Assembly: GCA_001817065.1 (NCBI GenBank)
Contig: MHHQ01000025.1
Span: forward strand, 55,528-119,527
DNA length: 64,000 nucleotides
Direction of reading: 5' to 3'
Origin: Candidatus Andersenbacteria bacterium RIFCSPHIGHO2_02_FULL_46_16
GTDB lineage: Bacteria; Patescibacteriota; Andersenbacteria; UBA10190
Every line of letters begins with the position of its first letter. Within the stretch, counting starts at the first letter, position 1. Both the position numbers and the translations under genes were made by a program. Shown here one piece after another: positions 1 to 64,000 of this stretch. The notes under the pieces are model-generated. The model saw only the letters and a program-made list of their open reading frames with translations. It was not told where the DNA came from and did no database searches.

Positions 1-1095
1 TTTGTTTTATTAATCCCGCCTAAGTTGTCCGGCCTGCTTCGAGCGCAAACTATCGACTTGGCAAATGATCCCGATCTATCAGACATTTCTTTTATGGCGG
101 CCGCTGCCGCACAGCCAACTCCGCTAGCTTTTCAGCTTTATTATAATTATCGCCCGCCCCTAGCCTACCAATTGGCTATTTATTTACTTTTTCTGGTTTT
201 TCTACTCGCCTCTCGTCGTTCATTACTGCACCCGTCGGTTCTCATGGCTTACGTTGTCTTTAGCACCGTTGCTTTTCTCAGTCCGGCGGCCATGCTTGGT
301 TATTACTCATGGTCATTAACATTAGCTTTTATCGCCTCGCTTAGCGGCACAATTTTGCTTTTACAATCATATAGCTTGACGCCATCAGCCATCTTTTTAG
401 GTGCCAATGCGTTTGCCTTTTCAACCTATTTCGCTTTGCATGCTCAAGCTGGACGGGATCAACTCTTAGTATTTTCGTTTATTCCCTTAGTTTTATGGTT
501 TATTCATATTAAAATAAGACCCAATTATCGATGGGCGCTTGCCTTAGTGCTGCTGGCGCTTTTAGCCTCTTTGTTTTTAGCTCCGTATCAGCCGCCGTCG
601 CCAAGTCCCGCTTTGGTGGCCAACTTAAAAGACATCCTGCTCGACCCAAACCAAATAGCTACGGCTGATAAATTTCAAGCCGCTTACCTTGCCCTGCAAA
701 TACCACAGGGCGACCCGTCCACTATCTTGCAGTCTGGCGGTTGGGATAATTTCGGCAGCTATATTGGTATCATTAATTTAAGCTTGGCTCTGATTGGGTT
801 AGCTGCGAGCGCCAAGCGATATTGGTTTATCACCCTCCTCGGTCTGTTCGGTTTGTTGCTGGCTGCCACGCCCATCACACTTTTGCTGATTGACCGCTTC
901 TTCCTGCCGGCGCAGTATCTAATCATATTACTCACGTTTGCGTTAGCCTTTTTCTCGGCCTTTGGTTTATTCAAACTCTACCGCTTTCTCGGTCCCAGCC
1001 GTGTTACTTCATTCATCATCTACTCAATTACCATTTTCGCCTTGTTTGACTTACTTAATGTGACAAGCAAAACCCTTCAGTTCGGTTTGCTATGA
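1..1095 (+). CDS. Polytopic membrane protein, 5'-partial. The frame is open to the window edge; the track ORF 25..1095 begins at an internal TTG.
   Basis: ORF track 25..1095. Codons 1-24 in the same frame contain no stop, so the gene continues upstream. The translation is mostly hydrophobic helices (LAIYLLFLVFLLA, LALVLLALLASLFLA, LLGLFGLLLAATPITLLLI). The stop overlaps the next start (ATGA at 1092-1095). Confidence 0.6.
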   Translation, partial: FVLLIPPKLSGLLRAQTIDLANDPDLSDISFMAAAAAQPTPLAFQLYYNYRPPLAYQLAIYLLFLVFLLASRRSLLHPSVLMAYVVFSTVAFLSPAAMLGYYSWSLTLAFIASLSGTILLLQSYSLTPSAIFLGANAFAFSTYFALHAQAGRDQLLVFSFIPLVLWFIHIKIRPNYRWALALVLLALLASLFLAPYQPPSPSPALVANLKDILLDPNQIATADKFQAAYLALQIPQGDPSTILQSGGWDNFGSYIGIINLSLALIGLAASAKRYWFITLLGLFGLLLAATPITLLLIDRFFLPAQYLIILLTFALAFFSAFGLFKLYRFLGPSRVTSFIIYSITIFALFDLLNVTSKTLQFGLL

Positions 1096-2702
1096 AAAAC
1101 CCGTCGTCATCTACTAATATCGAATCTGAATTTTCGCAAACAGCTGCCTCGGCGGGAATGATTGGCCTGGCTGCTTTTGCCGGTTCCTTCATAGGCTTCT
1201 TCTTGCAGCTGTTAGTTGCCTTTTACTTTGGCGCATCCAATCAAACAGATGCTTACTTTATGGCTCTTTCAACCTCCGAGCTGTTGTCTAAGTTGCTGTT
1301 GGGAGGTTCCATTACGGCGGTTTTTCTGCCGATGTTTGTTAATCGTCTAGCGCAGGGTCAATCTCAGCAGGCTTGGCAAATGGCGTTAAATTTATTGCAC
1401 TTAACTTTTCTTGCCTTCATTGTCTTACTGTCTATTCTAGTCATCTTCGCTAGTCCTTTCATTTCATTCATTTCACCCGGTTTCGATTCATCAACCCATG
1501 AGCTGACGACTCGTCTGCTGCTTGTCCTGTTGCCCTCCTTCGCCTTGCTTTACCTGGTTGAATTAACTACTGCCATGCTGCAGGCCTTGCATCATTTTTT
1601 AATTCCGTCGCTCCTGCGCATTGTTTCGCCGTGTGTTTCCATTATTGCCATTTTAATGTTAGTGAAGTTTGTTGGCATTTATGCCTTAGCCGTGGGTGTG
1701 GTTGTCGGATCATTTATTCAGCTTGGCATATTACTCACAGCCTTACATCGGCAGGGTTTTTCCTATCATTTTGTTTTCCAGCCATTCGATCCAGCCATAA
1801 AAAAACTTCTTTATTTAACCTATCCGTTCTTATTGTCTGTTCTCGTAACTCAGGGAGCCGGCATAACCTATCGCATCCTAGTTTCTGATCTCGCCCCTGG
1901 CAGCCTGGCCGCCATTAAGTTTGCCGAAAAAATTACTCAATTACTGACCATCATCTTTCTTAATTCCGTCACCATGGTCATCTATCCTATCATGTCCACT
2001 AAGGCGGCACGTCACGACATGATCGGGATGCGTGATACAATCTCCAGCAGTATTCGTCTAATATTTTTCGTGACTATGCCCATTATCACCGGTGTTGCGT
2101 TACTACGCTTACCCATTGTCTCGTTTATTTACCAGCGTGGTTCTTTCTCAGCTACCGACGCTGCCCTTACCAGCGTGGCTCTGCTCTTTCTAGTTATTGG
2201 CTTAACGACTAATGGCATAAGCTCTGTCCTTGGACATGCTACTCTAGCCCTCCAGGAAACGCGTGCGGCGGTAGCAGTTACTATCGCCTCTCAAGCCATC
2301 GCCATCTCCCTGTTTGTCCTGTTGGTGCCCAAACTTGCCCATGCTGGTCTAGCCCTAGCTTCCTCATTGGTGCCCCTGGCTATCGCCCTGCTCTATTTCC
2401 TCTACCTGACCCGATTCATCCCTCATTTATCCGTCATATTTTATCATGCTACATATACCAAAACCGCCATCCTCGCTCTGGTTATGGGTATTCTGGTTTT
2501 TCTAGTCAGTCCTTGGTCTACTTTAGTCACCGACCATCAACAAATTTCCCTATTCCTACAAATATTACTGCCCAGTATTATTGGCGCTACCTTCTTTCTA
2601 GTCGGTGCCTATCTCTGGCGCATCCCTGAACTTATCCAACTGCTCAAGCTATTTCGTACTCGCTGGTCAAAACTGTCCACTATTTTTCATCGCCCATCTT
2701 AA
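1092..2702 (+). CDS. murJ: MurJ/MviN-family lipid-linked oligosaccharide flippase (MOP superfamily)
   Basis: 536 aa with about 14 predicted TM helices. The N-terminal block FGASNQTDAYFMALSTSELLSKLLLGGSITAVFLPMFV matches the conserved MurJ/MviN signature (FGxSxxTDAFFvAfxiPnll...FvPv). Confidence 0.7.
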   Translation: MKNPSSSTNIESEFSQTAASAGMIGLAAFAGSFIGFFLQLLVAFYFGASNQTDAYFMALSTSELLSKLLLGGSITAVFLPMFVNRLAQGQSQQAWQMALNLLHLTFLAFIVLLSILVIFASPFISFISPGFDSSTHELTTRLLLVLLPSFALLYLVELTTAMLQALHHFLIPSLLRIVSPCVSIIAILMLVKFVGIYALAVGVVVGSFIQLGILLTALHRQGFSYHFVFQPFDPAIKKLLYLTYPFLLSVLVTQGAGITYRILVSDLAPGSLAAIKFAEKITQLLTIIFLNSVTMVIYPIMSTKAARHDMIGMRDTISSSIRLIFFVTMPIITGVALLRLPIVSFIYQRGSFSATDAALTSVALLFLVIGLTTNGISSVLGHATLALQETRAAVAVTIASQAIAISLFVLLVPKLAHAGLALASSLVPLAIALLYFLYLTRFIPHLSVIFYHATYTKTAILALVMGILVFLVSPWSTLVTDHQQISLFLQILLPSIIGATFFLVGAYLWRIPELIQLLKLFRTRWSKLSTIFHRPS

Positions 2703-2720
2703 TCTTTACCTCATATTTTA

Positions 2721-3812
2721 TTGACTATGACATTTGCCGTCGTTGAATATTCCAGTAAATCGGGCGATATTTGGCAGCACACCAAGGAGCGGCCCAATTA
2801 CCTCTGTGATCCATCTCTCGAAATGGATCCGACCAGTTTTGGTTGCTATGTTTCTGCTATGTTGGGTGAACATATTCCTCTTACCAAAATTATTAATACT
2901 GCCAGTTTTGTAAATCGTCTCTATCGCCAAATAAACGGTCACTGGCCAAATCAGTATTCATTGGACTATTTTGGCAAATTTGACCGTTTGCTGGTGATTC
3001 ATGAAGCTGCCAACAGTGGTACAATTACCTCCTTTATTCGCCGACTTAAGTCCCGATACCCGCACTTGAAAATTCTTGGCGTTCCCACCCAGCCCTATGG
3101 CCTCCTGCAGATGCAATGGCAGCATGATCACCAAATTTTGACTAACCTGCAAGAGTTTAGTCAGGCCTGTGATGCCTTCATCACCATTGCCAAAAGTACT
3201 ACACAGTCTTGGCAAAACATTACCCATCGCCCTGTTTATTACCTGCCCCAGCCCTATCCCGTCGAATTTGCTATAAAATATTGGCGGTCACAAGCTGAAA
3301 AAAAACCAATTATTTTTGTTTCTGGCATAACTGATCGGCCTAAAATCATCCTGGGTCATCAAGCCGCGATCGCCCTGCAAAATCAATTTCCTGATCATGT
3401 TATTCATGTGACTGCCACGCCCAACACACCTCTGGACCTATCAGTCTTAGCCGGTGCAAATTATCAAGTGCAGCCATTTCTGCCGTGGCACGACCATCTG
3501 CGCTATTTGTCTTCAGTTAAGCTAGTTATTAATACCGACTTCACGCAAACCCGCGGCCGTGTCCAAATGGATTGTGCGGCAATCGGCACCCCCTCTGTTG
3601 GTGCTGATTCAGACGCTCAAAGCGACCTTTTTCCCCAGCAAGCAGCCAGCCTCCAGAGTTCTGTCGCAGACATCACCACTGCCGCAGGTCACCTGTTAGC
3701 CAACGACCACAAATATCAAGAGACAGTAAATTTTGCCCAGGCAAAACTTCCCTTCTATAACTACGATCAAAGTGCTCAGCGTCTCAATCACCTATATTCA
3801 TTAATCAATTAA
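2721..3812 (+). CDS. Hypothetical protein, GT-B-like C-terminal half (possible glycosyltransferase)
   Basis: 363-aa ORF, soluble, operonic with flanking glycosyltransferases. The C-terminal segment IIFVSGITDRPKIILGH...VKLVINTDFTQTRGRVQMDCAAIGTPSVG resembles the nucleotide-sugar-binding half of GT-B enzymes. No definitive motif. Confidence 0.35.
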   Translation: MTMTFAVVEYSSKSGDIWQHTKERPNYLCDPSLEMDPTSFGCYVSAMLGEHIPLTKIINTASFVNRLYRQINGHWPNQYSLDYFGKFDRLLVIHEAANSGTITSFIRRLKSRYPHLKILGVPTQPYGLLQMQWQHDHQILTNLQEFSQACDAFITIAKSTTQSWQNITHRPVYYLPQPYPVEFAIKYWRSQAEKKPIIFVSGITDRPKIILGHQAAIALQNQFPDHVIHVTATPNTPLDLSVLAGANYQVQPFLPWHDHLRYLSSVKLVINTDFTQTRGRVQMDCAAIGTPSVGADSDAQSDLFPQQAASLQSSVADITTAAGHLLANDHKYQETVNFAQAKLPFYNYDQSAQRLNHLYSLIN

Positions 3813-3825
3813 TAGTAAATTCGTT

Positions 3826-4923
3826 ATGACCACTTCAGCTGCTCCCGCCAAATCTGCTTCCCCCAAATTTCTTCTTCGACACGTCGGCAACATGGGAGAT
3901 ATGATTTTTATTGTCCCGCCAGTCTTGTCTGCCCTAAAGAAAACCTACCCCCACTGTCACATAACTTTTGTCACTTCCTGGGGTTACAAGCACACTGCTG
4001 GATTACTCCCGCCTTTTAACCAAACGATCTGGGGCCAGCGCAATCAAAGCGGTCATAGCCTTCATCTCATCATGACGAATCCCCACATCGATCAACTGGT
4101 TCATTGGCATGATAAAAAACTGTCGCTAAATAATCGCTTGTGCCGCGAGGACGAGCGCTCCTTTCCTACCTGGAGCAAGGCTTATTATGAGCAACAAGTT
4201 AAATCCGGTACTTATGACAAAGTTATCGAGCTAGACTTTGGTCTATCCGCAACCGACAACCCCATTACGCGTGCTTTCCAGTTGTCCGGCTTAAGCCTTA
4301 ACAATCCGCTCAACTACCAAATATATTTTACTGATTCCGATCTGCAAAAGGCCGAGGCTCTTACAGCGAAATTTCCTCAGCCCCGTATTGTTTTACTGGA
4401 GAGCTTGGCTCACCCATCCACTCGTGGTTGGGATCCCGCTAAAGGGAAACAACTAACTGCAGCTATCGTCAAAGAATATGATGTTGAGCCGATCTGGTTC
4501 GGAGCTAAATTCAACCATTTTTTTCTTGGTCAGCCATTATCGCTGCGCGAAAATATTGCGACCTTGCGATTTTGCACCGTCGGAATTGGTGTATTATCCG
4601 GTCCTTTGCACTTTGCTGCGGCTGCCGGACTGCCCACGATAACTCTTTATTGTGATCATCCATTGCGGCGAGCGGCTCCCGCCTTCTTTCAGAATCCTAC
4701 GCTACCTGATACAGCTGTAAAACATCGCACTATCTTAGGGCCGCACCGGTTTCCTATGACCATATTGAAGGGTGGCACCGCCTCTCTCTCATTAACACCC
4801 GCTGAACTGGCCACACAAAACTTCACTCATTGGTCTAACCCTGGCCGCCAGTCCACTAAAAGCGGCCTGGCCGTTATCACTGTGGATGAAGTAATGACTG
4901 TACTGAATGATATGCTTAAATAA
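3826..4923 (+). CDS. Glycosyltransferase family 9 (heptosyltransferase-like)
   Basis: N-terminal LLRHVGNMGDMIFIVPPVLSALKKTYPHCHITFVT is similar to RfaF/WaaC (ILIIRLSALGDVIlTlPalraLk..yP.a.idwlv). C-terminal TLRFCTVGIGVLSGPLHFAAAAGLPTITLY is similar to ...GNDSGPMHLAAALGTPTVALFG. Confidence 0.7.
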   Translation: MTTSAAPAKSASPKFLLRHVGNMGDMIFIVPPVLSALKKTYPHCHITFVTSWGYKHTAGLLPPFNQTIWGQRNQSGHSLHLIMTNPHIDQLVHWHDKKLSLNNRLCREDERSFPTWSKAYYEQQVKSGTYDKVIELDFGLSATDNPITRAFQLSGLSLNNPLNYQIYFTDSDLQKAEALTAKFPQPRIVLLESLAHPSTRGWDPAKGKQLTAAIVKEYDVEPIWFGAKFNHFFLGQPLSLRENIATLRFCTVGIGVLSGPLHFAAAAGLPTITLYCDHPLRRAAPAFFQNPTLPDTAVKHRTILGPHRFPMTILKGGTASLSLTPAELATQNFTHWSNPGRQSTKSGLAVITVDEVMTVLNDMLK

Positions 4924-5002
4924 CTCGCCTTGCTCCTCTTTGTCGCCTGTCATAATTTACATATAGGGCTGCCTTAACTAATATTATTTTTTAAATTCAA
5001 TT

Positions 5003-5764
5003 ATGACCATCCCATCCCCTGCCCCGGATCCTATTGCACACAAAAATCGCCCGTTTGATGCTGGTTCGGTTTGGGTGGTTATTCCCACTTACAATGAAAA
5101 ACTAAATATTGTTCGTCTGATTGCCGAAATATTCTCGCTTCCTTTGCCTCATCTAAGTCTATTAGTCGTCGATGATAACTCACCAGACGGCACTGGTGCC
5201 TTAGTAACCCAACTCCAAAGCCAATACCCTAAACTTTTTCTTCTGTCGCGCCCCAAAAAAAATGGTTTAGGACGGGCTTATGTTGATGGATTTGATTATG
5301 CCATTAAACAGGGCGCGAATACTATCGTACAAATGGACGCTGATTTCTCACATAATCCAGCTGACATTCCGCGTCTTCTTCAGGCACTAACTGATCAAGA
5401 CGTCGTTATCGGTTCACGATATGCGCACGGCATTAGCGTTATTAACTGGCCGCTGCATCGTTTACTGCTTAGTACTAGTGCCAATATCTATGCTGGTTTT
5501 GTCACCGGCATGCCATTCAAAGACTGTACCGGTGGTTTTCGTGCTTGGCGTGCATCTACTTTAACCGCAATCAATTTTTCCGATATCCAAGTTGACGGTT
5601 ATGGTTTTCAGATAATTATGCTCTACCGCACTTGGCGACAGCCCAGTCGCATTATTGAGGTACCTATCATCTTCACTGAACGTCGTGAAGGTCAATCCAA
5701 AATGACCAATAGTATAATTGCTGAGGCAATGATCTTGGTCTGGAAACTGCGCTTATTTGGCTAA
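5003..5764 (+). CDS. GT2 polyprenyl-phosphate glycosyltransferase (dolichol-phosphate mannosyltransferase DPM1/GtrB-like)
   Basis: VWVVIPTYNEKLNI...LLVVDDNSPDGTGALV...KNGLGRAYVDGFDYA...IVQMDADFSHNP is the canonical DPM1-type GT-A block order, with DxD = DAD. Confidence 0.8.
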   Translation: MTIPSPAPDPIAHKNRPFDAGSVWVVIPTYNEKLNIVRLIAEIFSLPLPHLSLLVVDDNSPDGTGALVTQLQSQYPKLFLLSRPKKNGLGRAYVDGFDYAIKQGANTIVQMDADFSHNPADIPRLLQALTDQDVVIGSRYAHGISVINWPLHRLLLSTSANIYAGFVTGMPFKDCTGGFRAWRASTLTAINFSDIQVDGYGFQIIMLYRTWRQPSRIIEVPIIFTERREGQSKMTNSIIAEAMILVWKLRLFG

Positions 5765-5785
5765 CTCCATAGCCGCTCCTGCTTC

Positions 5786-8020
5786 GTGAAGTCTTTTCTC
5801 GTCAAATTAGCCGCCGCTTATTATCCGCTGCTGTTTGTATTACTTGTTATCTCCGCCTCCTTTTATCCTCTGCTAATTGGCCGCTTTTTTGCTATCGGTG
5901 ATATCCGTGATGTCTATATTCCGATTGAGCAATTCTTTCATACGCAGGTTGTGCAAGGCCATCTGCCGGCGTGGCTGGCTGATGCGGCCTGGGGATTCCC
6001 GGTTATCGCGTCAGCCCAAATCGGCTTTTTTTATCCGCCCTTGCTGGCACTACGGCAACTGCCCCTGTCTGTCTATTTGCCTATTTTGCTGTTGGCTCAT
6101 TTTCTGTGGCTAGGACTAGGAACTTTTTTGTTTTACCGGCGTTTTTGCGCACCCTCATCCGCCGCTGTTGGTGCACTCTCGTTTTCCTTAGGGGGTTATA
6201 TTGTCTTACACCTTACTCACCTCAATATCATATTTTCTCTAGCCTGGTTACCTTGGCAATTCTTATTAATTTACCGCCTCGCCTCGCGTCCCCTAGCACA
6301 TCGTACGATCCTTTATCTGGGGCTATTACTAGCCATCCCCTTTCTGGTGGGACAAATACAAATACCCCTCCTTATGTTCATCATTTCTTCTGTCTGGTTC
6401 TTATACCTTCGCCATCACTTTGCTTTTTCCTGGACTTGCTCTTTTGTTGTCTTAGTCGTAGTGGCTGCTTTGGTCGTATTGATGAGTTCTGTACAGCTGC
6501 TGCCCACCTATGAACTAATGACACAGTCTACTCGCGATATTTCTTCTGCTTCCTTTGATATCATGCGTGCCAACCAGCACAGTTTCCCTGTCTATCATTT
6601 GCCCACTCTCCTTTTCCCCCGTTTCTTTGCCAACGATGACATGTATTGGGGGCGTCGTCTGCAAATCGAGTATGGCGTTTATATAGGCACATTTCCTCTC
6701 ATCGCTGCCTTACTTTTTCTCTTTCGTCCTCGCTCTAAAGACCAGCCATCATTGCCAACTAATTTATATGATGTCACGCCTTTCTTTCTTATCTTGTTGA
6801 TCACCTCATTTTTGTTGGCCCTGGGTTCCCTCTCACCATTTCGCCTGCTTAAAATTGAACCGTCGCTATGGGTTTTTTCCGCTCCGGCACGCTGGCTGCT
6901 TTTTACTAGTTTTTCTTTTTCTTTTTTTGCCGCTACGGGAGCTGATCGCTATTTTAAGCAGCCAGCCTCTTACCGACAATTATTTCGTAGATTATTCCTT
7001 ATCCTTCTGCCCTTTTTGATCGTTTGCCAATTGATCTTATGGTTTCTCGTCAACTATTCATCAGTCTGGCTCTACCCTTATTTGTCATCAGCCCATCAAC
7101 AGAAAATATCATCACTAATCTCCAGTGCCAGTCAGTCCAGCGTAAGTTTAGCATCGCTCTACACGTGGCTGCCTCTCCTGATTATTTTTGTCATCTCTTG
7201 TCGCTTTGTTTTACGCCACCCCGTACGCTGGGTATTGTCATTAACCGCGCTGGAATTGTCTCTGCTCTTTATTACCACCACGCCGACTTTGCCTTGGGCA
7301 GACATTATTTCCCCTCCCGCTACTCTATCTAGCTTGCCTTTATCCGTGCGGAGCGGACAAGCCCGGCTATATTCGATCCGGGAAGGTGGCGACACTGGTG
7401 CTTACTTTACTAACCCAAACTCGCGGGCCAATGCCACATTACGTCAGCAGCAGCGCCAACTATTTGTTCCCCTTATCCACACACAGTTTAACTTACCGGG
7501 TATTGAATGGCCTGCCTCCCTTGATCTAGGTGCCCACTCCGCTATTTTCTCTAAGCTTCGTACTGATGATAGCTACGAGCTGACGAATACCTCTCTCGCC
7601 AAACAATTAAATATCGGCGCTGTCCTCAAATCATCCGACCAATCCATCTCAGTTAGCACTACCGATTATGCACCGCGTTTAGAACTTATCTCGTCCAATA
7701 GTATCAGCACGCCTCTGGCTTATCCCAAAAGTACCAACGGATCATTTTCGATTGACTTGGATGTACCGCAGCTGTCCACTTTAGTGGTGCGTGACTCATA
7801 TTATCCAGGCTGGCGTGCTACAATTGATGCCAGACCAACGACTATTTCAGTCTATCAAGACATCTTCCGCCAAATCTCAGTTCCGGCCGGTCGCCACCAA
7901 GTAACTTTTTCTTATTATCCCGCTTACCTATATGTTGGTCTCATCATTACTTCCCTAACTCTTAGCCTTATCATCATTTGGTTATTTTTCACCCTCTTTT
8001 ATCATCGTTTTTACCAGTAA
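5786..8020 (+). CDS. YfhO-family large polytopic membrane glycosyltransferase-like protein
   Basis: 744 aa with more than 12 TM helices, then an extracytoplasmic C-terminal domain and a final TM. The C-terminus DSYYPGWRATIDARPTTISVYQDIFRQISVPAGRHQVTFSYYPAYLYVGLIITSL matches the conserved YfhO terminal motif (YsPGWkaxVdGkxvxi..adgaFraVxvpaGkHtVef.YrP). It lies directly after a DPM1-like GT2, like the CsbB/YfhO pairing. Confidence 0.6.
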   Translation: MKSFLVKLAAAYYPLLFVLLVISASFYPLLIGRFFAIGDIRDVYIPIEQFFHTQVVQGHLPAWLADAAWGFPVIASAQIGFFYPPLLALRQLPLSVYLPILLLAHFLWLGLGTFLFYRRFCAPSSAAVGALSFSLGGYIVLHLTHLNIIFSLAWLPWQFLLIYRLASRPLAHRTILYLGLLLAIPFLVGQIQIPLLMFIISSVWFLYLRHHFAFSWTCSFVVLVVVAALVVLMSSVQLLPTYELMTQSTRDISSASFDIMRANQHSFPVYHLPTLLFPRFFANDDMYWGRRLQIEYGVYIGTFPLIAALLFLFRPRSKDQPSLPTNLYDVTPFFLILLITSFLLALGSLSPFRLLKIEPSLWVFSAPARWLLFTSFSFSFFAATGADRYFKQPASYRQLFRRLFLILLPFLIVCQLILWFLVNYSSVWLYPYLSSAHQQKISSLISSASQSSVSLASLYTWLPLLIIFVISCRFVLRHPVRWVLSLTALELSLLFITTTPTLPWADIISPPATLSSLPLSVRSGQARLYSIREGGDTGAYFTNPNSRANATLRQQQRQLFVPLIHTQFNLPGIEWPASLDLGAHSAIFSKLRTDDSYELTNTSLAKQLNIGAVLKSSDQSISVSTTDYAPRLELISSNSISTPLAYPKSTNGSFSIDLDVPQLSTLVVRDSYYPGWRATIDARPTTISVYQDIFRQISVPAGRHQVTFSYYPAYLYVGLIITSLTLSLIIIWLFFTLFYHRFYQ

Positions 8021-8029
8021 CTATTATTT

Positions 8030-9241
8030 ATGAAAATCAGCATCTCTGTTCCCAGCGGCTATCATGCCCGAGAAATCCTCTTTCCGCTGCAGTCTTTGTT
8101 AACCGACGACCCGTCCATCTCATCAGTCTTTGTGATAACTCCAGCGGCCGAGTGGCACCAACAATTATTCCCTGATTTTGCCTCTAAGTTTTCCTTCCAC
8201 CCAAATGCCTTCACCCCTGAGGGTCATGAGCATTTGCTCTCTGACCTTAAGCCCGACTTGGTCTTAACTCCTACCATGGGCCTTGATCTCAAAGACACCC
8301 CTCTCATTCTTGCTGCCCGTCGGCTGAATATCCCCACCTTAACTTTTGTTTCCAGCTGGGACAATGTATTCAAGATAGCCCGCCTCATCCGTCATGGCCA
8401 CGCCAAACATATCTCTAATGTCAGTGTTGCTTATGCATTACCTGATTATTTTGCCGTTTGGAACCAATATAATTCCGATCATCTTTTTCGCCTTCTTCCT
8501 CAACTCAAACCTGCTCAAGTCGTTATTACTGGGCCACCCCGTTTCGATTATTTTACTCACACCGATCGAATACCATCCAAGGCTGATGTATATCGTTACC
8601 TCAACATTAAATCAGACCCGGCAGTAACCAGCCTAGTCCATTGTGCCACCACTGAGCTTTATCCGTTTAATTATATTATTAAACAGATCCATAGCGCGGT
8701 CGTCTCTCGCCGCTTGACCACCCCTATCGAACTATATGCTTCCGTCCATCCTGGTGGAAATATGTCCAAACACCAAGGTTATGCCAAGTATGGTGTGACT
8801 ACCCGTTATTCATTTGGTCGTCGGGACTCCGCTCCTCATCCAGATTTTCTCTTTTTGCCTACAACCACAGAAATGTATTATCTCGTCGCTTTGTTTCAGC
8901 ACTCTTCATTATTAGTTAATCAATCATCAACCGTCGCCATTGAATCAATGCGCGCAAACGTACCGGTCATTAATGTTATGTATGGCCGGTCTTTAGACTG
9001 GTGGCGCTGGCGCCACTCCATGGTTTATCGCGACTTTAATCAACATTATCGATATATCACCGACAACAAAGGCACTTCTTTAGTTAAACACCGCCGCTCA
9101 CTATTACCCGCCATTAATGTCTGCCTTAACAACCCGGCGTATAAAAGCTTTGAGCGTGCGTACACCGTACAAGAAATTATCACTAATTCCGACGGCCGCT
9201 GCGGCCGTCGCTTGATTGATTTGGCAAAAAGTCTGGTTTGA
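8030..9241 (+). CDS. Hypothetical GT-B-fold protein (MurG/LpxB/TagF-like architecture), function unknown
   Basis: 403-aa soluble ORF. The N-terminus MKISISVPSGYHAREILFPL and the C-terminal SSLLVNQSSTVAIESMRANVPVINVMYG resemble the two Rossmann halves of UDP-sugar GT-B enzymes. No family-specific motif was identified. Confidence 0.35.
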   Translation: MKISISVPSGYHAREILFPLQSLLTDDPSISSVFVITPAAEWHQQLFPDFASKFSFHPNAFTPEGHEHLLSDLKPDLVLTPTMGLDLKDTPLILAARRLNIPTLTFVSSWDNVFKIARLIRHGHAKHISNVSVAYALPDYFAVWNQYNSDHLFRLLPQLKPAQVVITGPPRFDYFTHTDRIPSKADVYRYLNIKSDPAVTSLVHCATTELYPFNYIIKQIHSAVVSRRLTTPIELYASVHPGGNMSKHQGYAKYGVTTRYSFGRRDSAPHPDFLFLPTTTEMYYLVALFQHSSLLVNQSSTVAIESMRANVPVINVMYGRSLDWWRWRHSMVYRDFNQHYRYITDNKGTSLVKHRRSLLPAINVCLNNPAYKSFERAYTVQEIITNSDGRCGRRLIDLAKSLV

Positions 9242-9264
9242 CAAATTAACAGAGTATCCCTTTA

Positions 9265-10152
9265 ATGACTGTTCACTATTCATCTGCTATGAAATTTCAT
9301 TATATCTCTCACCCCCGGCGTAATCCTGCTATTACTGCCTCTTTGCAGAAAGCTTGTTTAAGCCGCAGCATCGAGTTTATCCAGGTGAATCCATTTCACT
9401 TTGATTTTACGGATTTTTCGCAAATACCGGCCCCTGGTGATGCTATTTATCGCTCACTAGCTACTACTGCTCACAATGGCTTATCTCGTACTGTAGAAAG
9501 ATGGTTGATCCATCGGCAGGTCGCTACGCTTTACTCCTCCTATGAACGCGCTCTCAGCCAATGGCCACAATCCTATGTCATTCATGCCAAACATAGTTTG
9601 CCCCAACCGATCACCATTTGGAACGTACCGCGCGATCGCCAGTTGATTGATCGTTATGTGGAGTTTGTCCACGGATATCCGGTGATAATCAAGGTTACTG
9701 GCGGAAGCCATGGCGTTGGTGTTATAAAAGTTGACTCCCCCGCTTCCCTTTATTCATTAATAGATTATCTGCATGGCACCTGTACCCAGACTATTATGCG
9801 GCAATTTATAACGGCTCGGCACTCAGCGCGCTTAATTGTTTTAGCCGACCAAGTAATTGCCGCCATCGAATATAGTACCCCTGCCCACGATTTCCGCACC
9901 AACATTGGCCACAATCCTATCGTCAAGGCCAAGCAATTCTCGGCTGACATTAATAAATTAGCTGTGCAAGCCGTTGCCACCATGGGAAATTTATTTGGTG
10001 GTGTCGATATCTTAATTGACGCTAAAGGTCAGCCTTACATTACGGAAATGAATTTCCCCTGCAATTTTGCCCGTGCCGCTGCCGCCACCAACATAGATAT
10101 AGCCAGCCTGCTAGTCAACTTTCTGCAGGACGAAGCGAAAACCCATGTTTAA
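9265..10152 (+). CDS. ATP-grasp ligase, RimK/LysX-like (amino-acid ligase)
   Basis: GYPVIIKVTGGSHGVGVIKV is the ATP-grasp phosphate-binding loop. HDFRTNIGHNP matches the RimK-family DFRSNlhrGG motif. The C-terminal ITEMNFPCNF fits the EMN/ExN metal site. Confidence 0.7.
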   Translation: MTVHYSSAMKFHYISHPRRNPAITASLQKACLSRSIEFIQVNPFHFDFTDFSQIPAPGDAIYRSLATTAHNGLSRTVERWLIHRQVATLYSSYERALSQWPQSYVIHAKHSLPQPITIWNVPRDRQLIDRYVEFVHGYPVIIKVTGGSHGVGVIKVDSPASLYSLIDYLHGTCTQTIMRQFITARHSARLIVLADQVIAAIEYSTPAHDFRTNIGHNPIVKAKQFSADINKLAVQAVATMGNLFGGVDILIDAKGQPYITEMNFPCNFARAAAATNIDIASLLVNFLQDEAKTHV

Positions 10153-10807
10153 ACGCGGATATATTTCCATTGTTTTTGATGACGGATATGAGGCGGTCTA
10201 TCGCAATGCCATTCCTATTTTGCGCCGTCACCATCTACCGGCAGTAATTGCTTTGCCGCTTAATGGAGATAAACTAGCCAAGACAGAAAAGCGTGCTGTC
10301 CGGCCATGGTCCGAGTGGCTCTCCTTAGTGCCGGAGGGTTTTGAAATTGCCTCTCATTCCGTTAATCACCACAATCTGACTAAGCTTTCCCTGCCGGATC
10401 TTAACTTTGAATTGACTGAATCTGCCAAAAAACTGAATGCTGTAACGCTAGTCTATCCAGGTGGTGCCATTAATGACACTGTGATAAGTTTAGCTTCGCA
10501 AACTTATCAAGCTGGCCGCACTATCCACTATGGTTTCGAAACCGTACCTCCGCGCGAGCCAATGCGCCTTCGTTCCTACAATTTTTCTCGCCGCAACTTT
10601 TCTGTTATCAAAGCCAACCTGTTAGCCCTTTGGGTTTGGCTTACCAACTCTTGGCTGATTGAAACCTATCATCTTATTGACGAGCATGACCAAACCACCA
10701 TGCACAATGTAAAAACTAGCGACTTCAATCGGCACATGTCTTTCCTGGCTCGCTTGCCCGTTCAAGTTAAAACCATCAAAGACATTATCAATTTATCCAA
10801 AGCTTAG
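10145..10807 (+). CDS. Polysaccharide deacetylase (NodB-homology, CE4)
   Basis: ISIVFDDGYEAVYRNAIPILRRHHLPAVIAL gives the TFDDG-type motif 1 and ASHSVNHHNL gives the HSxxH motif 2. The start overlaps the upstream gene. Confidence 0.7.
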   Translation: MFKRGYISIVFDDGYEAVYRNAIPILRRHHLPAVIALPLNGDKLAKTEKRAVRPWSEWLSLVPEGFEIASHSVNHHNLTKLSLPDLNFELTESAKKLNAVTLVYPGGAINDTVISLASQTYQAGRTIHYGFETVPPREPMRLRSYNFSRRNFSVIKANLLALWVWLTNSWLIETYHLIDEHDQTTMHNVKTSDFNRHMSFLARLPVQVKTIKDIINLSKA

Positions 10808-10817
10808 ATTACGACTT

Positions 10818-11651
10818 ATGCTGTCTGCTATTATTATCACCCGCAACGAAGCATCCTCGATTGAGGGCTGTATTGCTAGCCTGTCCTTTGCCGATGAAGT
10901 AATTGTCATTGATTCCGGCAGTACTGATCAGACCATGTTATTAGCCAAGCGTTGCGGCGCAAAGGTTTTTACCCATGCCTGGGCAGGTTATGGTGAGCAA
11001 AAAAACTTTGGAGCAGCGAAGGCTATGGGGCAGTGGCTGCTTTTTATTGATGCTGACGAAAAGGTTTCTCCCGCATTAGATGACACTATTACTAGTTTAA
11101 TCAATACCCCCGCAGCTAACACCTACGATTATTATTGGCTGCGTATTATTACGATTTTTTTGCATCGTCCGCTCACTCATCTTTACGGTAATAATCTCCG
11201 CTTATTCAAAAAATCGGCCGGCCATTGGAACGACGCACCAGTCCATGAACAAGTCGTTGCCGGAAACAACCAAACCATCAAGCTAGGTGATCCGCTATCC
11301 GGCCGTCTCTTCCCTCCTCTTTTCCATTATTCCCATCACACCAGCAGTTCTTACCTTAAAAAAATGCACCATTACACCACCCTTGATGCTAACCAGATGT
11401 ATACGACTGGCCAGCATCGCTCTGGTCGCTCATATCAGCCATCCATCCTGTTGCCTTATCGTCTTTTTTTACGGCAGCTGGTTAAGTTGCTGTTCTATCG
11501 CCGTGGTTTTCTCGATGGTCTAGCCGGTTACGTTTGGTGTGTTTTATCTGCTTATTACGAATATGACATGAGCAAGAAATACGTTCGTCTTAGTCGTATA
11601 GAGCCACAAATCCCCTTTAATCCATCCTCACCAGATAAACCATTAAGTTAA
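10818..11651 (+). CDS. GT2 family glycosyltransferase (WaaE/KdtX-like, soluble GT-A)
   Basis: LSAIIITRNEASSIEGCI...VIVIDSGSTDQT...WLLFIDADEKV is a GT-A fold with DxD = DAD. No TM segments. Confidence 0.75.
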   Translation: MLSAIIITRNEASSIEGCIASLSFADEVIVIDSGSTDQTMLLAKRCGAKVFTHAWAGYGEQKNFGAAKAMGQWLLFIDADEKVSPALDDTITSLINTPAANTYDYYWLRIITIFLHRPLTHLYGNNLRLFKKSAGHWNDAPVHEQVVAGNNQTIKLGDPLSGRLFPPLFHYSHHTSSSYLKKMHHYTTLDANQMYTTGQHRSGRSYQPSILLPYRLFLRQLVKLLFYRRGFLDGLAGYVWCVLSAYYEYDMSKKYVRLSRIEPQIPFNPSSPDKPLS

Positions 11652-11668
11652 ATCAACCTCTTCTGCTT

Positions 11669-12826
11669 ATGCGCATCGTTCATACCTGCTTACGTTACCC
11701 TCCAGCTACCGGTGGAGTAGAAACCTATGTGCGTGAATTAGTTAAAAGAACCCGCAGTATTGCTCAAAATATTGATGTCCGCGTCTTAACCAGTAAAATG
11801 CGCACGCACGGCCCGATTACCGAGCTTAGTCCCGATCGCTTGCTTTATGATCCTCCATATGTGCAAAGATTGCATCACCTGGCCACTCCCCTTGTCTCTT
11901 ACCCTCGTCTGCAGGCTCTTAACTATTATCTAGGCCATCACCAACCAGATTTGGTTCATGCTTACAGCTTCTGGTATCAACCAGCCGATACGACCGCTCG
12001 CTGGTGTGCCAAACATCACCGGCCTTTCATTTTCCATCCGATGTATTACGAATCAGCTAACCGCCGCAAGCTATCTTGGCAAATCTATAAAAAAACTATT
12101 GGCTATCGCACTTTCGCTGCCGCCGACGCTGTTGTGGTAATCTCTCCTTTTGAACAATCACTGATTACCCGAGCCGGTTTCCCGGTTAAACGTTTTCATC
12201 TGATTCCGCCAGGTGTAGATCTGTCCGAATTTCAATCTGCTGCCCCAAATCCTTTCCAGTCTTCCCCCCCAGGCACCCCCACCCTTCTTTGTGTGTCCCG
12301 CCTGTCTGCCGACAAAAGCCTACAGGATATTATATCTGTTCTTCCGGACATTCTTCACGCCGCTCCCACCGCTCGTTTATTTATTGTCGGTGAGGATTTT
12401 GGCTATGTATCTGAACTATCCGCCCAGGTTGAAAGGTTGGGTTTAGCAGCCCATGTCCGATTACTAGGACATCTCAGCCGTCGCGAGCTAATCGGTGCCT
12501 ATCAACATGCTGATCTCTTTATCCACCCGTCTAAATACGAAGCCTTCGGTATCGTCATTGCCGAAGCTGTTGCAGCCCACCTACCAGTCATCGCGCGGGA
12601 TGCTGCCGCCATCCCCTATGTTGCTCCGCATAACCACTCCGCTCTTCTTTTCCATAATAACCATGAACTTACCCAGCACATTTTATCCTTGATAAAGCAT
12701 AACGAATTAGCACGCGAGCTGGCTGATAGGGCTTATGAACGGCTGATTACAAACTTCACATGGGATATTGCCCAAAAAAAAGTGATCGATCTTTATACAG
12801 AGTTTTCTGCAAAGATTAATCACTGA
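11669..12826 (+). CDS. GT4 family glycosyltransferase (GT-B)
   Basis: N-terminus MRIVHTCLRYPPATGGVETYVREL. C-terminal EAFGIVIAEAVAAHLPVIARDAAAIPYV matches the E-x7-E GT4 motif. Confidence 0.8.
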   Translation: MRIVHTCLRYPPATGGVETYVRELVKRTRSIAQNIDVRVLTSKMRTHGPITELSPDRLLYDPPYVQRLHHLATPLVSYPRLQALNYYLGHHQPDLVHAYSFWYQPADTTARWCAKHHRPFIFHPMYYESANRRKLSWQIYKKTIGYRTFAAADAVVVISPFEQSLITRAGFPVKRFHLIPPGVDLSEFQSAAPNPFQSSPPGTPTLLCVSRLSADKSLQDIISVLPDILHAAPTARLFIVGEDFGYVSELSAQVERLGLAAHVRLLGHLSRRELIGAYQHADLFIHPSKYEAFGIVIAEAVAAHLPVIARDAAAIPYVAPHNHSALLFHNNHELTQHILSLIKHNELARELADRAYERLITNFTWDIAQKKVIDLYTEFSAKINH

Positions 12827-13253
12827 CATCTAATGCATCAATCCGTCTGGCTGCTTGAATTTCTTGTGCTAGGACCAAAAGATTCTGCGATTCCCGATGC
12901 ACGATTTGACGTCGATGATATTTCGGACGTTCAAATAGGTTATCAAGATGATGGTCAGAATCACTGATTAAAATAATCAGAAAAGGTCCTTGTTCCCCAT
13001 GTCTTAACGCATCCTCTGCATCGCTCATCTCCTCTTTAAATGCCCGACCATCTCTATTAACTTCATCTAACGCGACTGCATGAGCTCCAAAATATTCCTT
13101 ATAACCTTCTGTCCAATTCGTGAAAGATCTAATCAAAACATCATCAAAACCGGCCATTTTTAGATATTTCACTATTCCATCTGGTCGGTCAGAAACAACA
13201 AACACATCTTTTCCGCTCATTGTCCTGCCCTTTTTGAGTTGGTGAGAGAACAA
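12816..13253 (-). CDS. Hypothetical charged soluble protein (145 aa), minus-strand orphan inside a plus-strand operon
   Basis: This ORF exactly fills the 476-bp gap between two plus-strand glycosyltransferase genes. It is Asp/Glu/Arg-rich, unlike its neighbours. A likely alternative start is MSGKDVFVV at about 13220. No recognisable family. Confidence 0.4.
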   Translation of the reverse strand: MFSHQLKKGRTMSGKDVFVVSDRPDGIVKYLKMAGFDDVLIRSFTNWTEGYKEYFGAHAVALDEVNRDGRAFKEEMSDAEDALRHGEQGPFLIILISDSDHHLDNLFERPKYHRRQIVHRESQNLLVLAQEIQAARRIDALDVSD

Positions 13254-13302
13254 AAAAACTTTATAATATACCTTATATTAACTATCAAACTAATATACAT
13301 TC

Positions 13303-14382
13303 ATGTCAAACTCCAGCCACTATTTAATACTTTCCCTCTCCGGCATTGGTAATTATCTAATGCACTCCTCTATTTTTCGCGCCATCAAAATTCATCAGCC
13401 TTCTTCGTCTCTTACGGTTTGGGTTGCGCCTCGCAATACCGCCGTGCTGGCTAAAGCTAATCCAGATATTGATCACGTCATCAAGGCACCCATTAAACGC
13501 ACCCTCATCGGACACCTGCAGCAAATTAGGAAATTACACCGCTTATCCGCTGACACCGGCCTTGTCCTCTATCCGGGACAGCATTGGAAAAGTGCGCTCT
13601 ATATGTTTTTAGCTGGTCTGGATACCCGCCTCGGTCATCGTTATTTACATCTGAGTAATCCAGACAGTTCCTTATTACTTACAGAATCCGTCGCGGTCAA
13701 TCCCGCTAAACACGATATTGAGCAAAATCTTGCGTTGCTCGCACCTCTAAACATTCCTGTGCCCTCATCGCTGCTGCCTTATTATGCCCATATACCTACT
13801 CATTATCAGCAACAGGCCGAAGCTTTGCTCAATCGTCTTAATCGTTCCTCAGCACCGGATAAAATTCTCGTCGGCCTTCATCCTGGCTGTGCCCCAGACT
13901 TTTCCTGGAAACGCTGGCCGCTAGATCATTATTCTCGGCTAGCCAAACAATTAGTTAAACAACACAATGCCCATATTATTATTTTTGGCGGCGGGATGGA
14001 ACTACCCATGATGAAAAAACTACGCCGTCTGATCGGTCAACAGCACGCATCGATCATATCCACCCATCTATTAACCGCCGCTGCCGTTATTAAACAATGT
14101 AACCTCTTCATCGCCAACGATTCTGGTTTGATGCACTTAGCATCTGCCGTATCAGTTCCGACCATTGGTCTCTTCGGTCCCACCGATGAGCACCGGACTG
14201 GTCCGCGCGGACTCAATAGTCTGGCTTTGCGTGCAGCGGGCACTACCCCTGTCTATGATGTGACTACCAACTTTTCTCTTGGCACCGAGCCTCACTCCAG
14301 CTTACTCGCCCTGAACCCAGAACAAGTGCGCGACGCCGCTTCTTCTCTGCTGTCTAAAAATATCCCCTCCCATCAAGTATAA
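13303..14382 (+). CDS. Glycosyltransferase family 9 (heptosyltransferase-like)
   Basis: ILSLSGIGNYLMHSSIFRAIKIHQPSSSLTVWV and the C-terminal IANDSGLMHLASAVSVPTIGLFGPT are GT9 hallmarks (the GNDSGPMHLAAA box). Confidence 0.75.
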   Translation: MSNSSHYLILSLSGIGNYLMHSSIFRAIKIHQPSSSLTVWVAPRNTAVLAKANPDIDHVIKAPIKRTLIGHLQQIRKLHRLSADTGLVLYPGQHWKSALYMFLAGLDTRLGHRYLHLSNPDSSLLLTESVAVNPAKHDIEQNLALLAPLNIPVPSSLLPYYAHIPTHYQQQAEALLNRLNRSSAPDKILVGLHPGCAPDFSWKRWPLDHYSRLAKQLVKQHNAHIIIFGGGMELPMMKKLRRLIGQQHASIISTHLLTAAAVIKQCNLFIANDSGLMHLASAVSVPTIGLFGPTDEHRTGPRGLNSLALRAAGTTPVYDVTTNFSLGTEPHSSLLALNPEQVRDAASSLLSKNIPSHQV

Positions 14383-14456
14383 TTGCCAAACCTTAACTAG
14401 CTTCTCCCATCAGCTAGCCGGCCTTATCATCTGTCCTTTACCCCCACACCCAGAAA

Positions 14457-14479
14457 GCGCCGGCCTTTAAGGCCGGTGA
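14457..14479. terminator. GC hairpin (CGCCGGCC-TTTAA-GGCCGGTG), part of a bidirectional terminator between convergent genes
   Basis: Seen in sequence between the 13303..14382(+) stop and the 14541..15506(-) stop. On the minus strand the hairpin is followed by CTTTCT; on the plus strand a T5 run lies 8 nt downstream. Confidence 0.45.
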
Positions 14480-14510
14480 TGAATGGTTTTTATATTAGCT
14501 CCGCTGAAAA

Positions 14511-14532
14511 GCCCTGGCTTTTAGGCCAGGGT
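14511..14532. terminator. GC hairpin (GCCCTGGC-TTTTAG-GCCAGGGT), part of a bidirectional terminator
   Basis: Perfect 7-8 bp stem immediately 3' of the minus-strand gene stop at 14541. On the minus strand it is followed by CTTTTC. Confidence 0.5.
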
Positions 14533-14540
14533 GTGAGGGT

Positions 14541-15506
14541 TTATCTAACCCTTGCGCCCAGCGTTTGTTTTTGCATTTGCTTATCGCCCATCAAATCATT
14601 CGTGTCCAGGCGGTTAATTTCATATCGCATATCTGCCAGCCGGTTTTTAGTTTCGCCTCCTTTGGTCGTAAAACCGGCCGCACAACCTGTTTCCACTAAC
14701 AATCTGATCGTCTCTTGATTATAAGCGCCATAAGGATAGCACATAGTCCACCCGTCATTTGCCAAACCAATACTCGCTAGTTGTTGTCGCGACTGATCAA
14801 TCTCCTGTCTTTGGTCAACCGCCGTTAACTTATCAAACCATTTATGGTTATAGCCATGATTGCCAATATACATGCCAGCTTCGCGTAGCTCCTTAACTTG
14901 ATCAACCGTCATGTACAAGGCGTCCGCTACACTTTTTTCGTCCGCACTGACATATTCTGTAAACAATTGATTAATTATCGTTGTCCTGAAATCATCCGGT
15001 AAAGCGAATTGCAGCATATTCTTTATGTACTTCACGTCCAGTCTATCAAACCGCCCGGCCTTGGCATATAAACGCCGATACTCCGTTGGTGCTAATAGAT
15101 CATGCCTTATCCGCTGCTCGTCGATCACTTGATGCAGTCGGCTAATAATCTCCTTACTATCTACGCTTCCTAAAATTAATTGCACCTGATTGGTTTCAGT
15201 CAATTTCCTCTCCCACACTGCACGGGTTGAAATAAAAAACAGTCCGGTTACATTCTCGCTAACTAACACCGGCCACACATTTTGCCAGTGGTCGATATAT
15301 CCATCATCAAACGTGAGCAAGATGTCTGAATCCTCCATCACTCCGCTGCTCGCAATTTTATCTAACACTTCCGCCGTCGTGACAATCCTTCCTGTACTCT
15401 TCAAATACTTAACCTGGTCATGAAACGTTTTTACCGGCAACACTTTCAACTGCGGTTTTCCCTCGGGGGCTTGTTCGCGCACATAATGGTAGGTGACTAT
15501 TCGCAT
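14541..15506 (-). CDS. Polysaccharide deacetylase (NodB-homology, CE4)
   Basis: ILLTFDDGYIDHWQNVWPVL gives motif 1. YIGNHGYNHKW gives the His-His motif. Confidence 0.7.
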   Translation of the reverse strand: MRIVTYHYVREQAPEGKPQLKVLPVKTFHDQVKYLKSTGRIVTTAEVLDKIASSGVMEDSDILLTFDDGYIDHWQNVWPVLVSENVTGLFFISTRAVWERKLTETNQVQLILGSVDSKEIISRLHQVIDEQRIRHDLLAPTEYRRLYAKAGRFDRLDVKYIKNMLQFALPDDFRTTIINQLFTEYVSADEKSVADALYMTVDQVKELREAGMYIGNHGYNHKWFDKLTAVDQRQEIDQSRQQLASIGLANDGWTMCYPYGAYNQETIRLLVETGCAAGFTTKGGETKNRLADMRYEINRLDTNDLMGDKQMQKQTLGARVR

Positions 15507-15526
15507 GCTCTGGAAACGCTGGCGTA

Positions 15527-16438
15527 TTATTCCTTAACTCCATGAATCATAAAGGCTGATGCCGCGCCGATCAGTCGCAAGTTATTTACCGCATACTTCT
15601 GCATTAGTTTTGCGATCTCGTAATGTACTTGCGGCTGCTCCTCCTTAAAACTTGGCGGTCCAATATGTATATGGATTGGTGATACGCCAGCTACCTTAAA
15701 ACTCTCGCGATCCATCATTTTCATTAGCTGGATCGGCGTATATTGGTAACGGCAATTAACGTCAATACCAGTTGCCGCATGCTTCATGTCTTCTTTTTGC
15801 AGCGGCACTGATTCCATGTTCAAAAGCTCGCTAATCTTTGTCCGATTACCTAAAGCCACCATTTCATTCACTAATTGCTCTATCGTCCCGCTTTCGATTT
15901 CTTCCCTGGTATAGTCATTCGCCGACATGACATTAAATAACCGATTTCTGGCGCTGACAATCAGCGACCCTCCCGGCTTTAGGATCCGATAGGCATCGTT
16001 GAAAAAATCATCCCTTTGCTCATAGGACACATACTCGATAAAACCATTCGCAACCACCACGTCGTAACTGGCATCATCGACATGCCAGTCAAAATAATCA
16101 GCTAAGATAAATTCCGCCAAGTTCAACTTATCATCAATCGCTCTTTTGTGCGCCAGATCCACCATACCCCCTGCGATGTCTATACCTGTTGCCTTAATGC
16201 CCATTTTAGCCGCTTCACACACCAAATCACCCACGCCGCTGCCTATATCCAGCAGATACTTTGCTTCTGGCAGTCTCTTTAATATGCCCAACACATAATC
16301 ATTGCGCTGCTTAATCACATTAACCTTATTAGTTATCTGTCCAGAGGCTTTGCTGTCCCATTCCTGCGCTTTGTTATTAAAAAATCGCCAGGCTTCCTCC
16401 TGCTGTTTTGTGCGCTTAATTTTTTCCTTTATTTGCAT
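15527..16438 (-). CDS. Class I SAM-dependent methyltransferase
   Basis: LLDIGSGVGDLVCEAAKMGIKATGIDIAGGMV is motif I (the GxGxG box). ILKPGGSLIVS is the post-II motif. Confidence 0.75.
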   Translation of the reverse strand: MQIKEKIKRTKQQEEAWRFFNNKAQEWDSKASGQITNKVNVIKQRNDYVLGILKRLPEAKYLLDIGSGVGDLVCEAAKMGIKATGIDIAGGMVDLAHKRAIDDKLNLAEFILADYFDWHVDDASYDVVVANGFIEYVSYEQRDDFFNDAYRILKPGGSLIVSARNRLFNVMSANDYTREEIESGTIEQLVNEMVALGNRTKISELLNMESVPLQKEDMKHAATGIDVNCRYQYTPIQLMKMMDRESFKVAGVSPIHIHIGPPSFKEEQPQVHYEIAKLMQKYAVNNLRLIGAASAFMIHGVKE

Positions 16439-17684
16439 AAGTTGTTATTACTTCTTTATAGAAATCTTCGTACAAAGAAGCAATGTTATTTTTATTTAAA
16501 TTAATTTTCGTCCACTCGCAGCCTAATTTACCCATTTTCTGCCGTTCCAGATCATTCATTTGCAGCGCTCTCATTAGCACGTGACTCAAAGCCTTTGCTG
16601 ATCTACGTTCAAACAACAAGCCTGTTTCTCCTGGTCTTATCATCTCGCTTGGTCCGCCTACATTAGCTGCTACCACCACTTTGCCCCGCGCCATACCTTC
16701 CGCTACTGTTCGCCCGAACGGCTCGTACCAAAGATGCGGAGCGACGACAATCCGTGCCTGATCGTATTCCCTAATTATCTGGTCCCACGCAATTTTACCC
16801 ACAATTTGTACGGAATATTGCATGCCTGCTCGCCCTACTACTGTTTCGTATTCCTGTCTATTTGTGCCTTCCCCGACAATTTTTAATGTCGCTTGCGGTG
16901 CCATCTTGGCTACCTGCCTCCAGCTCTCTAATAATAACCCGACCCCTTTATAGTTTTCCACTGTTCCCACATATAAAACCTTGCCTGTATAACCGTCGCT
17001 AATATTGTTGCTTAAAAAGTTATCCGCAATCGGATTATAAATAACTTTCCTCGGTACATGGCTTTCCTCTCTTTGCTGACTAATTATTTCCATTTGTTGG
17101 CGGGAAATGTAGACTTCTCCATCCAGTTCAGAAAATTTACTTTTACGGTAATTAATGTTCATTCTGTACTGCCATAATCTGGCCCATCGTCTCGGCCCAT
17201 TTACCTCTGCTATCCGATGAGACAAATAAGCGTCTTGAATACTATCGGCCGGTAAGTCACCGCTAGCGGTGATAAAATTCGTTGATCCGCTGCACACAGC
17301 ATAGTCTCTGATAGTTGCTATAATTGGCGCGCCACTGCCCTGAAACATTCGTCGCCATTCCATTAATCCCAGCACTGACCGAAAATCATTAGCGTGGACT
17401 ATATCAGCCGCTTCTAATAAATCTTTTTGGCTATTTAACGCCCTAGCTATCGCTCGACTTTTTCTCTTTTCATCCAAGGGTTTGTCGCGTAGACCCGCCG
17501 CTACTTTATAAACTTTTAAACCATCAAATTCTTCAGTACCTACTTGACCCTCCGTAATTACACTCACTTCATTTCCTTTCTCATGCAAACCCCTAGCCAG
17601 CAAATAAGTCGATATCTCTGCTCCCCCCTTTGTCTCCGGCGGGAAATAAGCAGTCACTAATACAACCTTTAATCCTTTGCCCAT
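16416..17684 (-). CDS. GT4 family glycosyltransferase
   Basis: VVLVTAYFPPETKGGAEISTYLLARGL and EPFGRTVAEGMARGKVVVAANVGGPSEMI (E-x7-E). Confidence 0.8.
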   Translation of the reverse strand: MGKGLKVVLVTAYFPPETKGGAEISTYLLARGLHEKGNEVSVITEGQVGTEEFDGLKVYKVAAGLRDKPLDEKRKSRAIARALNSQKDLLEAADIVHANDFRSVLGLMEWRRMFQGSGAPIIATIRDYAVCSGSTNFITASGDLPADSIQDAYLSHRIAEVNGPRRWARLWQYRMNINYRKSKFSELDGEVYISRQQMEIISQQREESHVPRKVIYNPIADNFLSNNISDGYTGKVLYVGTVENYKGVGLLLESWRQVAKMAPQATLKIVGEGTNRQEYETVVGRAGMQYSVQIVGKIAWDQIIREYDQARIVVAPHLWYEPFGRTVAEGMARGKVVVAANVGGPSEMIRPGETGLLFERRSAKALSHVLMRALQMNDLERQKMGKLGCEWTKINLNKNNIASLYEDFYKEVITTYANKGKN

Positions 17685-18826
17685 AGTACTTTTTTATATA
17701 CGTCGATTACCTGCCGCGCCGACTTTTCCCAGCTGAAATGCTCTACTTGCTTTTTCCCTAGCGCCTTTAGTTGATCCCGTAATCTTTCGTTTACCAGCAC
17801 GTCCCGCACTCCTTGAACCATCGCTTTTTCATCGCCTGCCTGGCACATTATGCTAGCGTTGCCCACTACTTCCGGTATAGCAGTGGCTTTAACCGTTACA
17901 ATCGGCAATTGCGTAGCCATAGCCTGTACCAGCGGCAAGCCAAACCCCTCATTGGTTGATGGAAACAACAGCATATCACACATATTGTATAGCTCGTTTA
18001 ATTCTTCATTACTGACATCACCAATAAATTTTACCCGAGACCGTAAACCTGCCTGGTCAATCTTAGCCAGTAACTTTTCTCTTTCCGCTAAAATGCCGGC
18101 CGCGCCTGCCTTGAGTAACATGACATTTTGCCCTTGCTTGATTAATTCGCCCAGCACATGAATAGCCGCGCCCGCGTTCTTTCTCGGGTGATCAGATCCG
18201 ACAAATAATATTATTTTAGTGTCATTTCCAATGCCCCACTTTTTTTTCGCGGCTTGATAACCAATCGTATCCCGATAATGTTCGATGTGCTGCCACTCAT
18301 TTCCAACACCATTATAAATAACCGTGATCTTATCACCTGATATTCCATAATACTTCTTAACTTCACCCGCCGTGTATTTTGACACAGCAATTATTTGCGT
18401 GGCATCTTTAATGCCGCTTAATAAATACCGATTCACATATTTCGATAATTTATGCTGCGGATCCGTTAATTCAATTAAGTCATGTACAGTCACCACTGTC
18501 GGCTGCACGGCGCTTCTGGTCAGCCAGCTTAAAGACTGATTAGTGATATGCCATAAGTCGTACTGTCGCTTGTCCCGCTGCCTAATGTATTTTTTCCACC
18601 TATTTCCTAATCTAATCCAATTAATTGATTTGTTCTTAAAGCCAAATTTAGTGCTAACCCAATCAGCCGGTCGCCCTTCCTTGCTCAACAAACCTCGCCC
18701 GCCATCCAGATGGAAGTCACATATCGTTACGCCTTCTTTGCCCGCTCTAATATGTTTCTTTATCTCGAGAGCTCTATATCCGACACCCGATCGATCTGAG
18801 CTATTTGTTAAATAAGCAATGCGCAT
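17669..18826 (-). CDS. GT4 family glycosyltransferase
   Basis: EGFGLPLVQAMATQLPIVTVKATAIPEVVGNA matches the GT4 motif. 385 aa, GT-B layout. Confidence 0.8.
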   Translation of the reverse strand: MRIAYLTNSSDRSGVGYRALEIKKHIRAGKEGVTICDFHLDGGRGLLSKEGRPADWVSTKFGFKNKSINWIRLGNRWKKYIRQRDKRQYDLWHITNQSLSWLTRSAVQPTVVTVHDLIELTDPQHKLSKYVNRYLLSGIKDATQIIAVSKYTAGEVKKYYGISGDKITVIYNGVGNEWQHIEHYRDTIGYQAAKKKWGIGNDTKIILFVGSDHPRKNAGAAIHVLGELIKQGQNVMLLKAGAAGILAEREKLLAKIDQAGLRSRVKFIGDVSNEELNELYNMCDMLLFPSTNEGFGLPLVQAMATQLPIVTVKATAIPEVVGNASIMCQAGDEKAMVQGVRDVLVNERLRDQLKALGKKQVEHFSWEKSARQVIDVYKKVLWAKD

Positions 18827-18830
18827 ATCT

Positions 18831-19937
18831 TTATCCCGCTACCTTTTTATAAACGTCAATGGTTTTATCCACTACCTCATCCCAACTATTTATCATGGCT
18901 CTCTTTTTCCCCTTTTCCGCCATCGCCGCGAGTCTGTTTTCATCTTGCAATACGGACAACATACGACTACTCAAATCATCAATAAACGACTCATCTAGCA
19001 GCCGATCACTCAATCGGTCTTTATAAAAATTAACTATCTCGCCGCTATCTCCTACTACTTCCGGTAAAGCACCGCCGTTGCTCACTATAACCGGTACTCC
19101 ATATGCCATCGCTTCCTGCGGTGGGAATCCCCACCCCTCGTAGACGGATGGCCAAACAAATAAATCAGCCTGACTATATAATCCACGCAGTTCCTTCTCA
19201 AATACAAACCCTCGCCAGCTGACCCTATCTTCTATTTTTAGTTTGCGCGCTAATGTCAGCCATACGGCTGACCCTTTATAGGCCTTTCCGGCAATTATTA
19301 AACGATGAGGTATCTGTTGATGTATCCGTGCAAAGGCTTTTAGCAGTGCACCGATATTCTTCCGCGGTTCAAGAGTACCAACAAATAATATATTAGCCTC
19401 CCCAGTCGACTTTTCAGGCAAATCCCTAAACCTATCATCAACACAGAGCGTTGTGACACTGATTTTGTCAGGCTCCACCCGTAATCTCTCGCAAATATCC
19501 CGCTTGCTTGCTTCTGAAATTGTTAAGATATGGTCGCTTTTATCCGCCGCTCTTTGCAACGCTTGTGGCCAATACCATCGTCGCGATAATTTTTGGCTGC
19601 TCGGCATTAGTAGCGGAATTACATCATAAATCGTCACCACCGTCGGCCGCACTTTATGACTTGGTACATCTGCTTTGGTGTAGTGAACAACGTCCGGATG
19701 AATTTCTTGCAATTTCTTCTCTACCTGTCGGTTTAACCAATAATTTAGCCCGATTGCTCCATATCTTTTCACTACTACAGCTTTGTGTATATCCGTCTCG
19801 ATTGGTACCGGGAAATCAACTATCGGATAACAACTTAGATCGCTCTTTTGCATCAACTTCCTTAACAGGTTCTTGACGTAACGATTCACTCCACCCCCCT
19901 GATTTGCTAAAGCTCTGGCTTCAATCGCTACTTTCAT
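18831..19937 (-). CDS. GT4 family glycosyltransferase
   Basis: [33 protein letters not shown]. Confidence 0.8.
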
Positions 19938-21136
19938 ATGGTTTCACCTACTGTTGACGCCCTGTGTTCCTGCAAGCAACTTTGCAATACTTCCTCATAT
20001 CTTTTGCCTACCCTAGACCAGTAAAAACCTTGTACCTCCTGCCTATTAATTTCTCCCATTTTCTGCCCTAACTTATGGTCACCCATCAATCTGTTCATCC
20101 CCTCAGCCATTACCTGTGCGTTTTTGGGTGGTACTAACAACGCGTTCCTCTCATGCACGAGGAAATCTGTCTGTCCCCCTTCCCACGTACCAATTATCGG
20201 CAGTCCTGACTCCATTGCTTCCAAAAATACAATACCAAACCCTTCGTGCTCGCTAGCGGAAATAAACCCATCTGCGACATCCAAAATATTTATTTTGTCT
20301 TCTTCACTCACGTATCCCAGCCAATGCATTCGCTCGCTCACTCCTAAGTCATAGGCTTTCTTTTTTAGATTATCTAATAACGGACCATCCCCCATGATTG
20401 CCAGATGTGCCTTCGTCGTCTTAGCCAAAGCCTCCAGCAGGCAGCCGTATCCTTTTCGGGGGATTAACCTGCCCAGAGATACAAACAGGGGTACTCCTTC
20501 CGGTAATCCCAATTCTCGGCGCGTCTTCTGGCCCGTGTGCGCCTTGGCGACTATCCCTAAGTTAATGACGACAATTTCCTTGGTTACCTTATGAATATCA
20601 ACTGCCCGTCTCTTCGTATCATGCGAAATAGCCGTGCATACCGTAGCCTGGTTAGATATCACTTTTACAATTTTCCGTAATAACCAATGTCGGTGAGGAG
20701 ACACTCCCTTTGTCGGATCAAATAAATCTCCGCCAATAAAACTAAGTACCATTGGTATATTAAAGCGACTAGCGATCCAGACCGCTGGCACACCAGACGG
20801 AATCACAAACTGTGCATTTACTACATCAAAATGATATTGTTTCACCAATTTTCTCGCCTTCCACCAAGCACTTGGTACAAATGTTATCATTGACATCAAC
20901 GACGCCACCGCCAAACTAGTTCTTCCCCATACAGCCACCCGATGGATATGTACCCTATTAACAACTGGCGCCGTGCTTTCCCCTCTATCATTCCAATCTT
21001 TGAACTTTCTGCTTGGCCGGCTAGTAATCACATGCACTTCATGGTTTGGTGCTAATTCTTCCGCAATGTATTTGGTAGCAATGCCTCCGCCGCCCCCTAG
21101 TGGCGGATACTCAAAATTGAAAATTAATATTTTCAT
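19934..21136 (-). CDS. GT4 family glycosyltransferase
   Basis: MKILIFNFEYPPLGGGGGIATKYIAEEL and EGFGIVFLEAMESGLPIIGTWEGGQTDFL. Confidence 0.8.
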   Translation of the reverse strand: MKILIFNFEYPPLGGGGGIATKYIAEELAPNHEVHVITSRPSRKFKDWNDRGESTAPVVNRVHIHRVAVWGRTSLAVASLMSMITFVPSAWWKARKLVKQYHFDVVNAQFVIPSGVPAVWIASRFNIPMVLSFIGGDLFDPTKGVSPHRHWLLRKIVKVISNQATVCTAISHDTKRRAVDIHKVTKEIVVINLGIVAKAHTGQKTRRELGLPEGVPLFVSLGRLIPRKGYGCLLEALAKTTKAHLAIMGDGPLLDNLKKKAYDLGVSERMHWLGYVSEEDKINILDVADGFISASEHEGFGIVFLEAMESGLPIIGTWEGGQTDFLVHERNALLVPPKNAQVMAEGMNRLMGDHKLGQKMGEINRQEVQGFYWSRVGKRYEEVLQSCLQEHRASTVGETI

Positions 21137-23280
21137 AAACCTTTTAGTACCTGCATAACCGGCTCCCTGATAATGACTGCTTGTGAGCGGCTATTTCTAA
21201 ATAATATTTTATTCTGTCCCGGTAAAGCGACTATGTCTAATGTCTGCCCGCCAATTTTTTCATTCCAATTTACTGCCATATTAACCTGACCCTCTATTTG
21301 CAGTAGGTCTGCTTCTGTCTGCCCCATTTTCCAGCCTAATTGAACATGCGCTGGTCCCTCGTTAATATTGTAGATCATTAAAGTAGCTACATCCTTAATG
21401 CCGGCTACCACCTCGTTGCTGTTTGGCTCTCTTCCAACTTCCCCCCAACCATTATCGCGGGCGACAAACACGCCATCGCCTGCCGGCAATTGACTAATAT
21501 CATACAGCCACACATCATCGACTACTTCCCGTTTTAGGCCGCTAGTCCTCTCTAAAAAATTAATTACAGCTTCTTTTTGCAGGTCGGATAATGAATCTGG
21601 ATGCACTAATATCTGACGGACGTCTAACCATCTGGCTACGTCCGCCAAAGTCTCCGTCATGTCCTGTTCCATAAATTCATCTCGCCCGTCCAATAAATGT
21701 CCTGTCCTTAAGTACAATAACTGCCGCAAAGCCGGCATCGACCTGACTTCATCATAGGCCTGCGCTCCTTCCGCCCTCTCGAGAGCGATATTGTTTAATA
21801 CCTTTTTACCATGTGTCAAACTACCAAACAGTGCTCTCGATGCTACTGTATAGTTCGTTGCTGTGGGAATCTCAATAATAGCCACGCCTGGCCGATCTTT
21901 AATCACACTATAGACTCTTGGTATATACGCAGACATCATTGGCATTGGAATAAATACAAACTCCAGGATAATAAACAGTGCTATTATGCTGGCAATGCCA
22001 ATTCTCTTCACTTGCGTCGCCAGTACCCAGCCAAATAAGACCATCCAGGCCAGGTTTACCATCACACCTGCTCTAGCCACCGTACGCACAGCGTTCATCA
22101 CCGGCCACTGATTAACTAATTCCCATGGCAATGGTATACCAGTTATGTATCCCAACAAATGCAATTTCGGACCGAGGCTAATTACTCCAAACAAACCGGC
22201 TGTGATTAACCAAAACTTTAGCTGCTTACTTGGTACTCTTTGCCAAAAGAAGCCAACCATTAATATGGGCAATAAACCGACAAACAAAGTTGCTTCCTCC
22301 ACATTACCCGTAAAATAATTTCCCCATACCTTGCTCGCCGCTGTTCCCCAAAGCGAATGGAACGACGCCGGCACTACATATGCAAACGGATCAGCGGAAT
22401 ACCTGATTATTTGTTCTTGTCCCAGATACAATTGGCTATTTTCTTGTCCGGCTAATTTGATCGTTGGCCCCAAAGACAGCCCCACGGTTATTGTCACTCC
22501 AATCACCAGCAGCCATAAATACCAACGGCCCATCTCATCTCGGCTAAATTCTCTCACTTCTGCTCTAAAATAAACGACATACCATATACCAAAGACTATT
22601 AGCCACAATAAATAATGGTGTTCCGTCCAAGCCTGCAAGGTGACCAAGCTGATCAATATTAATGTCTTGACTAAGCTTGGCTTTCTGACTAACGCCCAGC
22701 CTGTCAATATAATTAACGGCAGCCACTGAATTTGCATCGCACCAAAATGTCCTCTGGCATGCGCCACGTGATAAGGCAACAGCATATAAGCCAATCCTGC
22801 TAAGAAACCTGGCGCTTCTTCCACTAATTTATTCCAACTGCTTTTTGTCTCACTGACGGAATCTACTCTGACGCTGCCATATGTCTTAATCAGCCAGCTG
22901 ACTAACAAGTACATTCCATATCCGGCTAAAACGAAACTGCAGAGCCAAATAATATTGTAACCGACCACTACTCCAAATAAGCCTACTATTGGTAGCCACG
23001 GCCAAACCGATAAATTTACCAGCCTGGCTTCACCTTGCCCCAGGAACTCCCGTTTGATTATGTCTATCGTGTGACCTTCTTCCCAAGACTGGCTCAACAT
23101 CTCTACTTTCTCCTCCATCCGCCACATGGTCTGCCATGGATCTCCACCCGATCCAGCTATATGCGTTCCCACATTAACTGCGACCGGCCAGGTTAAGATA
23201 ATGACCAACCCCGTATAGATGACCACCACACCGATATGTTTTACAATCTGATTTTTCATTCTCTTTAGTAACGGTAGCAT
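21133..23280 (-). CDS. Large polytopic membrane protein, putative GT-C-type (GtrC/YfhO-like) glycosyltransferase
   Basis: 715 aa with about 13 TM helices and a C-terminal soluble domain. It is divergently transcribed from a GtrB-like GT2 plus a small membrane protein. No definitive family motif was recognised. Confidence 0.45.
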   Translation of the reverse strand: MLPLLKRMKNQIVKHIGVVVIYTGLVIILTWPVAVNVGTHIAGSGGDPWQTMWRMEEKVEMLSQSWEEGHTIDIIKREFLGQGEARLVNLSVWPWLPIVGLFGVVVGYNIIWLCSFVLAGYGMYLLVSWLIKTYGSVRVDSVSETKSSWNKLVEEAPGFLAGLAYMLLPYHVAHARGHFGAMQIQWLPLIILTGWALVRKPSLVKTLILISLVTLQAWTEHHYLLWLIVFGIWYVVYFRAEVREFSRDEMGRWYLWLLVIGVTITVGLSLGPTIKLAGQENSQLYLGQEQIIRYSADPFAYVVPASFHSLWGTAASKVWGNYFTGNVEEATLFVGLLPILMVGFFWQRVPSKQLKFWLITAGLFGVISLGPKLHLLGYITGIPLPWELVNQWPVMNAVRTVARAGVMVNLAWMVLFGWVLATQVKRIGIASIIALFIILEFVFIPMPMMSAYIPRVYSVIKDRPGVAIIEIPTATNYTVASRALFGSLTHGKKVLNNIALERAEGAQAYDEVRSMPALRQLLYLRTGHLLDGRDEFMEQDMTETLADVARWLDVRQILVHPDSLSDLQKEAVINFLERTSGLKREVVDDVWLYDISQLPAGDGVFVARDNGWGEVGREPNSNEVVAGIKDVATLMIYNINEGPAHVQLGWKMGQTEADLLQIEGQVNMAVNWNEKIGGQTLDIVALPGQNKILFRNSRSQAVIIREPVMQVLKGL

Positions 23281-23378
23281 ATTGAATCAATAATCAGCCC
23301 TCTCGTCAAACTAAATTATCTCGCAATATCCACACCCGTGGCAATTGCTCGTCTCCTTGTCTAATGTAGTCTAAATAG

Positions 23379-24080
23379 ATGGAAACACTAAACGGACAAA
23401 ACGCTAATGTTGTTATTGTAATTCCAGCCTATAATGAAGCCTCTGTCATCAGTTCTGTTATTGAGTCGACAATAAATCATGGTTATTCATCGATCATTGT
23501 CGTCGATGATGGCTCCACCGACCAGACTTCTCAGATGGCCGTACAGTCTGGCGCTATAGTTGTTACCCACCGCATCAACCGGGGCAAAGGTGCAGCAACT
23601 AAGACTGGGCTAGAAGCCGCTCGGCTCTTATCCTCTGCGATTGTTGTCACTATGGATGCTGACGGGCAGCATCATCCTCAGGATATAGACGCTCTCATCG
23701 CCCCTCTTAAACTCAATCTTTGTGATGTCACGCTTGGCACTCGACCAAAAAATACAGCCGCCATGCCGGTGACACGTATCCTCTCTAACCACATCGCTAA
23801 TTTTGTAACATGGACTTTCTTTGGACTCTACGTGCAAGATAGTCAGTCTGGTTTTCGTGCCTATACTAATAAAGCCTTACGCCTAATCTCCACTTCAGCT
23901 GACGCCTATGACTATGAAAGCGAAGTTATCCGAGAGATCCGTCGCCATCGACTAATTTACAAGGAAGTGCCAATTGGCGTACATTACACAGACTATTCTA
24001 TGTCCAAACCAACTCGCCAGGACTTTTCGAATGGTCTCAAGACTCTTTATAAAATTATCTGGAAAGTAATATCATTCTAA
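23379..24080 (+). CDS. GT2 polyprenyl-phosphate glycosyltransferase (GtrB/DPM1-like)
   Basis: VVIVIPAYNEASVISSVI...IIVVDDGSTDQTSQMA...GKGAATKTGLEAA...VVTMDADGQHHP. Confidence 0.8.
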   Translation: METLNGQNANVVIVIPAYNEASVISSVIESTINHGYSSIIVVDDGSTDQTSQMAVQSGAIVVTHRINRGKGAATKTGLEAARLLSSAIVVTMDADGQHHPQDIDALIAPLKLNLCDVTLGTRPKNTAAMPVTRILSNHIANFVTWTFFGLYVQDSQSGFRAYTNKALRLISTSADAYDYESEVIREIRRHRLIYKEVPIGVHYTDYSMSKPTRQDFSNGLKTLYKIIWKVISF

Positions 24081-24083
24081 CTA

Positions 24084-24437
24084 ATGCGTATTGGAGACCT
24101 TCAATTTTATCAGATTGCCGTCCTGCTCATTTCACTGGTCATGATTTATTTTGGCTTGGAGAAATACTTTCAGCGTCAAGCCACCCAAACTTTTTTTAAG
24201 CTTCTAGTCCGCATTGTTGTCTGGGGTGGTATGTCCTTAGTCGCTCTTTTCCCTCGCTTGACCGATCAAATTGCCTCCTTCATTGGCATTGCAGAAAACG
24301 TCAACGCCGTCATTATGCTTGGTTTTTTGCTGGTATTCTTGCTGATCTTCAAAATTTTATCTGTCGTCGAACGCTTAGAGCAGCAAATATCCACCCTTAT
24401 TCGTCAGGACGCTCTCGATAACTTTAAAAAAAAATGA
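24084..24437 (+). CDS. Small 3-4 TM membrane protein (GtrA-like or DUF2304-like) partnered with the GT2
   Basis: 117 aa with three or four hydrophobic helices (IAVLLISLVMIYFGL, VVWGGMSLVALF, VIMLGFLLVFLLIFKIL). Its stop overlaps the next gene. The position and size match small flippase-like partners of GtrB-type enzymes. Confidence 0.45.
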   Translation: MRIGDLQFYQIAVLLISLVMIYFGLEKYFQRQATQTFFKLLVRIVVWGGMSLVALFPRLTDQIASFIGIAENVNAVIMLGFLLVFLLIFKILSVVERLEQQISTLIRQDALDNFKKK

Positions 24438-25687
24438 TTTCGTCCGTACCTACCACGCGGACCAGCTCATCCTCTTCTTGTTCATCAGCTTCTCAGTCAT
24501 CAGCACCACTCTCCAACAGTACTGTCTATCGGATCTTATCATTCTGTCCATATTATCCGCCCCACGTCGGCGGTCTAGAAAAATCTACCGAGGAACTGCA
24601 CCAATTATTTGTAAATTATGGCCACCGAGTGACTATTTTTACCTCCGCCATACCTTCGCCAACAACTGCTTCACTTTCTACCTCCAACCTTTCAGTTATC
24701 CATTACCCGGCTTTCGATATTATCTTTGGGTATCCAGTGCCTAAATTCTGGACAATTACATTTTGGCGGGATTGGCATAGTCTATTTAATACTCCCTACG
24801 ACATAGTTTTATCCTCAACGCGTTTCTTTTTGTCTTCCTTACTAGCTTTGATTTTTGCCCGAATGAAACAATTGCCGCATCTGCACATCGAACACGGTAG
24901 TGACTACGTGCAAACGGACAATAAAATTGTCTCTCTCCTGGCCCGCCTCTACGATGAAACCATCGGCCGTTTTGTTCTGCGCCATTCTACCTGCAACATC
25001 TCACCTTCTCGCTCCGCTCAGCATTTTGTCTATCGTTTCGATTCTCGCCCATCGCCTATTGTTTATCGTGGAGTCAACGCTAGCTTGATTGACAATATTC
25101 CTTCATCTACACCTTTTTCGCTTAAAGCAGAACAATTATTGCTAGTATTTGCTGGTCGTTTAATTGATGCCAAGGGAATACCTGACCTTATTCAGGCATG
25201 CAGTAGACTTCCCCGTTCCCGCTATCGTCTCGCCATCATCGGCGCAGGTCCCATGCAGCCGCTCTTAACCTCCCAAGTATCCCGGCTAAATTTAACGTCC
25301 AATATTCATTTTCTCGGCCAGCTTTCCCACCACAAAACCATCAGTATCCTAAAATCTGCCGATGTTTGTATAAATCCCAGCTACAACGAAGGTCTGCCGA
25401 CCATTCTGCTAGAGGCTGGCCTAGCCGGCTGCGCTCTTGTTGCCAGTAACGTAGGCGGTACTTCAGAAATAATCAGCCATCAATATTCCGGATTACTTTA
25501 CCAGCCTGGTGATAACAAAGCCTTAAATGCTTGCCTATCATTGTTATTGGAGAAGCCGCTCCTGCGGCAACACCTAGCCTCGACCGCTAAAAACTCCATT
25601 ATCCGCCGCTTTAACTGGTCCACTACTTATAGCCACTACTTAAATCTCTTTCATCAATACATCACCCATGACCCTGCAAAAACTTAA
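24434..25687 (+). CDS. GT4 family glycosyltransferase with a Ser-rich low-complexity N-terminus
   Basis: EGLPTILLEAGLAGCALVASNVGGTSEII is the GT4 motif. N-terminus MISSVPTTRTSSSSSCSSASQSSAPLSNS. Confidence 0.75.
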   Translation: MISSVPTTRTSSSSSCSSASQSSAPLSNSTVYRILSFCPYYPPHVGGLEKSTEELHQLFVNYGHRVTIFTSAIPSPTTASLSTSNLSVIHYPAFDIIFGYPVPKFWTITFWRDWHSLFNTPYDIVLSSTRFFLSSLLALIFARMKQLPHLHIEHGSDYVQTDNKIVSLLARLYDETIGRFVLRHSTCNISPSRSAQHFVYRFDSRPSPIVYRGVNASLIDNIPSSTPFSLKAEQLLLVFAGRLIDAKGIPDLIQACSRLPRSRYRLAIIGAGPMQPLLTSQVSRLNLTSNIHFLGQLSHHKTISILKSADVCINPSYNEGLPTILLEAGLAGCALVASNVGGTSEIISHQYSGLLYQPGDNKALNACLSLLLEKPLLRQHLASTAKNSIIRRFNWSTTYSHYLNLFHQYITHDPAKT

Positions 25688-27599
25688 CATTCTGCTTCTG
25701 CTGCTCTGGACCATTACCGGTAGTTTAACCCAGTTGGTCACCTCGCCTTTATGGTCCATCATTTTTACCATATTAACCTTTATTATTGTCTTTATTATGT
25801 CTGGAGTAAGTTTGTACTACTCACTTTTTTACCGTCACCAATTCATCATTAACGATGCCGTATTACTCACCAGTGTTGGCCTTATTTTCAGCATTTTCTT
25901 TATTCCGTTAGTTCTCTTCTTAACTGACTTAGTACTGCCCATCAACCACCCTTTAATCCTTAGCTTTATTTATATCGCCTTTCTCCTGCTGCCCTTACTC
26001 CGTGCACCCCTACCGTTCCTTGCGCTTCCGCCATTACGCCATTCCTACATTCTTAAAATTATTCGTCACCCTGTATTCCTCTCCTTTGCATTAATCCTTA
26101 CCACGCATTTAGTTTGCCTCAACCAATACAGTTTCCTGCCCGGTCTAGATGCCTATACGTGGCTGTTAAAATATGAAGTCAGCTTATCTTCGCAAATCTA
26201 TGATCTCTCCGCCGGTCCCAATCGCATTTTGTTTTCCACTTTAGTTGCTGTTTTCCATCAACTTTCCCACGCACCCTTCTTCTCTATATTTAAGTACTGG
26301 TTTCCTCTCTTATCGCTGCTCCCCCTCTTTCCTCTCTGGCTTATTGCCCGCACTTTTAAAAGCCCATTACATCAATTACTTCTCCTGTTATCTCCCCTAG
26401 CTTCGCCAGCCCTTATCCTAGACTGGGAAACCACCCGCCATCATGTGGTACTATTGCTATTTCTTTATCTATCATTAGGCCTATTATTTACTGCTCACCG
26501 TTATCAACAACCGATTTTATTTCACTTAACCTTCCTAGCCTCTTTCATTGGCCTCCTCTATCATCCCCTTTTTCTTATCCTTATTATATTTTGGTTATTC
26601 TCCGCTTTGATGATCCATCGCCCATTTATCAACCAACACCCCTTAATTACCATCTCCGCTGCTTTTCTGTTTTTTATAGTCGCTCATTTTCTTAATATCA
26701 CTTCTCTCTTTACTAACATTTTTATCCGCCTAAGTGCTGCTACCTCTAATTTTATTAATTTCCGCTGGAACTTACGATACCCCGCTGCTTTCATCGGTGA
26801 GGGCATGTCGATGGGATGGCCCGGATTAACGGGAGTATTGAAATATTATGGTTATTACGCCGGTCCCTTGACCCTTGCTATCCTATTGACCACTTTTCTC
26901 TTTATTTATTTCTTTCCCGCCTTTCGCCGCCGCATTTTTCAAGTCCTTTGCACCCCCTTCTTGGTACCGATCTCCTCTTTTTTACTTATACTGCTTTTTC
27001 TTGCTGAAATATTACCTCGCTTCGCCGGTATTGCTTACTTACCGGACCGCGCCTGGCTTCTTATTGGCATACCGACAATTATTTTTATTCCTTTTCTGTT
27101 CAACTTTACTTCTTCACAACGTCTGCAAGTCCTTCTTCTTTCCCTCTATTCTGTCGCTTTGCTAATCAGTGTTACGGGAACTATATACATTAATCATGCC
27201 TTAGCTTTTAGCATTCCTGATTACGAACTAACCGCTGCTGCTTGGATGAAAGATAATTTACCCTCCAACGCTCATGTTTTTACTAGCTCCTCTAAAAATA
27301 TCCTGCGTTATTATGCTCGTGTTAAGCTTCTATGGATGGATCCACGTGTTATTACCTCCGACAATTCCGAGGCAATCCTGTCACGTGTCGGTGAATATCA
27401 CGACATAATTGATCCAACCAAAACATATATCTACTACGCTGTCACTGATCCTCGCAATCCTTTCGTTGAACGTCAATATGTCAGTAGCTTTACTCAAGCT
27501 CGTCCGCCATCGCTATTTCCCGCCCTGACATCCCACCCAGATAAATTTGAATTAGTCTACTCTAAACTCAATCTCGTCTATTTATGGCGTATTAAGTAG
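25668..27599 (+). CDS. Polytopic membrane protein (about 13 TM plus a C-terminal soluble domain), tandem paralog A; putative GT-C-type transferase or polymerase
   Basis: Colinear similarity with the next gene: FLPGLDAYTWLL/FLPVPDTYSWLI; FKYWFPLLSLLPLFPLWLIAR/FKYFLPFLSLLILPPLWLAAR; GMSMGWPGLTGVLKYYGYYAGP/GYEMSWPGFFGVIKYYAYYAGP; SSSKNILRYYA/SSSKNIIRYHA. No WWDYG motif. Confidence 0.5.
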   Translation: MTLQKLNILLLLLWTITGSLTQLVTSPLWSIIFTILTFIIVFIMSGVSLYYSLFYRHQFIINDAVLLTSVGLIFSIFFIPLVLFLTDLVLPINHPLILSFIYIAFLLLPLLRAPLPFLALPPLRHSYILKIIRHPVFLSFALILTTHLVCLNQYSFLPGLDAYTWLLKYEVSLSSQIYDLSAGPNRILFSTLVAVFHQLSHAPFFSIFKYWFPLLSLLPLFPLWLIARTFKSPLHQLLLLLSPLASPALILDWETTRHHVVLLLFLYLSLGLLFTAHRYQQPILFHLTFLASFIGLLYHPLFLILIIFWLFSALMIHRPFINQHPLITISAAFLFFIVAHFLNITSLFTNIFIRLSAATSNFINFRWNLRYPAAFIGEGMSMGWPGLTGVLKYYGYYAGPLTLAILLTTFLFIYFFPAFRRRIFQVLCTPFLVPISSFLLILLFLAEILPRFAGIAYLPDRAWLLIGIPTIIFIPFLFNFTSSQRLQVLLLSLYSVALLISVTGTIYINHALAFSIPDYELTAAAWMKDNLPSNAHVFTSSSKNILRYYARVKLLWMDPRVITSDNSEAILSRVGEYHDIIDPTKTYIYYAVTDPRNPFVERQYVSSFTQARPPSLFPALTSHPDKFELVYSKLNLVYLWRIK

Positions 27600-27608
27600 T
27601 GATAAATC

Positions 27609-29852
27609 ATGACTAAGCAGCAAATCAACTTATTCAATTCCTTTTCGCTAGTATTAACTTCAGCAATTTGGTTTCTTCCATCAGCATCCTTCTTTCTCTC
27701 CATCAAACCAGGTTTTGTTATTCTAGTCGCCTTTTTCGTCCTTTTTGTACCCGGCGCTAATATCGTCTATTTGGTTGAAAAGATTACTCGTCAAAACTAC
27801 CAATTTTCAATTTTCGTTTCACTAGCCATTATCTCTTCATTGACGATCCCACCATTTTTCTTAGCTACCGTTTATCAGCGCCTAAGTTTTATTGATGCGT
27901 CCCTTGTCTTATCTGTTTACACCTCGTTCTTGCTCGTTCCATCATTATATTCATCTATCAGCTTCATACTTCGCCGCTGGTACCAACCTGAATCAGAAAA
28001 ATTACTTGTCTTTCCCAAGGTAGTTTTTCCCTCAACCCTACTCCATCCTTTTTCTCTTGTTTTCCTGTTATCCATCGCTGCTTTGTTTTTTAATCTAACT
28101 CGTTATTCGTTCCTGCCAGTTCCTGATACCTACTCCTGGTTAATTGATTTTTCCCAAAATTTTTCTATTAACCAACTATCTCTCGCCACCGATTATGCCC
28201 GCCGGTCTTTTTCCGCTTTACTGGCTGCTTTCTTTTACCTGGGCCACTTAGACCCCTATTTTACTTTTAAATACTTTTTACCATTTCTATCTCTACTGAT
28301 TTTACCTCCGTTATGGCTGGCTGCCCGATTGTTATCCGGCCGTTTTTGGCAGTTTATTTTTCTTTTCACCGCCATCTTTATTTCCCCCACCATAATTCTT
28401 GAAGTTACTTATATTCGCCAGCAGGTAATTTTCCTGATATTTCTTTATTTCATGGTTGGACTGCACCTCCATGCTATTCACGCGAAAGACAAAACCATAT
28501 TCTATCTGTTATTCATACTCGCCCTGTTTGGTACCACTATCCATCCAGCATTTCTGATTATCATTTTGACTAATTTTGTCGCATGGTTATTTACTCATCA
28601 GACACTCACCCGCCGCTATCAGTTGCTTACATTGCTGGGCATCATCATATTATTTCCCCTAGCCCAAAAAGCCACCATTATTAATATGTTCATCAGAATA
28701 TATGAGCAAGCCAGAGCTTCTCTAGTTAACGCGTTAATTGGCCATTGGAATCTCAATTTTCCCTCCCACTATATTAATAGCGATGGTTATGAAATGAGCT
28801 GGCCAGGATTTTTTGGCGTCATAAAATATTACGCTTATTATGCCGGCCCCGTCTCCCTTACTGTCCTTATTATCTTTACCCTCTGGCTTTTCACCCATCA
28901 GCGCTTTCGGCAATCATTCATTTCACAAATACGCGACGTCTCTGCTGCTTCTATCGCTTTACCATACGTATTATTCTTTTTTATTGCTGAGATCGCTCCA
29001 CGCTTTGGCCATATCGCCTTCTTGCCCGAGCGTGCCTGGCAATATCTAAATATCTTATCCATATTCTTCCTTTTCTTCTTAATCAAAGACCAACCACCTA
29101 TACGCTTTTCTGGCCCTTTACGATCCTACCTTCCCCCCGTTCTACTAATTTTATTTGCGATTATTTCTTTTTACGGTGCATCATACATCAACTACCTCAA
29201 CCAATATTCTCTGCCTGACTATGAATTCAAAGCGGCACGCTGGATGGCCAACCACTTGGACGCTTCTAGCCTTGTCTACTCCAGTTCGTCGAAAAATATT
29301 ATCCGCTACCATGCCAACAAAAATTTTATTGGCCTTAATGACGCTATTTATAGCGAATCCAACCCTGCCATCATTCTAGACCATTTATATGAACAGCTAC
29401 CCCTAACCCCCGATGTATCTGCCAATTTAACGCGTATTTCCACCAAATTATCTGAGATTAGAGACATTGCTGCCGTCGCTAAAACATCACTCGACCAAGC
29501 GATTCAATTACGTCATCTTTCGCCTGACACATACCAAACTATCGACACTACTGTTACCACCCTCCAAACGGCTCTGGCTGAAATTGCCGGTGACAACAAC
29601 GCCACCAACATCTACCATCAAACTCATGTTCAATTCATGCAAAAACTGCCACCTTTATATATTTTTTACTCTACCACTCACCCTAAAAATCCCCTGGCTT
29701 CACGCCCCTACAAATCTTCCTTTACTGCGAACCAAAATATTAATGACTTTCCCGCTCTCGACCATTACCCCCAATACTTTTCTCGAGTATACACGGACGA
29801 TAATAACGTGATAATTTGGCAAGTAAAGGTTAATACTTTTTTACCATCATGA
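27609..29852 (+). CDS. Polytopic membrane protein, tandem paralog B, with an extra C-terminal insertion of about 100 aa
   Basis: Same motif series as paralog A. It additionally carries DVSANLTRISTKLSEIRDIAAVAKTSLDQAIQLRHLSPDTYQTIDTTVTTLQTALAEIAGDNNATNIYHQTHVQFMQKL, which is absent from A. Confidence 0.5.
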   Translation: MTKQQINLFNSFSLVLTSAIWFLPSASFFLSIKPGFVILVAFFVLFVPGANIVYLVEKITRQNYQFSIFVSLAIISSLTIPPFFLATVYQRLSFIDASLVLSVYTSFLLVPSLYSSISFILRRWYQPESEKLLVFPKVVFPSTLLHPFSLVFLLSIAALFFNLTRYSFLPVPDTYSWLIDFSQNFSINQLSLATDYARRSFSALLAAFFYLGHLDPYFTFKYFLPFLSLLILPPLWLAARLLSGRFWQFIFLFTAIFISPTIILEVTYIRQQVIFLIFLYFMVGLHLHAIHAKDKTIFYLLFILALFGTTIHPAFLIIILTNFVAWLFTHQTLTRRYQLLTLLGIIILFPLAQKATIINMFIRIYEQARASLVNALIGHWNLNFPSHYINSDGYEMSWPGFFGVIKYYAYYAGPVSLTVLIIFTLWLFTHQRFRQSFISQIRDVSAASIALPYVLFFFIAEIAPRFGHIAFLPERAWQYLNILSIFFLFFLIKDQPPIRFSGPLRSYLPPVLLILFAIISFYGASYINYLNQYSLPDYEFKAARWMANHLDASSLVYSSSSKNIIRYHANKNFIGLNDAIYSESNPAIILDHLYEQLPLTPDVSANLTRISTKLSEIRDIAAVAKTSLDQAIQLRHLSPDTYQTIDTTVTTLQTALAEIAGDNNATNIYHQTHVQFMQKLPPLYIFYSTTHPKNPLASRPYKSSFTANQNINDFPALDHYPQYFSRVYTDDNNVIIWQVKVNTFLPS

Positions 29853-30784
29853 TCTACCTTCTATCACCCCGCAGTGGCGGTCCTTTTAAACAGCTTCAAT
29901 TGATCGCCGCCACTCTCAATGCCAATAACTATCCAGCCCGGCATTGTTTTAGGCTTAAAGATTGGTTGCGTTTGCATTTCAACCAACACGATCAGATTAT
30001 CTCTGTCGTGCCCTTCCTCTTCGTCCGCAACAGACATAATCTCATCCTTAATATTCGCGGCAATTATCGTAAAGAAAAAAGACTAACCAACCCGCTGTCG
30101 TATCTTTATGACCGTAACCTCAAGCTAGCTTCTAAGACCGTTGTGCCCTCCCATTATCTAAAGCACGAACTTAAACTTCACGATGCAACTGTTATACCAA
30201 CCTCGACAGACATACACCTCCGACAGACTAATCCGCCGCCCGTTCGTACCGACAATACAGTACGCTTAGCTACTATTACTAATTTTGACTTTCGGCCTAA
30301 GGCTCAAGGCATCAACAAACTTATCAATATCGTTAACCAATTAGAAACCTCCATTAATCTGTCCATTCACATCTATGGCGGGGGTCGTTGGTTGGATCAT
30401 GCTAAACAACAATTCGATTTGCACAACTATAAAAAGTATCCTGTTTTCTTTCACGGTTATTTTAAGAATGCTATCGACGTTTTGCCGGGCAATGATGTTT
30501 TCATTTATTGGTCTACCTTCGATAACATGCCTAATGTTTTAATCGAAGCTACTGCTTGTGGTTTACCCATTGTCGTTAACCGCTATGCTGCCTATGAGGA
30601 AGTGGTTGGCATCAATAATCTCCTGGCTGACTCAGAGAAACAATTTACCGAGCATTTGCTCCAGCTGGTAGAAGATCCCCTGTTGCGTCAAAAATATAGC
30701 CACATTAATAACCGTCGCTCTAACCTATTCGATATTTCTACTAACATTAAACAATGGATCGATGTCATTAACGCCCCCTCGTAA
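29849..30784 (+). CDS. GT4-like (GT-B) glycosyltransferase, short form
   Basis: NMPNVLIEATACGLPIVVNRYAAYEEVVG resembles the GT4 E-x7-E region. 311 aa. Confidence 0.55.
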   Translation: MIYLLSPRSGGPFKQLQLIAATLNANNYPARHCFRLKDWLRLHFNQHDQIISVVPFLFVRNRHNLILNIRGNYRKEKRLTNPLSYLYDRNLKLASKTVVPSHYLKHELKLHDATVIPTSTDIHLRQTNPPPVRTDNTVRLATITNFDFRPKAQGINKLINIVNQLETSINLSIHIYGGGRWLDHAKQQFDLHNYKKYPVFFHGYFKNAIDVLPGNDVFIYWSTFDNMPNVLIEATACGLPIVVNRYAAYEEVVGINNLLADSEKQFTEHLLQLVEDPLLRQKYSHINNRRSNLFDISTNIKQWIDVINAPS

Positions 30785-32711
30785 AAGACCTGCCCCGCCT
30801 GATTCTTTATGCGTGTCTAACCAACCTTCCCTTTCATCGTCGTCGCTCATTTCGCCACCCTCCCCACAAGTCTCAATATTATTATCCGTCCATAACGGAT
30901 CATCTACCCTGGACCTGGCCCTGGCTAGCGTTTACCGCCAAACCTTTCAAAATTTTATTGTCGTAGCTGTCAACGATGGATCCCAGGACAATACCAGCGA
31001 GCTGCTCCGCAGTTGGCGACAGAAATTTGGCGTTAATCGTTTTCGCATCATTAACAATCCTAAAAACTTAGGTCTAACCGCATCGTTAAATATCGGTATA
31101 AAAGTTTGCTCGACCCCATATGTGGCACGTCTGGACGCCGATGACAGCTGGTTACCGGACAAGCTGGCACTGCAAATTGATTTTTTGCAGCGTCATCCCG
31201 ACTATGGAGTCGTTGGCTGCTGGTACGCAAATATTCATCACCAGACACAACGTATTTTCCGCTTACCCGTAACGGACTCATCTATCAAGCGCAATATTTT
31301 TCGGATTAATCCCTTTGGTCATAGCTGTATCGTCATCCGACGCAAGCTATTAGAAACAGTTGACGGGTATGCGCCAACTGCTGTCTATAGCCAAGATCGG
31401 GAGCTTTGGTTTCGCCTGCTTCCCCTCACATCTTTCTACAACTTACCGTTTACGCTTTGCCATCGTCAGGTCACTGGTAGTATTTCGCAAACAAAATATC
31501 AGCGACAAATGTGGCAGAGCATCAAAATTCGTTGGCATTATTCTCGTCTCTATCATGCCTCGTTAATCAATTACTTATTCCTTATCTTACCTTTTTTTAT
31601 CTGGCTGCAGCCCTCCTTTATCAAAAAGTTAAACCTAGCTAGTCATTTTTATACACACTTCGCTGCTCCAGCCCACCGCCTATCTTCTGACAAAAAGCTG
31701 CAGCTTTGTGTTCTCAATGATCGACCGCTGCTTCCTCACCGCGGTGAAACTATCGCCCGACGTGCCATGGCCACAGCCTTTGCTTCCCATCCTCTCCTCC
31801 AGCATGTCTCTGTCATTAATATTATCCCCTATCGCGCATTTTTTCTTAAACTACCTCAACCCCAATTGCTCTACTTGCGTTGCGGTGCCAGTGCTGCTGC
31901 CAGTGTCTGCTTGCGCCATTGGTATTCGTCACATCTGATTCTGTTAGAAGTACACAATTTATCTCTTCCCCAATTATCTCTACCGGCTGTCTTGCTTTAT
32001 CGTCTGGCAGCTAAACGCTGCGACTTACTCATCACCATCGATCCGATTACCACGCAAACATGGCTAGCGTTAGGTGCCAAGCAGAAAAACATCATTGAGC
32101 TGCCCAGTGGATCAACCCGCTCCTCCCCCTTGACTACTACTGCTAAAAACGAGATAAGGAAGAAATATCACCTACCTATCAATCAATCGCTAATCGTTTA
32201 CAGCGGTAACTTGTATCGTGATCGGGGAATTGAATTAATTATACAAGCCGCTCATCAGCTGCAGCATCAACCATTGCACTTCGCTATCGCCGGCGGAACT
32301 CCTGAAGATATTCGTTTTTATCGCCGCTTCCTGCAATCCCACTGGCCATCGCAACATAATGTATCTCTGTTGGGTTTACTGCCGCATCATGACGTTATGC
32401 CGCTATTATCTGCAGCTGATTTAATCCTCGTGACGTATTCTAAACACTGCCCTACCATCAATACTATGAGCCCTCTCAAATTCTACGAAGCCTTATCCAG
32501 CGGTACTCCTGTTCTAGCGGCAGACTTTGCCCGCTTGCGGCTATCTTCATCGCCTCGCCAAATCACTTTTTATGAACCAGACAATCTCACTGACTTTATC
32601 CAAAAAATATCCCAGGCTTTATCTTCTTCTGCTGCATCACCTTCTTCACCCTCTGCTTTTTTAACCTGGTCTGCACGCGTCGATCGCATCCTTAACCATG
32701 TCCTCTTATGA
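30762..32711 (+). CDS. Two-domain glycosyltransferase: N-terminal GT2 (GT-A) fused to C-terminal GT4-like (GT-B)
   Basis: N-terminal VSILLSVHNGSSTLDLALASVYRQTFQNFIVVAVNDGSQDNT...RLDADDSWLPDKL is GT2. C-terminal LIVYSGNLYRDRGIELII...MSPLKFYEALSSGTPVLAAD is GT4-like. The first about 30 aa are S/P-rich low complexity. Confidence 0.65.
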   Translation: MSLTPPRKRPAPPDSLCVSNQPSLSSSSLISPPSPQVSILLSVHNGSSTLDLALASVYRQTFQNFIVVAVNDGSQDNTSELLRSWRQKFGVNRFRIINNPKNLGLTASLNIGIKVCSTPYVARLDADDSWLPDKLALQIDFLQRHPDYGVVGCWYANIHHQTQRIFRLPVTDSSIKRNIFRINPFGHSCIVIRRKLLETVDGYAPTAVYSQDRELWFRLLPLTSFYNLPFTLCHRQVTGSISQTKYQRQMWQSIKIRWHYSRLYHASLINYLFLILPFFIWLQPSFIKKLNLASHFYTHFAAPAHRLSSDKKLQLCVLNDRPLLPHRGETIARRAMATAFASHPLLQHVSVINIIPYRAFFLKLPQPQLLYLRCGASAAASVCLRHWYSSHLILLEVHNLSLPQLSLPAVLLYRLAAKRCDLLITIDPITTQTWLALGAKQKNIIELPSGSTRSSPLTTTAKNEIRKKYHLPINQSLIVYSGNLYRDRGIELIIQAAHQLQHQPLHFAIAGGTPEDIRFYRRFLQSHWPSQHNVSLLGLLPHHDVMPLLSAADLILVTYSKHCPTINTMSPLKFYEALSSGTPVLAADFARLRLSSSPRQITFYEPDNLTDFIQKISQALSSSAASPSSPSAFLTWSARVDRILNHVLL

Positions 32712-33808
32712 AGAAAAAGATCATGCATCTTATAACCGGTCTTGAAGTAGGCGGAGCAGAAAACATGTTGCTAAAAATCCTCCCTCGTACCGCCGATACC
32801 TGTGACCACTCTGTCTGTTCCATTATCGGCGTAGGCCCAATTGGTGACAAATTAGTCGCCGCCGGTATCCCTGTCTATTATCTTGATTTAAGTAATACGC
32901 TCGACTTATCGATTATACCGAAACTTAAAAAATTAATCGTTGACTTACAGCCTGATGTCTTAATAACCTACTTACCACACGCCGATTTATTAGGCAGAAT
33001 CATCGGCAAACTTACTCATGTTCCTACCATAGTCTGCTCCGTACGTGTCCGCCTTACCCGCTCTAAATATCTGCCGTACTTCATTATTGATGGCCTGACC
33101 TCACCGCTCGTCAATAAATACCACTTTAATTCCCGTACTATTGCTAATCTCCATCGCCTAATTTTACGCGTACCTCGCCGTAAGATTACCGTCATACCAA
33201 ACACTATCGATGTTGATCTTTATCACCTGACTATCGACCGTGAGGCCAAGAAAAAAGAACTGGGCTTGCCCGCTGATAAAATAATCATTGGCTGTGTTGC
33301 TCGCTTACGTAAGCAAAAAGGACATAACGACCTGATTGCTGCTTTCCACTCAGTCCACTCGGCTCGTCCCAACACCACTTTAGTGCTAGTTGGAGATGGG
33401 GAGGAGAAACCCGATATCATGGAGGCTATTAAAAAATATGGCCTGGAAAATCATGTCATTATGTTAGGCAATAGACATGACGTACCTGAGATACTACAGA
33501 CCTTTGATATTTTTGCTTTCACCACTCTCTATGAAGGCATGAGTAATAGTTTGATGGAAGCCATGTCCGCCCGCTTGCCAATTTTGACCACCAATATTCC
33601 AGAAAATCGCGAACTCATCACCAACGACCAAACCGGTGTTTTAGTTCCAGTTCACGATATACGCACGATTGCCAATGCTCTAGTCCGCTTGATTGATGAT
33701 CCGCCACTGCGTCACACCCTGGCGGCTAATGCCTATCAGCAAGTGAAAGACCACTTCAGCATTAAAGCAATCATCCCTCAATATATAGAATTTTATCGCC
33801 AGTTATGA
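32708..33808 (+). CDS. GT4 family glycosyltransferase
   Basis: MHLITGLEVGGAENMLLKIL and EGMSNSLMEAMSARLPILTTNIPENRELI. Confidence 0.8.
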   Translation: MKKKIMHLITGLEVGGAENMLLKILPRTADTCDHSVCSIIGVGPIGDKLVAAGIPVYYLDLSNTLDLSIIPKLKKLIVDLQPDVLITYLPHADLLGRIIGKLTHVPTIVCSVRVRLTRSKYLPYFIIDGLTSPLVNKYHFNSRTIANLHRLILRVPRRKITVIPNTIDVDLYHLTIDREAKKKELGLPADKIIIGCVARLRKQKGHNDLIAAFHSVHSARPNTTLVLVGDGEEKPDIMEAIKKYGLENHVIMLGNRHDVPEILQTFDIFAFTTLYEGMSNSLMEAMSARLPILTTNIPENRELITNDQTGVLVPVHDIRTIANALVRLIDDPPLRHTLAANAYQQVKDHFSIKAIIPQYIEFYRQL

Positions 33809-35205
33809 CTTTGTTTCCGTCCACCACCGCACCGCAACCTCCAATCGCCTCAAACACCTCAACACCACTCTCGCCCACTCAGTCACTCCACCATTTTGGA
33901 CTAATAATCGTAATCGGCTTATTTATTGTCACCCGGTTGACTTTCTATTTCTTGGAAGAAACCGATTTTCTTTTTCGTTTACCGCAGCAGGATGACGCAC
34001 CGACCTACCTCGACTTAGCTTCAGTGTACGCTGGCCTGCAAACCTATGACTCTGTCGATCGAAGCCCTTTCACTAGGGTCCCTGTCTATCCGCAAGCTTT
34101 GGCTTTCTTTTCCTCCATCATGCTCCCCGCGCGATATATTCTACTTTTTACGATCCAGCAAGTGTTGCAACTCATCATTATTATTACAGTTTATTTTTAT
34201 TTGCGTTACTTTTACTCCGGCCGTATCGCCTTGTTAGCCTCTACTGGGCTCATTCTTTTTTACGATTTTGCTATTTATGGTTTTCTGATACGTCCGGAAG
34301 TATTGTTCACCGCCTTTGTTCTGACTGCGTGCTTATTTTTGCTGCGTGCTCTTTCCACTAATTCAACTATCTGGTTCTTTGTCTCCGCCATATTTTTGTC
34401 GCTGGCGACTCTGACTCGCCCCGTCGCCGCGCTATCTATCTTTCCTCTGCTCGGTATAACAATTTATTTCGCAAAATCCTATCTCTCCTTGCGCCTGCTA
34501 TTTATTCGTCTTTTAATAATCCTGGCTGCTTATATCCTACCTCTTGCTCCATGGCTCTATCATAATTATCTGCTTTCTGGCTCGCTTGTTTTGCAGCAAG
34601 ACACAGGCAATCTAATTCATGCCACCGTCCCCGGCGGTCATTGGGGCTCAGTGGACATACATGAACTATTAGACACCACAAACACGACTGAGTTAGCGCT
34701 TGATCGAGCACTCACGACGGAGGCGTTGAAGCGAATCAAAAACAATCCTACCATTTGGGTTAAAAACACCTTGGCGAATTTCACTTACCGCTTATGGTCG
34801 ATGGGCTTTGCTGATACTTATCTTCGTTACCTTGATCATACGCAAACCGATCCTGGAGGTTATCATGCGCCGCTTAGCCCGCCCCTCTGGCAACGATTGC
34901 TTTCGTCATGGAATATTTTTAGCCCGCGCTTTTCCATTAATCCCATGTACCACCTTTACTTTGTCGTTAATAATATATTCGGTATATTTGTTTCTGTCTT
35001 GCCTTTAATTGGTCTGGTTCTCTTTCCGTTTTTGCCTTCCTCAAGTAAGGTGATTTTTATTTTTCTCCTATATTTTTGGTTCATCACCTCTTTTTTTGCT
35101 TTCAGCGGTTCCCGCTATATGGTTCCTATACTTCCTTTGCTTTGGTTGGTTGTGCCAAGCTACCCGGCCGCCGCTCGTCAGTTATTCCATCTCACCCACC
35201 CCTGA
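33805..35205 (+). CDS. Polytopic membrane glycosyltransferase-like protein (PMT_2/ArnT GT39/GT83-like)
   Basis: About 11 TM helices. The first extracytoplasmic loop carries an acidic DD(A)PTY motif (LPQQDDAPTYLDLASVY), analogous to the DE motif of ArnT/PMT. The N-terminus is S/T/P-rich. Its stop overlaps the next start (TGATG at 35203-35207). Confidence 0.5.
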   Translation: MTLFPSTTAPQPPIASNTSTPLSPTQSLHHFGLIIVIGLFIVTRLTFYFLEETDFLFRLPQQDDAPTYLDLASVYAGLQTYDSVDRSPFTRVPVYPQALAFFSSIMLPARYILLFTIQQVLQLIIIITVYFYLRYFYSGRIALLASTGLILFYDFAIYGFLIRPEVLFTAFVLTACLFLLRALSTNSTIWFFVSAIFLSLATLTRPVAALSIFPLLGITIYFAKSYLSLRLLFIRLLIILAAYILPLAPWLYHNYLLSGSLVLQQDTGNLIHATVPGGHWGSVDIHELLDTTNTTELALDRALTTEALKRIKNNPTIWVKNTLANFTYRLWSMGFADTYLRYLDHTQTDPGGYHAPLSPPLWQRLLSSWNIFSPRFSINPMYHLYFVVNNIFGIFVSVLPLIGLVLFPFLPSSSKVIFIFLLYFWFITSFFAFSGSRYMVPILPLLWLVVPSYPAAARQLFHLTHP

Positions 35206-36485
35206 TGAAACTCTTGCCCGATCAATCAGTTGCCTCCAATCTTCGTGCTGACCGCAACACCATCTATATACAGCGCCGTCACCACACCGGTTTCTCGACT
35301 GGCGTTAATAAAGCCGATGAGTATAGTTGGTTTTTTCTCCTTGCTCTGTCTGGTACCAAAAATGAATCGATTACCCTGCTAGCGAACATGTCCCAAGCAG
35401 ATATTCCCACCCTCACTCGGAACAATAGTCTGCTCTTCTACTCGACCGATCAAATCAATTGGCGCCGCCTCGCTGTACCGGTTTTAACCGATAGCGCTGG
35501 TTTGAAGCAATACGCCACTTTTATCTTGCCAGTGACCGGTACCTGCTATATTTCCAACACTATCTTTTATGATTATTCATACCTCGATGACTATTTCGCT
35601 TCCTTTGTGGCCCGCCACACGGCCTATTGTCAGAAAACAACCATTGGCACATCTTTGCAAAACCGTCCTCTCCGCCTCCTCACGCTCTCTAACAATGCCA
35701 ATCCTCTCGATCGAATTCTACTCACCACCGGCTGTCATCCTGCTGAACCAGATGTTATCGCCAGTCAGGCTATAATAGATTGGTTAGTGTCCCCGCCCGG
35801 CCTTAAACTTCTTACCCGTTACCAAGTCGACGTCTTGCCTTTATCTAATCCCGACGGATTTGCAAATCGCAGTTGCCTCACCAGTAATGGCATCAACCTC
35901 TACTGGAATTTTATGAAAGACGATCAGAAGAAATGCCCCGAAGCGTTTTATCTATGGCGCTATATTTTAAATCCCCCGCCTCTCCTCTACTTGGACTTCC
36001 ACTCCTACGTCCATCAATACCATCGCCACCCCATGCCTTATCTAAAAGACACCATTGCTTACCGTGGTGCTTTCACCAAACATATCGTTAAGCAGATGGA
36101 TCGATACTTAATCAAACAGTCACGCGGCTTTTATCGTTTTGGTAAACTTGCCATGTGGCCTGATTCACTGTCTCGTCATATCACCCAGCAATTCAATACT
36201 ATTTCTTACACTAAATACCATTTCAATCTGTATGAGGGCATCCCAGCTAGCCAAACTCGAGCAGTTAATATATTTATTGGTTTAACCAAGCTCCTCTTGC
36301 GTCAATCAATCAATCACCAGCACATCCTCCTGGCTCCGCACGGCCATGCCATTCTTGATCACTCGGACCGCTGGCCATTTACCTGGTTTTACTATTTGCC
36401 TCAGCTTCTCAGTAAATCCTATATGTTCGGCAAATCTTACTGGCGTTATTATCGCCACCGCAATCAGTCACATCTTTTCCGTTAA
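35205..36485 (+). CDS. M14 zinc-carboxypeptidase-fold protein (carboxypeptidase or deacylase-like)
   Basis: Ordered motifs TTGCHPAEPD (HxxE zinc ligands), LPLSNPDGF (NPDG), GINLYWNF (in place of GxDxNRNF) and LYLDFHSYVH (DxHSY third zinc ligand). The start was moved from the track's 35076 to the ATG at 35205, which overlaps the upstream stop. Confidence 0.5.
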   Translation: MKLLPDQSVASNLRADRNTIYIQRRHHTGFSTGVNKADEYSWFFLLALSGTKNESITLLANMSQADIPTLTRNNSLLFYSTDQINWRRLAVPVLTDSAGLKQYATFILPVTGTCYISNTIFYDYSYLDDYFASFVARHTAYCQKTTIGTSLQNRPLRLLTLSNNANPLDRILLTTGCHPAEPDVIASQAIIDWLVSPPGLKLLTRYQVDVLPLSNPDGFANRSCLTSNGINLYWNFMKDDQKKCPEAFYLWRYILNPPPLLYLDFHSYVHQYHRHPMPYLKDTIAYRGAFTKHIVKQMDRYLIKQSRGFYRFGKLAMWPDSLSRHITQQFNTISYTKYHFNLYEGIPASQTRAVNIFIGLTKLLLRQSINHQHILLAPHGHAILDHSDRWPFTWFYYLPQLLSKSYMFGKSYWRYYRHRNQSHLFR

Positions 36486-36550
36486 TTATACACCTAAGTC
36501 AACACACTGTCGCTTAATTCTGAGTAAACTCCAACCTGCTCATTCAAAGC

Positions 36551-36722
36551 TATGGAAGTCACATTATGAAATGCCACAAATATAGTGACGGGCCCTGTCG
36601 GCGCTGCACCCCCACCCGACGGCTTCGGCCTGCCAGGCGGGCAGCCTGCAGGCGCTCGGTGGGGGTCCCCCGCGCCGCCACCCGTTTATTTAAGAGTGGC
36701 ATTTCATAATGTGACATCTATA
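36551..36722 (+). mobile_element. 172-bp GC-rich foldback/MITE-like repeat, copy 1
   Basis: 27-bp terminal inverted repeats TATGGAAGTCACATTATGAAATGCCAC ... GTGGCATTTCATAATGTGACATCTATA. The core is about 75% GC with nested palindromes. Identical to copies 2 and 4. Confidence 0.85.
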
Positions 36723-36782
36723 TTTGATTGCCGGACATCTTCTGCGCTTGCGCCCCTTCAAGCCCTGTCGCATTATTTTTAT

Positions 36783-37685
36783 ATGAAAGTACTCATTACT
36801 GGCGGAACTGGATTGCTCGGTTACCACCTGCAGCTGCTCGCACCACCTCAAGCCAATATAATTTCGTGCTATTTGCCCTCCGAGGAACCACTGCCCTATC
36901 CTTTACCTTTCCCCGCTCAGCCGCTCGATATCACTGATTTCTCCAGAGTAACCAATCTCTTCACCAAATTTTCACCGGACATTGTTATTCATACAGCAGC
37001 ACAAGGCAGCATCGATTGGTGTGAAGATCACAAACCATTAGCTCGTTCTGTAAATATCGATGCGACCTTTCACCTGATTGATCTTTGCCGCCGCCATCAT
37101 ACCCATTTCATTTTTCTTTCCACTAACGCTGTTTATGATGGTCATTCTTCCTATGCCAAGGAAACCGACGTTCCTCATCCGGTAAATTTTTACGGTGCAT
37201 CAAAACTAGCGGTCGAGCAGGCACTAGCCTCTGATTCGGTTTCCTCCACAATTATTCGCCCTAACTTGATGTATGGTTGGCCATATCCAGGCGGACGCGA
37301 CAATCAAGTCACACGTGTCATAAATTCCTTGCGTCAATCCTCCCCAATTAAAATTCTTTTCGATACTTGGTTTTCGCCCGTCTCAGCTAATTTCATGTCA
37401 CGAGTCATCTGGTACTGTGCCCTTGACCGAATATCAGGTCTCTTCAATATTGGCGGCAGTCAGCGTATGACGTTATTTGATCTATCCAAATTAACCGCGC
37501 AGATTTTCCAGCTTGATCCATCCTTATTAATCCCTGTCTCCATCAAAGATGTCCCAGCGGCCCCACGCGCTATTGATACCTCGTTTTCTACCGCTAAAAT
37601 GACCTCCGAACTATTCTTCTCTCCGCAGCCAGTCGCCGAAGACTTATTAGCCATGAAGACAATTCCCGTCCAGTCACCGGCATGA
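36783..37685 (+). CDS. dTDP-4-dehydrorhamnose reductase-like (RmlD family SDR)
   Basis: MKVLITGGTGLLGYHL (glycine-rich loop), HTAAQGSIDWCE, NFYGASKLAVEQ (YxxxK). The size and domain order are typical of RmlD. The track ORF 36585 begins inside the repeat, so the start was moved to ATG 36783. Confidence 0.7.
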   Translation: MKVLITGGTGLLGYHLQLLAPPQANIISCYLPSEEPLPYPLPFPAQPLDITDFSRVTNLFTKFSPDIVIHTAAQGSIDWCEDHKPLARSVNIDATFHLIDLCRRHHTHFIFLSTNAVYDGHSSYAKETDVPHPVNFYGASKLAVEQALASDSVSSTIIRPNLMYGWPYPGGRDNQVTRVINSLRQSSPIKILFDTWFSPVSANFMSRVIWYCALDRISGLFNIGGSQRMTLFDLSKLTAQIFQLDPSLLIPVSIKDVPAAPRAIDTSFSTAKMTSELFFSPQPVAEDLLAMKTIPVQSPA

Positions 37686-38824
37686 CGCGCGTTCACATTT
37701 TAGACCTGCCTCCCTCCCACCATTTTTTGCCGGTGCCGTCTGATTGGTACCCGCTTTATATCAACCAGCGATATTTTCACGATCTCGGCATTACTTTTCG
37801 TTTCTTTTCTGCACCCGACCCCGGCTTAAACAACTGTGATGTTGTTTTTTTATCATCACGCTACTTTGCTTTACAAACAAAAAGTACTACCGAACGCGCG
37901 CATCACTTGTCCTACATTGCCTCTCTAAAAACCAGCACCAATAAGATATTTTGGTTTGATTTTCGTGACAGTACTGGCAATACCCAATTTGAAGTTCTTC
38001 CCTATGTTGATCTTTATCTTAAAAAACAATTGCTGCGTAACTTATCTCTCTACACCAGCGCCTTTTACGGTAATCGCATTTATACCGACTTTATTCATCG
38101 TACCCAAGGAGTATCGGATGACTACACTGAATCCTGCGTCCCTTTGTTGCCTCAGTTTCATTCCAAACTAACCATATCCTGGAATCCAGGCTTACTCGAT
38201 TTTCGCGGCGGCTTAAACCGGCACTTGGTAAAGCAGCAAATCATTGATCACTGGGAAACCCGATTTCCAAATGACCATCACATCACCTGGCAAAATCCTC
38301 TCGCTCCTCGTCCATACCATATGCTTGCTCGCTTTAATATTAATTACCAACGTCGCACCGTGTCGTGGCAGCGCCGCCATGCGCTGCAGCTTCTTCATCA
38401 ATTAAACGATCCATTCATCATTTCTCGCTCTGAACTTACTTTGTCCGAAGAGCTATCTTATCGCCGTCAAGTCAAAATCGTGCTAAGCCTGTTTGGTTGG
38501 GGAGAGATTTGCTCACGTGATTTCCAGGCCTGGATCGCCGGCGCCGCATTGATTGCGCCCGACACATCTCACCTGGTCACCTATCCGGTAACACATATTC
38601 CCGGTCAAACCTATCTACCCATCAAATGGGACCTGTCTGATCTTTCCTCAGCTTACCAGCGCCTCATTAACGATTCCTCCCTTCGCCTCAACCTTGCCCA
38701 ATCCGGCCAAGCACGTTACCGCTTCGTCTGGTCCAAGAAAGGACGCCAATCATTCGTTAGCCATATTGCTGATTTATTGAGCAACTCACTCTCGCTCGCT
38801 TTATCTATGGAAGTCACATTATGA
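37682..38824 (+). CDS. Hypothetical protein, GT-B-like C-terminus. Its last 6 codons and stop are supplied by repeat copy 2.
   Basis: 380 aa. FGWGEICSRDFQAWIAGAALIAPD resembles a degenerate GT4 E-x7-E box. The 3' end ...LALSMEVTL-TGA lies inside the repeat (38806-38824). Confidence 0.45.
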   Translation: MTRVHILDLPPSHHFLPVPSDWYPLYINQRYFHDLGITFRFFSAPDPGLNNCDVVFLSSRYFALQTKSTTERAHHLSYIASLKTSTNKIFWFDFRDSTGNTQFEVLPYVDLYLKKQLLRNLSLYTSAFYGNRIYTDFIHRTQGVSDDYTESCVPLLPQFHSKLTISWNPGLLDFRGGLNRHLVKQQIIDHWETRFPNDHHITWQNPLAPRPYHMLARFNINYQRRTVSWQRRHALQLLHQLNDPFIISRSELTLSEELSYRRQVKIVLSLFGWGEICSRDFQAWIAGAALIAPDTSHLVTYPVTHIPGQTYLPIKWDLSDLSSAYQRLINDSSLRLNLAQSGQARYRFVWSKKGRQSFVSHIADLLSNSLSLALSMEVTL

Positions 38825-38977
38825 AATGCCACAAATATAGTGACGGGCCCTGTCGGCGCTGCACCCCCACCCGACGGCTTCGGCCTGCCAGGCGGGCAGC
38901 CTGCAGGCGCTCGGTGGGGGTCCCCCGCGCCGCCACCCGTTTATTTAAGAGTGGCATTTCATAATGTGACATCTATA
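38806..38977 (+). mobile_element. 172-bp foldback/MITE-like repeat, copy 2
   Basis: 100% identical to copy 1 over 172 nt. It overlaps the 3' end of the upstream CDS. Confidence 0.85.
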
Positions 38978-39079
38978 GTTCAGCGTCGTCGGAATCACTT
39001 CGAGCTTGATCTTCCTAAATAATTTTGATTAGGTAAATACCCCCATCATGTTCTAACATTAGGACAATAACCTTTTCCC

Positions 39080-39856
39080 ATGGCTTCATTAGCATCACGT
39101 GTTGGTCAAATATTGCCTGAAGGTAATCTTAAAAACAGCCTTCGTTTAATTGGCTTTAAAGTTTTATTCACAACAGTTGGCACTAAACAAGTTCTCTTGG
39201 GTACTAATCACGATAAAGTACCAGCTAAAATATCCCGCTTGGTACTAACCCACGAAAGTCTTGGTACACGTGAGAACGAAGGCTATCTGCAGCACTACCA
39301 GCTAAAAACAGGGGATGTTGTAGTTAATGCCGGCTCTTATCATGGCTATTTTGCCATTTATGCCGCGCATAAAGTCGGCCCCAGTGGCCGCGTTATCTGC
39401 TTTGAGCCAGAACCAAATAATCGTCGATTATTAGTCCAAAATATTTCGCTTAATTCACTACCTAATATAACTGTTATTCCCGCCGGCCTTTGGAGTGCTG
39501 ACACTCGCTTGCCTTTAATATCAATGGGCTCAGGCAGTCGTCTTCAGCCAGATACATCTTGGGACAAACAAACCATATCGGTATGTACCCTTGATACCGC
39601 CCTAGCCAAACTCCGTGTATCGACGATTAATCTCCTCACCATGGATATTGAGGGTGCTGAAATCGAAGCACTCAAAGGCGCTCGCCAGACCCTAGTTAAT
39701 AATCGTGACATAAATATTGCCATTGCCTCCTATCATCGTGTTAATGGTCGTCCCACAGCCCCATATGTCGAAAAATTGTTGCGGCAATCTGGCTTATACG
39801 CGGAAACGTCCTATCCGCGCCATCTCACTACTTATGGATACTACCGCCACTCCTAA
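39080..39856 (+). CDS. FkbM-family methyltransferase
   Basis: VVVNAGSYHGYFAIYAAHKVGPSGRVICFEPEPNN and LLTMDIEGAEIEALKGA match the FkbM-domain motifs (vDvGAniG...fEPnp; lKiDvEGaE). Confidence 0.75.
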   Translation: MASLASRVGQILPEGNLKNSLRLIGFKVLFTTVGTKQVLLGTNHDKVPAKISRLVLTHESLGTRENEGYLQHYQLKTGDVVVNAGSYHGYFAIYAAHKVGPSGRVICFEPEPNNRRLLVQNISLNSLPNITVIPAGLWSADTRLPLISMGSGSRLQPDTSWDKQTISVCTLDTALAKLRVSTINLLTMDIEGAEIEALKGARQTLVNNRDINIAIASYHRVNGRPTAPYVEKLLRQSGLYAETSYPRHLTTYGYYRHS

Positions 39857-40775
39857 TACTTACCAGCAATTCTTTCGTGTTTTACGACATGAGCCGCCCT
39901 GGTTTATTTTTATTCTTCTTAATAACACCATTACCTGGTTTTTCCATAAGTATCTTTTGCGACAGCCCTATCTGCAAAAAAATATCCACGACTATCGCAT
40001 GTGCTTTGATTTATCTGATCCCGGTATCTCCCGCTCCCTGTTATTGGTCGGAGACCGTGAACGCGAACATCGTTTCATTCTAAAGAAGGCTGTTCAATCG
40101 GGCAACACAATTTTGGACCTCGGCGCTAATATTGGCTACTACGTTTTAATGGAACAAAAAATCATTGGCCCCTCAGGCCACGTTATTGCCATTGAACCAG
40201 AACCAAAAAATTTCGCTTTGCTGCAGCGAAACATTGATCTCAACTTTTTTACCAGCCGAACAACTGCAATCAATGCTGCTGTAAGCGATCATGACGGCTC
40301 TGCCCCGCTATTCTTATCTAAATTAGGCAATGTCCACAGCTTGAAAGAAAAACAAACAAACCAGTATACCGGACAATCTATTTCTGTGCAGACTATCTCG
40401 CTATCCACCATTGCCGATCGTTATCCGAATATTCATCTCATCCGTATGGATATCGAAGGTTATGAGCAAGAAATCTTGCGCTCACTAATCCAAATCAACA
40501 CTAGCAAGCCATGGCTACCAAAAATTCTGTTCGAATTGCATCCCCCTAAATACACCGACGATTTTCCGAAACTCCTGTCAGATCTTTATACCCTAGGCTA
40601 TCGGGCTTCTTATCTTGCTACGTCTAGCCCGTCCTTGCTAGCGCAAGAAGGTTTAACCTACATCGCTAAACTGCCCACCGACGGGACAGTCCGCTATATC
40701 GCCACCCAGGTTCCTTTATCATCCTTGCTCAAACTTTATCCGCGTACCCGCGCCGTATTATTGGAGCATGCTTAA
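39834..40775 (+). CDS. FkbM-family methyltransferase (second tandem copy)
   Basis: ILDLGANIGYYVLMEQKIIGPSGHVIAIEPEPKNF and IRMDIEGYEQEIL. The start was moved from the track's 39717 to the ATG at 39834, giving about a 20-nt overlap with the upstream gene. Confidence 0.7.
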   Translation: MDTTATPNTYQQFFRVLRHEPPWFIFILLNNTITWFFHKYLLRQPYLQKNIHDYRMCFDLSDPGISRSLLLVGDREREHRFILKKAVQSGNTILDLGANIGYYVLMEQKIIGPSGHVIAIEPEPKNFALLQRNIDLNFFTSRTTAINAAVSDHDGSAPLFLSKLGNVHSLKEKQTNQYTGQSISVQTISLSTIADRYPNIHLIRMDIEGYEQEILRSLIQINTSKPWLPKILFELHPPKYTDDFPKLLSDLYTLGYRASYLATSSPSLLAQEGLTYIAKLPTDGTVRYIATQVPLSSLLKLYPRTRAVLLEHA

Positions 40776-40814
40776 ACCAATACCACACTATTCCACCCTC
40801 TTTTGTGCCTCCAC

Positions 40815-41621
40815 TTATCTCAGCAAGATGTTCTCCTGCCCATTCTGATCTTGTGTAACTTGCGCCAGCCTTCGTCTGGTCTTTTGCATCTCCTTCCACA
40901 AACGAGCCATAATGATGCCCGACTCGACTATCAAGCCAAGATGAAAATTTGATTTCCCTCTCTGCCGATTTACGAAAGTTGTCGGCACCTCGGCTACACG
41001 TCCGCCTAATAATTGAACTTGGTACAGTTCCTGACTCAACATGATATATCCGTCAGCATTCAGACTATCTAAGTTAAACTGATCAATTAATGTGCGGTGA
41101 AACACCCGGTAACCATTCGTATAATCTTTAATCCCCGCCCTTAAAATTAGGCTGGCCGATAAATTAGCAGCTCTGCTAAACACCTGCCGGTACCACGGCC
41201 ACCCAACAATCCGGCTACCGACGACATATCTCGATCCGATGACCAATCCCGCCTCCTCGCTTCTCACTAATAGTCTCGGCAGTTCCTTTGGGTTATGCGA
41301 TCCATCCGCGTCAGCTACGGCAATCAATTCCGCCTGGGAATGCTTTCTCACCCACTCATAGCCTTTCTTCACTGCACCTCCTCGCCCTAATCGACCGCAC
41401 TTAAGCACGACGACCTTTTTGTCACCCAAATAGGTTTGCCTAACCAGTTCATCAGTACCATCTGCAGAACTATCCGCTATGATAATCTTAATATCCAATA
41501 CCACCGATCTAAGGGCTTGAATAATTTCTAAGATATTCTTCCTTTCGTTTAATGTCGGAATTATAATCGCAACTTTTTTGGTCATATTATGTTCCTCTTG
41601 CTCCGCCTCAAATTTAGCCAA
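40815..41621 (-). CDS. GT2 polyprenyl-phosphate glycosyltransferase (DPM1-like)
   Basis: VAIIIPTLNERKNILEII...IIIADSSADGTDELV...GRGGAVKKGYEWV...IAVADADGSHNP. The likely true start is the internal MTKKVAII. Confidence 0.8.
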   Translation of the reverse strand: MAKFEAEQEEHNMTKKVAIIIPTLNERKNILEIIQALRSVVLDIKIIIADSSADGTDELVRQTYLGDKKVVVLKCGRLGRGGAVKKGYEWVRKHSQAELIAVADADGSHNPKELPRLLVRSEEAGLVIGSRYVVGSRIVGWPWYRQVFSRAANLSASLILRAGIKDYTNGYRVFHRTLIDQFNLDSLNADGYIMLSQELYQVQLLGGRVAEVPTTFVNRQRGKSNFHLGLIVESGIIMARLWKEMQKTRRRLAQVTQDQNGQENILLR

Positions 41622-41747
41622 TTCTTCTTCTCTCTTTGTTGCTTCAATGCTTGATTTTTATCCTTTATTGACCCCTATGAGCATCGATACTTTCCCTAAC
41701 CTGAAAACGCAGAGCCCACCTCCATCCATAGATTAGTCAATGTTCTT

Positions 41748-42704
41748 TTATGCTCTCTGCTTTTCCTTGATAGCCTTCCCTGCATGAGCCATATACCACC
41801 GATGTGTTTCGGTTAGCCCTTGCAGCAGCGTATATTCGTGCTTATAACCCAACTTTCTTAGTTTCGACACATCTAATCGACGCAAAGGCATCCCGTCTGG
41901 CTTCGTGCCATCTAACACAATTTCTCCAGAATATCCTACAACCGTCTTTAACATTTCTACTAAATCTAAGATATTAATATCCTCACCAGTTCCTACATTA
42001 ATTATTTCTGGACTATTATATTTATCCATCAACAGCAATAAAGCACGCGCCAGATCGTCCACAAACATAAATTCCCTTCTCGGCTTGCCCGAGCCCCAGA
42101 CTTTTATAAACGGCTGGTTCGTCTCCTTCGCGACAACTAACTTATGCAATAATGCCGGTAACACATGGGCGAAACTATCGTTAAAAGTATCACCCGGACC
42201 ATATAAATTAGTGGGCATAGCTGAAATAAAATTGTCGCCATACTGGCGGTGGTATGCCTGACACAATTTAATCGCCGCGATTTTCGCGATAGCATATGCT
42301 TCGTTAGTCGGCTCCAGCTTACCAGTCATGAAATACTCCTCTCTAATTGGCTGCTGGCTATCTTTCGGATAAATGCAAGCACTGCCTAGGTTTAATAGTT
42401 TTTCAACCTTATGTTCATGCGAAGCATGAATTATATTCGTCGCTATTTGTAAATTTTGGTACAAAAAATCTACCGGGTGCGTATCATTGTCTAATATTCC
42501 ACCCACTCTAGCGGCAGCTATTATGACAAATTGCGGCCTCTGTCGCACAAACCAATGGTCTACGGCAGTTTTGTCAGTCAGATCCAGATCCTCTCTCGTT
42601 TGATATACCAGGTTAGTATACCCCTTCTTCCTTAACAATCTTACTACAGCCGATCCGACTAATCCACTATGTCCGGCAATATATATTTTGTCTGTTTTGT
42701 TCAT
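41748..42704 (-). CDS. fcl: GDP-L-fucose synthase (GDP-4-keto-6-deoxy-D-mannose 3,5-epimerase/4-reductase); a ColC-type enzyme cannot be excluded
   Basis: [69 protein letters not shown] and [16 protein letters not shown] match Fcl along the full length (318 aa). Confidence 0.85.
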   Translation of the reverse strand: [318 protein letters not shown]

Positions 42705-42787
42705 TTACAAATTATTATGCTCAGTATATAAACGTCTTATTTATATATCAACCATCCTTTTTACAGTCATTTAGTTTTTTGTCCTGA

Positions 42788-43792
42788 TTATATATTAATC
42801 TTTCGATAAATTCTTCGCCATATATTAGGATGTCTCCACGCTTCAATCCTCGGTGCCCACCGCTGATAAAATTCTTGGTTGTGACGCAAACGCTTTAATA
42901 TTTCACTCGTGACCGGTTGCGGCGCTATACCGGGTTGCGTTAACTCTGGCCGCGCTAGTACTAGAATTCTAGCCGTCATTATCCGCCTAATATCCCCGGC
43001 TTTCATTTTCTTACCGTCAAAGCGGGGACTTTTGATACTGACGATTTCAAACCCTGTTTTTGCTAATAAGTAACGAACACTTTCATCATTAAACATAAAT
43101 GGATGCATTATCTCAACCATTTGATTTATTGGACGATTTAAGACAGTACTGACCGCATCATACAAACTTAAAAACAGAAGGCCCTTAGGCGACAGCATAG
43201 ATTTTATTTTCAGTAGGTTTCCTTTGGGATCGAGTGTGTGATTAAGGGTTTGGGCACAGATGATCAAATCAAATTTTTTATCAGTCACAAAGTCCTCAAA
43301 TAGCCCCTGAAAAATTTGACTACCGGTACGGCGCGTTGCGTCTTCCGCTACCCGAATCACCGGTTCCACTCCGTGGGTTACAATTTTAGGATAATACTTC
43401 ATCCAAGCCGCCATCGTACCGCCGTTGCAGCAGCCAATATCCAGTAACGACTTTACTGGAAGCTTAATTTGCTCCCTGATCAGGGGAATCATAGTCTTTT
43501 CAGCATGCTGATATTGCTTATTGAAAATATGGTTAAGTCCGCTATCCGTACCGATCGCCGCTCTCCGATAATCTGCTTTATTTAATTCGGCATATTTATC
43601 ATCAGTCGGACGAGGATTGATAAACATTACACCGCAGTTTTTGCACATCACGGCCTTCAGCGGCAAACCATATTTTTCACTATGACAAAAAGGTGTTACC
43701 TCCACCCCACCACACAAATTGCAGGGAAGTGAGATCAACTCTCTAGTATAAGCTTTTAGGTTTACCTTCATTACGTGAATCATAACTGACAA
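42788..43792 (-). CDS. Class I SAM-dependent methyltransferase with an N-terminal Cys4 zinc-ribbon
   Basis: CNLCGG...CKNCG are paired Cys motifs. LLDIGCCNGGTMAAWMKYYPKIVTHGVEP is motif I. Confidence 0.7.
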   Translation of the reverse strand: MSVMIHVMKVNLKAYTRELISLPCNLCGGVEVTPFCHSEKYGLPLKAVMCKNCGVMFINPRPTDDKYAELNKADYRRAAIGTDSGLNHIFNKQYQHAEKTMIPLIREQIKLPVKSLLDIGCCNGGTMAAWMKYYPKIVTHGVEPVIRVAEDATRRTGSQIFQGLFEDFVTDKKFDLIICAQTLNHTLDPKGNLLKIKSMLSPKGLLFLSLYDAVSTVLNRPINQMVEIMHPFMFNDESVRYLLAKTGFEIVSIKSPRFDGKKMKAGDIRRIMTARILVLARPELTQPGIAPQPVTSEILKRLRHNQEFYQRWAPRIEAWRHPNIWRRIYRKINI

Positions 43793-43946
43793 GCCTCACT
43801 GCCATCAATAGAATATGCCCCAAACAATGTGCAGCCCACACCAGATAGCTAGTATCGCCGTTGCTTCTCGCCCATCCTTACTCTTGCGAGGCCGGTGTCC
43901 GTCCACGGAGTATGTTGTATAACCAGCAATAGGGTAAAATTAACCG

Positions 43947-45209
43947 ATGAAAGCAATTCATTGGCCAGCCGTCGAGGACTTTTTACAAGCACAATTTAAA
44001 TTTGATGTCGCGCATTATTTAAGAAGTGGTTGGTGGTCAGTGTTCAGCAATATAGTGCAGGCTGCCAGCGGTTTAACGCTCGCCATTCTTTTTGCCCATT
44101 TAGCATCCAAAGAAGTATTTGGTGAATTCCAATTGGTCATCTCAATCATTTCCATGACGGCCGTCATCTCATTGAAAGGATTAGATACTGTCATTGTTCG
44201 TGACGCAGCTCAAGGCAAAGAAGGTATCTTGCGTCGGGCGTCAAGACTACGTTGGCAGTGGAGTTGGCTCGCCTTACCTGTCCTGAGCGGACTAGGCTGG
44301 TATTATTGGCAACTTGGCCAAGCCCGAATCGGTTTCGCTCTTGTTTTATCCGGTCTACTCGCCCCCTGGAATTACTTGGCACCAACCTGGGAAGATTTCG
44401 TTAAAGGTCGTCAGCTGTGGAAACAATACTCGTTGTTTACATCACTAAGATCCGGTGCTGTTCTCTGCTTTGTTGGTTTATCGATTTGGCTTAGCCAGGG
44501 AAATCTGCTCGTTGTTTTTTCGATGTATTTGCTCATCAACCTAATCTTGAACCAAGGCTTAATCTGGTTTTACAAACGAAGCGTAAAGAACGATAACGTC
44601 AACGCCGACTGGAAGTCTTATGGAATGTTCTTGTCGAAATTAAGTTGGCTTAAGACCATTGTGGCTAATTTAGATAAGGTACTAGTAGGAATAATTATTT
44701 CGCCCTCCGCTTTGGCGGTTTATTCAATCGCCCTGATTATCCCGAATTATTTGCAATTAGCAGTTAAGGGGTTTTTTCAAACCACGAGTCCCCGCTTAAG
44801 CGGACGTAAACAAATCTACTGGCACGAATTAGCGATTACGGGGTTTTTTGGTCTGGTTTTTGCCTTAATTACCGTCGTCGCAGTAAAGCTTTTGCTAATC
44901 AGATTCTTTGGCGAATCATATCAACCAGCCCTTCCGCTGGCTTATATCGCAGCCACGGCCATGATTTTCCATCCCATTGCCCTTTATCTGGTCAATTTTG
45001 CCAATATGAATAACCGGAAAGACGCGCTCGTTAAATGTAATTTAATTTGTCCGATTGTCCGATTAACATTGCTCTTATGGTTAGGCAGCCAATGGCATGA
45101 AACAGGCTTCGCGCTAGTCTATGCCATTATGGGTTTAGTTTGGGTTATTGTCCCCATTTGGTTGTTAAAAATCAACTGGCGACAATTAACGGTGGGAGAG
45201 CTTAACTGA
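43947..45209 (+). CDS. Wzx-type oligosaccharide flippase (polysaccharide biosynthesis protein, MOP superfamily)
   Basis: 420 aa with 12 predicted TM helices. The N-terminus (VFSNIVQAASGLTLAILFAHLASKEVFGEFQLVISIISMTAV) has the Polysacc_synt-type arrangement. Confidence 0.6.
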   Translation: MKAIHWPAVEDFLQAQFKFDVAHYLRSGWWSVFSNIVQAASGLTLAILFAHLASKEVFGEFQLVISIISMTAVISLKGLDTVIVRDAAQGKEGILRRASRLRWQWSWLALPVLSGLGWYYWQLGQARIGFALVLSGLLAPWNYLAPTWEDFVKGRQLWKQYSLFTSLRSGAVLCFVGLSIWLSQGNLLVVFSMYLLINLILNQGLIWFYKRSVKNDNVNADWKSYGMFLSKLSWLKTIVANLDKVLVGIIISPSALAVYSIALIIPNYLQLAVKGFFQTTSPRLSGRKQIYWHELAITGFFGLVFALITVVAVKLLLIRFFGESYQPALPLAYIAATAMIFHPIALYLVNFANMNNRKDALVKCNLICPIVRLTLLLWLGSQWHETGFALVYAIMGLVWVIVPIWLLKINWRQLTVGELN

Positions 45210-45214
45210 ATACA

Positions 45215-46201
45215 TCAATGATCTATTTTTACATTGCCAAGAGTACCGCGCAGACGCCCGCGGGAGTTTGGTGCTCGCAGCCAGTCCGCTAGCGTTTGAA
45301 AATATTTTGACAAACGTCCTCGACCCGGGAAATCAGGCAGTATTCGTTCTACCGAACGAATAGCTTTAATTGAATTTGACAGCCGGTCGATCTCCTTGTT
45401 GGACAGCCAACCATAAGAATTATTTGTTAGCTCCAAGGCATAGTCAAGATACCCATAGTGTAGGCAAATCAGCACCGCATAATATATTTTCAGTTTTTGC
45501 TGATCGGGTGACCAGTTATTTAATAGCTGGAAGTAGCTATTCATATTTCTAAGATATAAGGCATCCCCAGCTAATAATTGTCCTTTTCGGTTCCCATAGT
45601 TTAAACCAATCTGGCGCTTGAAGTATTGTGGCCGTATATCAAAAAGATAGAAACCAAGAGACTGCAAATACTGGTCGACCTGGGAAAATAGCGGCTGTTT
45701 CTGGTAAAGTGGCGCGAACTCGATCTCAACTTCCACGCCAAACCCGTATTTTTGCAAAAATTTATTCCCACCCTGCAGAATTAGCAGTTCAGAACCTTGC
45801 GTATCTAGTTGCAAAAAGTCACCACTCGTTACCAAACCTTCCTGATTAAGATTATCCAGTGTGTCGACTTTTACTTCCGATTGACCTGTTAATTGAAAGT
45901 AGTCGGCAACTGCAAACCGGTCTAAAAAATCCTGGTTTGGTTTATAAATTGAAGAGACAGCTGGATTTTTAGTTTGGTAAAAGGTAACCGAGTCGCGGTG
46001 GTCCAACAAACCTATATTAATATAATGTTGATTATCCAACTGTGGTAAATTGAGATAAGAATTAGGATCTGGTTCAAAACCAATTACGTTTAACAGATCA
46101 GCGTACGGCCGCCAATGTTCTGGCAATCCACCGCTCGCGCCAATCAGTAAAAATGTCAGCGGATGACTGCCAACTTCCTTTGTTAATACGGTCGGTAGCA
46201 T
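45215..46201 (-). CDS. FkbM-family methyltransferase-like
   Basis: FLLIGASGGLPEHW...VIGFEPDPNSY and LQLDTQGSELLILQGG match the FkbM motifs. Confidence 0.55.
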   Translation of the reverse strand: MLPTVLTKEVGSHPLTFLLIGASGGLPEHWRPYADLLNVIGFEPDPNSYLNLPQLDNQHYINIGLLDHRDSVTFYQTKNPAVSSIYKPNQDFLDRFAVADYFQLTGQSEVKVDTLDNLNQEGLVTSGDFLQLDTQGSELLILQGGNKFLQKYGFGVEVEIEFAPLYQKQPLFSQVDQYLQSLGFYLFDIRPQYFKRQIGLNYGNRKGQLLAGDALYLRNMNSYFQLLNNWSPDQQKLKIYYAVLICLHYGYLDYALELTNNSYGWLSNKEIDRLSNSIKAIRSVERILPDFPGRGRLSKYFQTLADWLRAPNSRGRLRGTLGNVKIDH

Positions 46202-46204
46202 ATC

Positions 46205-47296
46205 TTATAATTTTTCCTGCATCGCGTTAATTAAGTATCGGCTGCGGGCTTCAATAGTATGTCCACTCAAAACATCTTGTCGCCAATTCTTGGCTAGCCG
46301 TTCCAGTTCTGCTGGTTTTTGCAAGTAATTCTTTAGTTTTTGCAACGTCACATTTGCATCAGCTAAATAATAGCGACGGTTTCGTAATACAACATCATAC
46401 ACAATTGCATTACGTCCATCCCTAATCGGCGGCCCACAGGTTTCAATAAATGGTTTCGGCAACATAATGGCAACATTGTGTGCTAGACCAACCTCACAAT
46501 GTCTAAACGAATCCCAACAGCGGCCAGATGGAGATAATGCTACCCTGGCTTGCGACAAAAAGTCCCAATATTGACGGTTGGTGATAAAGGTCGACCGATC
46601 GTCATGCGTCATAATATTCGTGTCTGGTATCTTTTCCTGCACTGCCTCTACTATTTGAGCCCGTTCCGGTGACGATTGGTCTTCACGCTTTCGCCCATTA
46701 TAAAATACCGACTTAGTCTTTCGTTTTTTTATAAATTGGTATGATGATGGCCTGACCGGAATTGGTCCAAATGGTAATATCTGATCCGTTCCCAAGCCAA
46801 TGGGCAAGTCCTTTTTAAAATATATGTCGTAATCCCTTCCCTCTTTGAAATCAAGTGTTAAGTGCTCATCTATATCCGGATCACCATAGAGGGTGTCATA
46901 GTCAGGAATATCCAATATTGCTACTGGTAAATTGAATCGTCTAGCTCTTTTGATTACCTGCGCAATCAGATCAGGCTCCCCGATAGCCGAAATAATCACC
47001 GCGTCAATCTGACGCAAGGTCTTGTCAATCTGCTTTCTCTTAATAAATGTTGGCCTGGTAGCACCATGACAAGAAGGATATGGGCAAGACAGCGGGAAAT
47101 TAGCGGCAAATACCGATGGATAATATTGGCCGATAACAAAAACATTGTCTGGTCCTAAGACACTTGGCAAATCTCCAGCATATTGTATTTCGGCGTGATG
47201 AGGCAGCTCCTGACGATAAACCTTGCTTTTAATAAATTCAAAATAATTAAAAAGCAACCGTCTGGAAGGCACAAGTAAAATCTTATCAATGGTCAT
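46205..47296 (-). CDS. Hypothetical protein (363 aa). Its start codon lies 7 nt from repeat copy 3.
   Basis: Clean ORF in operon context. No family recognised. Confidence 0.4.
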   Translation of the reverse strand: MTIDKILLVPSRRLLFNYFEFIKSKVYRQELPHHAEIQYAGDLPSVLGPDNVFVIGQYYPSVFAANFPLSCPYPSCHGATRPTFIKRKQIDKTLRQIDAVIISAIGEPDLIAQVIKRARRFNLPVAILDIPDYDTLYGDPDIDEHLTLDFKEGRDYDIYFKKDLPIGLGTDQILPFGPIPVRPSSYQFIKKRKTKSVFYNGRKREDQSSPERAQIVEAVQEKIPDTNIMTHDDRSTFITNRQYWDFLSQARVALSPSGRCWDSFRHCEVGLAHNVAIMLPKPFIETCGPPIRDGRNAIVYDVVLRNRRYYLADANVTLQKLKNYLQKPAELERLAKNWRQDVLSGHTIEARSRYLINAMQEKL

Positions 47297-47303
47297 TTCT
47301 TTA

Positions 47304-47469
47304 TATAGATATCACCTTATTAAATGCCACCTTAAAATAAAACGGGTGGCGGCGCGGGGGACCCCCGCCGAGCCCCAGCAGGCTGCCCGCAGGGCCGATG
47401 CGGTCGGGCGGGGGTGCAGCGCCGACAGTCCCCGTCACTATATTTGTGGCATTTCATAAGGTGACTTCC
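47304..47469 (-). mobile_element. Foldback/MITE-like repeat, copy 3 (diverged, about 90% identical, 166 nt)
   Basis: Reverse-complement orientation. It carries compensatory substitutions in both TIR arms and both core stem arms, a 3-nt internal deletion and a diverged outer end. Confidence 0.8.
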
Positions 47470-48613
47470 TTGCATTGATTTTACTGGGTTGACGTTGCTT
47501 TGATACCCTCACTATCCCTGAATCACCCACACCCAACTTATCTAACGCCTCTAACCAAAGTTTCATACCGACCGACATCTGCGCTAAGCTCCAAATATTT
47601 TTAACCTTTCCCCGCTTGCCAGCGCACAGGTTAAATTCCGAATATTCTTCGTCTATTCGTACGGCAATTTCTTCATATCCGCCAAGTAAAGACTTTGCTT
47701 TTAGATCAAGCGACCACAAGAAATCAACCAACGTTTCGGTTAGTGCCATGCCTTGCAGCTCCAGTAAAAAGTCTTGGTAATTATGATGGTCATTACGGTG
47801 TTGTGTTACTACTGGCGACCCATACGCCACCGCCAATCCAAATTGATCCGCCAAGAACTTACTAATATATGAAGAATAAATGTCATCAAACCTGCCAATA
47901 AACGGGCACAAAAACGCTGTCAACCAAAAACTATTAAGATAAGCCGTATTCTGTGTATCAAGGGGGCAGATCATATTTTTACCTAACACCAGCCGTTCTT
48001 TACGCCGCACTTTATAATCTCCCCGCAATCCTTTTATTCTCTCAATCGCATCCACGTCCGGGTTCTGTTCCCACAATCCTTGGTTCATTGCGATTTTTAC
48101 CTTTTTTTGCTTTCTTCTAACCTTTCTCTCCTTATTTTTCTCACGGTCGAACGGCGAGAAGCCTCTCATGAATATTGGCTCATCATAAAATGGTTCTAAG
48201 GCGTTATACCAAGTAGGGCTACCAGCTTCCACCACTTTTCCGCGATAGACGCCGCTGCTATGTTTGCTTAAAAAATCAGTTTCTTTTAATAGGTTATCGT
48301 CATCCAAAGTGATTAGAACGTCGTCTGATCGCAACCCTTGTTTAATACAAAACAAGTAGGCAAAATTACGCCGGTCAATCGAATTAAAGGGAATATATTT
48401 AGTTATAGCCAACTCCTTGAACTCTTTTAACTGCGCCTTTACATCTAAATACGTCACTCCTGCAAACTGGCTGCAATATTCCTTGACTTCTTCCGGCGTT
48501 TTTAAATCACCCGCAATCACGAACATGTACTCATGTCCGTGCATTTTAAAATCGTTAATATATTCCTCAATAAAAGTCGGCTTATTTATAGTGGTGGTTG
48601 CAACGTAGTACAT
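47438..48613 (-). CDS. Putative GT-A-fold glycosyltransferase (STELLO/DUF288- or RGP-like). Its C-terminal codons and stop are supplied by repeat copy 3.
   Basis: MYYVATTTINKPTF...FVIAGDLKTP...VLITLDDDNLL (DxD). The family assignment is tentative. The ORF ends ...SPYEMPQI-TAG inside the repeat. Its ATG is 1 nt from repeat copy 4. Confidence 0.4.
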   Translation of the reverse strand: MYYVATTTINKPTFIEEYINDFKMHGHEYMFVIAGDLKTPEEVKEYCSQFAGVTYLDVKAQLKEFKELAITKYIPFNSIDRRNFAYLFCIKQGLRSDDVLITLDDDNLLKETDFLSKHSSGVYRGKVVEAGSPTWYNALEPFYDEPIFMRGFSPFDREKNKERKVRRKQKKVKIAMNQGLWEQNPDVDAIERIKGLRGDYKVRRKERLVLGKNMICPLDTQNTAYLNSFWLTAFLCPFIGRFDDIYSSYISKFLADQFGLAVAYGSPVVTQHRNDHHNYQDFLLELQGMALTETLVDFLWSLDLKAKSLLGGYEEIAVRIDEEYSEFNLCAGKRGKVKNIWSLAQMSVGMKLWLEALDKLGVGDSGIVRVSKQRQPSKINARKSPYEMPQI

Positions 48614-48614
48614 A

Positions 48615-48786
48615 TATAGATGTCACATTATGAAATGCCACTCTTAAATAAACGGGTGGCGGCGCGGGGGACCCCCACCGAGCGCCTGCAGGCTGCCCGC
48701 CTGGCAGGCCGAAGCCGTCGGGTGGGGGTGCAGCGCCGACAGGGCCCGTCACTATATTTGTGGCATTTCATAATGTGACTTCCATA
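48615..48786 (-). mobile_element. 172-bp foldback/MITE-like repeat, copy 4
   Basis: The exact reverse complement of copies 1 and 2 over all 172 nt. Confidence 0.85.
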
Positions 48787-48879
48787 GTTATTTATCTAAA
48801 CTACCAAATGCTCCCGTAAAAACAAACTCCTACGCTAATGATTTGTCCCTCTTAGCTAACAACATGACTGCCTTCCTCG

Positions 48880-49839
48880 CTATTTTATTTTTACCACTGG
48901 CGCCTCTTCTTGCCTTCTGATTATTTTTTCCACTATAAACTCTTCCACCTTCCTCATTTCCTCCCCTGTTGCCCCCCCTATATGCGGCGTAATAATGACA
49001 TTGCGATGTTTCTTGGCATATTTCACTATTGGACATTTGCTTATCTCGCCATTCATCTCGTCGGTTATCACATCCAGCCCGGCACCGCCAATCCGGCCAG
49101 CCTCTAGCGCCTTGATTAAATCCTGCTCTCGAACGACCGCGCCCCGGCTGGTATTAACCATCAGCTGGCCCATCTTAGCTTGCCTAAAATATTCCGCTCC
49201 TATCAATCCGGCCGTCTCGCCATTCAGTGGTACATGTATCGATACAATATCTGCCGTCTTTGCCAGCTCTGCCAAGGTTTCCGCTTTTGTATATTTAGTC
49301 CTTTTAACATAGGGATCATAGTATACAATCTGGCACCCGAAGTTTTTAGTTAACTTAGCGGTCATTTTACCCAACCGTCCCATACCGATAATTCCCACGG
49401 TTTTTCCTCGCATTGATCTTCCTATCCATCGATCCCTCTCCCATTTTCCTGCCAACACCGCTTGGCTCGCCGGCAGAATATGACGCATTAAATTAAGCAT
49501 TAAGCTTATCGACAATTCTGCTGTTGGCGTAATTGTTTTCAAGAACATTGACTCTCCCTGCAGCGAAATAATTTTAATTCTCCTCTCCTTTGCCGCTAAC
49601 AAGTCTATGTGGTCAATGCCAGTCGTGGGCGTCGCAATAAACTTAAGTCGGGGAGCGCTGTTTATAAGCAACTTGTCCACCTTTATTCCTAATCGAACAA
49701 TAATCCCTTCAAAATCATGAATATTATTTTTTAATTCTTCATAATCATACTGCCTAGCAACAACCTCGCACCCCGCGCGCTCTAGGTTTTCTATTGCCGT
49801 TTGGCTAAAATCCCTAGCTTCAGTAATTAATATTTTCAT
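48880..49839 (-). CDS. D-isomer-specific 2-hydroxyacid dehydrogenase family (NAD-binding)
   Basis: GKTVGIIGMGRLGKMTAKLTKNFGCQIVYYDP is the GxGxxG Rossmann motif. LDVITDE...PHIGGAT is the catalytic region. Confidence 0.75.
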   Translation of the reverse strand: MKILITEARDFSQTAIENLERAGCEVVARQYDYEELKNNIHDFEGIIVRLGIKVDKLLINSAPRLKFIATPTTGIDHIDLLAAKERRIKIISLQGESMFLKTITPTAELSISLMLNLMRHILPASQAVLAGKWERDRWIGRSMRGKTVGIIGMGRLGKMTAKLTKNFGCQIVYYDPYVKRTKYTKAETLAELAKTADIVSIHVPLNGETAGLIGAEYFRQAKMGQLMVNTSRGAVVREQDLIKALEAGRIGGAGLDVITDEMNGEISKCPIVKYAKKHRNVIITPHIGGATGEEMRKVEEFIVEKIIRRQEEAPVVKIK

Positions 49840-50606
49840 AAGTATCTTCGTCCTAGTTTCTGATTACTAAACACCAAGTTTTGTCGTTGGGTTTTATGTA
49901 AGTAGTATTCCGCCCGCTCTAAGTCATCTATCGAGTCGATATTCACCGAGCGATCAAGCGGCATGATGTAGGGTCGGCAGTCCTTCGACACAAACTTTTT
50001 CTCTTTTAGTAAATATTCCGTCTTCACTAAATATATTGCCCCGTTCCGCCATAAAGTTGCGGGAAATTCCTGGCGCGGTTTTCCCGCCTGCGTCGGCACT
50101 ACCTGCTGCAGTTTGTCTCCATCAGCTAAATAATACATATACCACGGATGATAGCTTTCCACCCGCGCAAAACTACAAACGCTATTTACCCGGTATTTAA
50201 TGGCCAAATTTAAAGCTGCGTCGATATCGGCACTTATACGCAGCGGCGTTGTTGGCTGCAACAACAAGATATAATCGTATGTTTTTTCCGCCTTCTTCAA
50301 TATATCCTCTATCACCGCACGTATGTTAGTGTCATCCCGCGCCAATTCTTTCGGCCTTAAGTATGGTACGTTCCCTCCATATTCTAAAGCTACATTCCTT
50401 ATCTTCTCATCGTCCGTTGACACAATATAATCAAATTTGTGTCGCGCGTGTTGTATTGCTTCCAGTGTATAAGCCAATAAGGGCTTGCCGTTCAGCGGTG
50501 TTACATTCTTATGTTTTATCCCTTTCGATCCTTCCCTCGCCGGCACAATACCCAGTACCGATATCTCAGCCTCCTGCTTTGTATTTCTATTCACTTTATT
50601 AGTCAT
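49836..50606 (-). CDS. neuA: CMP-nonulosonic acid synthetase (acylneuraminate cytidylyltransferase family, NeuA/LegF/PseF-like)
   Basis: LGIVPAREGSKGIKHKNVTPLNGKPLL matches the ARxGSKGIPxKN signature of CTP_transf_3. Confidence 0.7.
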   Translation of the reverse strand: MTNKVNRNTKQEAEISVLGIVPAREGSKGIKHKNVTPLNGKPLLAYTLEAIQHARHKFDYIVSTDDEKIRNVALEYGGNVPYLRPKELARDDTNIRAVIEDILKKAEKTYDYILLLQPTTPLRISADIDAALNLAIKYRVNSVCSFARVESYHPWYMYYLADGDKLQQVVPTQAGKPRQEFPATLWRNGAIYLVKTEYLLKEKKFVSKDCRPYIMPLDRSVNIDSIDDLERAEYYLHKTQRQNLVFSNQKLGRRYL

Positions 50607-50607
50607 A

Positions 50608-51756
50608 TCAACCCACGCTATTTACTTGCTCTCTTTGTTCAGACTGAACTTTGGTCCTCATCTGTTTCACATCTTTTTCAGTAAATACTTCCCCCGCTTT
50701 AAAATCCCGCCAGACAACTTTATTAACTATGGTCTCATAATGCTCCGACCCAACTCCTTTTAGATAAACCTGTGGCCGCATAGCAAACACAGCCTCGGGC
50801 TGAATTATTTCACCCTTTTTAATATCTTGTGCACAAACCAAACTTTTTCTGAATAGTCCCCTAAACTTTGATCGGCTATCTACCAACTTAATTGTTTCTG
50901 CCCCCAAGATAATTTTATCATCAGTAATATCATCCACCCCCGTATGTACTCTTTTTACCATTTCAGCGTATTCGTCCGGCAACATAGACACTTTATGGTC
51001 TGATCCCCACAAGTCTCGGTCTAAGGAAAAATGTTTTTCAATTATAGTCGCCCCAATCTTCACCGCCTGCAATACCCCCACGAAGCCCCGTGAATGGTCA
51101 GAAAAACCCACCGGCTGCTTGTATCTGGTTCGTAAGAATTCAACCGTTCTAACATTTAACTCCTCGCTCGGGCAGGGGTATTTCGACACACAATGCAAGA
51201 TAGCCAATCGTTTGTTTCTGGCGCTAATAAATTTAACCGCCCGATCTACTTCCAATGTGCTGCTCATGCCAGTCGAAACAATAATTGGTTGCGGCAACTG
51301 CCGCAGGTAATCTAGCAACACAAAATCCAAAATATCGCCTGAACCAACCTTCCATAACTTTACACCTACCTTATTGAGCACCTGCGCTGCTCCTCGGCTC
51401 ATCGGCGTGGAAAAAAAGGTTATTCTGACTTCCTCACAATACCTCTTCAGCTCTTTCCACCAACTTACATCTGTGATTTGGCTGTTTCTTTTCACCCAAG
51501 CATATCGATCTGCCCCATTAAAATGAGGTGACACCACCTTAACTGGCCACTGCTCATCTTGATAATGGTGGGTTTGGAACTTAACCGCATCCGCTCCCGC
51601 CTCTTTGGCTTTATCGACTAACCTTTTTGCGTTCTGTAAGTATTGCCCTCTGCTTTGCTCCTTCTTTGTTTGAATGAAATTCTTCCCAACCTCGGCAATA
51701 AAAAATACCTTTCCCTCGCTTATCCTCTGCCAAATATCTTGTGTGCTCTCATGCAT
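50608..51756 (-). CDS. neuB: N-acylneuraminate (nonulosonate) synthase, NeuB/LegI/PseI-like, with a C-terminal SAF-like domain
   Basis: VFFIAEVGKNF...GADAVKFQTHH matches NeuB (iaEiG.NHnG....Ga.aaKFQ). A C-terminal extension of about 60 aa follows. Confidence 0.7.
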   Translation of the reverse strand: MHESTQDIWQRISEGKVFFIAEVGKNFIQTKKEQSRGQYLQNAKRLVDKAKEAGADAVKFQTHHYQDEQWPVKVVSPHFNGADRYAWVKRNSQITDVSWWKELKRYCEEVRITFFSTPMSRGAAQVLNKVGVKLWKVGSGDILDFVLLDYLRQLPQPIIVSTGMSSTLEVDRAVKFISARNKRLAILHCVSKYPCPSEELNVRTVEFLRTRYKQPVGFSDHSRGFVGVLQAVKIGATIIEKHFSLDRDLWGSDHKVSMLPDEYAEMVKRVHTGVDDITDDKIILGAETIKLVDSRSKFRGLFRKSLVCAQDIKKGEIIQPEAVFAMRPQVYLKGVGSEHYETIVNKVVWRDFKAGEVFTEKDVKQMRTKVQSEQREQVNSVG

Positions 51757-51786
51757 TCCCTTAAAACTACTACATCCTTACTCACG

Positions 51787-52998
51787 CTAATAGGTAATTG
51801 TCTTCTGCTTCTCAATCTTCACCAATTTCAGCACGGCCATGATCTTTTTAGCTGTCTTCCCATCGCCATACAACTTCGATGATTTATATCTGCCATGTTT
51901 TACTTGCTTAATGATTGCCTGTCTGATTTTCGTCGCTTCAAATGGTATGTTCATTACATTCTTGCCCATCAATCGGCCGTGTTGCCTCGTTCCGATATTG
52001 ATTGTCGGTACCCCCAACCAGCCGCACTCCTTTATGCCAGTTGATGAATTACCCACCACTGCTTGGGCTAAGTTCAAAACGTTGGCAAAATCTGCCGGTT
52101 TCAGATACCTGATAAAACGTATTTTATGCCTACCCTCATGTTCAATCTGCCATTCCCTGATTCGTTTTGCTATTGCGTCAGACCCCGCCCCCAAATTTGG
52201 CCATACCCAAACAGCCTGTATGTCACAGCTTAAAATTGCGCTAAGCAGGTGTTCCGCTTGCTCACGAGCATACTGGGCTTCCGTCGTAACTGGATTCAGC
52301 ATTACCACTAAATAAGGTTGGCCTAGGTTTAGCTGCGCTCCCACTCCATGGTTATTTACTATACTATTTGGCAACCGCTTATGAAACTTAAGGCGGTTCA
52401 AGAAATCGACATCTAAACTCCCTGCATTCCATATCCGGTCTCGTCGCTCTCCGAGCTTAATTAACCTTTGCTTGGCCTCATTATTAGTTACAAAATGTCC
52501 GTGCGCTAGTTTCGTCACGGCATGACGCACGCTTTCATCAATCGACCCGCTGACATCCCCGCCTTCTAAATGGATCAGGACTTTGTTTAAATATGCCGCT
52601 GCCGCTGCAATCGGTAAAATCTCAAAACGATCGCCTCGTACCACTACAATATCAGACTGCATGTTTTCCATCGCCGTAGCGAATTCCAGCATGCCGATCG
52701 CCGCTGTCTTGGCCATCCCCAAATGCTCGCCTCCCTCTATGGCCGTCGGAATTTGCATGTCCGGGACAAATCCGTTTAAACGCAGTTCTTCAATCACGTT
52801 GCCATAGCGGTACGTCAATGCGCCGCCTCCGACTATAATCTGCAGGTTGAACATCGGCGTCCTCTTAATCTCTTTTAATAATGTCATAAGTCGACTAAGA
52901 TGAGCCTTGTCAGTTATCACGACACAAATGTTTCTCTTGTTCATCAATTTACTATGGCGACAAATCCCAAACGCTTCAACTTGATATTTTGCGCCCAA
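51787..52998 (-). CDS. neuC: UDP-N-acetylglucosamine 2-epimerase (hydrolysing), NeuC/LegG-type
   Basis: VVRGDRFEILPIAAAAAYLNKVLIHLEGGDVSG...VTKLAHGHFVTNNEAKQRLIKLGE aligns with E. coli K1 NeuC (LGDRYEIFSVAIAAS...IHIHGGE...ITKMSKLHLTSTEEYKKRVIQLGE). The probable true start is the internal MNKRNICVV at 52944. Confidence 0.7.
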   Translation of the reverse strand: MGAKYQVEAFGICRHSKLMNKRNICVVITDKAHLSRLMTLLKEIKRTPMFNLQIIVGGGALTYRYGNVIEELRLNGFVPDMQIPTAIEGGEHLGMAKTAAIGMLEFATAMENMQSDIVVVRGDRFEILPIAAAAAYLNKVLIHLEGGDVSGSIDESVRHAVTKLAHGHFVTNNEAKQRLIKLGERRDRIWNAGSLDVDFLNRLKFHKRLPNSIVNNHGVGAQLNLGQPYLVVMLNPVTTEAQYAREQAEHLLSAILSCDIQAVWVWPNLGAGSDAIAKRIREWQIEHEGRHKIRFIRYLKPADFANVLNLAQAVVGNSSTGIKECGWLGVPTINIGTRQHGRLMGKNVMNIPFEATKIRQAIIKQVKHGRYKSSKLYGDGKTAKKIMAVLKLVKIEKQKTITY

Positions 52999-54495
52999 GG
53001 CTCAGCACTGCGGATATTCGATCACTTGCTGCCGCCTCTTAACCAAATAATCCCTCTCGGACAAATTGGCATCTATGTCGCTGATCAGGTCTTTTATGAC
53101 CGTCAATTAGCTGGTCCTCACAACTTTTCGGATTTCCCTGTGTCCTGGTTAAAGGAATGGGAAATTAACCAGCAAGCCAATCAAATCAAAATTGATCGCG
53201 TCAAACTTCAAACTTACGACGAACTTTATGGACAGCCTAATCTGTGGCCTGCCCTGATCGCCGACCGCCGTATCTTCTTAGGCCCCCTCACTAAATATAA
53301 ACAAGACTATTCTCCACGCCTGTCCTATCCGCGAATGCTACAGCGCTTGCAGGCATCTATCGAGCGTATCGAGCAGTTTATCAATCAAGTTAAACCCCAT
53401 GCGATTATTGGTTTTAATATGGTTACGCTGGATGAATTTATTTTTTACCTTATTGCCCGACAAAAAGGTATCCCTTATTGGCAAATGAAAAATGCCAAGA
53501 TTAATAACCTTATTACTCTTTTCCCTGATCCTTTGCGCATAGCCAGCTACTTAGATCGCCCCCGTCAACCAACCATCTCGGCCTCTTCATTGAACCAAGC
53601 CCGTCAATATTTGCAGCGCGCCCAAGCTAGAAACAGCACTTATGAAGGCCATATTATTCTAAAACCTCCCTCACTTACCTCACTTTTTTCTCCAACCATA
53701 GCCTCCAAACTCATCAAATCAACAATTTTTTCTTTGCTCAAGTCTGCTCATTATCCCGCGGACCACCAATCAGCCGGTCTATCCGCCGTCTGGCAATTTA
53801 ATGTGGTTAAACCGATTAATGCTATAAAACACCACCGCTACCTATCTCTTCATTACATGTCGCCGCACCACTTGCCCACGACTTCTTATGTGTTCTTCCC
53901 ACTGCATACCGAACCAGAAATTGCTTTATCTATTTACGGCCGCTATCATCAAAATCAAATTGAAGTAATCCGTAATATTGCTCAAAGTCTGCCTGTTACT
54001 TGGTCGCTCGTAGTCAAAGACCACCCACGCTCCTTAGGATTTCGTACCCTGCAGTACTACAAGAAACTGCTGCAGATACCTAATGTCAGACTGGTCAATC
54101 CATACTTATCATCCTGGGATGTGATTGAATCAGCTCAAGCAATTGTTACTATTTCCAGCTGGGTTGGCTTTGAAGCCATTATCGCTAAAAAACCGGTTGT
54201 CACCCTGGGCGAATGCACCTATAATTGTTTGCCAACTTCCATGGTTGTTAAGAACACGTCCTATTCTCAACTGTCTGCTGATATTAGTCGTGCCATTAAC
54301 CAGTATCACTACCGTGAGACTGATCTTCTTAATCACATTGCGACTGTCATCAGTCTCTCCTTCCCGATAAATATGTACAGCGACGTTCTGGCTAAGCCTA
54401 ACCGTCACTTTGACTCATCCGCCAAACAATCCGAGCAGGAACTCTGGTTCTCTTTTGCCCGCTACATCGTCTCCACTATCCATTCTCCACAATGA
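52900..54495 (+). CDS. Capsule_synth-family protein (KpsS/KpsC-like glycosyltransferase)
   Basis: LVVKDHPRS and AQAIVTISSWVGFEAIIAKKPVVTLGECTYN resemble the KpsC/KpsS (PF05159) HP and stGleAl..gkPVv.lG boxes. An alternative start is MATNPKRF at 52954. Confidence 0.5.
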   Translation: MSLVSYHDTNVSLVHQFTMATNPKRFNLIFCAQGSALRIFDHLLPPLNQIIPLGQIGIYVADQVFYDRQLAGPHNFSDFPVSWLKEWEINQQANQIKIDRVKLQTYDELYGQPNLWPALIADRRIFLGPLTKYKQDYSPRLSYPRMLQRLQASIERIEQFINQVKPHAIIGFNMVTLDEFIFYLIARQKGIPYWQMKNAKINNLITLFPDPLRIASYLDRPRQPTISASSLNQARQYLQRAQARNSTYEGHIILKPPSLTSLFSPTIASKLIKSTIFSLLKSAHYPADHQSAGLSAVWQFNVVKPINAIKHHRYLSLHYMSPHHLPTTSYVFFPLHTEPEIALSIYGRYHQNQIEVIRNIAQSLPVTWSLVVKDHPRSLGFRTLQYYKKLLQIPNVRLVNPYLSSWDVIESAQAIVTISSWVGFEAIIAKKPVVTLGECTYNCLPTSMVVKNTSYSQLSADISRAINQYHYRETDLLNHIATVISLSFPINMYSDVLAKPNRHFDSSAKQSEQELWFSFARYIVSTIHSPQ

Positions 54496-55532
54496 TAATA
54501 TTTTTGCCTGCAAATATTCGACCCACCGGCGGGTCTTCCAACTTTGCCCTGAAACTGCAGCGTGGACTGCGGCCCAAAAAACATCTGGTTGTTTTTAAAT
54601 TTACTCCCCGCTTCGATCTTCTCTTAGTCAATGCCACCTGCCCTATTCGCTACTTGCTCTTTGCCAAACTGACCCGCCGGCCGATCGTTCATCGTCTTGA
54701 TGGCGTTTATTATCCCATGTCTGTTGCCCGCTGGAAATATATTTTTTATAACCTGCCAATGCAAATTATTCTGCACTTCTTTGCTAATGCAGTTATCTAT
54801 CAAAGCCAATACTCCAAAGACTGCTGCGATAAATTTTTAGGCACCAATCATTATATTCCGAATCACCTGGTCTATAACGGAGTAGACACCCAGTTATTTT
54901 CCCACCATGGCTCCACCCGACAACTTCGCGATGTGCCTGAGCAGCCTATCTTCATAACAGCCTCCCGCTTCCGTCGGTCTGATCAGATTTTGCCTCTCAT
55001 CGACGCCTTCCGCTTATATCAAAAAAACTATCAGGCCAGAGCTAAGCTCATTATTGTGGGCGATTTTTCTCATGCAGTGACCAATTTTCCGCAGCAATAT
55101 ACTAACGACTCCCTAATAAGTTTCCTAGGACCTATTCCTAACGGCCAACTCCCCGAATATTATCGCGGTGCTGATGTGTTTTTGTTTACCCACCTTAATC
55201 CGCCTTGTCCAAATAATATCATTGAGGCGATGGCGTGCGGCTTGCCAATTTGCGGTATCGCTGACGGAGCCATGGCTGAAATAACAACACCAGACCTGAA
55301 TAGTGCACTGATACCAGCACCCGGCAGCGGTTTTAACCAATCCCGCCGTCTTGATCTTCACGCATTCGCTGCTAACCTTAATAAAATCATGCTCCATCGT
55401 AAAGAATATGCCAGCCATAGCCGTCGGATCGCCTCCCAACAATTTACGCTGCAACAGATGATCCGCCGCTATTTATCCGCCATAACGCCATTGGTTGAGC
55501 ATTCATCATCGTATCAAATTAATTTTTCTTAA
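54492..55532 (+). CDS. GT4-like (GT-B) glycosyltransferase
   Basis: ADVFLFTHLNPPCPNNIIEAMACGLPICGIADGAMAEI is the GT4 E-x7-E-like box. Confidence 0.65.
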   Translation: MIIFLPANIRPTGGSSNFALKLQRGLRPKKHLVVFKFTPRFDLLLVNATCPIRYLLFAKLTRRPIVHRLDGVYYPMSVARWKYIFYNLPMQIILHFFANAVIYQSQYSKDCCDKFLGTNHYIPNHLVYNGVDTQLFSHHGSTRQLRDVPEQPIFITASRFRRSDQILPLIDAFRLYQKNYQARAKLIIVGDFSHAVTNFPQQYTNDSLISFLGPIPNGQLPEYYRGADVFLFTHLNPPCPNNIIEAMACGLPICGIADGAMAEITTPDLNSALIPAPGSGFNQSRRLDLHAFAANLNKIMLHRKEYASHSRRIASQQFTLQQMIRRYLSAITPLVEHSSSYQINFS

Positions 55533-55540
55533 ACTGCTTC

Positions 55541-56281
55541 ATGTCCAATATTTTCTCCAATAATTACCTTGCCAATCGTCCAATTGAACTAGCTATGCAA
55601 AAGTTTGCGCGGCTTTTTTCCTCGTCTCAACAAGTTTTAGATATTGGGTGCGGTTATATGCCTTATAAAAAGTTCTTTTCCTGCCATTATATCGGTGCCG
55701 ACCCTCTGCCGGCCGTCCAGCCAGATATTGTTTGTGACGCTTGGCAGGTTCCCTACCCAGACCATTCCTTTGACGGAATTATCCTTAATCAATCCCTTGA
55801 GCATATCCTGCGACCAAATGCTACTGCCAAAGAAATCTATCGGGTGCTCAAACCAGGTGGTCGCTTGATCGTTACCACTCCCCAAACCATGAAGAATCAT
55901 AGTGTTGCTATCCCTTCAGCAGAGGCTCCTTTCAAAAATTTTAATCTGCTCAATCAGCCTTACTGGCAAAATGACTTCTTCCGCTTTACCAAATATGGCC
56001 TGATCGCTCTTTTCCATCAGTTTTCCATAACCGATATTTATGAAACAACTGGCTATTTTGCCTCCATTTTTCAACTAATCAACTATTTTTTTGCATCGTT
56101 GACTGATCAGCCTCATTTACTTTCCCCCCTCTATTTTTTGAACAATCTTGCTGGAAAAACTTGCGACCAAGCAGCCCATACTTACATCAATCTGAAATTG
56201 CCGCATGCTCGCAAATTCAATTACTTTATTTTCTCTTCTCTAACTATTAACTTAATTATGCTAGCCAAAAAACCCCATTAA
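55541..56281 (+). CDS. Class I SAM-dependent methyltransferase
   Basis: VLDIGCGYMPY is motif I. VLKPGGRLIVTTP is the post-II motif. Confidence 0.7.
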   Translation: MSNIFSNNYLANRPIELAMQKFARLFSSSQQVLDIGCGYMPYKKFFSCHYIGADPLPAVQPDIVCDAWQVPYPDHSFDGIILNQSLEHILRPNATAKEIYRVLKPGGRLIVTTPQTMKNHSVAIPSAEAPFKNFNLLNQPYWQNDFFRFTKYGLIALFHQFSITDIYETTGYFASIFQLINYFFASLTDQPHLLSPLYFLNNLAGKTCDQAAHTYINLKLPHARKFNYFIFSSLTINLIMLAKKPH

Positions 56282-56284
56282 GTT

Positions 56285-57049
56285 ATGCCGTCAACCTCTC
56301 GCTCAATCGTTTATCGTTTGCTCTGTCGCGTCAGACAATCTGTTCTTCACCGCCCTATCCTAAGCCTTCTCAGTCAGTTACATAATTCGTCCTATCATTG
56401 GTTTTCTTTCTTTGCCGCAGGGGATGGACCTCATCCCAAACACGCTATAACTAATTATCATCAGTTTTTTATTGATAACATCAAAACTAGTGACCAAGTC
56501 ATTGATCTTGGTTGTGGCCTGGGGGAACTGGCTTACGATTTAGCTAAAAAAGCCCGCTCTGTCATAGGCCTAGACTCAAGTGTCCGGTCTATTACTAAAG
56601 CCCAGCAGTCATATCGTCTCCCTAACCTAGTGTTCTCTATCGGGAACATAACTACGCCGCCTACCCAACAGCATTATGACGTGGCAGTGTTGTCCAATGT
56701 CTTAGAACATATCGAGCAGCGCATTGCGTTGCTCAAAGTTATCCAAACTTACACCAATACAATTCTGATCCGCGTGCCTCTGCTTACTCGTGATTGGATC
56801 ACTGTCTATAAACAACAACATGGGTTTGAGTATCGCTTAGACGATACCCATTTCATCGAATACTCGGTTGATTCTTTTCGTTCCGAGATCTCCACTGCCG
56901 GACTTTCCATTTCCTCCTGGCATATCGCCTTTGGTGAACTCTATGCTATCTGTCACCCCGCTTTGGTATCCACACCCTCCTATCCATCCAATTATCCGAC
57001 TATTTCATCAACTCCATCATCTAACGCACCATCCCTAATACCAAACTGA
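56285..57049 (+). CDS. Class I SAM-dependent methyltransferase
   Basis: VIDLGCGLGELAYDLAKKARSVIGLDSS is motif I. SNVLEHIEQR is the motif III region. Confidence 0.7.
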   Translation: MPSTSRSIVYRLLCRVRQSVLHRPILSLLSQLHNSSYHWFSFFAAGDGPHPKHAITNYHQFFIDNIKTSDQVIDLGCGLGELAYDLAKKARSVIGLDSSVRSITKAQQSYRLPNLVFSIGNITTPPTQQHYDVAVLSNVLEHIEQRIALLKVIQTYTNTILIRVPLLTRDWITVYKQQHGFEYRLDDTHFIEYSVDSFRSEISTAGLSISSWHIAFGELYAICHPALVSTPSYPSNYPTISSTPSSNAPSLIPN

Positions 57050-57053
57050 TTAT

Positions 57054-57398
57054 ATGACCATGCGCCTTAATGCCAAAATATTTATTGAGGGGCACACCGG
57101 GCTCGTTGGCTCAGCTCTCGTCCGTGCTCTTGATAAACGGAGCTATCGTAATCTTATTTTTCTTATGCAGAATTACGACAACGATGAAATTATTAACGTT
57201 GGCACTGGAGAGGATATTAGTATTGCTGATCTAGCCCACCTAATTGCCGATGTAGTTGGTTTTTCTGGTGACTTAATTATTGACTCTACTAAACCAGACG
57301 GCATGCCGCGCCGACTGCTTAATGTCTCGCGGCTACACGAGCTCGCATTTTTTCACCGCACCATCTTAGTCGAAGGTATCAAATCCACCTATGATTGA
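57054..57398 (+). pseudogene. fcl remnant: GDP-fucose synthase paralog with an in-frame internal deletion of about 190-200 codons
   Basis: The 114-aa ORF joins an Fcl N-terminus (KIFIEGHTGLVGSALVRALDKRSYRNLIF, compare [29 protein letters not shown] of the intact fcl at 41748..42704) directly to an Fcl C-terminus ([44 protein letters not shown], compare [45 protein letters not shown]). The catalytic core is missing. Confidence 0.8.
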
Positions 57399-57447
57399 TA
57401 TTTCACCTAAACCCCTTCATTCTCAATAAACAACCAAGTAACCTTTT

Positions 57448-58488
57448 ATGCCCAAACAGCGTCAGCTTAAAATAGTCATTAATACGCATTACGATTCATC
57501 CGGAACAAAAGTCTGCGTTGATGATCTTTCTCCTCTCCTTAAAAAAGCCGGGCACCACCTTGTTTATAACGACTGGGATCACTACAGCAATTACCAACTG
57601 GCCATTTTTATGTCGCCGGACGCGGCCATCACAAAGGCTAAGTCACAAAACTTCGCCATCAAAATATGCATCATGAATCCAATGACTGACTATCCCGCCT
57701 TGCAACGAAACGCCCGCGCCGCCGATGCACTGATTGTTGGATCACTGGAGCAGCGGGACGAGCAACTAAAATACAACCATAATATTTTCATCTACTACAT
57801 GTTTCCCGACATCAAGCCATTGCTCAAGCGTCATACCCCCAAAGAGCCCATTATTATTGGCTATCACGGCAATAAAGAACATCTCATCAATTTCTCTCCC
57901 CATGTCAACTTTGCCTTAGACAAACTGGCAAAACATTATCCCGTAGAACTTTGGTTAATGTACAACATAAGCAAATTAGGTCAGGTCACTAAGCGTTTGC
58001 CTCATCTCATAAAAATTCGTCATATCCAGTGGTCACCAGATAATTACCATCGGTTCTTATCACAAAGCGATATCGGTTTAGTAAACAACATTATTCCTAC
58101 TCCTCGCAACTATCTCCATCTATTCAATCAGCCCCTGACACGCTATTTCCACCTAAATTTACGTCCCTACCGTGCCCATGATACCCAAATTAGATTTAAA
58201 TACGGCACTAATCCCGGCCGCGTCTATGTCTTCAGTCAACTTGGTATTCCAGTTATATCCGACTTTGCCCCCTCCATGAGTCAGGTTATCCGCGACAATC
58301 ATAGCGGTTTAATCGTGAATTCCCCGGCTGGCTGGTATGACGCACTAGTCAAACTAACCACTAGCCATCAACTACGACAAATTTATAGTGATAATCTTCG
58401 TCAGAACATCAATGAGAATTTTTCTATCAACCATAATTTCCGGCAGCTCAATGACTTTCTTCTTGATCTTTGCCTCAATATTAAGTAA
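57448..58488 (+). CDS. Hypothetical protein, possibly GT-B-like
   Basis: 346-aa soluble ORF in the operon. No definitive motif. Confidence 0.35.
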   Translation: MPKQRQLKIVINTHYDSSGTKVCVDDLSPLLKKAGHHLVYNDWDHYSNYQLAIFMSPDAAITKAKSQNFAIKICIMNPMTDYPALQRNARAADALIVGSLEQRDEQLKYNHNIFIYYMFPDIKPLLKRHTPKEPIIIGYHGNKEHLINFSPHVNFALDKLAKHYPVELWLMYNISKLGQVTKRLPHLIKIRHIQWSPDNYHRFLSQSDIGLVNNIIPTPRNYLHLFNQPLTRYFHLNLRPYRAHDTQIRFKYGTNPGRVYVFSQLGIPVISDFAPSMSQVIRDNHSGLIVNSPAGWYDALVKLTTSHQLRQIYSDNLRQNINENFSINHNFRQLNDFLLDLCLNIK

Positions 58489-58542
58489 TCAAGACCAGTT
58501 TACAGACGTGCACGACGCTCAGGTACGGAGTAAAATAAAGCG

Positions 58543-59751
58543 ATGATTAAATTAGTTCCAGGACTTTTCCACAACGAGCAACAAACCAAACAGGAACTCT
58601 GCGATTTTATCCTGCACACTAACCAGCTAAGTATTGGACAGCAATGCTCCAATTTTGAGCAATCCTTTGCCGCCTGGCAGGGGCGCCGCCATTGTGTTCT
58701 ATTTAGCAGCGGCAGTTCTGCTAATCTAGCCCTTATTCAAGCCTTGCTTAATCTCCAATTGCTGGAGCGTGATCATTTAGTCGCTTTCTCTGCTCTCACT
58801 TGGGCGACCAATGTCATGCCTATTATTCAGCTCGGGTTAGAACCAATCCCCGTCGACGTTGAGCTAACCACGCTCAATGTATCTAGCCAAACTTTCCAAT
58901 CTGTTCTCGATCAGCACCCTAACATCAAGATGCTATTTTTGACTAACTTACTTGGCTTCTGCAGCGATTTAGAGCAGATTACCAGCCTCTGTGCAGAGCG
59001 CAATATCTTGCTCATTGAGGACAACTGCGAATCATTAGGTACTGAATATTTAGGCCGAAAACTAGGCAACTGGGGCCTGGCCAGCACGTTTTCTTTTTTT
59101 GTCGGTCATCACATGTCGACCATCGAAGGCGGTGCTGTTTGCACTGATGACCCCACGCTTGATCGTATGCTGCGCTTGGTAAGAGCGCATGGGTGGGACC
59201 GTAATTTATCCGATGAGGACAAAGTGCAAATCCGTCAGGAATTCCAGGTAGACGACACCTTCTTTGCAAATTTTACTTTTTACACCCTTGGCTATAATCT
59301 GCGGCCGACCGAAATTACCGGCTTTCTTGGCTCCAATCAGCTGCGCTATTTACCACAAACCATTCAACTGCGCCACCGCCAATGGCAAAAGTTCAACGCC
59401 GATCTTTCACGCAATCCGGACCTTATCCACCAAACAACTAGTCACTTGAGCCTCGTCTCTAATTTTGCCGTACCGATCGTGTGTCACACCAAGACAATTG
59501 CCGACCAATATATTAACCGTTTCAAAGCCGCTGATGTTGAAATTCGTCCGATTTTAGGCGGCTCAATTCCCGAGCAGCCCTTTTATCGCCAAGCTTATGG
59601 CGAGACCAAGCACTTAACCAATGCCCGCATCATTGACCAAGGTGGCTTTTACTTCGGCAATAACTCCGGCCTGACCGCCATGGAAATTGACCTGCTTCAT
59701 CAGTTGTGTCTCGGTCAAACAGTATTATCAGCCGTTGTCATGCCCGTCTAG
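58543..59751 (+). CDS. DegT/DnrJ/EryC1/StrS-family PLP enzyme, dehydratase subtype (ColD/E1 RfbH-like; His replaces the Schiff-base Lys)
   Basis: FSSGSSANLALIQALL, NCESLG and TFSFFVGHHMSTIEGGAV give the family fold. At the position of the catalytic Lys (SFhaxKnxxxGEGG) the sequence has His-His, as in ColD and E1 3-dehydrases. Confidence 0.6.
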   Translation: MIKLVPGLFHNEQQTKQELCDFILHTNQLSIGQQCSNFEQSFAAWQGRRHCVLFSSGSSANLALIQALLNLQLLERDHLVAFSALTWATNVMPIIQLGLEPIPVDVELTTLNVSSQTFQSVLDQHPNIKMLFLTNLLGFCSDLEQITSLCAERNILLIEDNCESLGTEYLGRKLGNWGLASTFSFFVGHHMSTIEGGAVCTDDPTLDRMLRLVRAHGWDRNLSDEDKVQIRQEFQVDDTFFANFTFYTLGYNLRPTEITGFLGSNQLRYLPQTIQLRHRQWQKFNADLSRNPDLIHQTTSHLSLVSNFAVPIVCHTKTIADQYINRFKAADVEIRPILGGSIPEQPFYRQAYGETKHLTNARIIDQGGFYFGNNSGLTAMEIDLLHQLCLGQTVLSAVVMPV

Positions 59752-59881
59752 CAGGACGCTAAATCTTCTTAGCTATCCATATAATATCACCACGCTTTTG
59801 TGCGATGATTAACAACGCCTTCTACTTTCTTATAACTGCCAATCCTTTTAACCATAACATCCCTGGCTATACACACACCGT

Positions 59882-61078
59882 TTGCTGATTGATAAGCCCT
59901 TTATTATGCCACTTACTTTATCGCCTGCGACGATCTACAATCATTTGCTTCTGTCTCTAGCTAAAAAGACCGTCATACTCAATTACCATAAATACTGCCC
60001 ACATCGTCTTGGTCACGCTATGCTTTATTATAAAACTGACTCTTTAACGTCTGGCTATTGGCATGAGTACTTACATACGAACCAGTGGGAAATAGCTGAA
60101 AAAGTTAGAATTCTCAATCAACTGGGTTATTGGGTAGACATTATCGATCGGGGCGCTTCCACCAATTGGCAGCCCGACGATATATACCAACTTTTTATTG
60201 GTATTGGCATTGATGGCTCCGGACATCACTATCTTCGTTTAGCCAAACAAGTTCCTTCAGCTATTAAAGTTCTCTACGCCACTAGCTCCAATCCAGATGA
60301 GCGTAATCAATTTGTCAAACAACGCTACTCAGACTTCGAGCAGCGCACCGGCCACGCCCTACCAATTTATCGTACTGCAGAGAATATCAACACTAGCCAA
60401 ACCGCCCAGATAACAGATCATATTATTTGTGTTGGCAACCACGTCACAAATCACACTTTTAAAAGTTTTAACCGCCCGATCCACAAGATATTTCTTTCCA
60501 CCTCACCCCGACTTGTTTTAGACTATGCTGCCTATCAAGAAAAAAAATCTCATAATTTTCTTTTTCTCTCTGGTGCTGGAAATATTCTAAAGGGTCTTGA
60601 TCTATTGCTGGAAACTTTTGCCAAACTGCCTCATTTAAATTTGTATGTTTGTACTGCGCTGGAGAGCGCATTTGTTCAACATTATAGCCGCTTGCTCGCT
60701 CAAACACCCAATATTCATATCGAAAACTTCGTCCGCATCCACAGTGAACGTTTTCGCTACTTAACTAATATTTGCGGCTACGTCATCTTACCATCCTGCA
60801 CGGAGGGCTGCGCTACCTCCGTCACCTCGTCTATGCGTCGCGGTCTAGTCCCAGTGGTTACCCGCCAATGCGGCATTGATGTTGAAAATTTTGGTCACTA
60901 CATTGACGATATCTCTATTCCTGGTCTGTCCACGCAAATATCCCAGCTGGCCACTGTTAATTCCACCCAGCTGCGCGAACGTGTGGCTCTTTCTTATCAG
61001 GCCTCTGCCCAATATACCCAGCGGGCTTTCTCTGTTAGCTTCACCCAAGCACTGCTGAGCATCCTTAAAACAACTTAG
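59882..61078 (+). CDS. Hypothetical protein with a GT-B-like C-terminal half
   Basis: 398 aa. LFLSGAGNILKGLDLLLETFAKL...ILPSCTEGCATSVTSSMRRGLVPVV resembles the donor-binding half of GT4-like enzymes. Confidence 0.4.
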   Translation: MLIDKPFIMPLTLSPATIYNHLLLSLAKKTVILNYHKYCPHRLGHAMLYYKTDSLTSGYWHEYLHTNQWEIAEKVRILNQLGYWVDIIDRGASTNWQPDDIYQLFIGIGIDGSGHHYLRLAKQVPSAIKVLYATSSNPDERNQFVKQRYSDFEQRTGHALPIYRTAENINTSQTAQITDHIICVGNHVTNHTFKSFNRPIHKIFLSTSPRLVLDYAAYQEKKSHNFLFLSGAGNILKGLDLLLETFAKLPHLNLYVCTALESAFVQHYSRLLAQTPNIHIENFVRIHSERFRYLTNICGYVILPSCTEGCATSVTSSMRRGLVPVVTRQCGIDVENFGHYIDDISIPGLSTQISQLATVNSTQLRERVALSYQASAQYTQRAFSVSFTQALLSILKTT

Positions 61079-61140
61079 GCGCCATCCAAAAATAACTTGG
61101 CTAGATCTCGTTCAATATGCGTCGAGATACGGCTTTCCCA

Positions 61141-61330
61141 ATTGCCTGCCGGCCATAGCTTTCCTTGACCGCCGTAGCCCTGCCTGCCGTCAGGCAGGTT
61201 TAGCGAAGGTGGTAGCGACGGCTGGAGCGAACCAGCAGCCGTAGCCAAGCTACGGTGAGTGATTCGTGATTGCCTGCCGGCCGTAGCCTTGGCGAAGGCT
61301 GGAGGAAAAGTCGTAGATTGGCGCATAGTG
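61141..61330. repeat. Degenerate GC-rich tandem duplication with hairpins in the 5' leader of the epimerase gene
   Basis: ATTGCCTGCCGGCC[A/G]TAGC occurs at 61141 and 61269. CCTGCC-GTCA-GGCAGG hairpin. CCGTAGC-CAA-GCTACGG hairpin. GGCGAAGG(C)TGG occurs twice. The local GC is well above neighbouring intergenic DNA. Confidence 0.5.
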
Positions 61331-61438
61331 GGCGAGAAATGGTTAAGTTATTTACGGATGGTAACTTAGTTGCATTAATTATTAGCCTGCTTATCACGGC
61401 CCGTTGTCGCTTAGACTGCAATTGCGTACTATATTATC

Positions 61439-62419
61439 ATGTCACATTTTCTCGTTACTGGCGGCGCCGGGTTCATCGGCACTAATATTGTACATTTTTT
61501 ATTAGCTAAACATCATCAGGTCACTGTTTTAGACAACCTCTCCACAGGCTATCTTGCCAACTTGGCTCCTGTCATGGATCGACTGACCTTTATTCAAGGA
61601 GACATTTGTGACCTGTCAACTGTTCAAGAAGCAGTCCATAATGTTGACTTTGTTCTGCATCAAGCTGCCTGGCGTGCCGTTGAAAAATCCATGGACCACC
61701 CCATTGAAGCACACCACAATAACGTTACGGGCACTCTTAATGTCTTGATGGCTGCCCGTGATGCAAAGGTTAAACGAGTCGTCCTAGCCTCATCGTCGGC
61801 CATTTATGGAGATAATGGATCACTATCTAACCAAGAGACCGCCCTACCCCGACCCGCCTCACCTTACGCAGTCGCTAAGCTTGCAGGGGAACAATATGCA
61901 ACCGTTTTTTACGAGCAATTTAACTTACCCACTATTTCCCTACGTTATTTCAATGCCTATGGACCATTCTCGCCGGCCGATTCCTCTTACTCCAATGTTA
62001 TACCGATCTTTGTCGACAATTTATTAAAAGGAACTCCCCCTACAATCCATTGGCACGGTCAGCAAAACAAAGATTTCATCTATGTCAGTGACATTGCACG
62101 TGCTAATTATTTGGCCGCAACACTCCCCAACCTTCCCTTCGGTTCCGCTTATAATATTGGTTCCGGCCATACGACATCAATCAATGAACTACTAGCCACT
62201 CTCCAAAACATTCTGCATACCAACCTTGTGCCATTACATTCACCTAAGCGACCCGGTGATGTACTAACTGCATTCTCGGACACATCAAAAGCAACACGAG
62301 AGCTGTCGTTTTCCGCTAAAGTATCACTTCGCCAAGGCCTGCAAAAATTTATTGATTGGTATCTCTCTCAATCCGAACCGCAACCTGCTGACCTTATCCA
62401 GCAATCCATTTCCGTCTAA
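61439..62419 (+). CDS. NAD-dependent nucleotide-sugar epimerase/dehydratase (GalE/WbpP-like UDP-hexose 4-epimerase family)
   Basis: FLVTGGAGFIGTNIV (GxxGxxG), YAVAKLAGEQ (YxxxK), 326 aa extended SDR. Confidence 0.75.
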   Translation: MSHFLVTGGAGFIGTNIVHFLLAKHHQVTVLDNLSTGYLANLAPVMDRLTFIQGDICDLSTVQEAVHNVDFVLHQAAWRAVEKSMDHPIEAHHNNVTGTLNVLMAARDAKVKRVVLASSSAIYGDNGSLSNQETALPRPASPYAVAKLAGEQYATVFYEQFNLPTISLRYFNAYGPFSPADSSYSNVIPIFVDNLLKGTPPTIHWHGQQNKDFIYVSDIARANYLAATLPNLPFGSAYNIGSGHTTSINELLATLQNILHTNLVPLHSPKRPGDVLTAFSDTSKATRELSFSAKVSLRQGLQKFIDWYLSQSEPQPADLIQQSISV

Positions 62420-62487
62420 ATTTGCGTTTAAACCCTATCTGCGTCCTGTCTGCCTTCTGAACAAATTCCTCGACTATCCGCGTTCTA

Positions 62488-63315
62488 TTAATCGTCCTTT
62501 TTACGACCAATATAATATACCGCCTTATAATCATCCCAGGACGTTCTGCCGGCTCGACCCTTCTTTTCCACGACTTGTCGGTATAAAACCTCCCAGTGTT
62601 TGGCCAAGAAATCATCAATCACTGACTGATCAACTTTTATCGGATGTCCGGCATCATATCTGTCCTTTAACACTTCTGTCAAATGTACACCATCATAATA
62701 TTTATCCGCAAACACCAAAACCGCTCCCGGGGCTGCAATATCTAGTACTTTCTGCCAAACTGCCTCAACATTTTGGCAATGCTCCAACACATTAATCAGC
62801 AAAATTAAATCAAACTTCTTCTCTGTTTGAAAATCCTCAATGGAGCCTTCTATTACTTGTACGCTTTTTCGTCTTGGCCAATTAACATTGGTCACCAGAC
62901 GTTCCCATATCCACATTTGCCCGCCTTTATAACGACAAAAAGGATGTTTGAGATATTTTTTAATTAACGGGTCTAGCAAATAAATCTCCCCTACTTTTGT
63001 CACGCCACCGACATGTCTTAAATTAGTAAATGGCCCGCACCCTAGCTCAATGCCATTTTTGAATGACATACCACGCAGCACCTCATAATCTCCAAACGCT
63101 TTTTTATGGAAATTGTTATTATCCTCATGCGTCCAACGTCCATCTACCATCCACGTTTTCAGTTCAAACTCTTGTGCTTTTTGCCATCTTGCCTGGTCAA
63201 TTTGCAGGACGCCAGCTTTGCCAGTTAGCCATTTTAAATCATTGTCTTGCTCTAGTTTTTTCCGTGCATCTTCTCCCTCTAAGACTGTCCTGTTGCTGCC
63301 AATATATATACTCAT
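62488..63315 (-). CDS. SAM-dependent methyltransferase
   Basis: IELGCGPFTNL (motif I-like) and LINVLEHCQN. Confidence 0.6.
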   Translation of the reverse strand: MSIYIGSNRTVLEGEDARKKLEQDNDLKWLTGKAGVLQIDQARWQKAQEFELKTWMVDGRWTHEDNNNFHKKAFGDYEVLRGMSFKNGIELGCGPFTNLRHVGGVTKVGEIYLLDPLIKKYLKHPFCRYKGGQMWIWERLVTNVNWPRRKSVQVIEGSIEDFQTEKKFDLILLINVLEHCQNVEAVWQKVLDIAAPGAVLVFADKYYDGVHLTEVLKDRYDAGHPIKVDQSVIDDFLAKHWEVLYRQVVEKKGRAGRTSWDDYKAVYYIGRKKDD

Positions 63316-64000
63316 ATTTTTAATCCTTGCTTAACTAAATTCTTTCTCAATACCCAATTCACGCTCCCAAAATATAAACCCCCTAGCACAACATAATAAA
63401 CAATCGATCCCGCCACTGCACCGCTAATACCCCACTTGGGTATCAATATTATATAAGCTATTATATTTGCAACTCCAGCTATTGCACCAATTCCCACAAA
63501 CAGACCTTCTCGTCTGTCCTTAATAAGCAAATAACTCCATATCGAAGCTAACAGATGAAAAGGTATTACCAACAGATACCATTGGGCAAAAACCACCGAT
63601 TCACGATACTGCTCGCCGAATAGACTTACTATCATAATCGGCGTCACCAGCCAGCCAACCGACAAACCGCCCACCACTATTGCCACTATCTTCCATCCTT
63701 GTGCCCGGTACCACCGAATGACTACCAACGTGCCATTCTTGTAAAGTCGGGGCACATAGGTCGAGATCACTCCGCCTATAACCAACTTCACACCCTCACC
63801 AATTTTCGTAGCAATAGCATATATAGCCAATGCTTCCAGTCCAAGCCAACCAACTAAAATCAGCCGATCTAGTCTTGAATACAGTACATTAAATATTTCC
63901 GATATAAATAATTTGTAGCCCGACTTCATCCAATTCTCTTCAACCAAATCATTAACCAGCAGCCGACTCACACGCCTGAAAAAGATAATATTAAACATCG
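63312..64000 (-). CDS. Polytopic membrane protein (Wzx/polysaccharide-biosynthesis C-terminal-like), probably truncated by the window edge
   Basis: 228 aa in the window with about 6 TM helices. ORF track start at 63998; the N-terminus may lie beyond 64000. Confidence 0.45.
   Translation of the reverse strand, partial: MFNIIFFRRVSRLLVNDLVEENWMKSGYKLFISEIFNVLYSRLDRLILVGWLGLEALAIYAIATKIGEGVKLVIGGVISTYVPRLYKNGTLVVIRWYRAQGWKIVAIVVGGLSVGWLVTPIMIVSLFGEQYRESVVFAQWYLLVIPFHLLASIWSYLLIKDRREGLFVGIGAIAGVANIIAYIILIPKWGISGAVAGSIVYYVVLGGLYFGSVNWVLRKNLVKQGLKI

Follow-up and report, generated by a model that had tools for sequence, protein, structure and literature searches.

Which reaction would be catalyzed by a DegT-family enzyme that lacks the usual Schiff-base lysine, and which sugar nucleotide would it act on? 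This question is raised by a gene located on the plus strand, at positions 58543..59751, of a 64,000-nucleotide stretch of DNA from an uncultured groundwater bacterium, Candidatus Andersenbacteria (hereafter the window). An earlier note, made from the sequence alone, had claimed that its product carries histidine in place of the PLP-binding lysine and represents a ColD/E1-type 3-dehydratase of a GDP-sugar route. We propose that the gene codes for a ColD-type (Fe-S-independent), PMP/PLP-dependent NDP-4-keto-6-deoxyhexose 3-dehydratase, working on the GDP-4-keto-6-deoxy-D-mannose route and leading to GDP-L-colitose, likely via an intact Fcl. As a whole, this reading is put forward with moderate confidence.

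A DegT-fold protein with histidine at the lysine position

The reading frame begins with ATG and codes for 402 amino acids, which match the Pfam family DegT_DnrJ_EryC1 (PF01041) with 203.5 bits. The best sequence match in the PDB is ColD (2gms, E = 4.4e-60), aligned over query residues 21-387, compared with E = 2.5e-32 for E1. When the AF2 model (pLDDT 92.5) was compared with the PDB using Foldseek, the best 12 matches were all ColD chains (TM 0.84-0.91, rmsd ~2.4 Å). ColD is thus the top match in sequence and in fold, with GDP-perosamine synthase ranking after it and before E1. As the earlier note had it, the nearest characterised relatives of the protein are two sugar 3-dehydratases, ColD and E1. 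Identity amounts to 31.9% with ColD of E. coli and to about 28-32% with E1. The protein is identical on at least 15 contigs of independent assemblies, which rules out a sequencing error, and its comparison with the 90%-identity ortholog of the related locus L005 (dN/dS 0.042, dS ~1.5) reveals strong purifying selection. An Rfam scan of positions 56000..64000 returned zero matches.

The active-site block TFSFFVGHHMSTIEGG (59086..59133, plus strand) comprises residues 182-197. In it, His189 (codon 59107..59109) occupies the position of the Schiff-base lysine and shares an alignment column with His188 of ColD and His220 of E1, which confirms the replacement claimed from the conserved block. The ColD column is fixed by mutants deposited in the PDB, where 3b8x (H188N), 2r0t (H188K) and 3gr9 (S187N/H188K) read "n", "k" and "nk", respectively. 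As a control, the lysine of a DegT aminotransferase (DegT375 of locus L092, FSFYPTKNVG) aligns with His189. The alignment check that had been suggested thus placed no lysine at the catalytic position: the triplet V187-G188-H189 is unchanged in 120/120 database homologs, and the catalytic histidine recurs throughout the genome-locus alignment (82/82 sequences). Just ahead of it, the query has Gly188 and ColD has Ser187; among the 82 relatives, this residue is serine in 47, glycine in 29 and alanine in 6. The position is the single exception among 11 mapped ColD positions. The other ten, ColD Gly56, Ser57, Trp88, Asp159, Glu162, Ser183, His188, Arg219, Asn248 and Arg331, correspond to G57, S58, W87, D160, E163, S184, H189, R220, N252 and R335 of the query, all unchanged across the 120 homologs. 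Apart from His188, we take these ColD residues (the asparagine as N248') to form the PMP/PLP site and the sugar-phosphate site; the residue roles in ColD were reportedly described by Cook and Holden in 2006-2008. In the nucleotide pocket, the comparison covered Arg219 and Arg331.

The public annotation of the gene appears wrong or vague. GenBank uses "DegT/DnrJ/EryC1/StrS aminotransferase" or "hypothetical protein", while the JGI name is CDP-6-deoxy-D-xylo-4-hexulose-3-dehydrase, i.e. E1, despite the missing Fe-S motif. That the protein is a sugar aminotransferase, as its GenBank name implies, seems extremely improbable. It does belong to the DegT Pfam family, and a NeuC/NeuB/NeuA-like nonulosonic-acid gene set lies nearby; such a set needs no aminotransferase. 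The PseC and LegC models match it in part, with 146.7 and 118.4 bits, and SpnQ is able to transaminate without a reductase (PMC8987622); both might also be taken to favour amination. Yet the Schiff-base lysine is absent, and its substitute is invariant in the family. The residue before the histidine is glycine and not asparagine, the residue placed there in the ColD variant that was engineered to act as an aminotransferase (PDB 3gr9). All aminotransferase models stay far under their cut-offs of 420-630 bits, with PseC, LegC and ArnB reaching 95-147 bits against 420-631, and ColD is the best match by sequence as well as by structure. Histidine at the lysine position leads us to predict dehydration, not amination.

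Every point of the earlier note that could be checked held up, and its combined ColD/E1 designation can be refined. Judged by its residues, the protein is of ColD type and not of E1 type, since three of the four cluster cysteines are missing. The cluster cysteines C193, C251, C253 and C261 of E1 correspond to C162, R220, L222 and I230 of the query and to C, R, L and a gap in ColD, so that the query keeps just the first of the four [2Fe-2S] positions, a cysteine also present in ColD. The Cys-rich insertion specific for E1 is missing as well, and the RfbH model NF011936, whose cut-off is 423 bits, gives 197.2 bits. No E3-type reductase (Fer2 plus FAD/NAD-binding) was found among the genes across ~83 kb in precomputed Pfam lists, which are not exhaustive.

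By analogy with ColD, the homodimer of DegT fold would hold pyridoxamine 5'-phosphate (PMP) without a covalent bond, as His189 stands where the Schiff-base lysine would be. PMP would form a ketimine with C4 of the NDP-4-keto-6-deoxyhexose, His189 would take the C4' proton and the 3-hydroxyl would leave. Hydrolysis of the enamine would then yield NDP-4-keto-3,6-dideoxyhexose and ammonia, and PLP would be returned to PMP by transamination with L-glutamate. Neither an iron-sulfur cluster nor an E3-type reductase would be needed. The mechanism and the distinction between ColD and E1 have been reviewed (PMC8987622).

Neighbours of the clade and the choice of nucleotide

A neighbour-joining tree, which carries no support values, puts E. 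coli ColD and the query into different clades. By this placement and its identity of ~32%, the query does not count as an ortholog of canonical ColD; its own clade forms a separate, deep branch. This "VGHH" clade has thousands of members and is common in CPR/Patescibacteria. The enzyme type is already well known, while no characterised member of the clade was found in the literature searched. At 31.9% identity to characterised ColD, transfer of the substrate by homology is weak. Gene neighbourhoods were counted in 30 loci of the query's own clade, with gmd called at 250 bits or more (45-67% identity to E. coli Gmd). A gmd gene is present in 15 of them, an Fcl-like gene in 19 and either of the two in 23. 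The order gmd-colD-like-fcl, with ~1.1 kb spacing, occurs in L014, L021, L023 and L024, and the order Fcl-like - GT - ColD-like, the same as in the window, in L091 and L093 (64-65% identity). The nearest relatives (52-81% identity) less often have gmd beside the gene (2/14 loci, L013 and L014). These recurrent gmd and Fcl-like neighbours across the clade support GDP-4-keto-6-deoxymannose as the substrate.

Along the ~83 kb of contiguous contig that surround the dehydratase gene (about record positions 45.5-128.8 kb of MHHU01000044.1), neither gmd nor manB nor manC was found. A tblastn search with an E. coli Gmd probe, which picks up the gmd genes of other loci at 45-80% identity, returned only weak SDR matches (<=56 bits) in the window and its flanks; the earlier statement that the window holds no gmd was thus correct. 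The GDP route claimed in the same place is backed by the gene neighbourhoods of the clade and not by this genome, so the pathway part of our reading is offered conditionally. The most likely substrate would be GDP-4-keto-6-deoxy-D-mannose, supplied by a Gmd whose gene would lie in another part of the genome, and we infer, with good support, a GDP-linked substrate and a colitose-like product. Three local SDR proteins, SDR357, SDR328 and SDR326, were considered as the missing 4,6-dehydratase and rejected: they read SSSCSTYG, SSSSVYG and SSSAIYG in place of the acidic dehydratase motif and reach only 48-86 bits on the CDP-glucose 4,6-dehydratase model TIGR02622.

An operon ~9-11 kb downstream of the dehydratase gene brings another nucleotide into consideration. 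It consists of an RfbF-like gene (TIGR02623, 219.6 bits over the full length), a 357-aa SDR and a 142-aa PF00908 cupin, and its arrangement is kept in the L005 and L090 lineages. According to a rather unlikely alternative, the same chemistry would act on CDP- (or other NDP-) 4-keto-6-deoxy-D-glucose supplied through the RfbF-like nucleotidyltransferase branch. A CDP-3,6-dideoxyhexose would then arise without E3 and without an Fe-S cluster, the last steps being carried out by the small RmlC-type cupin and SDR357. The loci of two close relatives, L012 and L016, are in line with it: RfbF-like and CDP-glucose-4,6-dehydratase-like genes (the latter with 182 and 200.8 bits) lie within 4-9 kb, and within 10 kb gmd is missing. 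So is the ability of characterised ColD-type pathways to use a separate cupin epimerase and SDR reductase (C. jejuni HS:5, PMC10440746). However, the genes that recur in tight linkage across the clade, gmd and Fcl-like, both encode GDP-sugar enzymes, whereas RfbF-like genes occur in just 3/30 clade loci and are never directly adjacent; in L016 itself, the colD-like gene is immediately followed by a strong Fcl (443 bits). Moreover, the score of the RfbF-like gene lies under the model cut-off of 300.25, and no recognisable CDP-glucose 4,6-dehydratase was found near the query gene by SDR motifs or TIGR02622 scores. An SDR357-like partner is also met in a third ColD-like clade; this clade is linked to TPP-dependent E1_dh subunits, belongs to a different pathway and was set aside as uninformative on the nucleotide.

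The nearest recognisable 4,6-dehydratase of the locus is a PglF/PseB-like protein of 465 aa encoded ~5 kb downstream (182.5 bits on the PseB model), with no Lys-type DegT partner for it in the locus. The substrate might be UDP-2-acetamido-2,6-dideoxy-4-keto-hexose or, because ColD homologs of C. jejuni accept it and the same cupin and SDR gene types are present here, GDP-6-deoxy-4-keto-heptose (PMC10440746), and the product a 3-deoxy-HexNAc derivative or a 3,6-dideoxyheptose. We consider either quite improbable. The locus shows no heptose-nucleotide genes, a PglF-like gene accompanies the clade in no lineage but the query's own, L090, and the linkage at the level of the clade is to gmd and fcl. 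A PglF-like enzyme can also pair with a plain 4-reductase and need not use a DegT enzyme.

The broken partner reductase and the intact Fcl

The earlier note had placed a broken Fcl paralog beside the dehydratase gene. A broken Fcl-like gene does exist, at 57054..57398 on the plus strand; it is located one gene away and is not directly adjacent. This remnant of an Fcl/ColC-like epimerase-reductase bears an in-frame internal deletion of roughly residues 35-225, catalytic core included. The NCBIfam Fcl model covers only profile positions 218-299 in addition to the N-terminal Rossmann start, and in blastp, residues 3-36 of the remnant align with Fcl 1-34, and its residues 38-113 with Fcl 226-301. 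The remnant shares 51-56% protein identity and zero DNA similarity with the intact fcl, and its position is that of the Fcl-like partner in L091 and L093. In L005, the 90%-identity relative, just ~40 N-terminal codons of the partner are left. Compared in this way, the remnant stems from an old deletion in the dedicated partner reductase of the clade and not from a recent duplication of the intact fcl. As the L005 lineage is also without the partner, strong constraint has acted on the dehydratase for a long time since the partner was lost.

A decaying relic, which no longer serves any sugar pathway, could leave a neighbouring Fcl-like gene in this state and no gmd in ~83 kb of contig, and in another Andersenbacteria MAG the dehydratase gene appears as two ORFs of half length (OGY40085 and OGY40086). 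Such decay is nevertheless very unlikely here. Purifying selection has persisted over a dS of ~1.5 since the divergence from L005, whose lineage has lost the partner as well; the cofactor and catalytic residues are all intact, and the ORF is of full length and identical across many assemblies.

The gene at 41748..42704 was confirmed as an intact Fcl-type GDP-4-keto-6-deoxymannose 3,5-epimerase/4-reductase of 318 aa. It lies on the minus strand, 16 kb from the dehydratase gene, and is named "GDP-fucose synthetase" in GenBank. It matches the NCBIfam model GDPFucSynFcl (GDP-L-fucose synthase) over its full length with 435.9 bits, the cut-off being 500, and is 46-53% identical to the Fcl-like genes adjoining colD-like genes in 10 clade loci. 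This Fcl, too, requires the product of Gmd. It is a candidate for the surviving reductase of the pathway: with the dedicated ColC/Fcl-like partner two genes upstream dead, the 4-keto product of the ColD-type enzyme is probably finished by the intact Fcl to GDP-L-colitose (3-deoxy-L-fucose). The cupin/SDR pair ~10 kb downstream could provide alternative finishing enzymes. We infer the nucleotide (GDP), the glutamate recycling, the finishing reductase and the final sugar alike.

Between the remnant and the dehydratase gene, a 346-aa protein with weak GT1/GT4 C-terminal similarity is encoded (57448..58488, plus strand). It has no significant Pfam match. Its comparison with L005 (81% aa identity, dN/dS 0.05) indicates purifying selection, and L091 and L093 carry a GT1 gene at this position. 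It is probably a GT-B-like glycosyltransferase and a candidate transferase for the product. Directly downstream of the dehydratase gene, a 398-aa ORF on the plus strand with an uncertain start (59882..61078) resembles GT1-family glycosyltransferases; it scores 25.4 bits with Pfam Glycos_transf_1, just under the threshold, and is syntenic in L005 and L090. These flanking glycosyltransferases would install the sugar within a very large surface-glycan locus.

The constraint kept after the partner loss and the lack of gmd in the locus would also fit a different substrate or a non-colitose end product. It is conceivable, but in our estimate fairly unlikely, that the "VGHH" clade is not a divergent ColD but makes up a third type of sugar 3-dehydratase with a function of its own. 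An E3-independent route from CDP-4-keto-6-deoxyglucose via the RfbF-like/cupin/SDR operon may serve as an example of a different substrate.

Significance and comparison with known 3-dehydratases

If our reading is true, an ultra-small groundwater CPR bacterium carries on its surface a 3,6-dideoxyhexose, a kind of sugar best known from O-antigens of enteric pathogens. A literature search on colitose and dideoxyhexoses in CPR bacteria or Andersenbacteria found nothing relevant. With more than 80 kb, the glycan locus that holds the gene takes up an unusually large part of the genome for a CPR bacterium. The known chemistry is unchanged by these findings, and their interest is modest. Since no characterised member was found in a clade of thousands, a single enzyme assay would calibrate a large family, and the old deletion of the partner followed by continued constraint on the dehydratase presents a small natural experiment in pathway rewiring.

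The closest known system is ColD/WbdK, the GDP-4-keto-6-deoxy-D-mannose 3-dehydratase of E. coli O55:H7 (2GMS, 3B8X, 2R0T, 3GR9) and Y. pseudotuberculosis. ColD and the query share the DegT fold and a full-length alignment (E 4e-60; TM 0.87-0.91), the catalytic histidine in place of lysine, the lack of an Fe-S cysteine motif, the residues of the cofactor and phosphate sites and the RAHGW(D/T)RNL block. At the level of the clade, they also share their partners, gmd and an Fcl/ColC-like reductase. The query differs by its identity of only 31.9%, its separate deep clade, Gly188 in place of Ser187 and an activity that is predicted. The gene order is usually gmd-colD-like-fcl or fcl-GT-colD-like in the query's clade and gmd-colC-colD in ColD systems, and this genome, unlike those systems, has a broken partner reductase and no gmd in the locus.

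The PLP-dependent C3-dehydratases of C. jejuni HS:5/HS:11, to which the query may be likened, perform a ColD-type, glutamate-recycled 3-deoxygenation, followed by a separate cupin epimerase and SDR 4-reductase (PMC10440746), the gene types seen ~10 kb downstream of the query. They use GDP-6-deoxy-4-keto-heptose, whereas no heptose-nucleotide genes were seen at the query locus. As characterised ColD enzymes, the C. jejuni ones included, are mutually 62-67% identical (PMC10440746), the latter are members of the canonical clade.

E1 (RfbH/DdhC/AscC, PDB 3BCX), the CDP-6-deoxy-L-threo-D-glycero-4-hexulose 3-dehydrase, and SpnQ, grouped with it, have in common with the query the DegT fold, the histidine at the lysine position and, as predicted for the query by analogy, the first half-reaction, in which a PMP ketimine precedes elimination of the 3-hydroxyl. 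Unlike the query, they possess a four-Cys [2Fe-2S] cluster and need E3 or ferredoxin reductase, and the insertion that follows the RxxGxD block in E1 is lacking in the query. Finally, aminotransferases such as DegT, PseC, ArnB and GDP-perosamine synthase present the same fold and cofactor site, but retain the Schiff-base lysine where the query has histidine.

Catalytic histidine and class of the dehydratase

The ORF at 58543..59751 (+) encodes a protein of 402 amino acids of the Pfam family DegT_DnrJ_EryC1 (203.5 bits), whose residues 182-197 read TFSFFVGHHMSTIEGG. GenBank records name it 'DegT/DnrJ/EryC1/StrS aminotransferase' or 'hypothetical protein', JGI 'CDP-6-deoxy-D-xylo-4-hexulose-3-dehydrase'. 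All NCBIfam equivalog scores stay below cut-off; the top model is RfbH (197 bits, cut-off 423), and PseC, LegC and ArnB score below it. A sequence comparison with the whole PDB ranks the GDP-4-keto-6-deoxymannose 3-dehydratase ColD/WbdK first (2gms, E 4.4e-60, query residues 21-387), followed by the RfbH-type 3-dehydratase E1 (2.5e-32) and perosamine synthase (1e-26).

The catalytic column was controlled by PDB entries of ColD mutants: opposite G188-H189 of our protein, 3b8x (H188N) reads 'n', 2r0t (H188K) 'k' and 3gr9 (S187N/H188K) 'nk'. His188 has index 190 in the ColD PDB chain, which carries a two-residue tag. When the query was aligned by MAFFT with ColD, E1 and 120 homologs from the database, ColD His188 and E1 His220 fell into the column of His189, which is kept in 120/120 homologs, and the Lys-bearing DegT protein of another genome locus (L092), used as control, aligns its Lys to the same residue. 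The earlier note's reading of His, not Lys, at the catalytic position of a DegT enzyme is thereby borne out. The identical protein sequence is present on at least 15 contigs from independent assemblies. Separately, in another Andersenbacteria MAG (locus tags A3G57_) the gene is split into two ORF calls, 194 and 191 aa long (OGY40086.1 and OGY40085.1; P0122 / P0123); either the assembly is in error or a frameshift has made a pseudogene of it in that population.

Enzymes E1 and SpnQ carry a four-cysteine [2Fe-2S] motif and need a reductase, while ColD has no cluster, its enamine being hydrolysed and PMP regenerated from glutamate (PMC8987622). The E1 residues C193, C251, C253 and C261 correspond to C162, R220, L222 and I230 of the query and to C, R, L and a gap in ColD; in the homolog family the first three are always C, R and L, and the query is without the Cys-rich insertion of E1. 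Nor do precomputed Pfam lists across ~83 kb contain an E3-like reductase. Of eleven ColD positions mapped onto the query, ten (G56, S57, W88, D159, E162, S183, H188, R219, N248 and R331) are retained there and do not vary within the family; the eleventh, Ser187 of ColD, is replaced by Gly188. The AlphaFold2 model (pLDDT 92.5) finds ColD chains as its top 12 PDB matches (TM 0.84-0.91, rmsd ~2.4 A), then GDP-perosamine synthase and PseC, with E1 at rank 18. The protein is therefore a ColD-type, Fe-S-independent 3-dehydratase: from the earlier designation "ColD/E1-type", the first half stands and the second falls, as three of the four Fe-S cysteines are missing and ColD tops both sequence and fold matches.

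Family position and probable substrate

Identity between query and ColD is 31.9%, near that between query and E1 (28.2%) and between ColD and E1 (31.0%). More than 7,600 homologs came from a database search; the best 120 have 53-90% identity and lengths of about 390-400 aa. A genome scan yielded 80 loci with relatives (numbered with L). In a neighbor-joining tree, built with no support values, E. coli ColD belongs to a clade in which the operon gmd - fcl-like - colD is almost fixed. As the characterised ColD-type enzymes named in PMC10440746 (E. coli, Y. pseudotuberculosis, C. jejuni HS:5/HS:11) share 62-67% mutual identity, the others should join this canonical clade. The query lies outside it, in a deep clade whose proteins carry Gly ahead of the His. 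This second clade is rich in CPR bacteria (Levy-, Gottesman-, Vogel- and Adlerbacteria, Peribacteria, Saccharibacteria) and extends to Gammaproteobacteria, Chitinophaga, Myxococcota, Pirellulales and Pelagibacterales. We found no characterised member of this clade, which is apparently uncharacterised.

Thirty loci of the query's clade were probed by tblastn for partner genes. The gmd gene occurs in 15/30 (45-67% identity to E. coli Gmd), an Fcl-like gene in 19/30 and either of them in 23/30; four loci (L014, L021, L023, L024) have the order gmd - colD-like - fcl, the genes being spaced by ~1.1 kb. Gmd adjacency is rarer in the closest relatives (52-81% identity), being present in 2/14 loci (L013 and L014). 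RfbF-like genes occur in 3/30 loci, paired in L012 and L016 with CDP-glucose-4,6-dehydratase-like SDRs (182 and 200.8 bits); L016 also has a strong Fcl (443 bits) directly after the colD-like gene. Co-occurrence with PglF-type dehydratase is limited to the query's own lineage. Because the recurrent tight partners are GDP-sugar enzymes, GDP-4-keto-6-deoxy-D-mannose is supported as substrate, and the dehydratase most likely acts on a GDP-sugar, the nucleotide being deduced from these neighbourhoods.

Further ColD-like proteins with the His form a third clade (L047, L059, L069, L075, L080, L082, L089), none of whose seven loci has gmd or fcl in the vicinity. In the two loci scanned upstream, genes for TPP-dependent E1_dh-type subunits precede the ColD-like gene: alpha (PF00676) and transketolase-like beta in L082 (7716-12048), beta in L047. 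An SDR gene lies downstream in most loci, about 1.1 kb from the start of the ColD-like gene; L059 contains, in addition, genes for an AsnB-like and a B12-radical-SAM protein. The clade may represent an uncharacterised branched or extended deoxysugar pathway.

The surrounding glycan locus

The dehydratase gene belongs to a glycan locus exceeding 80 kb (record MHHU01000044.1, about 45-129 kb). For a CPR genome, this is a very large investment. The locus comprises about 20 glycosyltransferase (GT) genes, at least eight methyltransferase genes, including the FkbM type (39080-40775 and 45215-46201), three flippase-like genes, YfhO and PMT_2 proteins, and, at 25668-29852, several 640-750-aa proteins with no Pfam match. 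On the minus strand lie genes for a NeuC-like UDP-GlcNAc 2-epimerase (51787-52998), a NeuB-like synthase (50608-51756), a NeuA-like, CMP-transferase-like CTP_transf_3 protein (49836-50606) and a D-2-hydroxyacid dehydrogenase (48880-49839), adjoined by a divergently transcribed Capsule_synth gene (52900-54495). The minus-strand genes make up a nonulosonic-acid set (48880-52998), which points to a CPR bacterium bearing a sialic-acid-like sugar.

Plus-strand GC skew is strongly negative nearly throughout the window (-0.10 to -0.35 per 2 kb, cumulative -7.2) regardless of gene orientation, with -0.21 to -0.29 in the minus-strand block at 14.5-23.3 kb; the sole region near zero is 44-46 kb. Such strand asymmetry is much above the usual bacterial level. 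The intergenic spacer 61079-61438 holds a local tandem duplication of ~128 bp (61141-61290; ATTGCCTGCCGGCCRTAGCYTT at 61141 and 61269) with GC-rich hairpin-like segments. It has no Rfam match and no second copy elsewhere in the window, yields spurious ORFs (e.g. 61075..61326), and the spacer varies among assemblies of the same organism, being ~124 bp shorter in LCKH01000003.

Loss of the partner gene and candidate finishing enzymes

The earlier note placed a broken Fcl paralog beside the dehydratase. A broken Fcl-like gene does exist, with an in-frame internal deletion, but it lies two genes upstream (57054..57398, +). Its residues 3-36 correspond to Fcl 1-34 and are followed, at 38-113, by the equivalent of Fcl 226-301, which leaves out the catalytic core. 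It shares 51-56% identity and no DNA-level similarity with the intact Fcl, and is about equally similar to Fcl-like genes adjoining colD-like genes elsewhere. This similarity, together with the layout Fcl-like - GT - ColD-like in relatives of 64-65% identity (L091, L093), marks it as the former dedicated partner. In the relative of 90% identity (L005), just ~40 N-terminal codons are left, and dN/dS of the dehydratase against L005 is 0.042, among the lowest of five neighbouring genes, at dS ~1.5 (near saturation). The dehydratase is thus kept under constraint long after partner loss.

The remnant itself is still an open in-frame ORF of 114 aa, identical in four assemblies, and its first ~40 codons are recognisable at L005 8676-8795, in a lineage separated by dS > 1. 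Its 5' end may be kept for a non-coding reason, e.g. as promoter or to couple the translation of the GT gene that follows.

About 83 kb around the dehydratase showed neither gmd nor manB or manC, which extends the earlier statement on gmd from the window to its flanks. Three local SDR proteins were rejected as 4,6-dehydratases, the acidic motif of those enzymes being missing. The classical three-gene module is locally decayed, with its partner dead and gmd absent from the locus.

The finishing enzyme and the final sugar are inferred, with two candidates for the last steps. The first is the Fcl-type gene at 41748..42704 (-), already named in the earlier note, which is intact (435.9 bits) and belongs to the type of reductase encoded beside colD in many clade members; its normal chemistry on a 3-deoxy substrate would give GDP-L-colitose (3-deoxy-L-fucose). 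The second is a 142-aa RmlC-type cupin (PF00908, 37.6 bits) with a 357-aa SDR (SDR357), encoded together with an RfbF-like nucleotidyltransferase (261 aa) in an operon just outside the window, ~9-11 kb downstream of the dehydratase; with an adjoining divergent 328-aa GalE/RmlB-like SDR, the genes span about 9-13 kb downstream (L007 1559-5135). The operon is kept in L005; L090 has the SDR and cupin, where its contig ends. A route through cupin and SDR357 would resemble the C. jejuni dideoxyheptose pathway, which uses separate enzymes for epimerisation and reduction (PMC10440746).
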